From IMG/VR virus record IMGVR_UViG_3300043394_000291, positions 1 to 38,242 of that record: 38,242 nucleotides of DNA; one strand, 5' to 3'. Below, piece by piece: positions 1 through 38,242 of this stretch (its first letter is position 1; the number at the start of each line of letters is the position of its first letter). The position numbers and the translations under genes are program-made. The DNA comes from a virus (Duplodnaviria; Caudoviricetes). A model generated the notes under the pieces. That model ran no database searches, was not told the origin of the DNA, and saw nothing but the letters and a program-made list of their open reading frames with translations.

Positions 1-66
1 ACTTCTGATAAGGCATAAATACAATATTTACCCTTGTTGTTGTTTTCTTTGGTGGTGGCATTTTTT

Positions 67-345
67 TTAATTTAAGTTGAATACATAATCTAATTCTATT
101 TGTTGATACCATTGTAAAACACTTACATCAACTATTTTTTTTTCTTTTTTAATCAATGGTTTTAATTTCGACAAAGTAAACCATTTACGATTAATCCAAT
201 ATCCTAAACAATTATTATTATCTTTTAAATTTACTAAAGTTGGTAAATTAGTAATGTCAAATAATTGCTTTTTTCTAAAAGCAAATACTCTATTTTCTAA
301 CTCAAAAAAATTAGAGTAAATTATTATGTCAAGGTTTTCTTCCAT
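67..345 (-). CDS. hypothetical protein
   Basis: 92-aa ORF on the genome-wide coding strand; no recognised motif. Confidence 0.6.
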   Translation of the reverse strand: MEENLDIIIYSNFFELENRVFAFRKKQLFDITNLPTLVNLKDNNNCLGYWINRKWFTLSKLKPLIKKEKKIVDVSVLQWYQQIELDYVFNLN

Positions 346-388
346 TGTTTATAAGTGCTTATATAAGTTAGTTGCGAGTATAAAGGAG

Positions 389-774
389 TTATGCCTTATT
401 TTGAAGAACGAGACGAACCAACAGTTAAAATTCCAGCTCCAAGAACGAATCCGAAGTTATACCAACCTCCGTTATTGTTGTAAGCATAAAATGCAATATC
501 ATCAAAAAATAAGCTACCAATAAATGAAATTGGTGCAACTATTCCGTGCCATAAACCGCCCCAAAATCCATAAGGCGAACTTGTAATACAATCTTGTACG
601 TGTGGGCTTACATCAGCACAAGAAGTTAAAGAAAGAAAAACAAGGCATAACAGCCATTTGGCAAGATTGCGGGTTTGTTTTGTGTTTTGAAACATAGTTT
701 TTTAATTTAAAGATTAGTAATATTTTGCGTGTTTGGGTCTTGAATCGTCCGCAACCTCGCCAAGTGAGAGGACG
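389..774 (+). mobile_element. integron-like gene cassette 1 (lipoprotein gene + attC-like site 1)
   Basis: Starts G|TTATGCCTT (388-397); its attC-like site begins AAGGCATAAC (642-651), the exact 10-nt reverse complement. Confidence 0.75.
396..695 (-). CDS. small membrane lipoprotein (GFWxGLWHG...NxGxWYxFGF type)
   Basis: Signal peptide with lipobox-like LTSC, then hydrophobic/aromatic segments; the ATG lies inside the loop of attC-like site 1. Confidence 0.75.
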   Translation of the reverse strand: MFQNTKQTRNLAKWLLCLVFLSLTSCADVSPHVQDCITSSPYGFWGGLWHGIVAPISFIGSLFFDDIAFYAYNNNGGWYNFGFVLGAGILTVGSSRSSK

Positions 775-780
775 TTATAC
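645..780 (+). repeat. attC-like site 1
   Basis: GCATAAC (645-651), arm CATTTGGCAAGATTGCGG (655-672), loop, arm CCGCAACCTCGCCAAGTG (749-766), GTTATAC (774-780). Confidence 0.8.
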
Positions 781-1412
781 GCAAGGCTACCATTCGTTTT
801 CATATTGAGCTTTTCGGTTCAACTTTTAATAATTTTTCTGCCTCCCTCTCAATGTAAATATTAATTCTACTATCCATACTTTCAGATTGCCACCATCCCA
901 CATATTGCTTTTTCTTTCTACCAACAATAAAAGGAGTAATCCAGTCAATGAATTTATCTATCTCGCTATCGTAGTTTTTAAATTCGGTATGTAAATCAAC
1001 TACCCAATACTCCTTTTCTTGATACATCTTTCCTCCTTGAATATCTCCCCAGTTGGTAGAAAGAAAAAGCATATACCACCGTTCACATTTAAAAAATTCG
1101 TGATTAAGTTCGGGATTGAACACATCTTTGGTATCAAATAGAACCTTGTCGTGTCCTAAATCTCTTTCAATAAGCACTCTTTTTAAAATGCTCACTACAT
1201 TGTCAGGCGTATCTTTACGCAACTTAATTTTACATTGTAATTCTGTATAGTGTCCCATCGCTCAAAAATTATTAAAAGTTGTTTCGTTTTTCATATCAAC
1301 ATTCTGCCTTAATTAACCGCCCAGCGTATAACACGGTATTTGCAAAATTGCCCATAAACATTTGTGCTAAATTTGAAGTATCTGCAAGGGCAACTTCGCA
1401 AATACCCATACG
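775..1412 (+). mobile_element. integron-like gene cassette 2
   Basis: Starts G|TTATACGC (774-782); its attC-like site begins GCGTATAAC (1324-1332), the exact reverse complement. Confidence 0.75.
800..1258 (-). CDS. hypothetical protein (cassette 2 cargo)
   Basis: 152-aa ORF occupying most of the interval between two attC-like sites. Confidence 0.8.
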   Translation of the reverse strand: MGHYTELQCKIKLRKDTPDNVVSILKRVLIERDLGHDKVLFDTKDVFNPELNHEFFKCERWYMLFLSTNWGDIQGGKMYQEKEYWVVDLHTEFKNYDSEIDKFIDWITPFIVGRKKKQYVGWWQSESMDSRINIYIEREAEKLLKVEPKSSI

Positions 1413-1418
1413 TTATAA
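1326..1418 (+). repeat. attC-like site 2
   Basis: GTATAAC (1326-1332), arm GGTATTTGCAAAATTGCCC (1335-1353), arm GGGCAACTTCGCAAATACC (1388-1406), GTTATAA (1412-1418). Confidence 0.8.
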
Positions 1419-1739
1419 GCAAGCAATCCCAAAATCACGTTCAAGGATTTTAATCACATTTTTTTTATTAAGTGCTGAAATATAAACGCAGTTTTCTTTT
1501 TTGGTTACTTTCTTTTGAGCAACGATATTCCCTTTCATTGCTTCCTCAAATTTTATTGCGGGCAGTTCGTCAAATTCCGCAATTTCAATAGTTTTTAAAT
1601 TCAAATTAACTTCAAATAAAGTGTGGTTTTTTTGAGGTGTAATTTTATAATCAAAAACAGTTTGTATTTCTTGAACTTGTTGTTTTACTTGTTCAATTTT
1701 GTCTTTTTCTTGGTCTTTTTCAAAATTTGCTAATCTCAT
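1413..1739 (-). CDS. hypothetical protein (cassette 3 cargo)
   Basis: 108-aa ORF; its TAA stop is the TTA of the GTTA core. Confidence 0.8.
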   Translation of the reverse strand: MRLANFEKDQEKDKIEQVKQQVQEIQTVFDYKITPQKNHTLFEVNLNLKTIEIAEFDELPAIKFEEAMKGNIVAQKKVTKKENCVYISALNKKNVIKILERDFGIACL

Positions 1740-1877
1740 ATTTTGCCTACTTATAACAGCAATTACACGCTATTGCTACATTGTGATTAATTTAGTGTTT
1801 AGTTTGTATCTTTCAATTCCGTGTTAAACTGAAAGGTATTTTTTACTTTTACGCAACAGACGTGTAGTTGCAAACCG
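1413..1877 (+). mobile_element. integron-like gene cassette 3
   Basis: Starts G|TTATAAG (1412-1419); its attC-like site begins CTTATAAC (1750-1757), the exact reverse complement. Confidence 0.75.
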
Positions 1878-1883
1878 TTAATT
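1751..1883 (+). repeat. attC-like site 3
   Basis: TTATAAC (1751-1757), arm GCAATTACACGCTATTGC (1759-1776), internal hairpin ~1807-1838, arm GCAACAGACGTGTAGTTGC (1853-1871), GTT at 1877. Confidence 0.8.
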
Positions 1884-1889
1884 ATTTTA

Positions 1890-1923
1890 CAAATATAACA
1901 TTTATTTTGATATTAATAACAAA
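1890..1923 (-). promoter_or_regulatory. Bacteroidota-type promoter pointing into the cassette array
   Basis: TATATTTG (-7; 1897-1890) and TTTG (1923-1920), 22-bp spacer. Confidence 0.65.
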
Positions 1924-1931
1924 ATGATGTA

Positions 1932-1950
1932 GTTTATAATTAGTCTAAAT
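1932..1950. promoter_or_regulatory. 19-bp palindromic operator-like box (copy A)
   Basis: GTTTATAATTAGTCTAAAT; matches the ATTTAGA-N5-TCTAAAT pattern seen at four other promoters. Confidence 0.55.
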
Positions 1951-1978
1951 AAAGAAACCGAAGTTCGAGCTTCGGTTT
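1948..1978 (-). terminator. intrinsic terminator after the lysis cassette
   Basis: AAACCGAAG/CTTCGGTTT stem (1955-1978) followed on the minus strand by a T-rich tail. Confidence 0.75.
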
Positions 1979-2038
1979 AGTTTGTGTTAAATTTATTTTG
2001 TAATAAAGTAACGGACGGATTACAAATATAATAAAAAA

Positions 2039-2431
2039 TTACTCAATAGTAATAAAAACTTTCTCTTTTTTCAATGCTTCTTTTAATTTAGGTAAAAATT
2101 TAGACATAGCAACTCTTGAATTACCTATAAAATCAACACCTCGTGTGGTTCCTAAAAGTAAACATCCGTCGGTATTGTCTGCGGTGTTTCCCGAATGAAT
2201 ACGTACGCCTTCGTAATTTGGCACGTTTAATAATAAAGGCAAAACAACTTTAAATCTATTCGACATTGTCATTATAACCTCGTATTTTCCTTTCGGTATT
2301 GCGGTTTTACCATGTATTTTTTCAACTCGTTCAATATCTTCTAACGTGTAGCACTCGAATTTACCATTAATAGATAACTCTCCTATTGTTGATTTACTTG
2401 TTTTGTGCAGTCTTTTTAGTAGTAGTTCCAT
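2039..2431 (-). CDS. putative endolysin, DUF5675-like
   Basis: TIGELxING...CYTLED...IPxGxY...IHSGNT..TDGCLLLG motif pattern; last gene of the late block, next to holin-like genes. Confidence 0.75.
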   Translation of the reverse strand: MELLLKRLHKTSKSTIGELSINGKFECYTLEDIERVEKIHGKTAIPKGKYEVIMTMSNRFKVVLPLLLNVPNYEGVRIHSGNTADNTDGCLLLGTTRGVDFIGNSRVAMSKFLPKLKEALKKEKVFITIE

Positions 2432-2745
2432 TATTTATCTGTTATTATTTTAAAAATAGTAATTATTAACGCTCCAGCAATTCCACGCCCCCACCATTTA
2501 GCACTATCAATATCCTTTGCGTGACTTTCAGACTTAATTTGTAAACCCTCTACTTTTGATTTCACATCGTCAAGCATCGAAATAACACCTTTGTTTTTGT
2601 TTAGTTCAGAACCTCCCAAAACTATTAATATTTCTTTTTGCATTTCAGCAATATTCTTAACGTTTTCTCTTATATCTTTAATATGTAAATCACGTCTTTC
2701 GTCTTTAACTTCGAGTGCTTTCAATCTTTCGTCTGTTGTTGCCAT
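2431..2745 (-). CDS. coiled-coil protein with C-terminal TM helix (holin/antiholin-like)
   Basis: Heptad-rich N-terminus, C-terminal GIAGALIITIF; adjacent to the endolysin. Confidence 0.55.
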   Translation of the reverse strand: MATTDERLKALEVKDERRDLHIKDIRENVKNIAEMQKEILIVLGGSELNKNKGVISMLDDVKSKVEGLQIKSESHAKDIDSAKWWGRGIAGALIITIFKIITDK

Positions 2746-2754
2746 AGTAAGGTG

Positions 2755-2985
2755 TTATGGTTCTAAATTAGTATTAATATTTTCGTTTGTTTTTTGTGTT
2801 CTATAAATTGAAAAACCACCAACTCCTAAGAAACCTAAGAAAACAAATTCTTTAACTTCAAAAGTAGGTAAAAAAATTGGAATAAAAGCGTAACAAGTAG
2901 CAACAAAAAAGCTACTAAAAGTTAGTAAACGTTTTTGACTCCATTTGTCCTTATTCTTTAAAGTATCATTTATTAAACCTATCAT
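2755..2985 (-). CDS. putative holin (2 TM)
   Basis: 76 aa, WSQKR followed by two hydrophobic segments, in the lysis region. Confidence 0.6.
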   Translation of the reverse strand: MIGLINDTLKNKDKWSQKRLLTFSSFFVATCYAFIPIFLPTFEVKEFVFLGFLGVGGFSIYRTQKTNENINTNLEP

Positions 2986-3301
2986 AATTTATATTTCGCT
3001 CAATTAGTAATATAATTGGTGTTGTGATTATTAAAATGCTCCAAAACTTGTAATTAACATAATCAATAGGATAATTCAAATCGATTAATTTAAACGCTAA
3101 AAAAATAAAAGCGAATAGATAGCATTGTTTTTGGAATATGTTTAATTTACGATACATATAAAGCACTATAATAGCGGATGCAACGTAAAAAGGAGTGTCT
3201 ATACTATCTATAATTTGCCAATTGTTAGAATACCAATCAGTTTGCATTATAAAAATACAAACTAAATTATAAAGTAATATGAACGCTCCTAAATTTTTCA
3301 T
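2966..3301 (-). CDS. multi-pass membrane protein
   Basis: About 4 hydrophobic segments; start moved to ATG 3301 (MKNLG), just after the stop of the upstream small ORF. Confidence 0.65.
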   Translation of the reverse strand: MKNLGAFILLYNLVCIFIMQTDWYSNNWQIIDSIDTPFYVASAIIVLYMYRKLNIFQKQCYLFAFIFLAFKLIDLNYPIDYVNYKFWSILIITTPIILLIERNINYDRFNK

Positions 3302-3302
3302 T

Positions 3303-3431
3303 CTATTTTGGTCTGTGAGGACGTGGCGCACCGATATTTTGCACCAACACTACATCGTTTAAATCTGCATTATCTAACATTGTTTCTACTTCTTCAATGG
3401 TTTTCTTTTGTTCTTCTGTTAATTCTTTCAT
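3303..3431 (-). CDS. 42-aa peptide ending IGAPRPHRPK
   Basis: Hand-translated MKELTEEQKK...; fills the gap, below the ORF-track size range. Confidence 0.55.
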   Translation of the reverse strand: MKELTEEQKKTIEEVETMLDNADLNDVVLVQNIGAPRPHRPK

Positions 3432-3442
3432 TTTATTTAGTT

Positions 3443-3607
3443 TTAAATTTCTCTAATATCAATCCAAACATTATTCTCTAAATCTACTTTCGCAAATTCT
3501 AATTCAATAGTTGGATAAAAGTCTACTCCATTATTAGGTTTTTCAATATAAAAGTTTGTACTTAAATACATTAAATTTTCGTCGTATAAATAATATTGCT
3601 TTTCCAT
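3443..3607 (-). CDS. 54-aa protein downstream of the tail fibre gene (possible fibre-assembly protein)
   Basis: Hand-translated MEKQYYLYDEN...; starts right after the fibre stop. Confidence 0.55.
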   Translation of the reverse strand: MEKQYYLYDENLMYLSTNFYIEKPNNGVDFYPTIELEFAKVDLENNVWIDIREI

Positions 3608-3609
3608 AA

Positions 3610-5211
3610 TTAAACTATATCAGATGATGATGTTGTGCTTGATGCTCCTAATTCTATAAATCTAATAATATGATTTTCTACTATTGGTGTTGTGCTTACA
3701 TTTGTTGCAAAAGCTATAATTAAAGTACCAGCAGTAGAAGTAACTACCTCTATATTAATAGTGGCTCTAGCAAACGCTTGCGTTCCACTTGTCATTAACG
3801 CTGCCGAAATTGTGGCGCTATTGAGAGCGGTGTATGATGGTGTATTTGATGAAATTAAAGTTGCACTTTTACAAGCTAAACTTTGACCATTTACAGAGGT
3901 TATTCCAGCAGTTCCTAAAATACCAAATTGAACATAGTTAGTTGTCCCCGTTGAAAGTCCGCTTAATTGAAATTGAATTTCTATCTTATAACGAGTGTTT
4001 GCTTTCGCTGGAAAACTCCCGTTTCCACTACTTCCCGCATTAGATAGTTTTTGTAAAGCCGTTGAGCCTGTTCCGGTATAAGGACTTGATGAACTTATCC
4101 AAGACATTTTTTGTTGTTTACTATCCAATTGCCCTTGAATTGAACTTGTAGCATCTAAAAACTCATCCGTTTTAAAAGTTGCTAAGGCATCTGTAATATC
4201 AGTAATATCCGCAATACCATCATAATCTTTGTTTTGCCATTCTGCGGTATGCTCTGTATCTACATTATTTGATTTTAAAATCATTTTCTTTGTAGAACCA
4301 TTTGTTTGAGTAACCACCTCTTTTGCTTTAATAGCAAAATCCCCTAAATCAACATCAATATTAGCATTGCTTCCGTCACGTTTAAGGGCATCTAAATCTG
4401 TTGCGGTTGTTGGGATATCAGAAGTTAAAGCAATTGTACCCGAAGCATCTTGATACGTTTGCGCTCTTGTATCTGTTATCGATGTAGGTATTTGTATGGT
4501 TAATGTTTTATTAGTTGTTTTATCTAATATTTCAACATTACCATTTGAATTTATAACATATTCAAATAAATTATCTTCAATACTTAATCTATTTGTGTAA
4601 GGATTGTATTCAAATTTACTTGTAGCGCCATCAGAAATATTTATATAACTTTGATTTATAATAGAAATAGCATTTACAGCATCTATTGATAAATCCCAAA
4701 ACTCTATAAATCCAGTTGTTGAATCTATTTTTACAAATAAATCTGCACTTGCTCTAAAAATAACCTCATCAGTCGTTTCATTCCCCTCTGTTGTCACTTC
4801 TTGAAGTGTTGGGGTTGTTCCGCTACCGCCACTTGAACTAATTACATAAGGGTCGGCTAAAGTTCCAGTTCCAGTGATTGTTACGTTTGTACCCTCTGAA
4901 ATTAAACCAGTGATACTATCAGCATTACCAGCACCTAAGTAAGCAGTATAGCCTAAAACAACTAATCTCGTTCTTAATTGTTCAGCGGTTAAGAATGTTT
5001 CTTCAACACTTGAGGCGGTTTCGTCAATAACAATAATATCTAAAACCGATAAGGATATTTGCGGAATGTTTGCACCATTTCGTAACACTATTACAAATGT
5101 GTTTAAAACATCGTCTAAAACTACTTCAAAATCTGAAATAGAAACATTTTTAGCACCATCATTAAAGACGTGCCAAAAATTATTACTACCTTTTTTTATT
5201 ATCTTAAACAT
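3610..5211 (-). CDS. tail fibre / receptor-binding protein
   Basis: 533 aa, S/T/G-rich and modular (ITGTGTLADPY, PTLQEVT, GTIALTSDI linkers); distal end of the tail block. Confidence 0.7.
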   Translation of the reverse strand: MFKIIKKGSNNFWHVFNDGAKNVSISDFEVVLDDVLNTFVIVLRNGANIPQISLSVLDIIVIDETASSVEETFLTAEQLRTRLVVLGYTAYLGAGNADSITGLISEGTNVTITGTGTLADPYVISSSGGSGTTPTLQEVTTEGNETTDEVIFRASADLFVKIDSTTGFIEFWDLSIDAVNAISIINQSYINISDGATSKFEYNPYTNRLSIEDNLFEYVINSNGNVEILDKTTNKTLTIQIPTSITDTRAQTYQDASGTIALTSDIPTTATDLDALKRDGSNANIDVDLGDFAIKAKEVVTQTNGSTKKMILKSNNVDTEHTAEWQNKDYDGIADITDITDALATFKTDEFLDATSSIQGQLDSKQQKMSWISSSSPYTGTGSTALQKLSNAGSSGNGSFPAKANTRYKIEIQFQLSGLSTGTTNYVQFGILGTAGITSVNGQSLACKSATLISSNTPSYTALNSATISAALMTSGTQAFARATINIEVVTSTAGTLIIAFATNVSTTPIVENHIIRFIELGASSTTSSSDIV

Positions 5212-5215
5212 AAAA

Positions 5216-5935
5216 TTACATATTTGAGTGAGTTACTTTTTTCCAATCTGTACCATCGTAAAAACAAAGCACGTGTAAAGTAGTGTTATAAACAACTAAT
5301 CCCTCTGTTGGTGTTAATGCGTTTATTTCGGTTGTTGTTAATTCTGTAAATCCTAATTCTGTTGCGTTTTGTGGCAATACTGGTGCGATATAAGGCGTAG
5401 GAACTCCAACTCCTTTATTGTCTTGTTCTAATTTTAAACCATCAATTAAAATAGTTTTTTCACTAAAAGCACTACCATCGTTAGCTTTTAAGATAAATTT
5501 AAAAGTAATATCTTGACCAACAAATGTTGAGAATATTTGTGCAAATCTTTTCCATTTATCCGTTGCGGTGTATGGTTGTCCTACTACATCGATTGTAAAA
5601 TCATAAGTTTCAGCTAAAACACCACCAAAATACATTTCAATAGCACAATCAACATTCTCGGTATTATCTGCATTTACAAATAAAGAAAAAACCGCTTTAC
5701 CATTAACTAAAGGAACTATATCTACATTTGTTATCCAAAATGAATAATCAGTATTTTGATAATCTAAATTAATTATCTCTAAACTTCTACTTCCACCATA
5801 ACGAATAGTATTGTAATCAGTCGTACCCGTTCCACTTACATTTGTAAAAGTACTATCTACATCAAAACTATACTCATTTGGTAGTAAATTATCAGATATA
5901 TGTATGTTATTGTTTATATAAATTAAATTTGCCAT
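5216..5935 (-). CDS. tail-associated protein with probable carbohydrate-binding (jelly-roll) domain
   Basis: GxRSL...WKRF...IDGLKLE pattern; C-terminal GLVVYNTT..LCFYDGTDW motif typical of fibre proteins. Confidence 0.55.
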   Translation of the reverse strand: MANLIYINNNIHISDNLLPNEYSFDVDSTFTNVSGTGTTDYNTIRYGGSRSLEIINLDYQNTDYSFWITNVDIVPLVNGKAVFSLFVNADNTENVDCAIEMYFGGVLAETYDFTIDVVGQPYTATDKWKRFAQIFSTFVGQDITFKFILKANDGSAFSEKTILIDGLKLEQDNKGVGVPTPYIAPVLPQNATELGFTELTTTEINALTPTEGLVVYNTTLHVLCFYDGTDWKKVTHSNM

Positions 5936-5940
5936 AATAT

Positions 5941-6375
5941 TTAGTCGTTTACTTGGTAAGTTGTATTAATTTGTAATGTTGCTCCGCTTGAAATTGAATC
6001 TAATAAATAGATTGTATTTGTCGAAAATGATATTCTACAATTTGCATTACTTGGAAACAATACACCGCTTGAAATGGTATCTTGACCAGTTTTGGAATAT
6101 AATTCTGTATCGGTTTGAGTAAAACAAATTTCATTGCCTCTTATAGTTGCGTAATCGTTTCTAATAAAACCAATACAAGTAACCATATTACCTTTTTTGT
6201 TAAATTTAAGGTTGTAAGTATATTGATTTGCTCCAGCAGTATTGCTTTTTGTAATCGTTGTTGAAAAGAATGTATTTATAAGTTCTAACATCGAATTACG
6301 ATGCTTTGTTACGTCAATAACTGCGGTTATAAAACCATTTATTGTTGAAATTAAACTTGCTTTAGTTGTTGCCAT
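5941..6375 (-). CDS. minor tail/baseplate protein
   Basis: Position in the tail block; beta-rich, KKGNMV motif. Confidence 0.5.
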   Translation of the reverse strand: MATTKASLISTINGFITAVIDVTKHRNSMLELINTFFSTTITKSNTAGANQYTYNLKFNKKGNMVTCIGFIRNDYATIRGNEICFTQTDTELYSKTGQDTISSGVLFPSNANCRISFSTNTIYLLDSISSGATLQINTTYQVND

Positions 6376-6379
6376 ATTT

Positions 6380-6697
6380 TTAAATTAAATAATCATTACT
6401 ATATTGAGAGCTATTGTATTGCCCTGATGCTATTTCAAAAGTCCATTTTGTTGAATCGGTTATTCCATCATATATTTCTGAACCACTTTTAAAAAGTCCG
6501 TAATCAAACAGAATAAAATAACTTCCATTATCGGGAAATAAATTAGAAACATCGATAGTAAAAGTATTACTACTTACTGCAATTTCAGAAACTCCAAAAG
6601 TTAAAAACAAAGTATTATCTTTGTAAACCTTCAAAGTTCCACTTCCTAACTCAATAGGTTTATTAAATGTTCCTGATATTTCGTTAGGGAAGTTCAT
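6380..6697 (-). CDS. Ig-like (Big_5-type) structural protein
   Basis: TFNKPI..GSGTLKVY...YxGITD..KWTF resembles a bacterial Ig-like domain lacking its first strand. Confidence 0.55.
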   Translation of the reverse strand: MNFPNEISGTFNKPIELGSGTLKVYKDNTLFLTFGVSEIAVSSNTFTIDVSNLFPDNGSYFILFDYGLFKSGSEIYDGITDSTKWTFEIASGQYNSSQYSNDYLI

Positions 6698-7338
6698 TAA
6701 AGAGTTATTTCTAAATATGTTAAATATAAATCTAATGTGCCATTCCCGCCAGATGGGTTTGCTGTAGTTGCGCCTAAAACTATAGGTAAATTTTCGTAAG
6801 TCAAACCGCTTGTGGAAGTAGAATAATTCAAATTATTTAATCCCTCTGCATTATCAGCACTTGTTATAACTGCTCCAAAAGCTGAAAAACCAAAACTAAT
6901 TGTGCCTAATCCAATTCTAAAAAGTCCACTTGTAGTATAAGCACTGCTTACGTGTGTGTATTTTTGGAATAGAAATTGCGGAACTAATAATTTTCCAGTT
7001 ACCGATGGAACTAATTCAATAGGTGTCGTATATAAGTTTAAAATTTGTGCTGAACTTAATGATACTTTTATTTTTTTCATAACAGAAACGCCCACATTTG
7101 CATCAACATAAGTTTTAACCGCTTTTACACTTGGATATTTAGTATCACTTGCGCCATCTGTAGTTACGTTTGTAGATTTATTTGTTAAAACCTCCGCTAA
7201 AGCTATTTGCTCTGTTGCATAATCTACAATATCTTTCATTCTACCACCTACCTCTGCTGGTGTAATAGCGAAATCAACTGTTTCATTAGTAATTTGCGTA
7301 TCTATTAACGCTTTTAATGTTGTTGGATTAATTGACAT
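6697..7338 (-). CDS. virion structural protein (fibre-like)
   Basis: Contains NKST....SDTKYPSVKAVKTYVD, a motif common in phage fibre proteins. Confidence 0.6.
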   Translation of the reverse strand: MSINPTTLKALIDTQITNETVDFAITPAEVGGRMKDIVDYATEQIALAEVLTNKSTNVTTDGASDTKYPSVKAVKTYVDANVGVSVMKKIKVSLSSAQILNLYTTPIELVPSVTGKLLVPQFLFQKYTHVSSAYTTSGLFRIGLGTISFGFSAFGAVITSADNAEGLNNLNYSTSTSGLTYENLPIVLGATTANPSGGNGTLDLYLTYLEITL

Positions 7339-7350
7339 ATTTTTATTTTT

Positions 7351-8286
7351 TTAGTTACCGAATTTATTATTAAATGTATTATTAAAAGCTTTATTTGTTA
7401 TTATTGGATTGCTTCCAAATTGTAAGCTAAATTTATTATTAAATGTTCTATTATAATTTGGTAATTGCGATGTATAAACCCCACTCGGTGTGAATGTTAC
7501 TAAAGTAAAAGTTGGTAATATCTGCAAATTCCAATTTTTTAATTGATTTAAGGGGTTTACTAAAAATTCAGCACTTAGAAAGTTAGTAGTTCCGACACGC
7601 TCATCTGCTTTATATTCTGAAATTGTTGAGCGTACATTATTAATATAAACCACTTCGCTACATAACATATCGGTTACACTATCATTAACCAAAAAATCTA
7701 ATTGGTCAATCAAATATTTTTGTAAATAAGTCGGTGTATTTTGGTATGTTGTTTGAAATCCTTGAGTAGTTGTGTAGCTTTTTAAATCGAGTTTATTTTG
7801 TGGCGTATGGTAATAGCAGTTGTTTAATCTAATTGATTTTTTTACTACATCACCATTGTTAAAATAATCTACTCTTGTTGTAGTTTTGCTATAATAATCA
7901 GTTATTATAAAACTATTTGAGTAGTAAATATTACCATTAATTAAGTCGGTAATTTTAAGATAAAGCGGTGTAGTGTAGAAGTTTTCATTTATTAAACCAA
8001 ACTCAAATCTTATTTGTTCAACTCCCTGACTATTAATAAATGATGTATAAGCAAAGTTATTGTCAATATTTTTTACAACATTTCCACAACTATTTATTAA
8101 ATCGATTTGAATACCACCAGCGAAAGCTATATCAACATCGCTATTAGTTTCTTGTACAAAAGTTTCGTTCGGTAATTGAACTATAAAGCCATCGTAAAGT
8201 AGAGTAGCGACGTTTGGGTTTGCGCTACTCTTTGCCTTTACGAAGTCGTTTAAGTAAAGTTTAATAAAACTTTTGTCTATATTCAT
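7351..8286 (-). CDS. tail/baseplate protein
   Basis: Position; C-terminal FNNxF repeats. Confidence 0.55.
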   Translation of the reverse strand: MNIDKSFIKLYLNDFVKAKSSANPNVATLLYDGFIVQLPNETFVQETNSDVDIAFAGGIQIDLINSCGNVVKNIDNNFAYTSFINSQGVEQIRFEFGLINENFYTTPLYLKITDLINGNIYYSNSFIITDYYSKTTTRVDYFNNGDVVKKSIRLNNCYYHTPQNKLDLKSYTTTQGFQTTYQNTPTYLQKYLIDQLDFLVNDSVTDMLCSEVVYINNVRSTISEYKADERVGTTNFLSAEFLVNPLNQLKNWNLQILPTFTLVTFTPSGVYTSQLPNYNRTFNNKFSLQFGSNPIITNKAFNNTFNNKFGN

Positions 8287-8287
8287 A

Positions 8288-11017
8288 TTATAATGCTATT
8301 AATGCATTTTGTAAATCAAGTTTGGTATTATAACTAATTCCATCCAAAATTACAAAATTATATTTATAAAAGTTACAAATCGGAATACTATTTTTATCAA
8401 ACACTTTAAAGAAGTCATTTTCAAATATCCACCAATTAGAAACACCGCCTAAATCGTAATCAGTTCCGTCGACATTTAATATACCATTTGCAAAAGTTAA
8501 GGTTAAATAAGGTGTATAATATTTTTCTTCTAATGTAACATTAAATTCTTTTGTAAATGGATTGTAAGCGTTTTTCTGAATGTAACCTTTAATAACATTA
8601 CCTTGCATATCATAACAACGTACAAAGCCTCTATCAGTTGCGTAATCATTCATATAATCAACTACGCTTTCATAACTTGCTACTAAACTTAAATTATGAA
8701 CGTTTGCGTTAATAATTGGCTCATCTAAATCGGTATAATTTACGTTTGCGTTTTCCGTTATTGGTGCGCTTTCTCCAACTAATTGACTTGTAAAAGCTCC
8801 GTTATTTTTAAAGAACGTGTTTTTTAATAAAGTTTTATTGTAAAGCATTGCAGTAGCTATCCACGAACCCCAACGCAAAATATTTCTTTTGATTGAGTAG
8901 TTTATACTTGAAAGCGTGTTGTTTAATGGTAATATAACGCCTTGTGTTAATCTTGTTTGATAAGCTACATTTGAGTAAAAGTATTTAACTTTAATATATC
9001 CATCGCCTGAAAATGATGGTGTAAAACCTATCGGTTGCAAAGTTAAAACACTATTTGTAATAGCTAAAACGCTATAGTTTCCAACATTAACACCACTCGT
9101 AATTTCAAAATTATCGCCTACATTAAAGCCTAAAATAGTCCAATTAATCACAACGCTTCCGCTATCTCCGTTGCTATCTCGGTTTAATATTTCTAAATTA
9201 CTACCAACTATTCGCATTAATAACCTTGCTCCAAATGTTCCAAAGCTATTAGGTTGCAACGATACATATTCCTCGATGTAAACTTTGTCATCTTCGTTTG
9301 TCGACGTTGTAGGTTGTTTAATTTCTAAATCGATTATCGATTGAATAGCATACGCATCTCTGACAAAATTATTATTAATTTCTTTTGTGTTGTCAGCTAA
9401 TAAGTTTGGTAATAACCATTCACTTTCTGTATGAATAGAGTTACTTGTACCTATTGCAGTACGTTCTTGCTCATAAGTTTTATAACTATATTTAAATGAC
9501 TTCAACATCGCTCTGTCGTTGTAATATCTTTGGTAATCTTTACTTGGTATTATCTGAAATACTCCAATTTCGCTATTTGTATAATATTTATCATAACTAT
9601 CGATAAATATTTCATTTCGATTTATTTCGTAATCAGCGCAAACTTCTTCAACACTTCCGAAAACATCATTTGGTTTAACATTGAAATAATCAGTTTTTTG
9701 TGATACCATTCGACGATTGAAAACTACATTGTTGTAATATTCGCCACCGACATCGAACTTAGGTGCGTCAATCGGTAAATTACTAATATACTTTGAACTT
9801 TGTTTAATTAAATCAATCCAATTAACCGCTTTAATAACTGAATCAATAGCAGTTGAAATTGCAGTTATTTCAATAGTCATTCCATTTATTAAAGTTTCAA
9901 CTCTTGCATTAGCTAATGAATGGTCGGTATTGCTAAAAGTAGCAGTACAATCATTTGCAAAGAAAATATAAACTCTTTTACTTCTTTCAATAAAAGGAAC
10001 TGAAATATTTAAATAACTTGGAACATTTGTGTAAACCGAATCAAAATCTGTAATATCTGCATAATCTTTACTCCATAACTCATAAGTGTCAAAACCCTCT
10101 GTTGCTAAATCAACACCACCTATTAGCATTAATAAACGTGCTTTTCCATTTGCAGTAACAACACTTGTTCCAAAAAAATCATATTTAACCGCCCTTACTT
10201 GTGCTACAATATTAGAAAAGTTAAAAGTTAAATTTGATAAATCATTTTTTGCTTCTAAAAACTGAAAAGAACCGCTATCTACTGGGATAGGTTGTAAAAC
10301 TCCGTTATTATCAAAAGCTAAACCTTTAGTAAAAGTTGGACTTAAAAAAGATAAAGTATTATCTATTCCGTATTGCTCAACTACATTTGAATTATTAGCT
10401 AATACATTAAAACCCTCAATGCTTCTTGATGTTTCATAGGCTTGCGCGGTTACTGGAGAATTATTGCCTCTAAACTTACTTATTTGTGTTACCGGTGTAG
10501 CACGTCTTAAATAGTTAAAAGTCGGTAATGGTGTAATAGTATTGCCTTTAAAATCTTTGTCACTAAAAGCGTTAAATATTTCAGTTCCTTGACGTTTATA
10601 ATCCATTATAATACCTATGTCGATAAGTTTACAACTTACATAGTTTTTACCATCAGTAATATCTTTTTCGCTAAAATCTAATTGCATTTTAGGAAAATAA
10701 ACACTATCTTTTGATAAATGATAATAGGCTTCTAATTCAAATCCTTTTTCTTCTAATCCGTATAAAAGCCATTCTAAACCATAATCTAAATATTCGGTAA
10801 CATCGCCAAATTGATTTTTAACTTGTGGTGTAGTTACTAAATTTCCAACTGCATTAACAAACTCAATCTTATCTAATGCGCCGAAATTTATTGAACGTGC
10901 AAAACGTTTGCTTTCTTGCTCTGTTTCAAATTGCAAACCATCAAATCCAATAGGCTCACAAATCTCATACATTAAAGGCGCACCAATTCCAACTATTTCT
11001 AATTCGTGTTTATACAT
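8288..11017 (-). CDS. large tail-tip/baseplate hub protein
   Basis: 909 aa directly after the tape measure gene; PIGFD near the N-terminus. Confidence 0.6.
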   Translation of the reverse strand: MYKHELEIVGIGAPLMYEICEPIGFDGLQFETEQESKRFARSINFGALDKIEFVNAVGNLVTTPQVKNQFGDVTEYLDYGLEWLLYGLEEKGFELEAYYHLSKDSVYFPKMQLDFSEKDITDGKNYVSCKLIDIGIIMDYKRQGTEIFNAFSDKDFKGNTITPLPTFNYLRRATPVTQISKFRGNNSPVTAQAYETSRSIEGFNVLANNSNVVEQYGIDNTLSFLSPTFTKGLAFDNNGVLQPIPVDSGSFQFLEAKNDLSNLTFNFSNIVAQVRAVKYDFFGTSVVTANGKARLLMLIGGVDLATEGFDTYELWSKDYADITDFDSVYTNVPSYLNISVPFIERSKRVYIFFANDCTATFSNTDHSLANARVETLINGMTIEITAISTAIDSVIKAVNWIDLIKQSSKYISNLPIDAPKFDVGGEYYNNVVFNRRMVSQKTDYFNVKPNDVFGSVEEVCADYEINRNEIFIDSYDKYYTNSEIGVFQIIPSKDYQRYYNDRAMLKSFKYSYKTYEQERTAIGTSNSIHTESEWLLPNLLADNTKEINNNFVRDAYAIQSIIDLEIKQPTTSTNEDDKVYIEEYVSLQPNSFGTFGARLLMRIVGSNLEILNRDSNGDSGSVVINWTILGFNVGDNFEITSGVNVGNYSVLAITNSVLTLQPIGFTPSFSGDGYIKVKYFYSNVAYQTRLTQGVILPLNNTLSSINYSIKRNILRWGSWIATAMLYNKTLLKNTFFKNNGAFTSQLVGESAPITENANVNYTDLDEPIINANVHNLSLVASYESVVDYMNDYATDRGFVRCYDMQGNVIKGYIQKNAYNPFTKEFNVTLEEKYYTPYLTLTFANGILNVDGTDYDLGGVSNWWIFENDFFKVFDKNSIPICNFYKYNFVILDGISYNTKLDLQNALIAL

Positions 11018-13670
11018 TTATTCCTTTTCCGTTTATACGTCTGTTAGTTATTTCTTTTCTACTATGTCCGTTTGAAACAAAAGCATTTAAACCGCCTTTA
11101 TCAATACTTAAGTTTACACTTGCTTTATTCTCAATTGCTTTAATAACTCCGCTAAAATCGATATTTGGCGTATTAACTTCTATTTTAGGCATTGAAATAC
11201 CATTAGAAGAAAGTATATTATTTAATCCATTATCAAACATTAATTTTGATTTTTCAGCAGTAAATACTTTATCACCTTTGTTTAAGTAAGTCATTTGTGC
11301 GCCTTTGTTACTTCCAGTTGATTTAAGTTTTCCGTTTTTATCTGTAATAACCTCTGCGCCCTTTTCTTGTGTCCAAGCCCAACCCTCTGGAGCGTTGTCT
11401 GTACCTTTGTAAAATTGTGGCGTTGGTTGTGATGCTACAATTCCAGCTTGTAACGCTCCGATTACACCTATTGCAATAGATAAAGGAACGTTTGGCGGTG
11501 TTGATGCTAAAGCCGAAACTACACCTTGTGCAGTGTCTATTAATATATTAAATATAGCTTGTTGTTTTTTAGCTTTTGCTTCTCTATTTCTTATTTCTCT
11601 TTGACGTTCATCGTATTGTCTGTTAATTTCTTCTTTTGCACTTGCGCTATCACCAGCGAATGCAATTGCTATATCTTTTTCTTTTTGTAAATTAGCTTTT
11701 TCATTCTCAAAACGTTGGTTTGATAATTCAAACATTTTATTAAATACGTCTTGCGCTACATCGCCAACCGCTTGAAAAGTAATAGCGAATTTTTCTTTTA
11801 AACTATCAGCACCCTCAATAAGTTTATCAAAAGTACTTTTGCCTTCTTTGTCAAAATCAAAGAACATTTTCGCACTTGCTAAGCCTATATTATTAAATGC
11901 TTTATTAAACGCATCGCTCGAAATAGTTTTAAGATAACTATCAGTAGCTTCTTTTAATTTTAACCACGCAAAATATTCTGTATAAACTTGTTCATCAGTT
12001 AATTCAATAACATTATTTAATTCTTCTTTTGCTTTTGTTGTTTCTTTTATACTTCCAAAAAGTTGGTCATATAATTGTTTTTGAAATTGTAATAAACCAT
12101 TAGTAATATCATAAGCAGAATTAAATCTATCCATATTAGCTAATTGACTTTCAAGCGCTGATATTGAGCGTTTAAATGCTTCTTCACTATTTTTATTAAA
12201 TTCTTCTTCTTCTTTTAATACTTTTACTTTCTTTTCGTGTGCTTTTGTTCCATCATTAATAGCATCTAAATATTTAGCGTTATCTCTGAATAATTGCAAT
12301 AATAATTCTTCTTCTGCTTTTAATGGCTCTAATTTTTTATTAAGTATTTTTTCAGCATCTGTATTAGCTTGGTTTGTTTTTCTTAATGATGCAAAATATT
12401 CCTCATTATTTTTAATTGCGCCTTTATCATTTTTTTGCTCATTAATTGCTTTATAGCCTTTTGCTAATGTTTTTTGATACTCAACTTGTGCGCTCATTTG
12501 AGCGGTTGCGTTTTGTTCTAATAAGTTTTGAGTAGCCAATGCATAACCACGCCCTATTAATGCTTTATTTAGCCTTTCTTCTGCTTCTGCGGTTTGTCCC
12601 GCTAATATTTGTTCATCTGTTAAATCTCCTAAATATTTGCTATATCTTGAACGTATTTCATCTAACGCATCTTTTCGTTTTTTATCGTTTACATCGGTAT
12701 TTTTAGCAATTTCAAAAAGTATCCTTGCTCTATTTTGTTCTTGCGCTATTGATTGACCTATTGCATCGTTGCTTCTTCTTTCTGCTTCTACTTTTTCTTC
12801 AATAGCTTTCTTTTCTTCTTCTAATGCTTTTTTCTTTTCTTTTGCACCGCTAATAGAATCCCAAATTTTAGCACCATAGACAGTCAATAAAGTAACTCCA
12901 ACAGATAATGCAGTTTGCCAACTTAACACCGCTCCAGCTATTTGTGAAAAGGTGCTTTTTATTGGTAAACCTTGCGCTACTAAATCTTTATTTGCATTTT
13001 TTACTCTTGTGATTTCATCAAACAAAATAGGTAAGTTATTCGACAAAGCCATAAAACCAGTCTGTACACTATTTGCAAAAGCTGGCATTTCTCTGCTTAA
13101 CTGATTGATTGAATTGCCTAATCCGTTCCAACCACTTGCATAATTACCTACATTTCTTTGATTTTTTTGTATATCAGCATCAACTTTTTTCAATGCTGAT
13201 TGATATATGTTTATTTCATTTGTTAATTTATGTAGTTGAGTTAATTCCTTTGTGGTTAAATTACCGCCTAATTCTTTTTTTATTGCTAAATCATTATATG
13301 CTTTTGATAATTGATTAACCTTTTGTTGAGTTTGATTATATAAACTATTTGCTTGTGTTAATTTTGCTTGTTCTTTTTCTAATTGAGCATCGTATTTATC
13401 AAATGCTTTTTCTCTAGCTTGTGCTAGTTTTATCTCACTTAATCTAGCTTTTTCTAAAGCTATTTGTTGTCTTTGTAATGCTTTTTCTTGTTGTATTATT
13501 TGAGCGTTTAAATCCTTAATAGCACTATCAGAACCGCTTGGAGTTTTGATATTCTGCATAGATTTACCAGCGTTATCAATGTTTTTGATAAGTGTTAAAA
13601 CCTCGCTATTTGCAGTCTGTAAATCTTTTAAAGCTGAGGGAGAAAGAATCTCGATGAACTCGTTTGCCAT
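11010..13670 (-). CDS. tail tape measure protein
   Basis: 886 aa, coiled-coil/Ala-rich; QRNVGNY and ALSNNLP motifs; C-terminal FYKGT...EKGAE. Confidence 0.9.
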   Translation of the reverse strand: MANEFIEILSPSALKDLQTANSEVLTLIKNIDNAGKSMQNIKTPSGSDSAIKDLNAQIIQQEKALQRQQIALEKARLSEIKLAQAREKAFDKYDAQLEKEQAKLTQANSLYNQTQQKVNQLSKAYNDLAIKKELGGNLTTKELTQLHKLTNEINIYQSALKKVDADIQKNQRNVGNYASGWNGLGNSINQLSREMPAFANSVQTGFMALSNNLPILFDEITRVKNANKDLVAQGLPIKSTFSQIAGAVLSWQTALSVGVTLLTVYGAKIWDSISGAKEKKKALEEEKKAIEEKVEAERRSNDAIGQSIAQEQNRARILFEIAKNTDVNDKKRKDALDEIRSRYSKYLGDLTDEQILAGQTAEAEERLNKALIGRGYALATQNLLEQNATAQMSAQVEYQKTLAKGYKAINEQKNDKGAIKNNEEYFASLRKTNQANTDAEKILNKKLEPLKAEEELLLQLFRDNAKYLDAINDGTKAHEKKVKVLKEEEEFNKNSEEAFKRSISALESQLANMDRFNSAYDITNGLLQFQKQLYDQLFGSIKETTKAKEELNNVIELTDEQVYTEYFAWLKLKEATDSYLKTISSDAFNKAFNNIGLASAKMFFDFDKEGKSTFDKLIEGADSLKEKFAITFQAVGDVAQDVFNKMFELSNQRFENEKANLQKEKDIAIAFAGDSASAKEEINRQYDERQREIRNREAKAKKQQAIFNILIDTAQGVVSALASTPPNVPLSIAIGVIGALQAGIVASQPTPQFYKGTDNAPEGWAWTQEKGAEVITDKNGKLKSTGSNKGAQMTYLNKGDKVFTAEKSKLMFDNGLNNILSSNGISMPKIEVNTPNIDFSGVIKAIENKASVNLSIDKGGLNAFVSNGHSRKEITNRRINGKGINV

Positions 13671-14269
13671 TATGCTACTTTTTTATTTTGTTGTGATTGT
13701 AATTTTTGTGCTAATTTTTCAAGTGTGATATAAACCGCTAAAGTCATATCCTCTTTTAATAGTGAGTTATTTGGTAATACATTACTTAAAACCCCGATAC
13801 TATCATAATAATCATAATCTTTATTTTGGCTTTTATTAAGCATTTCTTTTAACTCTTGCTCATCAAAAGCTAAATCGTTTTCAATCCAACCGATATTTTC
13901 GCTTAAAATACGTTTAACCTCATCGCTAAAATCTACATCAACGTTTATTTCTATCCCGCATCCTATTTTTAACGCTTCTAAATAATCAATTCGCATTTGA
14001 CGAGTTGTAGTCGAATAGTATAAAAATGCGAGAGTTTGTTTAATTATCGCTATTTTGTAATTTAAAAAAGCAATATTCTTATTTAACTCTAAATATCTTT
14101 TCGCCTCTAAATTATCGGATTTAATGAAAAACTCATCGTAAATAGATATGAATATTTCTTCTAAACCTTTCTCTTTTGGTTTAGGTTTAAGCAATTGATA
14201 GTTCTTAGTTTTCAATATTTCAAAGAAAACTTTTGCGGGTATGTTTGATATGTTTGTGTATTTAGGCAT
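13670..14269 (-). CDS. putative tail assembly chaperone
   Basis: Helical protein immediately upstream of the tape measure gene. Confidence 0.5.
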   Translation of the reverse strand: MPKYTNISNIPAKVFFEILKTKNYQLLKPKPKEKGLEEIFISIYDEFFIKSDNLEAKRYLELNKNIAFLNYKIAIIKQTLAFLYYSTTTRQMRIDYLEALKIGCGIEINVDVDFSDEVKRILSENIGWIENDLAFDEQELKEMLNKSQNKDYDYYDSIGVLSNVLPNNSLLKEDMTLAVYITLEKLAQKLQSQQNKKVA

Positions 14270-14513
14270 CTTTAAATATTAAATCCCCTTTATCAATCAT
14301 TGAAATTAAATCACAGAATAAAGCTGGTAATGAATGTTGAAAATGTAAATTACTTACATCTTCATTTCTTTTTATATTACATCTAATGTTTGTGTCTTTT
14401 ACTTTACTTCTAAAATAGTCAAGTGCTTTGTTTGTGTCTTCTCTTAATCCATATAAATTATCAACTATTTTTATAGCTTCTAATTGTTCTTTTGTAAATT
14501 TATCTTTTTTCAT
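14262..14513 (-). CDS. hypothetical protein
   Basis: 83-aa ORF overlapping both neighbours by a few bases. Confidence 0.6.
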   Translation of the reverse strand: MKKDKFTKEQLEAIKIVDNLYGLREDTNKALDYFRSKVKDTNIRCNIKRNEDVSNLHFQHSLPALFCDLISMIDKGDLIFKDA

Positions 14514-14977
14514 TACGCTATTTTATAAATTTGTTTAATTTGTTGTTGTAATACTAATCGGTATATTTCGCTTTGTCTTTTGTTAAACCAAACTTTGTTT
14601 AATCCCATAATAGCTTGACCATATTTAACTACTAAACTTCCAGTTTTTTTATCTGAACTATCAAATATAAATCCGTTGGGATTTGCGTCGAATGGCTTTA
14701 CAAATAATTTAGACACAAAAGCACCGCTATAAATTAAATCGACGTTACCAAAACCAGCTAAAGGATTCATTTGATTTTTTTCGTTTGCATATTCGCCACT
14801 TTGATAACCTCCTATTCGTTTGTTATCAGGTCGCAAACCACGTTCAAACTCGCTAATCTTTTCTTCTTTTAGGTTTTTTTGGTCGCTTAATATTATCTTC
14901 TGTACTAACGATTCCATTACCGACTGATTCAGTATTGGATTCAATCTCTTTTGATATTCCTTTGCGCTTATTCCCAC
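14513..14977 (-). CDS. putative neck / tail-completion protein
   Basis: Y...Y...K....NVDLIYSGAF...KYG..IMGL pattern of siphovirus neck proteins. Confidence 0.55.
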   Translation of the reverse strand: MGISAKEYQKRLNPILNQSVMESLVQKIILSDQKNLKEEKISEFERGLRPDNKRIGGYQSGEYANEKNQMNPLAGFGNVDLIYSGAFVSKLFVKPFDANPNGFIFDSSDKKTGSLVVKYGQAIMGLNKVWFNKRQSEIYRLVLQQQIKQIYKIA

Positions 14978-15149
14978 AATCTATACAATTTTTATCGTTA
15001 TTTTCGGGTATGTTACTTAAAAACTCGTTAATTAAGTCATCATTTTGCTGATTTGTATGTTTCTTAATCCAATTTACTTGCTCAATTACGCTTAATTGTT
15101 TGAAGTAATGCGCATCACTACCGAATATATGCTTATTAAATATTTCCAT
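14853..15149 (-). CDS. hypothetical protein with basic C-terminal tail
   Basis: 98 aa; first ORF after the 15244 promoter; overlaps the next gene by 125 bp. Confidence 0.55.
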   Translation of the reverse strand: MEIFNKHIFGSDAHYFKQLSVIEQVNWIKKHTNQQNDDLINEFLSNIPENNDKNCIDCGNKRKGISKEIESNTESVGNGIVSTEDNIKRPKKPKRRKD

Positions 15150-15162
15150 TATTTACTTGTTT

Positions 15163-15201
15163 AAAAAACAAAATGCAACCAAAAATTAATTGATTGCATT
15201 T
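15163..15201 (-). terminator. terminator/attenuator-like hairpin in a gene leader
   Basis: AAATGCAACCA/TGATTGCATTT stem (15171-15201) plus minus-strand T tract. Confidence 0.5.
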
Positions 15202-15243
15202 CATCCTTGTTTATCCCCCAATAAAAAAATCATTATGACTTTA

Positions 15244-15251
15244 CAAATATA
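15244..15251 (-). promoter_or_regulatory. -7 promoter element TATATTTG
   Basis: Intergenic exact TAnnTTTG. Confidence 0.5.
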
Positions 15252-15254
15252 AAT

Positions 15255-15284
15255 AAAAAAACCATAACTTTTACATTATGGTTT
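15255..15284 (-). terminator. intrinsic terminator after the major tail gene
   Basis: AAACCATAA/TTATGGTTT stem plus T tract on the minus strand. Confidence 0.7.
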
Positions 15285-15305
15285 AAAAATTATTTTTATT
15301 AACTA

Positions 15306-16232
15306 CTATGCAGTCGGCGTAATCGAATCCGTTGCACCTTTGTAATACTTATTACCAATTTTCGCACAAGCCACCGAATTAACAGAATCATACAATTGTA
15401 CTACAACTGGTGTAGAAGTTGTTAATGTTGCAGTTGGCTCAAATTCATACTCTTGTGTAGTTGAATTGTAAGTTAAAGTACCCGCTTGAATAGTATCAGC
15501 AGTTCCCGATATGGTAACTCTTAAATTAGCAATAGCAATTCCACCTAAAACAGAACTTTGATTAGTAGCAAATTTTGCTTTGAAGTAAACTTTACCCTCT
15601 GAAACGTCAGCACGTCCAGTCATTACAATATCCGTAATAGGGAAAATATCCGCATTTACATTAAAATCTAAAACAGAAGCATCTAAAATAGCAACATCTC
15701 TATTAAATTGCGTTTCGTTCATCAACTGAATGGTAGTGCTAACACTTGCAGAAGTCGAACCATCTGTAAACATATATGTTCCAGCGTTCAACATACCTAA
15801 ATCAAAACCGCTAAAAGTAGTTCCGTTTGTTGCTCCAGCGATTGCGCCACTTGAAAACACAAATAAAACGTCATACGCTTGGAATGAGTTATAAGTAGAT
15901 AACGCATTAGCAAACAACCAACCTCTTAAGTATTTAAAAGTAAATTGTGGTAATCCATTACGAACTACCGACATAACACCACCTTGATACTCCTCAGTTG
16001 TAGCTTCAGGCGTGTTATTTGTAGCCTCAACCGCACCCAAAATAGGAATAAAATTACCTAATTGGATTTGTTCATTTACATAGTCTTTATCGAATACGTC
16101 AGTTGTTAAATTAATTGACCATCCTTTAGGAACTAATATTTTCCCAGTTAGTCTACCTTCTTGCAAAATGCAATCAGATAAACCTAAATTCTTACGTGTA
16201 GTAAGACAATCTTTTTGATTATATAAAACCAT
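15306..16232 (-). CDS. major tail tube protein
   Basis: 308 aa, beta-rich, between head-completion genes and the tape measure, followed by a terminator. Confidence 0.75.
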   Translation of the reverse strand: MVLYNQKDCLTTRKNLGLSDCILQEGRLTGKILVPKGWSINLTTDVFDKDYVNEQIQLGNFIPILGAVEATNNTPEATTEEYQGGVMSVVRNGLPQFTFKYLRGWLFANALSTYNSFQAYDVLFVFSSGAIAGATNGTTFSGFDLGMLNAGTYMFTDGSTSASVSTTIQLMNETQFNRDVAILDASVLDFNVNADIFPITDIVMTGRADVSEGKVYFKAKFATNQSSVLGGIAIANLRVTISGTADTIQAGTLTYNSTTQEYEFEPTATLTTSTPVVVQLYDSVNSVACAKIGNKYYKGATDSITPTA

Positions 16233-16246
16233 TTGATTATTGTTTT

Positions 16247-16756
16247 TTAATTGTTAAATTGAATCGTTTGTAAGCAAGTCGATTGACCGCTAAATGTAAT
16301 TTCAGCATCTAATACAATAGCGTTACAAATAAATACTAAACTATTATCTTCTTCACGCATTGAATAGTTTTTTATTCTTTGTGTTCTAAAGTTTGAATCA
16401 TCATATCTACTTATTCCGCTTTGATTTAATGCTATTAATAAATTATCTAAAATAGGTTGTAAGATTAATTTAAAATCGTACTCATGTTGATAAGGATTAA
16501 ACTCACTTGGTGCTTGGCTTTCGTGTAAAATAACTATTCGAGAATTACGTTTAACACTTGGCTCTCTTAAATTGTTGTTATCTTCACCCTCAACCAACCA
16601 AATTAAAGGAAAACTTAATTTACCTTTTAAAGCTAAATATTTAGTTAAAACTTCTTGAGTTCCCCAACCATAGTTTAAAGTAGCAGTTTGACTACCTACA
16701 ACCACATCAGGTAAAACTTCAACAATTCTTGCTAATTCATCTTCAAAAACTATCAT
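16247..16756 (-). CDS. tail terminator / head-completion protein
   Basis: FPLIWL motif; position upstream of the major tail gene. Confidence 0.55.
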   Translation of the reverse strand: MIVFEDELARIVEVLPDVVVGSQTATLNYGWGTQEVLTKYLALKGKLSFPLIWLVEGEDNNNLREPSVKRNSRIVILHESQAPSEFNPYQHEYDFKLILQPILDNLLIALNQSGISRYDDSNFRTQRIKNYSMREEDNSLVFICNAIVLDAEITFSGQSTCLQTIQFNN

Positions 16757-17394
16757 ATCCCAAAAGAATTATAAGTTTCGTACACTTTGAAGTTTTCTAA
16801 ATTAACATCAGCAAAAACCGCTTTTTTATCGGTTAAATAACGATATAAACTAACCTCTATTTCATCATTGCAACCAAACCAATCTATGAACTCTCCATCG
16901 TTATAAATAATAGGATATTTCATATAACCGCCTTGATATTGTTGAATGAAATTAGCGTTTGCATTAGCTATCTTATACGCTGGTGTTACTAAATTTGCTC
17001 CTTGTGGTTTAACCTCAACATTCCCTATTCCAGTTAATTGTTGGTTAGTATTAAATAAAAAATCTTGTTGGATTTTCCAAGCGATTAAACTATACTCATA
17101 ATTCAATCCTTGCCATATTTTTTCATCATATTCTTCACCCTCTACTAACTTTTGATATTTAGCATATAGCGGATTAGTAAATTCATCCGCTATTGCTAAT
17201 TGTAGTTCATTATAAGTTGTTAAACCTAACGCATTTAATAATACTGATTTTTCTACTTTCGTAATCAATTCCGTTAATGCAGTTGCACTATTCGGAGTTT
17301 CCAAAGTTGGATTAGCTACTATCATTTGAACACTCAAAGGAATGTTTAATGCATTAGCTTGTTGAAAGTATGATAAATCAATTATATTAGGCAT
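16753..17394 (-). CDS. head-tail adaptor
   Basis: Downstream of the capsid gene; MPNIID..YF...LG..Y..L pattern. Confidence 0.6.
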   Translation of the reverse strand: MPNIIDLSYFQQANALNIPLSVQMIVANPTLETPNSATALTELITKVEKSVLLNALGLTTYNELQLAIADEFTNPLYAKYQKLVEGEEYDEKIWQGLNYEYSLIAWKIQQDFLFNTNQQLTGIGNVEVKPQGANLVTPAYKIANANANFIQQYQGGYMKYPIIYNDGEFIDWFGCNDEIEVSLYRYLTDKKAVFADVNLENFKVYETYNSFGI

Positions 17395-17522
17395 TATTTT
17401 TCTTTTTTAGGTTTAACTTCTTTTACCTCTTTATCTTTGTATAGGTGCGCATCTTCTTTCGCTACTCTTGTAGTTTTACCATTATAGGTAACTTCTATTG
17501 TAGTTTCTAAATAATGTCCCAT
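17394..17522 (-). CDS. 42-aa basic protein after the capsid gene
   Basis: Hand-translated MGHYLETTIEV...KPKKEK; fills the gap. Confidence 0.55.
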   Translation of the reverse strand: MGHYLETTIEVTYNGKTTRVAKEDAHLYKDKEVKEVKPKKEK

Positions 17523-17526
17523 ACTA

Positions 17527-18711
17527 TTACGCTTTAGTTAATGCAGTAATAGCATCAGAGAAATCACCATAAACGAAAGCGCCATAATGGTTAGATTTTA
17601 CTCTTTGTACCAATCTTGCCTCAGCTAAGATAGTTACAAGGTTTTTAGTAAAGTCATCATTTTCGTACCCAACGTTAATAGTCAATCCTTCTTTGAATCT
17701 TACACCAGCTTTTGAGAAATCCCCTACTAAGAATTTATCAATAGTAACACCAGTATTTGCAACAACTCTAACACCACTTACAATTGTACCATCTACAGAA
17801 GTGAATGGAGGCATAATGTATTGACCAGTAGAATCTTTTGATAACTCCATAGAAGTCACATCTGTTGGGTGCATAACGATATAGTTAGGCTCAAACAAAT
17901 TAACTCTAACTTGGTTTAAAGCAGTTCTTAAAACATCCCATTTTGTAGGTGTTGGAATAGCTAAAGCAAAAGCACCAGCCGCCCAAGCAGTAGCGTTAGT
18001 TGTAATACCAGTTAGGTTATTACCTGAACCTGAACCGCTCAATAATTGCTCATCAATTTTCAAGTTGATTAATTCAGTTAATTCTTGGTCAATTTCTGAA
18101 CGCATTAAAGCAACATCGTCAAGCATCTCTTTTGTGATTTTGATGTATGCAGTTACTTTTTTAACGTTTGCACTAGCTACTACTAAATCAAAGTCAGCTT
18201 GTGATTTAGCTGCGCCCTCAGCAGTCATTGCAGCGCCACCTTCTCTATTTTTTTGCTCTACCCATTCCCAAACATTTGACATAATTTGCCCAACGTTTAC
18301 CAATTGTAGAATAAAAGGATTACGAGTTACAATTCTTGTAATACCAGCTTCTCTTTCAGCTTGTGGAACTTGACCAGTAATGTTAGTACTTTCAGCCATT
18401 GTACCAACCGCTTTTAATTGAATTTGTACACTTGCTCCTGATTTGTCTTTCATAGCTTTTAATTCGTCTGATTTCTCAGCCAATAAGCTACCTAAATTCT
18501 CAGGTGTGTTGCTTGGAACTCCTTTAGTTTCCAATTCTAATACTCTCAAAGCAATTTCTTCAACATTTGTTTTCATAGTTGAAACTTCTGCTCCTTTAGT
18601 TTCTAATTCTTTAACTTGCGATAATACTTCGATAAGTTCCGCTTTAGAAACGCTTTCGTTTTTCATTGCGTCGATTTTATCTCCTAACGCTTTAATGATT
18701 TCTTCGTTCAT
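17527..18711 (-). CDS. major capsid protein, HK97 fold
   Basis: N-terminal coiled-coil delta domain; EGAAK, EMLDD, QLLSGSG, MHPTD, KDSTGQY, GDFS, FTKNLVTILAEAR. Confidence 0.95.
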   Translation of the reverse strand: MNEEIIKALGDKIDAMKNESVSKAELIEVLSQVKELETKGAEVSTMKTNVEEIALRVLELETKGVPSNTPENLGSLLAEKSDELKAMKDKSGASVQIQLKAVGTMAESTNITGQVPQAEREAGITRIVTRNPFILQLVNVGQIMSNVWEWVEQKNREGGAAMTAEGAAKSQADFDLVVASANVKKVTAYIKITKEMLDDVALMRSEIDQELTELINLKIDEQLLSGSGSGNNLTGITTNATAWAAGAFALAIPTPTKWDVLRTALNQVRVNLFEPNYIVMHPTDVTSMELSKDSTGQYIMPPFTSVDGTIVSGVRVVANTGVTIDKFLVGDFSKAGVRFKEGLTINVGYENDDFTKNLVTILAEARLVQRVKSNHYGAFVYGDFSDAITALTKA

Positions 18712-18717
18712 CTTTTT

Positions 18718-19566
18718 TTAATTAAATTTGTTTAATAATTGTTTTAATTGTTCATTTATTTGAAGTGATTGCTCGGCTTCGATTTCTTCAAGTGATTTCT
18801 CGGCTTGAATTTTGTTATTGTTTATTAATCCAGTTGCGTGGTTGCTACCAGCTACAACTAAACTACTTTCTCTTACGTTTTGCGCCTCTTTAATAATATA
18901 GAAATAAGGAATATAATCGAAGTCATCTTTATTAGCTATTTTATTAATATAAGCGTCATAGTTAGCTTTTTCAGTTACGTCCTCAGGATTGTTTGAATCC
19001 ATAGCAAGTAAAATAGTAACATAACGCATTCTTACAGAAGCCTCAATACTATCACCACTATCTAACCATTCTTTAACCGCTTCAATTTTAATTTGGTCTT
19101 TTGGTACTTTATAAATCAAAACTTCTGTTTCTCCATTATAAGGTTGTCCTATTAATGAAAAAGGAATTTTAGCAGTAAATATTTCGATATGTTCTTTTCG
19201 AGTTATTGTTTGTAATACTTCTAATTCGTGGTCACAAACTAAATAGTTTTTGCCTTGCGTTTCTTGTACTGATTTTTTCCATATCCCATTATCGTGTAAA
19301 TCGTCGTGAGAATCTAAAATCATAGTTGAATTAACCGCTATGTAATAGAAATTGTCATCGATTTTAATACCTTTTAATTGGTCTGTAAACTTTAATAAAT
19401 CCAAACATTTAGATACAACCGCACTCCCTTTATCAACTGATTTTTGAATAACTGACTTTTTAGCATCAATTAGAATATCTTTGTTTTCTCTGATATGCTT
19501 AAACAATTCCTCTTTTGAATCAAAAAAAGTATGTTCTCCTTGTGTGTTAGTTGATTTCCAAATCAT
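18718..19566 (-). CDS. prohead maturation protease (HK97-type, divergent)
   Basis: LDSHDD, DH, SVRMRY, ESSLVVAGSN; between portal and capsid. Confidence 0.75.
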   Translation of the reverse strand: MIWKSTNTQGEHTFFDSKEELFKHIRENKDILIDAKKSVIQKSVDKGSAVVSKCLDLLKFTDQLKGIKIDDNFYYIAVNSTMILDSHDDLHDNGIWKKSVQETQGKNYLVCDHELEVLQTITRKEHIEIFTAKIPFSLIGQPYNGETEVLIYKVPKDQIKIEAVKEWLDSGDSIEASVRMRYVTILLAMDSNNPEDVTEKANYDAYINKIANKDDFDYIPYFYIIKEAQNVRESSLVVAGSNHATGLINNNKIQAEKSLEEIEAEQSLQINEQLKQLLNKFN

Positions 19567-19682
19567 TTTTTTACTTCTTTATCGTTGTTTTGTAATCTTT
19601 TATTTAGTTCCTTTTTAGCTTTCTCGATTTGTTCTTTGCTAATTTGGTTTTCTATTTCCTTAGGTGTTAATTTAGTTCCCAT
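19563..19682 (-). CDS. 39-aa basic protein
   Basis: Hand-translated MGTKLTPKEIE...; overlaps both neighbours at start/stop codons. Confidence 0.5.
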   Translation of the reverse strand: MGTKLTPKEIENQISKEQIEKAKKELNKRLQNNDKEVKK

Positions 19683-20890
19683 TACAAATTAAGTTTTAGC
19701 ATTAATTCCTTTGTTTTTGTAACCGCATCATTATCATTCATAGTTCCGTTTTCTTTTGATAACTTAACCATATTCTGAAAGTCTGTTAATGTTTTAATCT
19801 TTTCATTAATTACCGACTGCATAACTGGCAAATGGTCAAAAGAAGCTCTTAATTTTTCTCCCTTTTCAAATAATCCCCAACTTTGAGAAAGTGAGTTCAT
19901 TGTGTTGTCAGCGGTGTTTTGTATTTGGTTTTGAATGTATGATATTAAACCTTGTGATTGGTTTTCAAATGTTGAATCTCTACTAAACGGATTAATAACA
20001 TTCTTATTCATTCCGAAAGCTAATAAACACTTATTGAAATCCTCAGCGTATTGTTCATCTAAGAATAATTTCTTCATATCACTAACTAAATGCTTAACAT
20101 CAACATTAGCATTAGTTAAAATAAGCGATTTGCTACCTAAAGTGTTTTCGATTGAACTTCTATCTCCTTGTTGTATTTGTGCCTCATTTCCAGTACTTTC
20201 ATTTTTACCTAAATACTTTGATGACATTTCAAGGTTAATACCTTTAGATATTAGGTTTTTATTAATATTATAAAGTACTGGCGCAATTGCCTTAACTCTA
20301 CTTTGTGATGTAAGTAATGAATTACCAACTAATCCATTAGTCAAATCATAAGTAGGAATTATACTTTTTAATGGTAAATTATGCGTTACACCATCTAAAT
20401 TATATTTAATAATCTTTTCTTCAATAGCCATTTTATTATTTTTAGTAATAATAAATTTGTCTATTTTGTTGATATTATTAAAATCTATTTCATTAGGAAT
20501 AAGATTATAAATAGCATTAGGAACTGAGTTACTAAATGGTTTAATTTGATAAATATAATCATTCCCAGTTACCGATAAAAATACCATTTGCTGAAAAAAG
20601 AAATCCTCTTTTGACTGAAAGTAGTTAGGATTATATAATAGTTTAGTGTAATCTGAATTTTCAATTACTTTGCCATCTTTGCCAATATGAGTTATTCTCA
20701 TTTGAGAGTAGTAAGTAGCTGAAAAGTTTACTATTGTAGAAAGTACTGGATTTGATAAGTAAAATTCCATATACTTACCATTATCAACAAATGAATTACC
20801 ATCTAAAAAAGTATAGGAAAACTGACCGCTTCTATTACGTTCTACTCTGAATAACTCTCTACCAAATAAGCTAACTGATTTTATAACCAT
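19682..20890 (-). CDS. portal protein
   Basis: 402 aa between TerL and protease; NPNYFQS, GNDY, STFENQ, FDHLPVMQ. Confidence 0.9.
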   Translation of the reverse strand: MVIKSVSLFGRELFRVERNRSGQFSYTFLDGNSFVDNGKYMEFYLSNPVLSTIVNFSATYYSQMRITHIGKDGKVIENSDYTKLLYNPNYFQSKEDFFFQQMVFLSVTGNDYIYQIKPFSNSVPNAIYNLIPNEIDFNNINKIDKFIITKNNKMAIEEKIIKYNLDGVTHNLPLKSIIPTYDLTNGLVGNSLLTSQSRVKAIAPVLYNINKNLISKGINLEMSSKYLGKNESTGNEAQIQQGDRSSIENTLGSKSLILTNANVDVKHLVSDMKKLFLDEQYAEDFNKCLLAFGMNKNVINPFSRDSTFENQSQGLISYIQNQIQNTADNTMNSLSQSWGLFEKGEKLRASFDHLPVMQSVINEKIKTLTDFQNMVKLSKENGTMNDNDAVTKTKELMLKLNL

Positions 20891-20896
20891 ATTAAA

Positions 20897-20935
20897 GCAA
20901 AAAAGCCTTAACCGAAATTAATCGATTAAGACTTT
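20897..20935 (-). terminator. terminator/attenuator-like hairpin in the portal leader
   Basis: AAAGCCTTAACCG/CGATTAAGACTTT stem (G:U pairs on the minus strand) plus T tract just before the portal ATG. Confidence 0.55.
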
Positions 20936-21001
20936 AATATTAAATTAGTGTTTACGTTCATTTGTAATAGTTTGATGCGACTTCACATCAATTAATTGCT
21001 A

Positions 21002-21037
21002 CAAATATAATAATATTTATTTAGATTGTGTATAAAT
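21002..21037 (-). promoter_or_regulatory. head-operon promoter with 19-bp box (copy D)
   Basis: TATATTTG at 21009-21002; ATTTAGATTGTGTATAAAT at 21019-21037. Confidence 0.6.
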
Positions 21038-21050
21038 TAGTGATTATTTT

Positions 21051-21269
21051 TTATTTTACTATCTCAACCCATTTAAAACCATCAAATAAAGTGTCGTGTC
21101 TATAATCATCAAAACTTTTTCTTTCGTGTTTAGGTTTTGCGTATGCTTTTAATTCTCCATTTTCTACTTCAAAGTAATTACCCTCAACATAATCAATTGC
21201 GTGAGGAACATATCTTATTGCAGTTCCTTTTCTGTAACCTCTATTTTTTGCTTCTTGTATTAAGTCCAT
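21051..21269 (-). CDS. hypothetical protein
   Basis: Likely start MDLIQEAK downstream of the TerL stop. Confidence 0.6.
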   Translation of the reverse strand: MDLIQEAKNRGYRKGTAIRYVPHAIDYVEGNYFEVENGELKAYAKPKHERKSFDDYRHDTLFDGFKWVEIVK

Positions 21270-21280
21270 AATCTTAATTT

Positions 21281-22699
21281 TTAAGTTAAATATCTTGTTC
21301 GTGCATACCAACTACTAACATATTTGCATCCATCAATAGCGTGGTCGTTACCTTGCTCAGGCTCATCTAATTGAACGCCTTGAACTATTCTCCAGCTATG
21401 ATTCTCATATTCTTGCTCTAAATTAGTAGAACTTTTTGTATAATATACTTGTTTCTTTTGTAATAACTCTATTCCGCTTATCACACTTCCTTTTCCTTTT
21501 AATGCAAATATAACATTAAAACCGCTATTACGTAGCTTTTGACCCTCTGTTTTATTTATTTCGTTGGAACTATCAACTATTAACTCTTTACGTTTGTCTA
21601 TTCCTAAATTATGCAATTCATCTGATAAAGTGCCATTCATTACATTCATAGGTTTGTAAAGCAATTCTTTAAAGAAAAACGTTTGGTCACCATCGAATTT
21701 CATTTCAACTAATGTTGTTGGCGCACTTAAACCAAAATCCATTCCGTAAAAGTTTGGATAAGGTAATGTTTCAAATTCTTCATCGCTTATTATTTTCCAA
21801 CCTTTAAAAATACGATTAGGTTTTTCTGATTTTTCACCTTTACCAAATACTAGCCAATGGTATAAACTTGCGCTATCTGTTTTTTCATTATACAAACAAC
21901 GTTCTAATTCTTTTAATTCTTTTCTACTGAATTGTTTTTCATTTGCTTCAATATTATAAATATACGCTTCTGATAAGTTTAATTTGTTTTGCAGTACTAA
22001 TTCGCATTGTTCTACTGGTTGGTAGCTCTCTATTTGTTTTTTACTCTCAGGGGGGCAAAATGCATTATCTTTATAAGTTGAATGTAATGTTATTGTATTA
22101 TCTTTTTTTCGTTCAATATCAATCCAATGATTTTGCTTAGGATTCCAATCAAAAATAATATATTTAGAAGTTCTTTGAGAAAGTTGTTTATAAACTTCAT
22201 GACCAAAATTATAAGGTTCGTTAATCCAACAAATATCTTGTGTCATACCCATTGCATCATCTTCATCGTCTAATCCAGTAAACCTAAGAAAAGAATTATT
22301 ATGTAAAAAAGTCCAAGTATGATTAGTTTTATTTCTTAAGAAGTATTTTAAAAGTGATTCTTTTTTTATTAATTCGTCAAACTCTTGAACTGAAATAAGT
22401 TTTTTTTCAAGCTCTTTTTTTCTACCCATAGGGTCGCTTAACCACTTAACCCAATCAATTTCAATAATTTCTCTACAACTTTTTTGAGTATCTCTTAAAA
22501 TTGTACACGTAGTCATTGGATTTTCGTACAAGTCTAAAAAAATAACTTGGAAATCACTCCAAGTCTTTGAACTTCTTGAACTTCCTTTTTGCTCAATAAG
22601 TTTATATTTTCCACTTTGAGTAGCTTCCCAAGTATCTAAAAAAACCTTTGTAGATAAAAATTCAATTTCATTCTTCATCTTCATCATTAGGTTTAACAA
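21281..22699 (-). CDS. terL: terminase large subunit
   Basis: Walker A-like GSSRSSKT, Walker B WINE, DWNP, nuclease DFG and NDHAID; real start may be a few codons downstream. Confidence 0.93.
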   Translation of the reverse strand: MLNLMMKMKNEIEFLSTKVFLDTWEATQSGKYKLIEQKGSSRSSKTWSDFQVIFLDLYENPMTTCTILRDTQKSCREIIEIDWVKWLSDPMGRKKELEKKLISVQEFDELIKKESLLKYFLRNKTNHTWTFLHNNSFLRFTGLDDEDDAMGMTQDICWINEPYNFGHEVYKQLSQRTSKYIIFDWNPKQNHWIDIERKKDNTITLHSTYKDNAFCPPESKKQIESYQPVEQCELVLQNKLNLSEAYIYNIEANEKQFSRKELKELERCLYNEKTDSASLYHWLVFGKGEKSEKPNRIFKGWKIISDEEFETLPYPNFYGMDFGLSAPTTLVEMKFDGDQTFFFKELLYKPMNVMNGTLSDELHNLGIDKRKELIVDSSNEINKTEGQKLRNSGFNVIFALKGKGSVISGIELLQKKQVYYTKSSTNLEQEYENHSWRIVQGVQLDEPEQGNDHAIDGCKYVSSWYARTRYLT

Positions 22700-23120
22700 T
22701 AGTAACTTTTATTGGTGGCGCAACATTATTTATCTTTTCGCCACCACTTGTTATATCTGTTTTATCTCCATACTTCTTAGGGTTTAATTTAGATAAAACC
22801 CATTTACGGGCATCTATTCTTAATCTCGACCTTTGTATAACATCATTATTTACAACTTCTATTCCGTTATCGTTTACATAAGTATCGTTTATGTTTTCGT
22901 CTGCAATACCTAAAATATCATCAAAAATAACATCTGCTCTAACTTCTGTCGCGCGCGCGTATTGTTTCGCTTTATCATCGTTATTATCTAACCATTGATA
23001 AAAAGTAGAAGTACTTGGCATTTCTTCTTCTTTTAAAATAGTTCTTAGTGCGCGCCCTTTTTCTATTTCGGAACACACATAATCAAATATTTTATTTATT
23101 TCTTCAATTGAGTAAGCCAT
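22668..23120 (-). CDS. terS: terminase small subunit
   Basis: N-terminal HTH (MPSTSTFYQWL), QYARA, RLRIDARKW..SKL.PKKYGDK. Confidence 0.92.
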   Translation of the reverse strand: MAYSIEEINKIFDYVCSEIEKGRALRTILKEEEMPSTSTFYQWLDNNDDKAKQYARATEVRADVIFDDILGIADENINDTYVNDNGIEVVNNDVIQRSRLRIDARKWVLSKLNPKKYGDKTDITSGGEKINNVAPPIKVTIVKPNDEDEE

Positions 23121-23281
23121 AAAAACAAAATTAGTTATTTTTTCTTTACAAACACAAATTAACTCAATAAACTTTTAATGTTTCGTGTTTCAATTGTTAA
23201 AGTATTTAAAAAAAACAGAGTTATACACGTCTATATAATTTCGGAATGTCACATACGTTAACTTCCCTCTGTTTTCCATTG

Positions 23282-23488
23282 TTATTTTTGTTTAAATGTT
23301 TCGTTGTAATAAGTTTTTGGATTTTTATTTTGGTTACAAGTACCATCTTCAAAACTATCGAAAATTAATTGTTTTTCTTTTTCGAGTAGTTCATTTGCTT
23401 TATTAAAAAATTTATCAAAAGTAAAATTATAATCTTTTTTTAATTTTTCAGTGTACTCAATCAACTCTTGCATCGGTGTTTGTTTCAT
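23282..23488 (-). CDS. small phage hypothetical protein
   Basis: MKQT...EKQLI...YYNETF pattern frequent in phage accessory genes. Confidence 0.65.
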   Translation of the reverse strand: MKQTPMQELIEYTEKLKKDYNFTFDKFFNKANELLEKEKQLIFDSFEDGTCNQNKNPKTYYNETFKQK

Positions 23489-23727
23489 TATTGTTTCTTT
23501 TTAAATTGTTCAAACCATTTTTTAGGTGAAATTGCATCATATAATAAAATATAAGAAGCATAATCCCTCATATCCTCCTCACTATACAAATTATTGTTTT
23601 GTTGTTGTTGCCATTTAGCGCCCTCAATAAAACCTTCTTTAAAAATAGGTGCTTTTGTTTCTTTTGCATAAACATTATAACCATTAGCTTTTTCAGCAAC
23701 TTCCTCAATCGTTTCTTCTTTTCTCAT
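23488..23727 (-). CDS. small phage hypothetical protein
   Basis: ETIEE..FIEGAKWQ..YSEED..WFEQFKK pattern. Confidence 0.65.
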   Translation of the reverse strand: MRKEETIEEVAEKANGYNVYAKETKAPIFKEGFIEGAKWQQQQNNNLYSEEDMRDYASYILLYDAISPKKWFEQFKKKQ

Positions 23728-23758
23728 AACTTATATTTTTTAATTGCGTTATCGGTTA

Positions 23759-23950
23759 TCATAATTCTATTTTTAATTTATCGTACTCAAATTTTTTTAT
23801 TTCAAGTTTAATCATAAACGATTTTAAACGCTCGTAATTGATTGTTTTTGATTTTCTAAATGATATTACCGAACTTGTAGAAACGTTTAAAATTTGCCCT
23901 AATTTGTAGTTTGTGAAAGGTGTTAAGTTGAATAGTGCGTTGTATATCAT
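23759..23950 (-). CDS. small HTH-like DNA-binding protein
   Basis: TNYKLGQILNVSTSSV resembles an XRE/Cro helix-turn-helix. Confidence 0.5.
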   Translation of the reverse strand: MIYNALFNLTPFTNYKLGQILNVSTSSVISFRKSKTINYERLKSFMIKLEIKKFEYDKLKIEL

Positions 23951-24150
23951 AACTTCTCAATTTCTTGTTTAACTTCTTGCCAATAATCATAGCTATTTTT
24001 ATGGGTAAATATTGTTAACAATATCTCATCAACTACTATTAATGCAAACTTTCTATTTATTTCAAAAGTTTCATCGTCCATTCCTGAAATACTTAATAAA
24101 TCTGGTGCAAATTTCATAAATATTTCAGATGCTTTTTCTGTTGCAGTCAT
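23947..24150 (-). CDS. hypothetical protein, paralog of 34288-34506
   Basis: MTxxEKA...ALIxVDEI...WQEVKxEIEKL. Confidence 0.7.
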   Translation of the reverse strand: MTATEKASEIFMKFAPDLLSISGMDDETFEINRKFALIVVDEILLTIFTHKNSYDYWQEVKQEIEKL

Positions 24151-24177
24151 AATTTCTATTTGTTTATTATTATGACG

Positions 24178-24238
24178 TAAAGATAGTATAATTTTTTATA
24201 CTACCAAACTTTTAAGCTAATTTATAATTGTTCTAAAT
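24178..24238 (-). promoter_or_regulatory. promoter with spacer palindrome and 19-bp box (copy B)
   Basis: TATCTTTA (24185-24178), TTTG (24208-24205; 19-bp spacer), TAGTATAA-N4-TTATACTA, ATTTATAATTGTTCTAAAT (24220-24238). Confidence 0.6.
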
Positions 24239-24240
24239 AA

Positions 24241-24861
24241 CTAAAATAAAGTTTGTTGTATTGGTACATTTGATAAATCGCTCCATTGTTTAGCCATAGC
24301 CTCTGAAATACCTGTAAAAGTTTTACTTCTTTTTGTTGAATCTCCGAAACTTTCTGCCATCCATTTACTCATTTTTTTACCGCTTTTAAAAGTTATAAAT
24401 TCTCCTTTACTTACTATTTTTGTAGGTTTTAAAAAAGGTATATTTTTATACCATAAGCAAGTAGTTTTTTGAAATTCATCTCCAAAGTAATAAGGCTGTA
24501 TAATTTGGTCGGGTTCTCTCCAAACTTTTGACATTATACAAATTGGATTTTCAATTACAATATGATTTATTGGTGCATTAGCTAATTTTAAAAAAAACTC
24601 AATCGCTTCTTTTTGCCTACCATCTTTTATTTTTTCTTTAAAATGCCTTGCTCCACTAACTGCTAAATGCGTACAAGGTGGGTGCGCAATCATTAAATCA
24701 TATTTACCGCTATACGCTTCTTTTATTGCATCTCCTTGTATATGCCATTGTGGATGTCCTCCAGTACATTCTTTTATATCGCAACTATATGCTTCTATTC
24801 CTAATTTTCTAAAAGCTATCGTTGTGTGTTGGCTTTCTTCACACGCTATTAATACTTTCAT
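24241..24861 (-). CDS. phage DNA cytosine-C5 methyltransferase-like protein
   Basis: VLIACEES (motif I variant), AHPPCT (catalytic PC), IENP, RSKTF; short form. Confidence 0.8.
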   Translation of the reverse strand: MKVLIACEESQHTTIAFRKLGIEAYSCDIKECTGGHPQWHIQGDAIKEAYSGKYDLMIAHPPCTHLAVSGARHFKEKIKDGRQKEAIEFFLKLANAPINHIVIENPICIMSKVWREPDQIIQPYYFGDEFQKTTCLWYKNIPFLKPTKIVSKGEFITFKSGKKMSKWMAESFGDSTKRSKTFTGISEAMAKQWSDLSNVPIQQTLF

Positions 24862-24944
24862 AATTTCTTTCTATTTAATTCCATAATGATAATAATTAAT
24901 TTCCCTCTGCAACTCCTTAACTTTTGGATTTTCTCTATCGTTAA

Positions 24945-25190
24945 TTATTTTTTGTTTACTATTCCGACAAATTTATTATAATAATCAAATTCAAAACTAA
25001 CAAAGTTATCAGTTCCGATATAACGAAATGTATAAATCCAATGATTTTTATAAGTTTTGTCAACGTATTTTTCAGGAATTGTGCAATTCTTTCCTATTCC
25101 ACTCAGTCGTATTTCTTGACCATTCTTTGAAAGTTGAGGTTCAAAGTTAATGTTTAGTTTAAATCCGTTAATATTTAAAGTCTGTATCAT
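24945..25190 (-). CDS. hypothetical protein
   Basis: 81-aa ORF overlapping the VRR-NUC stop. Confidence 0.6.
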   Translation of the reverse strand: MIQTLNINGFKLNINFEPQLSKNGQEIRLSGIGKNCTIPEKYVDKTYKNHWIYTFRYIGTDNFVSFEFDYYNKFVGIVNKK

Positions 25191-25428
25191 AATCAGTCCA
25201 CACCTTTACATTAATACCTTTTAATTTCATTTCATTTATACGAACTTTTTGAAGTTCAGATAGTTTTCCATTTGGTCTTTTAACCTCTATAAAAATAGTA
25301 TCATTTTCTTTTACAGCTAACAAGTCAGGATAACCATTTTTATTACATTTTATAAGTTTAAGAACTAAATAACCTTGTTTTTCTAATTGAGTTATTATTT
25401 TCTTTTGTAGTTGTTGTTCTAAAATCAT
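25168..25428 (-). CDS. VRR-NUC family nuclease
   Basis: E..LQ, GYPDL, FIEVKRP.GKLSELQ (PD-(D/E)xK). Confidence 0.9.
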   Translation of the reverse strand: MILEQQLQKKIITQLEKQGYLVLKLIKCNKNGYPDLLAVKENDTIFIEVKRPNGKLSELQKVRINEMKLKGINVKVWTDYDTDFKY

Positions 25429-25456
25429 TGTTAAAAGTTTTAAGTGTATAATCTTT
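25358..25456 (-). pseudogene. stranded original C-terminus of the SF2 helicase
   Basis: Translates KDYTLKTFNNDFR...*, aligning with the helicase end KDYTLNCFRKDF; begins immediately after the GIY-YIG stop. Confidence 0.7.
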
Positions 25457-26224
25457 TTAAACTATTATAAAATTAGTATTATTCTTTATTTTATTATTTA
25501 ATTTAGCAAATAAAGTCACATAATTTATTCCACTTATTTTTGATGTTTCTTTTATAGAATAATAAAAAATACCATTGCTTAAATCTAAAACAATAACTCC
25601 TTTTTTATTTTTAGGTTTAGTTCTGTTTTGTTGTATTTTTAAAATAGTTTCAATACTATGTTTTCTACCAAACATTGCGTTTTTTTCTCCTTTTGACTTT
25701 AAAGACATTTTTTCTTTAGTTAAATTTGATGCTTTTTTACCAAAATTATGATTTAAAACACCTTTTTGTCTTTCTGATAAAAGTTTTTTTGTATTTTTAT
25801 TATGTTTTTTACCTTTAAAAGATATTATAAAATCTCTTTTACTTACTGCAATACCTATGTTTTTTCTATGCGACTCAGAAAAAAATTTATTTTTAGCAGA
25901 CTCTTTCATTTTTTCTTTAGTTTCTTTAGAAAAAATTCTTTTCTTTTCATCTGTATTTGTTAAAAAACAATTTAATCCTTTATTTAAAACATCATAAAAT
26001 TCTTGATAAAACCTTTCGCGTTCATTTAATAAATTAATTTCACATTCTTCTATTACTTCAAAAGTATGATTGGAAACTCCATACTTTAAAAATGAATTAT
26101 ACAAGGCTTTTTGTTCAGATACATTTTGCAAGTTTTTATATTGTTTAAATCGTTTTTCAATATTAATACTTTGACCTACATAAACTCTATTTGTTGGGGA
26201 AGTAATTTTATATATACCTATCAT
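25457..26224 (-). CDS. GIY-YIG homing endonuclease with NUMOD3-like repeats
   Basis: GIYKIT..RVYVGQS..KRF..ERE..GLN; repeated S.ETK.KM and FGKKHS; ATG 26224 preferred to the ORF-track start inside the leader. Confidence 0.92.
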   Translation of the reverse strand: MIGIYKITSPTNRVYVGQSINIEKRFKQYKNLQNVSEQKALYNSFLKYGVSNHTFEVIEECEINLLNERERFYQEFYDVLNKGLNCFLTNTDEKKRIFSKETKEKMKESAKNKFFSESHRKNIGIAVSKRDFIISFKGKKHNKNTKKLLSERQKGVLNHNFGKKASNLTKEKMSLKSKGEKNAMFGRKHSIETILKIQQNRTKPKNKKGVIVLDLSNGIFYYSIKETSKISGINYVTLFAKLNNKIKNNTNFIIV

Positions 26225-26320
26225 AAATGTAAAAACCAACACGTCAAGAGGTAGTCGGCTCTATCAGTGTTGGAATTTTATAATGTTTTAATACTGCGAC
26301 TACTCAGTGACGCAAATATA
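26225..26320 (-). promoter_or_regulatory. promoter plus structured kissing-loop leader (copy A)
   Basis: TATATTTG, small hairpin, large hairpin plus T tract; loops GTAGTCG/CGACTAC are complementary. Confidence 0.75.
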
Positions 26321-26339
26321 CAAATTTTATTTTTATAAA

Positions 26340-27587
26340 TTATATTTTTACATTAAAATCTTTACGAAAACAATTTAAAGTATAATCTTTTTTATCTAAA
26401 ACTCTTTTGTATATTGAATTTTCAATCCCTCCGTCGGCAAATATCCAATAAATATCATTTGATTTTCGTTCCATTGTCGTCAATCGGTCTTTTGCTTGGA
26501 AATAACTCACTGCTGAAAATTGTAGATTTAAAAATATAAGATAATCCGCTTTTGCTAAACTAATGCCCTCACGCCCTGAAACAATCTGTAATGATATATT
26601 TTTACTACTTGAATTAAACTCATCTAAATCGGTTGTTAAATCTTTTCCAAATGTTTGTTTTAACATTTCAAGTTCCGCAACAAAATTATAAAATATTGCT
26701 ATCTTTTTACCTTTGAACTTTTCCTTTATAAACTCAGCTTTTGAATTATCAATTATTTGAGTAGAACCATCCTCATACTTAATAGTTCCACTAAATAATT
26801 GATGTATCTTTTGTTGAAGTTTTACACCAGTATCGGCTATTATTTGTTTACCGCTTGACTTTGATGTAACCACTAAATCATTAATTAACTTTTCAGTTAT
26901 CGCATAAGTTATAGGTTTCATCTTAACCTTTAAAATATTTTCTTTTACATCGGTTGTAAATCCAGCTTGTTCTTGTGTAAATGTTAGAATATAATACCTT
27001 ATATGATGCCAAAAATCATTTTTTCTTGCATCTGAATAGTCTTTAACTTGTGCATAACCTAAATACTTTAATTTTATATTTACATATTCATTTGCCCACT
27101 TATAAAAATTAGCATATTCTTTAAATGGACTATGATTTGAAAGTGTAAACAAATGATAATATTGGCTATAACTTTCGGGTGTTGGTGTTCCACTTAACAT
27201 AATCATAGGAATATCTCCAAACCTTGACTTTATATCTTTATGATATTTTGATGGTTTAGGATAAGAAGTATACCCGTGAACCTCATCAATTATAACTACA
27301 TCGAAATCGTTTGTTTCAATCTTATGTAAACTTTCTCTGTTTATAATAGTCAAATCAAATTTATTTAAATAACCGAAATCCCAATAGTCTTGTTCAATAC
27401 TTGAAAACGCTTTTATTTTTGTAATAAACAAAACTCTTTTAGCATTTACTTTTTTACACGTTTCTAAAGCGGTTGCAGTCTTACCGCAACGAACCTCCAT
27501 AAATAAACAAACAAGTTTTTTTCTTTTCAATATTTCAGTAGCATCTTCTGAAATTCTAACTTGATAACCCCTTAAAGATTTAGACAT
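26340..27587 (-). CDS. SF2 (SNF2-like) DNA helicase
   Basis: LRGYQ, CGKT, DEVH, SGTP, GREGISL, QAKDR. Confidence 0.92.
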   Translation of the reverse strand: MSKSLRGYQVRISEDATEILKRKKLVCLFMEVRCGKTATALETCKKVNAKRVLFITKIKAFSSIEQDYWDFGYLNKFDLTIINRESLHKIETNDFDVVIIDEVHGYTSYPKPSKYHKDIKSRFGDIPMIMLSGTPTPESYSQYYHLFTLSNHSPFKEYANFYKWANEYVNIKLKYLGYAQVKDYSDARKNDFWHHIRYYILTFTQEQAGFTTDVKENILKVKMKPITYAITEKLINDLVVTSKSSGKQIIADTGVKLQQKIHQLFSGTIKYEDGSTQIIDNSKAEFIKEKFKGKKIAIFYNFVAELEMLKQTFGKDLTTDLDEFNSSSKNISLQIVSGREGISLAKADYLIFLNLQFSAVSYFQAKDRLTTMERKSNDIYWIFADGGIENSIYKRVLDKKDYTLNCFRKDFNVKI

Positions 27588-28086
27588 AATATTTATTATT
27601 TAAAATATTTAAAATAACATTATTAGTAACATTGTAGTTTAAAGATAATTCTTTTACATTACCACTTCTGCCTTTAACACCTATTGATTTTATGTAATTA
27701 GCTTGTTCACTTGTAAGTTTTCTAATTGGATTTATTTTGTTTAAAACATCATAAGAATGTTTTTCATTTTCAGAATGTGAAACCCATTCTAAATTAACTG
27801 AACGATTATCTGTTTTAATTCCATTAATATGGTTAACACATTTTTTATCATTAAAATTAATATGAAAACACATAGCAACTAATCTATGTACTTGAAATCT
27901 TTTTATAATTTTTCCTTTTGATAAAGATACTCTTTTATATCCTTTAACATTTTCTTGTTTTAAAACACGACCTTTGTATTTAAAAATTTTACCTGATTGA
28001 TGTACTAAACTATCTAATCTTTTTACGTTTCCATAATTTGAAACTTTATAATTTTCAAAGTCTTTAATTGTTCTCCAAACTTCCAT
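27580..28086 (-). CDS. NUMOD4-HNH homing endonuclease
   Basis: EVWRTI..Y.VSNYG.V, VHRLVA, VNHINGIKTDNR..NLEW; ATG 28086 preferred. Confidence 0.93.
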   Translation of the reverse strand: MEVWRTIKDFENYKVSNYGNVKRLDSLVHQSGKIFKYKGRVLKQENVKGYKRVSLSKGKIIKRFQVHRLVAMCFHINFNDKKCVNHINGIKTDNRSVNLEWVSHSENEKHSYDVLNKINPIRKLTSEQANYIKSIGVKGRSGNVKELSLNYNVTNNVILNILNNKYYV

Positions 28087-28184
28087 AAATGTAAAAACCA
28101 ACGCTTCAAAAGGTGGACGTCTTTATCTGCGTTGGAATTTTATAATGTTTTTAATTCGGCGTCCACTCCGATAAAACAAATATA
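28087..28184 (-). promoter_or_regulatory. promoter plus structured kissing-loop leader (copy B)
   Basis: Homolog of 26225-26320 with compensatory changes; loops GTGGACG/CGTCCAC. Confidence 0.75.
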
Positions 28185-28195
28185 CAAAAAATAAA

Positions 28196-28306
28196 TTAAT
28201 TTACAAATAAAACTTCCATAAATAAGCACACTAACTTTTTACGCTCTAATATTTCGGATGCATCACTTGAAAGTCTTATCTGATAATCTCTTAATTCTTT
28301 TTTCAT
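28196..28306 (-). pseudogene. stranded original N-terminus of the SF2 helicase
   Basis: MKKELRDYQIRLSSDASEILERKKLVCLFMEVLFVN* versus helicase MSKSLRGYQVRISEDATEILKRKKLVCLFMEVRCGKT. Confidence 0.85.
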
Positions 28307-28308
28307 AA

Positions 28309-30681
28309 TTAAAAATCTATATCGTCGTTATCTTCAACTTTATTTTCAACATTCTTTTCAAAAATACCAAACCATTTCAAACCATTACTTGAACCTTGTT
28401 CAAATCTAAACTCTTTATAGTTTGCGTATTTCTGAATCCAAATATTAAATCGGTTTCTTTTTAACCATTTGTCAAAATCTTTGTTATCATTAACAAAAGC
28501 ATTAAAGTATTGACTTTTGTCATTTCGTGTATTAATAGGGAAGTTTTCACTATCGATAATCCACTCGTAAAAATCCATATTTGTTTCAGCTATGAATTTA
28601 CGCAATTTAATGTTTTTAGCATTTTGCTTAACAAGTCCCGACTTAAGATACATTTGTAAACAATAAACCATATAATTATCAAATCTTTGATAATCTTCAA
28701 TTTCCCACTCATCAAATAACTGCTTTCCAAACTCCTCATCAGGTGTTAAATCTTTACCATAATATTGTGCTATTTCTATTTCGTGTCTACGTCTATTGTG
28801 TGAGTTACCCTCGCCTTTAATAGCGTAATTTGTACTCATAACTATCTTTGGTGAATCGTGTACATTTAATTTAATAGCATCTTTGTTTTTACGCTCCAAA
28901 GTCATACCCTCTGTAACTAAACTAAACTTATCTTCAAAGTCAAAGTTCTTCTTAACATCGTCAAAAACTAATATTTTAGTATCTAAAGAAACTGTCTGAT
29001 AAGCAAATGACTTCTTACTATCAAATTGTTTTCCATCAATAATTGAGGTGTTTCTAATCTGACTTAAACCTTGAACAAATAAACCTTTTCCAGTACCGCC
29101 CTCAGGATTATCTGAAATAATCTCATCATTTAAAATAACTGCTTTGTTGTTACTTCTGTTCTTATAAGTACTAACTAAATATCCAATAGTAACCTCAATA
29201 GGAAAAGGCTCATTTGCCGATATATTATTAATGAATTTTTGATAGTCATTTTCAAATTTTTCTAATTGAATAAAATCTCTATCTAAAATGTGGCTTTCCC
29301 AAATATAACCATCAACATCAATATAATCTACTAACTTAATTTCATCTTTTGTGACTTCTAAAATTCCATTTTTAAAAGCTAAATAAGAAGTTTGTCTATT
29401 GTCGCTTAACATTATTAAATCAATGCTTTCTAACATAAGCAAAAACTGCTCACTAAATAAATTTTGATAGTTTGCGCAATAGTTCCAAACATCAAACTCT
29501 TTTCTATCCATTAAGAAGTCTAAAACAAAATCCTTAATCTTTGATGTTGAGGTTAATTTAACCTTATTTGATTGTATTGATACAAATTGAGGTTTATCGC
29601 TTTCATTTGGAAAATGTTTTTTAAATCCATTTCGCTCTAAAAAATATTTATATTTTAATGGACTTATAGCTATTTTTTCTTTACCTGTTTTTTCGTTTAC
29701 GATAATGTACCAAAAGTCTTCGGCTTCTTCGGCTTCCTTTATTTCGTTATAAACATCCTCCTCAATGTTGTACTTTTCAAGTACTTCTTTTTTACCTTTC
29801 TTTAAATCGCTTTTTATTTTATCAATCTGTTGGTAATTCTCAAAATATTTGGAATTAAAAGAACGTCGTTTATAAGCGGACTTAATTGTATTTTTACACT
29901 CGGTTTCTGAAAAGTCACCATAAACTACATTATTTTGTATGTAACCTAATGCGGTTGTTTCTGAAACACCATACTCACAAAATGCACCAGCTAAATCAAA
30001 AATAAAACTATTACGCTCACCCTCTACAAAATCTTTACTCCAATTGAATTTCATTATTTTTTCAATAATTACTTCTTCATCATTTATAGGAATTAAAGGA
30101 ACTCTATCTTTAATATCAAAACCCTCATCTATTAAAGTAGGCTCATAGGTTTGTGCATCGTAATTTATATAAATATCTGTATCGTAACTCTCGAAACACA
30201 CCCTATCTACATTACAATTTGATTTATCAAAATAATCATATTGGTAATGGTTATTAAATGCTTTAAAATACTTTTCGTGTTCAATCTTATTGCATACTGG
30301 AATTTTTACAACTCCCTTTATTCCTTTACCGCTTGGTGAAATAAATAAAGAAACAAAATGATTATTTTTTTTAAGTTCGTGTAAATGGTCAAACATTACC
30401 TCATCATTTGGGTATTTATCAAAATCAACAACCATTAATCCACTATGATTAATAAGACCATCTTTATTACGTTCTTTAAACTCACCACCGAAAACAATAC
30501 AAGGTAGTTTTTGTTTTAACTTATCGGCTATTTCTTTTGTTTCTGCTTTTCGTACCAATTCTACAAGTTCTTTTGATTTTCCTTGTTTAATACGTTCAAA
30601 ACATTTCCATAATGGAATGATATAAGGCACGTCTTGTGCTTTTAGCAACTCCTTAAAAACTGATATTTGTGTATCTTTCAT
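28309..30681 (-). CDS. primase-helicase (VirE-N/BT4734-like + PriCT + P-loop helicase)
   Basis: KQKLP, HSGLMVVDFD, SPSGKGIK, GERN, GGTGKG, VFDD, STN. Confidence 0.88.
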   Translation of the reverse strand: MKDTQISVFKELLKAQDVPYIIPLWKCFERIKQGKSKELVELVRKAETKEIADKLKQKLPCIVFGGEFKERNKDGLINHSGLMVVDFDKYPNDEVMFDHLHELKKNNHFVSLFISPSGKGIKGVVKIPVCNKIEHEKYFKAFNNHYQYDYFDKSNCNVDRVCFESYDTDIYINYDAQTYEPTLIDEGFDIKDRVPLIPINDEEVIIEKIMKFNWSKDFVEGERNSFIFDLAGAFCEYGVSETTALGYIQNNVVYGDFSETECKNTIKSAYKRRSFNSKYFENYQQIDKIKSDLKKGKKEVLEKYNIEEDVYNEIKEAEEAEDFWYIIVNEKTGKEKIAISPLKYKYFLERNGFKKHFPNESDKPQFVSIQSNKVKLTSTSKIKDFVLDFLMDRKEFDVWNYCANYQNLFSEQFLLMLESIDLIMLSDNRQTSYLAFKNGILEVTKDEIKLVDYIDVDGYIWESHILDRDFIQLEKFENDYQKFINNISANEPFPIEVTIGYLVSTYKNRSNNKAVILNDEIISDNPEGGTGKGLFVQGLSQIRNTSIIDGKQFDSKKSFAYQTVSLDTKILVFDDVKKNFDFEDKFSLVTEGMTLERKNKDAIKLNVHDSPKIVMSTNYAIKGEGNSHNRRRHEIEIAQYYGKDLTPDEEFGKQLFDEWEIEDYQRFDNYMVYCLQMYLKSGLVKQNAKNIKLRKFIAETNMDFYEWIIDSENFPINTRNDKSQYFNAFVNDNKDFDKWLKRNRFNIWIQKYANYKEFRFEQGSSNGLKWFGIFEKNVENKVEDNDDIDF

Positions 30682-30782
30682 AAGTAAAAAGGTAAAAGGG
30701 ATAAATCCACCAACTTCGACACTGGTTTCATTATCCCTTTTATATAATGTTTTCTATTAATTGTCGAAGTGATACAAAGATA
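30682..30782 (-). promoter_or_regulatory. promoter plus structured leader (copy C, divergent)
   Basis: TATCTTTG; 12-bp stem TAAAAGGGATAA/TTATCCCTTTTA; ACTTCGACA (30713-30721) complementary to 30762-30770. Confidence 0.65.
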
Positions 30783-30808
30783 ATAATAAATATTATATAA
30801 ATTACAAT

Positions 30809-31029
30809 AGTACGAAGTTTTTTTTAAGTACGAAGTTTAAATTTAACTTCGACCTTTGTTAAGTATTGTAAAATATAGGATTTTTATTTAAAAGTACGAA
30901 AGTGCGAAGTTATTTTTATTTTTCACACCCCCCTATCAAAATGAAAATGTTTTTTTAGTAGGGTATATAGTAGAAATAAACTTCGCACTTTAAAAAGTAA
31001 ATTTATTGATTATAACCTTAAGGTTATAA
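30809..31029. repeat. iteron-like repeat cluster, candidate replication origin
   Basis: AGTRCGAAGTT copies in both orientations plus a 20-bp perfect palindrome at 31010-31029. Confidence 0.55.
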
Positions 31030-31031
31030 AT

Positions 31032-31057
31032 AAAAAAACCTACTCGAAAGTAGGTTT
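31032..31057 (-). terminator. intrinsic terminator after the SSB-like gene
   Basis: AAACCTACT-TTCG-AGTAGGTTT plus T tract on the minus strand. Confidence 0.8.
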
Positions 31058-31080
31058 AATTAGTTATGTATTGTTTATTA

Positions 31081-31764
31081 TTAAAAATCTAAAGGGTCAC
31101 CATCATTATCAAGTCCGTTTACTTCAGTTTCGTTTTCAACTATTGGAACTTCTGCCTTTGCTAAATACGTTTTAAGATACGCTTCTAAAGTATTGAAAAC
31201 CTCATCTGCTTGTTCTGCTTCTGAATCCGAAATAGAACGTAAAAAAGTAAATTCAGGAATTGAAAACTTAACCGCTCCTTTTTTACCATCTTTAGCAGTT
31301 TTAACCTCAACCCACTCATCAGCTAAACGAGAACGTGTTTTTTGTGTAAACTCTCCCCACGCTTGAACACTTGAACCCTTAAGTTGTAAGTTTGCTAAAG
31401 TTCCATCTTCTAACATAATATAAATAGATTTTACATAATGACCACCAGCGGATTTGACTTTCTCTTTAATATCTTTGTAAAGTCCTTTTGCAATTTCATT
31501 TCCTTTGAATGGTTTTACAATAATTGTTTCTTGTGAAATAAATTTCACTTCATTTGAAAAAATAGCTGATTGTGTTGCATCGTTCCAACCTTTAATGCAG
31601 TGCATTTCGTCAAGAACTAAAAACTTAAATGGTAAATGGATTTGTTCGTTTGAACTTGTTTCTTTGTTGTAGAATGAGAAACATTTGTCGTTTGATTTCC
31701 AGTCGATAAATTTAGTAGCTGGATTACTTTGTGGCGTTTGAAACGCCTGTCTACGATTACTCAT
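31081..31764 (-). CDS. putative single-stranded DNA-binding protein
   Basis: 227 aa, beta-rich/aromatic, acidic tail ending DGDPLDF; has its own promoter and terminator in the replication module. Confidence 0.6.
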   Translation of the reverse strand: MSNRRQAFQTPQSNPATKFIDWKSNDKCFSFYNKETSSNEQIHLPFKFLVLDEMHCIKGWNDATQSAIFSNEVKFISQETIIVKPFKGNEIAKGLYKDIKEKVKSAGGHYVKSIYIMLEDGTLANLQLKGSSVQAWGEFTQKTRSRLADEWVEVKTAKDGKKGAVKFSIPEFTFLRSISDSEAEQADEVFNTLEAYLKTYLAKAEVPIVENETEVNGLDNDGDPLDF

Positions 31765-31781
31765 AATTTTTATTTTTTTAT

Positions 31782-31863
31782 GGATTTCAATGAAAGGGCG
31801 AAATCCTTACCCTCGTTATTATGAATTACAAATATACTAAATTTCATTGATATATCAATGAAA
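31782..31863 (-). promoter_or_regulatory. SSB-like gene promoter, palindrome and leader pseudoknot
   Basis: TATATTTG (31836-31829); perfect 22-bp palindrome 31842-31863; H-type pseudoknot 31782-31814. Confidence 0.6.
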
Positions 31864-31877
31864 AATAAAATTATTTA

Positions 31878-32090
31878 TTACTGATTACGTTTTTTAAATA
31901 AATATTCTTGTTCTTCTTTCCACGCTTCTAAACGATGCTTTCTCACTTTTTTATAGTTCTCATCGCTTAAATCTTCATTACTTGGTAATTGTCTAACTTC
32001 TAATCCTAAATGATTAAGATAAAGTTTTTCGTTATCGGGCAAATCGTTGTAAATTTGCTCCGATAACTTTAAGAAATATTCTTTACTCAT
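31878..32090 (-). CDS. hypothetical protein
   Basis: 70-aa ORF. Confidence 0.6.
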   Translation of the reverse strand: MSKEYFLKLSEQIYNDLPDNEKLYLNHLGLEVRQLPSNEDLSDENYKKVRKHRLEAWKEEQEYLFKKRNQ

Positions 32091-32257
32091 ACGTTATGTT
32101 GTTTTACAATTACTTTAGTATCATAATTCTGAAAGCATTGATAAGGAGTTAATCCGTTCCAATACATTTGAAATCGATACACTTGTTGTTTAGTTCTTTT
32201 GTTGTGGAATGTATATCCACTTACTTCGTTACAGAAGTCCATAAATGATTGTTGCAT
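32087..32257 (-). CDS. 56-aa hypothetical protein
   Basis: Hand-translated MQQSFMDFC...; ATGA overlap with the next gene. Confidence 0.5.
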   Translation of the reverse strand: MQQSFMDFCNEVSGYTFHNKRTKQQVYRFQMYWNGLTPYQCFQNYDTKVIVKQHNV

Positions 32258-32268
32258 AGGGTTAGTTT

Positions 32269-32487
32269 TTAAAATTCTGTTCCTTTTTCTCCGAAGTAAA
32301 TACCAAAATCAGTATCTTCTAAGTTTCCACACATAAATACATCTCCATAATGTATTGAGTTTCCTAAATATACTACTTTATCAAAGACATTTATATTTAC
32401 TTGTTCAAAAACTATTTCTTTTTTTGAATTAATATAAGATTTTAATATCGTTTCTTTTTCTTGTTTTAATGTTTTAAATATTGGCAT
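32269..32487 (-). CDS. hypothetical protein
   Basis: 72-aa ORF after a promoter. Confidence 0.6.
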   Translation of the reverse strand: MPIFKTLKQEKETILKSYINSKKEIVFEQVNINVFDKVVYLGNSIHYGDVFMCGNLEDTDFGIYFGEKGTEF

Positions 32488-32510
32488 AATTTCTATTTTT
32501 TAAATTTAAA

Positions 32511-32572
32511 CAAATTTAATCTATTGCTGTGATTTACGCAATAGGTGGGTGTAGTTTAGAATTGTTCTTAAT
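32511..32572 (-). promoter_or_regulatory. promoter with 19-bp box (copy E)
   Basis: TAAATTTG (32518-32511), TTG (32541-32539), GTTTAGAATTGTTCTTAAT (32554-32572). Confidence 0.6.
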
Positions 32573-32654
32573 TATTTTAAAATACACTTTATTTACTCTT
32601 TCGGAATTATAACCTCGTCGGTAGTAATAATTCATTACTATTAAAATTCTTTGT

Positions 32655-32882
32655 TTAGGACTCATCTTGTATTTTTTTAAGTTCTTCTTTTCTTACGTGT
32701 TCAATTTCTCTTTGAATATAGTCTAACGCTTTTTCAAGGTCTTGCAGTTCGTTTTGTTTTTTACCAGCTCGGCAAATATATTTTAGAACATTAAACCTAA
32801 AAAAAATTAATTGGTAATCAATTCCTACATCAATTAAATCATATCCTTTTCCGTTGTTATAGTGTATTGGTGTATTACTCAT
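32655..32882 (-). CDS. DUF3310-like protein
   Basis: P.HY...NVLKY..RAGKK...DLEKA..YI.REI. Confidence 0.8.
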   Translation of the reverse strand: MSNTPIHYNNGKGYDLIDVGIDYQLIFFRFNVLKYICRAGKKQNELQDLEKALDYIQREIEHVRKEELKKIQDES

Positions 32883-32972
32883 AGTTTTTTATTTTTTTTA
32901 CCCTCTTTTTTTCCTAAAAGATAAGCCATATAAATTAATAAAGTGAATAATATAAAAATTATTGTTTCCATA

Positions 32973-34010
32973 TTAAACTATTTTATAGTTAATAATTCTA
33001 ATGTTTTTTAACTCATAATTACCATCTTTTGAAACTTTAACGTGTGCAAATCCGTGATTATAATTATTGTAAGGTGCATATTCAGGTTCTAAACCACATA
33101 AGCAACCAGTTGACCAAGTTGTAGTAACTTCTCCGCTTAACGTCTTTTCAGTATGTTCCGAAGTTCTATGATGGTGTCCTACTATTGCGCTTTCTTTTGC
33201 TTTTAAAAACAAACCTCTCGCTGGATTAACTGGTGGCGCAAAACCGCCATACCATTCGTGTCCGTGCAAAATTGGTAATTTACCAGCATAAGAAATTTGC
33301 TTATCTTTTACTAAAGTAACTCCAAACTCACGAAAGCGTAAAATTTGCTCTAATTTAAAGTCATCAACCCCTAATAGTTCGGGTGCTTTAAGCATTAAAT
33401 AATGTTCCCAACGTGCCTCGTGATTACCTATTTTAAAGTAAATAGGACATTTAAAAGTTTCTTGTAATTGCTTTAAAAAATCACGTGTCATTTCTAACTC
33501 TCCAGCTAAATCACGCAAACGTCTATCTTTTATAAATCGACTTGCTTGGTACATATCAATAGTGTCACCATTCAAATAAACACAATTAACTTTATTTTCA
33601 ATTCCGTAATTAATTGCTAATTCAAGTGCTTTATTATCTTGATAAGGCAAATGTATATCTGACAATAATAAGATATTATTTTGACCTTTTGGAATTATAA
33701 AAGGCTCACATTTTTGGTAATCGCTTTCGGGTAATTTCATCATAAATTGTTTTTTAGTTTTTTCGGTTCTAAAGCCTACTACTATAGTTCGACTTGAATT
33801 ATTATGTTCTTTTCGGTAATATCTTACAAGTCCTCTTGCTTGTTCTAAACTATTAAAGTCTAAAGGATATATTTTAAATAACATTCGTGAAAGTGCCATA
33901 GTTGAAGCTTTAGGTAGTTTAGTAATTAAATCTAAAACTATATCACGTTTGTAAGTATTTGCGTGTGTATTTCCTTTTTTAAATGGCATCTTTAAACAAT
34001 ATTTTTTCAA
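32973..34010 (-). CDS. calcineurin-like metallophosphoesterase with N-terminal extension
   Basis: SDIH, NGD..D, GNHE, HGHE, GHHH. Confidence 0.88.
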   Translation of the reverse strand: MKKYCLKMPFKKGNTHANTYKRDIVLDLITKLPKASTMALSRMLFKIYPLDFNSLEQARGLVRYYRKEHNNSSRTIVVGFRTEKTKKQFMMKLPESDYQKCEPFIIPKGQNNILLLSDIHLPYQDNKALELAINYGIENKVNCVYLNGDTIDMYQASRFIKDRRLRDLAGELEMTRDFLKQLQETFKCPIYFKIGNHEARWEHYLMLKAPELLGVDDFKLEQILRFREFGVTLVKDKQISYAGKLPILHGHEWYGGFAPPVNPARGLFLKAKESAIVGHHHRTSEHTEKTLSGEVTTTWSTGCLCGLEPEYAPYNNYNHGFAHVKVSKDGNYELKNIRIINYKIV

Positions 34011-34093
34011 TTAATTTTCGTTTGTAATACTCTTTATTATATTCTTTTTTTCGCTCTTTATTTTTAGCGTACCAAATGCGAGTTTTTTCGGCT

Positions 34094-34291
34094 TTAGTCA
34101 TAATTCATTTTGCTTTCAACTATAATAGTTTCATCATTTTTTTCCCACTCCCTAATTATTAATTCAAGAGTATTTTTATTTATACCTAAATTAAAAGCAA
34201 TTGTTTGAACATATTTCCATTTATGAATAAAATAATATTCTAATATTAATATTTTTGAACGTGAATAATTTAGTCTTTTATCGTATTTCAT
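34094..34291 (-). CDS. small HTH-like protein
   Basis: VQTIAFNLGINKNTL resembles a helix-turn-helix. Confidence 0.45.
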   Translation of the reverse strand: MKYDKRLNYSRSKILILEYYFIHKWKYVQTIAFNLGINKNTLELIIREWEKNDETIIVESKMNYD

Positions 34292-34506
34292 AACTTCTCA
34301 ATTTCTTTTTTAACTTCTTGCCAAAAATTCAAGTCTTTACCATAGCATTCATATTTACTACATTCTTTTTTTTCCTTTATTATCTCATCAACCGCTATTA
34401 ATGCGCATTGTTTAGATTGTTGTTTATAATTTCTATAAGTGCTATCAAAATTAAATTCATCAGCATATTTATTAAATAACTCTTTTGCTTTTTCTTTTGG
34501 TGTCAT
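34288..34506 (-). CDS. hypothetical protein, paralog of 23947-24150
   Basis: MTPKEKA...CALIAVDEI...WQEVKKEIEKL. Confidence 0.7.
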   Translation of the reverse strand: MTPKEKAKELFNKYADEFNFDSTYRNYKQQSKQCALIAVDEIIKEKKECSKYECYGKDLNFWQEVKKEIEKL

Positions 34507-34967
34507 AACTTTTCATTTGCTAATTTTCTAACCATTTCGCCTAACTTTAAATCATTCGGAGTTGCTAAAATATCTTTTAAAGGGATTTCTACAATCGCTT
34601 CAACAATCCCCTCTCTAACAAACGCCTCTTTAATATTTGGCTCTTTACAAAGTTCGTTAACGAATGTTTCGGTTAAAGTGTATGTTTTTTCAGTTTTCTC
34701 AATTCCACACGCTTTTAGGAATATTTCAGAGTTCCATTCGTTGTAAACTATTTCATTTGAAACTTTTTTTAAATCACTATTTGTTACAATAGCAATACTA
34801 CTATAATTTTTAAAATTATTAAATAAATATGGATACATACCAAAATAATCAACTAATCCAAGATTAAAATTAAACTTATCCAATATCGGTTTAATTTCTT
34901 CAAATTGTTCTTGATTACATTTCATTGCAATAGCTTCAAAATGTTCTGTTTTTTTGTAGTTTTCCAT
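34503..34967 (-). CDS. hypothetical protein
   Basis: 154-aa ORF in the early operon. Confidence 0.7.
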   Translation of the reverse strand: MENYKKTEHFEAIAMKCNQEQFEEIKPILDKFNFNLGLVDYFGMYPYLFNNFKNYSSIAIVTNSDLKKVSNEIVYNEWNSEIFLKACGIEKTEKTYTLTETFVNELCKEPNIKEAFVREGIVEAIVEIPLKDILATPNDLKLGEMVRKLANEKL

Positions 34968-34970
34968 AAT

Positions 34971-35180
34971 TTATAATTGTTTAAAATCGATTACTTCGAT
35001 GTTGTTAATTTTATCATTTTCAAGTAGTTCAAATAGTTTATTATCACTTACTTTTTTTGCTTCAATACGTCTAAATGCTTCTGACATTTGCTCATCATTT
35101 GCTATATTCCCACCGAGTGAAGAAAACCACGTTTGAAAGTTTTCGCACTCTTTTTGCCATTCGTTTATTTGTGATTGCAT
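34971..35180 (-). CDS. hypothetical protein
   Basis: 69-aa ORF. Confidence 0.6.
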   Translation of the reverse strand: MQSQINEWQKECENFQTWFSSLGGNIANDEQMSEAFRRIEAKKVSDNKLFELLENDKINNIEVIDFKQL

Positions 35181-35298
35181 AAGTTTCTCTTTTTATCAGT
35201 TAATATTTCAATTACTACTTCTTTTAATTTTGCTCCTACTAAACTAATTCGATTAATCGATGGTTTGTTTATGAAAGCTAATATTTCGTTGTCGGTTA

Positions 35299-35571
35299 TC
35301 ATTTTAATATTTTTAAAATTTTACTAAATCTACTTTTAACTATTCCGTTAGTCATTTGACCACATTCGTTAATATAAGATATTAATAACTCTTTTGCTTC
35401 AGCTATATTCTTTTCGGTTGTGTAGATTACGCTTTCTAATGGCACAAAATCGTCGTTATCTTTAGCGAATTGCATACACTCGGTTAGTGTTGTTGGTTCG
35501 TTTTCTTTGATTTGTTCTATTTCGTGAGGATTAAGAAAATCTAAATCTGCTCTTGTGCTATCGTATTTCAT
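35299..35571 (-). CDS. hypothetical protein
   Basis: 90-aa ORF, start overlaps the upstream stop. Confidence 0.65.
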   Translation of the reverse strand: MKYDSTRADLDFLNPHEIEQIKENEPTTLTECMQFAKDNDDFVPLESVIYTTEKNIAEAKELLISYINECGQMTNGIVKSRFSKILKILK

Positions 35572-35852
35572 TACTCTGTTATTTTAGTTAGTAGTTGTTC
35601 GATTTCATATATTTGATGAACTCTATTTTCATCTTCTCCCCAGTATTCCTTGTTAGTATCTAAAACATCTTTCAACATCTCAAACATTTCAGGAGCTGAT
35701 GCGATTAGTTTTGCGTTGGCATCCCAATTTTTCATTGAACCTTCCCAATTTACTGGTGCATCACAAATTATGTTTCCATAAATTTTCAAATCTGAGGATA
35801 TTATTGATTTTTCTTCAATAATCCACTTTCCTTTTGTAAATTTTGCTTCCAT
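35571..35852 (-). CDS. conserved phage protein (TKGKW...ANAKLIASAPE type)
   Basis: Recognisable motif pair of a widespread phage family of unknown function. Confidence 0.75.
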   Translation of the reverse strand: MEAKFTKGKWIIEEKSIISSDLKIYGNIICDAPVNWEGSMKNWDANAKLIASAPEMFEMLKDVLDTNKEYWGEDENRVHQIYEIEQLLTKITE

Positions 35853-35856
35853 AACA

Positions 35857-36276
35857 TTACTTTTTTAAACTCTTTTCCGCTTCGGATTGTAGTTGATTAA
35901 TAAAATTGTTTACTTGTATTTCTTTAACTTCTATTTTTCCTATACTTATACGATTTGCTTTTAGTATAATATTTTCTTCAATAGGGTTAATATTATTTTT
36001 AGGTAGATTTTTAATTAATGAATAAGAATTTAATCCATTATTACAAGAATCATATTTTTTTATAAAAAAAGCCTCTAAATGTTTTAAATCAGAATCAGTA
36101 CATTTAGATAATATTTCAAAAGTATGATTTTCAAAACCATAATCTAAAATAGAATTATATATTTTAGGACTACATCCATTATTATTTATATAAGTTAAAA
36201 ATCTTTTTTTAATATTTTTACTTTGACCTATATAAACTTCTCCAATAGGATTAGTTATTTTATAAATTCCTATCAT
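35857..36276 (-). CDS. GIY-YIG endonuclease (short)
   Basis: GIYKITN..VYIGQS..KRF..LE..GLN; no NUMOD3 repeats. Confidence 0.85.
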   Translation of the reverse strand: MIGIYKITNPIGEVYIGQSKNIKKRFLTYINNNGCSPKIYNSILDYGFENHTFEILSKCTDSDLKHLEAFFIKKYDSCNNGLNSYSLIKNLPKNNINPIEENIILKANRISIGKIEVKEIQVNNFINQLQSEAEKSLKK

Positions 36277-36278
36277 AA

Positions 36279-36425
36279 TTAAAATTTATAAGGATAAACA
36301 ATTCCAGCAATTGCTTTTAAACAATCTTCTTTTTTTTCACTTGGAATTAAAACGTGTAAAGTTTCAGTTTTTATATTTTCTTTGTACTTTGGTTTTGCCC
36401 CTACTTTCTTTTTTTCTGTTGTCAT
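36279..36425 (-). CDS. 48-aa basic protein, possible ribbon-helix-helix regulator
   Basis: Hand-translated MTTEKKKVGAKPKYKENIKTETLHVLIP...; first gene after a promoter. Confidence 0.5.
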   Translation of the reverse strand: MTTEKKKVGAKPKYKENIKTETLHVLIPSEKKEDCLKAIAGIVYPYKF

Positions 36426-36449
36426 TTTTAATAGTTTTAAATTGTTTGA

Positions 36450-36521
36450 CAAAAATAAAACAAATAATTTAATTAAATCAATTAATTTGAATTATTTAGT
36501 TAATTTATATTAATTCTAAAT
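36450..36521 (-). promoter_or_regulatory. promoter with 19-bp box (copy C)
   Basis: TATTTTTG (36457-36450), TTG (36481-36479), ATTTATATTAATTCTAAAT (36503-36521). Confidence 0.55.
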
Positions 36522-36548
36522 AAAAAAACACCTCGATTGAAGTGTTTT
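36522..36548 (-). terminator. intrinsic terminator after the MTase
   Basis: AAAACACTTC-AATC-GAGGTGTTTT plus T tract on the minus strand. Confidence 0.7.
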
Positions 36549-36568
36549 AGTAGTTGTGGTGTTGGGGT

Positions 36569-37315
36569 TTAGTTATTTTTTATTCTTTCATTAATAATAT
36601 CAAAATACTTTTTTTCTTTTTCCATTAAAATATAATTTCTATTATTATTTAAACAAGCTATTGCAGTTGTTCCAGAACCAGCACAATTATCTAAAATAAT
36701 ATCATTTTCATTACTATATGTTTTAATTAAATATTCAAATAAAGCTACTGGTTTTTGTGTTGGATGCAATCTGTTTAATTGGTTACACTCTGCATTATAC
36801 TTAGAATACTTAATAATATTCTTTGGGTATCTTTTTTTATTATCATATCCATCTTTACTTTTTGCTACTCCAGATGCAACAGGAGTAGCACTACTTGAAC
36901 TACTCCCTAAATTTATTGGTCTTATGTTTTTAGTTTGTGCATCTTCCATAATTGGGTAGTAATTAACCTTTCCTGCACTGCTAAAAACACAAACATCTTC
37001 TGTAACTATCATTGGTCTATATTTTGCTAATGCAAATGCTCCTGATAGTTCTTTATTCCACACCCAAGAGTGTTTGAAGTTTTTAATATTGCTTCCAATT
37101 AGCTTAGTAGTAAATGGCTGTGCTGAAAATAAAACTATTGGGCCATTCGGCTTTATAATTCTATTATACTGCATCCAAAGTTTGTCAAATGGAATTATTG
37201 TGTCCCAATTACAAGCAGTAGTACCATAAGGTAAATCACAAAGTATCATATCAATACTTCCGTTTGGTATATCCTTCATAAGTTCCAAACAATCACCTAA
37301 TATTACTTTTTTCAT
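36569..37315 (-). CDS. DNA amino-methyltransferase (N6A/N4C, beta class)
   Basis: GDCLE, DLPY, HPTQKP, LDNCAGSGTT. Confidence 0.93.
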   Translation of the reverse strand: MKKVILGDCLELMKDIPNGSIDMILCDLPYGTTACNWDTIIPFDKLWMQYNRIIKPNGPIVLFSAQPFTTKLIGSNIKNFKHSWVWNKELSGAFALAKYRPMIVTEDVCVFSSAGKVNYYPIMEDAQTKNIRPINLGSSSSSATPVASGVAKSKDGYDNKKRYPKNIIKYSKYNAECNQLNRLHPTQKPVALFEYLIKTYSNENDIILDNCAGSGTTAIACLNNNRNYILMEKEKKYFDIINERIKNN

Positions 37316-37794
37316 ACCTCCACACTTTCTTTTTTAACGTATTTTCTGCTCCAAATTACAAAGAATAAGAATGCAGTAATACAGATTATTAATAATACCC
37401 AATTCCAAAAATTACCTTTAGTTGATTCGGTTTGTTTAATCTCAACAGACTTTTTAGCCTTTACATTTGTTTTAACCGCTTTCTGTTTGATTTTAGCAAC
37501 TTTCTCAACTTTGTTAGTAGTTATATTGTTTTTAACTTTTCGATGCTTTAAAGTAACGTTTTTGTAAGTCTTACCGTTTACAATAATTTCTTTTGTGTTA
37601 TCAACTGGAACGATTACTAATTCGTCAGTATCGGTGCAATCGATTACTTTAATATTTGTATCTGTTTTTGTTTCCGTTTTACTTGTATCGAGTATCGCAA
37701 TTTGCGTTTCTTCTTTGGTATCTGATTTGTTTACTTTGCGAGTGCCACAACTAAAAAGTAAAATAGTTGATAATAGGATTAGTTTAGTTTTCAT
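37312..37794 (-). CDS. lipoprotein with C-terminal TM helix (u-spanin architecture)
   Basis: MKTKLILLSTILLFSC lipobox; T/K/V-rich middle; C-terminal WVLLIICITAFLFFVIW. Confidence 0.65.
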   Translation of the reverse strand: MKTKLILLSTILLFSCGTRKVNKSDTKEETQIAILDTSKTETKTDTNIKVIDCTDTDELVIVPVDNTKEIIVNGKTYKNVTLKHRKVKNNITTNKVEKVAKIKQKAVKTNVKAKKSVEIKQTESTKGNFWNWVLLIICITAFLFFVIWSRKYVKKESVEV

Positions 37795-37797
37795 TCT

Positions 37798-38139
37798 CTA
37801 TTTATTTAAGTTATTAAAAATTTCGTTTGCCTTTAAAATTGCGCTTTGTGTCGCTTCGGAGCGTGAATCATACCATTCACAAACTTTTTTTCTATTAGTA
37901 TATGGTATTTTAATATACGCATTCCATTTTTTATTCATTTTTTCATCAAAACAATTAGTCATATTGTCGATATGAATAAAAAGATTAGTTGAATCAAAAA
38001 ACTCGATTATAAGTGCGTTTAAATATTCTTTTGGGTATTCTTGCCAATGTAATCTTAATACGCCTATTTCCATTGATGCTTTTTTATTATTTCTTAAATA
38101 ATCAATAAACTCCTCTTTGCATTTATCGGTTAGTATCAT
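37798..38139 (-). CDS. hypothetical phage protein
   Basis: LTDKCKEEF...IIEFFDS...SRSEAT..AILKANEI.N. Confidence 0.7.
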   Translation of the reverse strand: MILTDKCKEEFIDYLRNNKKASMEIGVLRLHWQEYPKEYLNALIIEFFDSTNLFIHIDNMTNCFDEKMNKKWNAYIKIPYTNRKKVCEWYDSRSEATQSAILKANEIFNNLNK

Positions 38140-38242
38140 AGTTCTATATTTTTTTTATTAAGTTTTAATTCAAAACCATCTTTACTTAAAATATATTTTA
38201 CAATAAATAAAGGTAATATGTTTAACCATTTTTTCATAACAC

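What the first reader, a model, noticed from the sequence alone, without database searches (positions are those of the whole stretch)
388..1883. Integron-like gene-cassette array in a phage genome with no integrase in view
Seen: three unrelated single-ORF units separated by three long imperfect hairpins (645-780, 1326-1418, 1751-1883). Each is bounded by ATAAC...GTTA and has 18-19-bp arms that differ in sequence but share architecture. Each AAC box is the exact reverse complement of the GTT box of the PREVIOUS site, not its own: GTTATGCCTT/AAGGCATAAC, GTTATACGC/GCGTATAAC, GTTATAAG/CTTATAAC. Established: this is the footprint left when circular integron cassettes integrate at G|TT. Inference: the phage acquires accessory genes as modular cassettes, probably using a host tyrosine recombinase in trans, since none is recognisable in the 38 kb.
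Basis: partly seen in the sequence, partly recalled or inferred. Interest (0 to 1): 0.92.

Follow-up and report, generated by a model that had tools for sequence, protein, structure and literature searches.

The report
Phage gene-cassette dock lacking its recombinase
This bacterial virus carries a fixed docking site followed by three one-gene cassettes written back to front, close relatives hold entirely different cassettes between the same two junctions, and since it encodes no recombinase it likely borrows one from an overlooked integron-like system whose sites are common in Bacteroidia chromosomes.

Summary
Observation confirmed. Three units (386, 638, 465 bp) are bounded by G|TT cores, and each AAC box matches the previous GTT box. 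Relatives with 90-94% identical flanks carry different cassettes between the same junctions (388/389, 1877/1878). Cassettes 1 and 3 occur whole, core to core, in other phages. The hairpins covary on the bottom strand, lack a conserved bulge, and matched 92 of 121 Bacteroidia genomes. There, arrays start beside a Xer-like recombinase lacking the IntI insertion; some phages carry a shorter one. Cultured Freya isolates differ by whole cassettes at one dock. It works like an integron but fails IntI/attC membership. Recombinase supply in trans and single-strand chemistry are inferred. No description found in ten literature searches; the closest is Qi 2023. This scan noted the system before on other DNA.

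The parts
67..345 (-). ORF0, 92 aa, small mostly beta-strand protein in the slot where related phages carry their recombinase; weak likeness to NUMOD4-type DNA-binding domains
   Evidence: 289 homologs; first-cassette box found at the expected offset in 20 of 27 homolog loci; model pLDDT 84; I-HmuI N-terminal domain Z 3.1, rmsd 3.4, 58 aligned, tied for top; atlas NUMOD4 cluster 0.76, a lead only; no Pfam, PHROG or NCBIfam hit
328..395 (+). attI-like docking site; inferred crossover G|TT at 388/389, 43 bp from the ORF0 start; second GTTAGT at 367-372; GTCAAGG at 328-334; no hairpin
   Evidence: Conserved left of G, variable right of it, across ORF0 loci; aligns with docks beside four phage recombinases; homology to L005, L006, L007 ends at 399, 391, 391
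389..774 (+). Cassette 1, 386 bp
   Evidence: Whole unit at 96.2% over 388-779 in L092 with different neighbours; 81.4% over 388-758 in L093, a recombinase-bearing phage
396..695 (-). ORF1, 99 aa, predicted lipoprotein (signal-like N-terminus ending LTSC, read by eye); start codon and first 15 codons lie inside hairpin 1
   Evidence: Translation; phrog_30702, unknown function, E 4e-38
642..783 (+). attC-like site 1 (AAC box 642-651, core G|TT 774/775)
   Evidence: model R1 95.7 bits (training member)
775..1412 (+). Cassette 2, 638 bp
   Evidence: Boxes; the 83% ORF homolog in L068 is in a cassette with different boxes; not found whole elsewhere
800..1258 (-). ORF2, 152 aa, phage protein of unknown function
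   Evidence: phrog_4334 E 2e-19; atlas hits are hypothetical proteins
1324..1419 (+). attC-like site 2 (short class; core G|TT 1412/1413)
   Evidence: Bottom-strand z -3.4; R1 58.3 bits, E 2.8e-9, not a training member
1413..1877 (+). Cassette 3, 465 bp
   Evidence: Whole unit at 89.4% over 1410-1880 in L075 with different neighbours
1413..1739 (-). ORF3, 108 aa, phage protein of unknown function; its stop codon lies in the cassette's GTT box
   Evidence: phrog_15043 E 4e-44; 76% DNA match to a gene of Flavobacterium phage FpV4 with no sites around it
1750..1883 (+). attC-like site 3 (core G|TT 1877/1878)
   Evidence: 94.6% to a site in Flavobacterium phage vB_FspS_snusmum9-1 and 90.1% in lillamy9-1, beside other genes; R1 95.1 bits (training member)
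1878..1957 (+). Fixed distal flank, inferred right half of the original empty dock
   Evidence: 90.2% in L005, 91.8% in L019, same junction letters in L006
1890..1922 (-). Predicted Bacteroidota sigma-A type promoter (TTG-N22-TATATTTG) facing into the array from the distal end
   Evidence: One of 19 loose matches in the genome, so weak alone; kept in L005, L006, L019; TAnnTTTG consensus from PMC9723704 passages
1955..1978 (.). Terminator-like hairpin on both strands between the DUF5675 gene (2039-2431) and the array
   Evidence: 3 found against 1.2 +/- 1.0 in shuffles; PF18925

Best explanation
The region is a fixed docking site at 388 followed by three antisense one-gene cassettes that end in hairpin sites, and it is likely loaded by a Xer-like tyrosine recombinase supplied in trans by the host chromosome or a co-infecting phage. 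Shown: exchange boundaries fall at G|TT; whole cassettes recur core to core in other phages; the site family covaries as a stem on the bottom strand; the same sites form chromosomal arrays that begin just after a dedicated recombinase gene; this genome has no such gene. Inferred steps: (1) the bottom strand of a cassette circle folds, re-forming a 9-12 bp outer stem because its two boxes are complementary; (2) the recombinase cuts at the G|TT core and joins it to the double-stranded dock; (3) with no extrahelical base and no IntI insertion, strand choice and the block on a second exchange would come from the lopsided loop next to the core (about 1 against 5 bases, with a near-invariant G.T pair), and replication would resolve the junction; (4) new cassettes enter at the dock, so cassette 1 is the newest; (5) the phage reads the array from a promoter at the far end, so each cassette's own hairpin sits in front of its gene and can supply the start codon; (6) ORF0 is a small DNA-binding passenger or regulator that travels with the dock, not a catalyst.
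For: Boxes and units. L005: 93.7% to window 3-399 and 90.2% to 1876-1957, five other cassettes; L006: 93.1% to 3-391, same distal junction, two other cassettes; L019: same distal junction, other cassettes. Whole cassettes in L092 and L075. Link rule at 8 of 8 letters: 69 of 88 adjacent phage site pairs match the previous box against 4 of 88 their own; 86 of 91 against 5 of 91 in bacteria. Polarity: 67 of 69 linked phage units antisense, 23 of 67 starting inside the hairpin; 86 of 95 bacterial intervals sense. Stem: 17 of 19 pairs with two-sided changes, 94.5% of cells paired, 35-45% when slid; G.T in 39 of 40 and 38 of 40 at two positions. Bottom strand more stable in 91 of 111 phage and 88 of 100 bacterial sites. 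R1 matched 92 of 121 Bacteroidia genomes and, in 33 lysin-gene loci, only L041, which has an array. Eight recombinase genes head arrays in 18 fetched chromosomal stretches, the first box 27-104 bp after the stop. Phage recombinases of 267-276 aa sit in the ORF0 slot in L093/L204, L041 and Freya, 30-44% identical to the chromosomal ones (L204 and Freya aligned). Five Freya isolates, 99-100% identical where aligned, share one dock and show four different first cassettes. A chromosomal array (L176) holds three antisense cassettes, one a phage RNase H-like gene (phrog_2259, E 1.5e-56).
Against: No recombination was observed: no skipped or circular form in contigs of four runs and no empty dock among 5 viral and 14 metagenome matches to the distal flank, most of them chance. 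No host is identified, so its recombinase is not in hand. Chromosomal docks resemble the phage dock only near the core. Two of three sites have unremarkable folding z. My site finder scores ungapped arms, which biases the no-bulge count. 47 of 56 cargo homolog loci show no cassette context. The ORF0 fold match is within the noise range. The promoter match is loose. Freya differences could in principle be assembly errors.
Confidence: 0.75

Rival explanations
1. Frozen array: an ancestor's own recombinase built the array and was replaced by ORF0; arrays now change only by homologous or illegitimate recombination between co-infecting phages.
For: Recombinase-bearing phages have the same layout, L041 even beside the same DUF5675 gene; cassette 1 also occurs in recombinase-bearing L093; no activity seen in reads.
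Against: The ORF0-dock module is old (homologs down to 37% identity) and 0 of 27 records have PF00589, yet first cassettes differ exactly at G|TT even between phages with 93% identical flanks. All three sites are intact. Site arms differ in sequence, giving little homology to swap on.
Confidence: 0.13
2. Same cassette system, but recombined as ordinary double-stranded Xer-type sites; the symmetry reflects two protein-binding arms, not a folded strand.
For: The enzymes align with XerA without insertion; the sites have no conserved extrahelical base.
Against: Arms vary freely in sequence while keeping pairing across 60-190 bases, with G.T pairs on one strand only; binding sites on double-stranded DNA would conserve letters, not pairing.
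Confidence: 0.06
3. A canonical integron array (CALIN) taken from a host and served by a true IntI.
For: G|TT cores, AAC boxes and bottom-strand bias as in attC; CALINs are reported in phages, including Polaribacter phage P12002L (PMC9892861).
Against: Adjacent enzymes score 188-203 bits against the TIGR02249 cut-off of 265 and lack about 48 residues where IntI4 has its insertion; no IntI over cut-off in 5 of 5 Bacteroidia genomes tried; the one hairpin of this family tested with IntI1, P12002L_attC1, gave no verified recombinant; the cargo is antisense and of phage type.
Confidence: 0.04
4. The hairpins are RNA regulatory or processing elements or a dispersed repeat, and the gene mosaic is ordinary phage shuffling.
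For: The better-folding strand is also the phage coding strand; many ORFs start in the hairpins.
Against: It does not explain the link between each AAC box and the previous GTT box, nor boundaries at G|TT; in chromosomes the same strand folds better although it is non-coding; no Rfam match.
Confidence: 0.02

Closest known systems
Integrons (IntI, attI, attC cassette arrays; class 1 and sedentary chromosomal)
   Same: G|TT crossover, AAC/GTT boxes matching in the circular form, bottom-strand hairpin, one-gene cassettes in tandem behind a non-hairpin dock beside a tyrosine recombinase.
   Different: No IntI insertion in the enzyme; no conserved extrahelical bases, a lopsided loop and G.T pairs instead; the chromosomal recombinase gene points toward the array; phage genes are antisense and predicted to be read from the far end; this genome has no recombinase and a 92-aa gene in its slot.
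CALINs in phage genomes (Qi et al. 2023, PMC9892861; I read part 2 of 7, section 3.4, passages and supplement rows)
   Same: attC-like clusters without integrase in virulent phages, including Polaribacter phage P12002L, whose attC1 has this family's architecture.
   Different: That paper treats them as ordinary attC sites and notes divergent directions. In my reading P12002L_attC2 (29175-29238) is the dock of the cassette that ends in attC1: same GTTAGGCAC box, antisense methyltransferase between them. It does not describe antisense polarity, a dock or the Bacteroidota enzyme in the parts I read.
CTX-phi and other elements that exploit Xer (PMC4792948, passages)
   Same: A phage without its own integrase uses a host Xer-type enzyme on a folded single strand that lacks extrahelical bases.
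   Different: Here the substrates are many small cassettes entering a phage dock, and the likely enzyme is an array-linked recombinase, not XerCD at dif.
Integron-like subgroup of simple tyrosine recombinases (PMC8138268, passages)
   Same: [quoted passage not shown]
   Different: The paper calls the insertion essential for integron function; here insertion-less members head cassette arrays. I did not place them on that tree.

Membership tests
Integron | Tyrosine recombinase gene next to attI | tested here: not met
   None in this genome (CheckV estimate 100% complete; a colinear relative has about 520 bp between the equivalents of the contig ends, filled by a 178-aa gene). Met in L093/L204, L041, Freya and eight chromosomal arrays.
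Integron | Integrase carries the IntI-specific insertion (I2) | tested here: not met
   Array-linked enzymes: TIGR02249 188-203 bits, cut-off 265, split match (4 of 4); L204 residues 177-212 span IntI4 179-262; colinear with XerA.
Integron | attI: non-hairpin site with G|TT where the first cassette begins | tested here: met
   (comparative evidence; no recombination assay).
Integron | Cassette boxes complementary in the circular form, crossover at G|TT | tested here: met
Integron | attC folds on the bottom strand | tested here: met
   Covariation and one-strand G.T pairs; 91 of 111 and 88 of 100 sites. Computed, not probed.
Integron | attC has conserved extrahelical bases on the AAC-side arm (PMC3053210, PMC4792948) | tested here: not met
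   No bulge column in 40 aligned sites; an extra base on that arm in 7 of 135 phage and 10 of 106 bacterial sites. The finder favours ungapped arms, but 86 of 91 consecutive bacterial sites link, so few were missed.
Integron | Cassette genes sense to the top strand and read from a Pc at the attI end | tested here: not met
   3 of 3 antisense here, 67 of 69 in phage arrays; met for 86 of 95 chromosomal intervals. Transcription not measured.
Integron | Integrase-catalysed insertion and excision shown | not testable with these tools
   Only comparative signs; no joint in four runs.
CALIN (IntegronFinder definition) | At least two attC hits to the IntegronFinder model with no intI nearby | not testable with these tools
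   That model is not held here; no Rfam match. Absence of intI is met.
NUMOD4 domain (ORF0) | PF07463 match or clear fold match | tested here: inconclusive
   No Pfam hit; Z 3.1 to I-HmuI 1-64; Foldseek E 0.16-0.5 to HNH endonucleases; atlas 0.76.

The most novel reading that the evidence does not exclude
Bacteroidota and their phages share a large integron-like system that standard tools miss, run by Xer-like recombinases without the I2 insertion on hairpins without extrahelical bases: a living model of the pre-I2 integron. Phages plug into it with recombinase-less docks, turn ordinary phage genes into back-to-front cassettes whose own hairpin supplies the gene start, and trade them with host chromosomal arrays.
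Probability: 0.55. Interest if true: 0.9.

Novelty: new variant of a known kind. Interest (0 to 1): 0.8.

Why it matters
Surveys report almost no complete integrons in Bacteroidetes (one, in Salinibacter ruber; PMC9024848 passages), yet this site family matched 92 of 121 sampled Bacteroidia genomes. If the enzyme works as inferred, it bears on two open questions named in PMC4792948: the chicken-and-egg origin of the I2 domain and extrahelical bases, and cassette genesis, for which that paper says no reliable model exists. The same phage gene families occur here both as plain genes and as cassettes with different boxes, giving before-and-after pairs. It also gives phages a precise, modular way to swap accessory genes (DNA methyltransferases are frequent in related arrays) without carrying the enzyme. 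Cultured phage-host pairs already exist for tests (Freya with Polaribacter HaHaR_3_91; snusmum and lillamy with Flavobacterium LMO9).

Tried and rejected
Rfam: no match. Exact-repeat search missed most hairpins; only site 2 was among the 25 longest pairs. Single-site folding z weak for sites 1 and 3. Minus-strand reading of the array (cassettes ending in the hairpin after each stop codon) rejected: whole cassettes in L092 and L075 carry the hairpin at the gene's 5' end and the dock has no hairpin. ORF0 as a recombinase fragment rejected; no longer fused form among 43 profile hits apart from low-scoring repeats; I did not run the 'longer' homolog search. ORF0 not found in 401 Bacteroidota genomes, a search without positive control. 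PDB Foldseek gave nothing at E 0.001. ORF0 as an obligatory cofactor is doubtful: other docks have other small genes in the slot. Exact site-1 pattern in GTDB gave 1 locus only, a degenerate lone site. Empty-dock search negative. Reads: no excision joint from this phage; the one joint listed is in another sample's contig with unknown sequence between; RNA contigs covered only 2012-2334; small-share runs were not used for habitat. R1 scores Freya and P12002L sites poorly, so it undercounts divergent members. No tree of the recombinases against IntI was built. No complex prediction was run.

Full report
Setting. The window is a whole 38,242-base virus record (CheckV estimate 100%, linear). Its long ORFs are all on the minus strand, with terminase, portal, capsid, tape measure, helicase and methyltransferases. 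The best holders in public runs are two freshwater metagenome runs of one sample, possibly its source. Site 3 is 94.6% identical to DNA of Flavobacterium phage vB_FspS_snusmum9-1 and ORF3 matches FpV4, so a Flavobacterium-type host is likely but not shown. No tyrosine recombinase was found by four routes. A colinear relative with terminal repeats (G504) has about 520 bp between the equivalents of the contig's two ends, less than the roughly 800 bp of the shortest recombinase gene seen here.

Observation. Fifteen variable letters follow the previous-box rule; crude chance 4.5e-10. Whole-site folding is weak for sites 1 and 3 (z -1.2, -1.4) and clear for site 2 (-3.4). Rebuilt as circles, the three sites gain a longer outer stem and fold better on the bottom strand (-19.7, -22.9, -18.7 against -16.4, -20.3, -13.1 kcal/mol).

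Exchange at the cores. Of loci fetched with the two flanking genes, L005 matches window 3-399 at 93.7% and 1876-1957 at 90.2%, L006 3-391 at 93.1%, L007 3-391 at 93.3%, L019 1873-1957 at 91.8%. Between the same junctions L005 has five cassettes and L006 two, none shared with the window. Cassette 1 occurs whole in L092 (96.2%, 388-779) and cassette 3 in L075 (89.4%, 1410-1880), with other neighbours on both sides. This fixes the unit as TT, antisense gene, hairpin, G. Of 56 loci with cargo homologs (some are the same phage in several samples), 7 of 7 at 83% identity or more are cassettes, and 2 of 49 below that, with different boxes; the other 47 show no cassette context. The cargo therefore looks like ordinary phage genes, captured more than once (inference).

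The dock and ORF0. The core at 388 has no hairpin. In 20 of 27 loci with an ORF0 homolog, the complement of the first AAC box lies at the matching offset (43-44 bp from the start codon in most); 4 more show a GTT there but my finder missed the first site, and 3 have under 300 bp of flank (in L132 the script picked the copy 21 bp earlier, one search gives the true one). Letters left of G are conserved, those right of it vary. None of these 27 records has PF00589, eight being rated 90% complete or more; 2 of all 37 records searched do. The dock aligns with those beside the recombinases of L204, L041, Freya and Ingeline, so ORF0 sits in the recombinase slot. Its model is mostly beta-strand with only weak leads to NUMOD4-type domains. 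Other docks carry other small genes there (my labels ribbon-helix-helix-like and GIY-YIG-like are by eye and recalled), so it is probably not a required cofactor.

The site family. Forty bottom-strand sites of the long class give a 19-pair stem: 17 pairs with two-sided changes, 94.5% of cells paired, 0 of 500 shuffles as high, 35-45% when slid (related sequences inflate the shuffle test). Two positions are G.T in 39 and 38 of 40, which would be A.C on the top strand. There is no bulge column; the loop next to the core has 2-5 more bases on the GTT side. Model R1 finds only the three sites in the window, and among 33 lysin-gene loci only the array of L041, a training source.

Chromosomes. R1 matched 92 of 121 genomes drawn from the class of G001, a Saprospirales record (at most 27 candidates scored per genome; the tally includes unpublished G089, on which nothing else rests). 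In 18 stretches chosen for dense hits, 86 of 91 ORF-bearing intervals obey the previous-box rule at 8 of 8 letters, and 86 of 95 intervals have the longest ORF sense. Eight arrays begin 27-104 bp after the stop of a recombinase gene that points toward them. Four tested are SAM_4 plus PF00589, below the IntI cut-off and split around the insertion, colinear with XerA. No IntI over cut-off was found in 5 of 5 genomes tried. Loss of both the insertion and the extrahelical bases fits their known partnership (PMC3053210, PMC4792948; passages). L176 holds three antisense cassettes, one a phage RNase H-like gene, which suggests that the host enzyme accepts phage-type cassettes.

Phages with the enzyme. 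In 88 adjacent phage site pairs, 69 link at 8 of 8; of these 67 are antisense and 23 of those start inside the hairpin by a longest-ORF rule (the set is biased by my queries). Polaribacter phage Freya isolates 1, 5, 6, 8 and 10 are 99-100% identical where aligned, share a dock 47 bp from a 271-aa recombinase, and show four different first cassettes right after G|TT; Freya_6 has 472 bp more than Freya_5 at the dock. The isolation paper has no occurrence of 'integron' in its main text (PMC8776804, passages; supplements not read).

Expression. A TAnnTTTG-type promoter match lies at 1922-1890 on the minus strand, behind a two-way terminator-like hairpin, and is kept in three relatives. It would read cassettes 3, 2, 1 and ORF0, so the newest cassette is the farthest from it, the reverse of Pc logic (inference). 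ORF1's start codon and signal-like N-terminus are encoded by hairpin 1.

Literature. Ten searches of the held library (Creative Commons PMC papers and bioRxiv only, so subscription papers and preprint supplements are unseen) gave no description of this site family, of antisense phage arrays or of the enzyme. Qi 2023 reports phage CALINs; its P12002L_attC1 has this architecture and gave no verified IntI1 recombinant, while its attC2, which did recombine, maps as the dock of the same cassette (my reading). PMC9024848 reports one complete integron in Bacteroidetes (passages). PMC8352920 has no Bacteroidetes model among its eleven (passages). PMC8618304 lists Bacteroidota among phyla with integrons (two passages). 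PMC8876359 was seen as passages for background. Earlier notes of this scan describe the same system on other DNA; none was returned for ORF0, this stretch or Freya.

Verdict. A real cassette array that works like an integron but fails membership on the enzyme insertion, extrahelical bases and gene polarity. My odds: cassette array 0.95, single-strand hairpin chemistry 0.85, still served in trans 0.8; together about 0.75 allowing for overlap. New variant of a known kind; interest 0.8.

Noticed in passing
L193 (Freya_10) 46210-48920 and 1-4962; L194, L197-L202: Cultured Polaribacter phage Freya isolates differ by whole cassettes exactly at a dock beside a 271-aa recombinase: a ready-made experimental system.
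   Followed up: yes
L196 (P12002L) 29175-30057: The published attC2 maps as the dock and attC1 as the hairpin of one antisense methyltransferase cassette, which would explain the reported divergent directions and the IntI1 failure on attC1.
   Followed up: yes
L176 5021-6750: Three antisense, phage-like cassettes inside an otherwise sense chromosomal array; one is PHROG 2259 (RNase H-like).
   Followed up: partly
L013/L133; L014 9759-10562: A 143-kb phage has at least 17 sites behind an ORF0 dock and no PF00589 gene; L014 has a second dock with a different small beta-rich gene.
   Followed up: partly
L001, L002 (snusmum9-1, lillamy9-1) about 2000-9000: Cultured Flavobacterium LMO9 phages have long recombinase-less arrays of the same family with different content, including DNA methyltransferases; a 65-aa gene fills the slot.
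   Followed up: partly
G121:C1 13071, 3517767, 4305213, 4338592, 4372698: Five equal-scoring copies of another tyrosine recombinase gene, several inside the cassette region, probably a mobile element; this chromosome also has two array-type recombinases (57978, 4402740).
   Followed up: no
L188: Sites on both strands in one chromosomal stretch (G008), unlike the one-directional arrays elsewhere.
   Followed up: no
window 906-925 and 1052-1071; 820-837 and 1264-1281: Two perfect inverted repeats (20 and 18 nt) within cassette 2, 126 and 426 nt apart, unexplained.
   Followed up: no
window 23947-24150 and 34288-34506; 25457-26242, 27580-28101, 35857-36276: Two paralogs of phrog_21441; three homing endonuclease-like genes (two GIY-YIG, one NUMOD4-HNH); two DNA methyltransferases outside the array (24241-24861, 36569-37315).
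   Followed up: no
L195 (Ingeline_1) 9210-10771: A second, 263-aa integrase with a dock-like G|TT 45 bp upstream and small genes pointing toward it; R1 and my finder found no hairpin there.
   Followed up: partly
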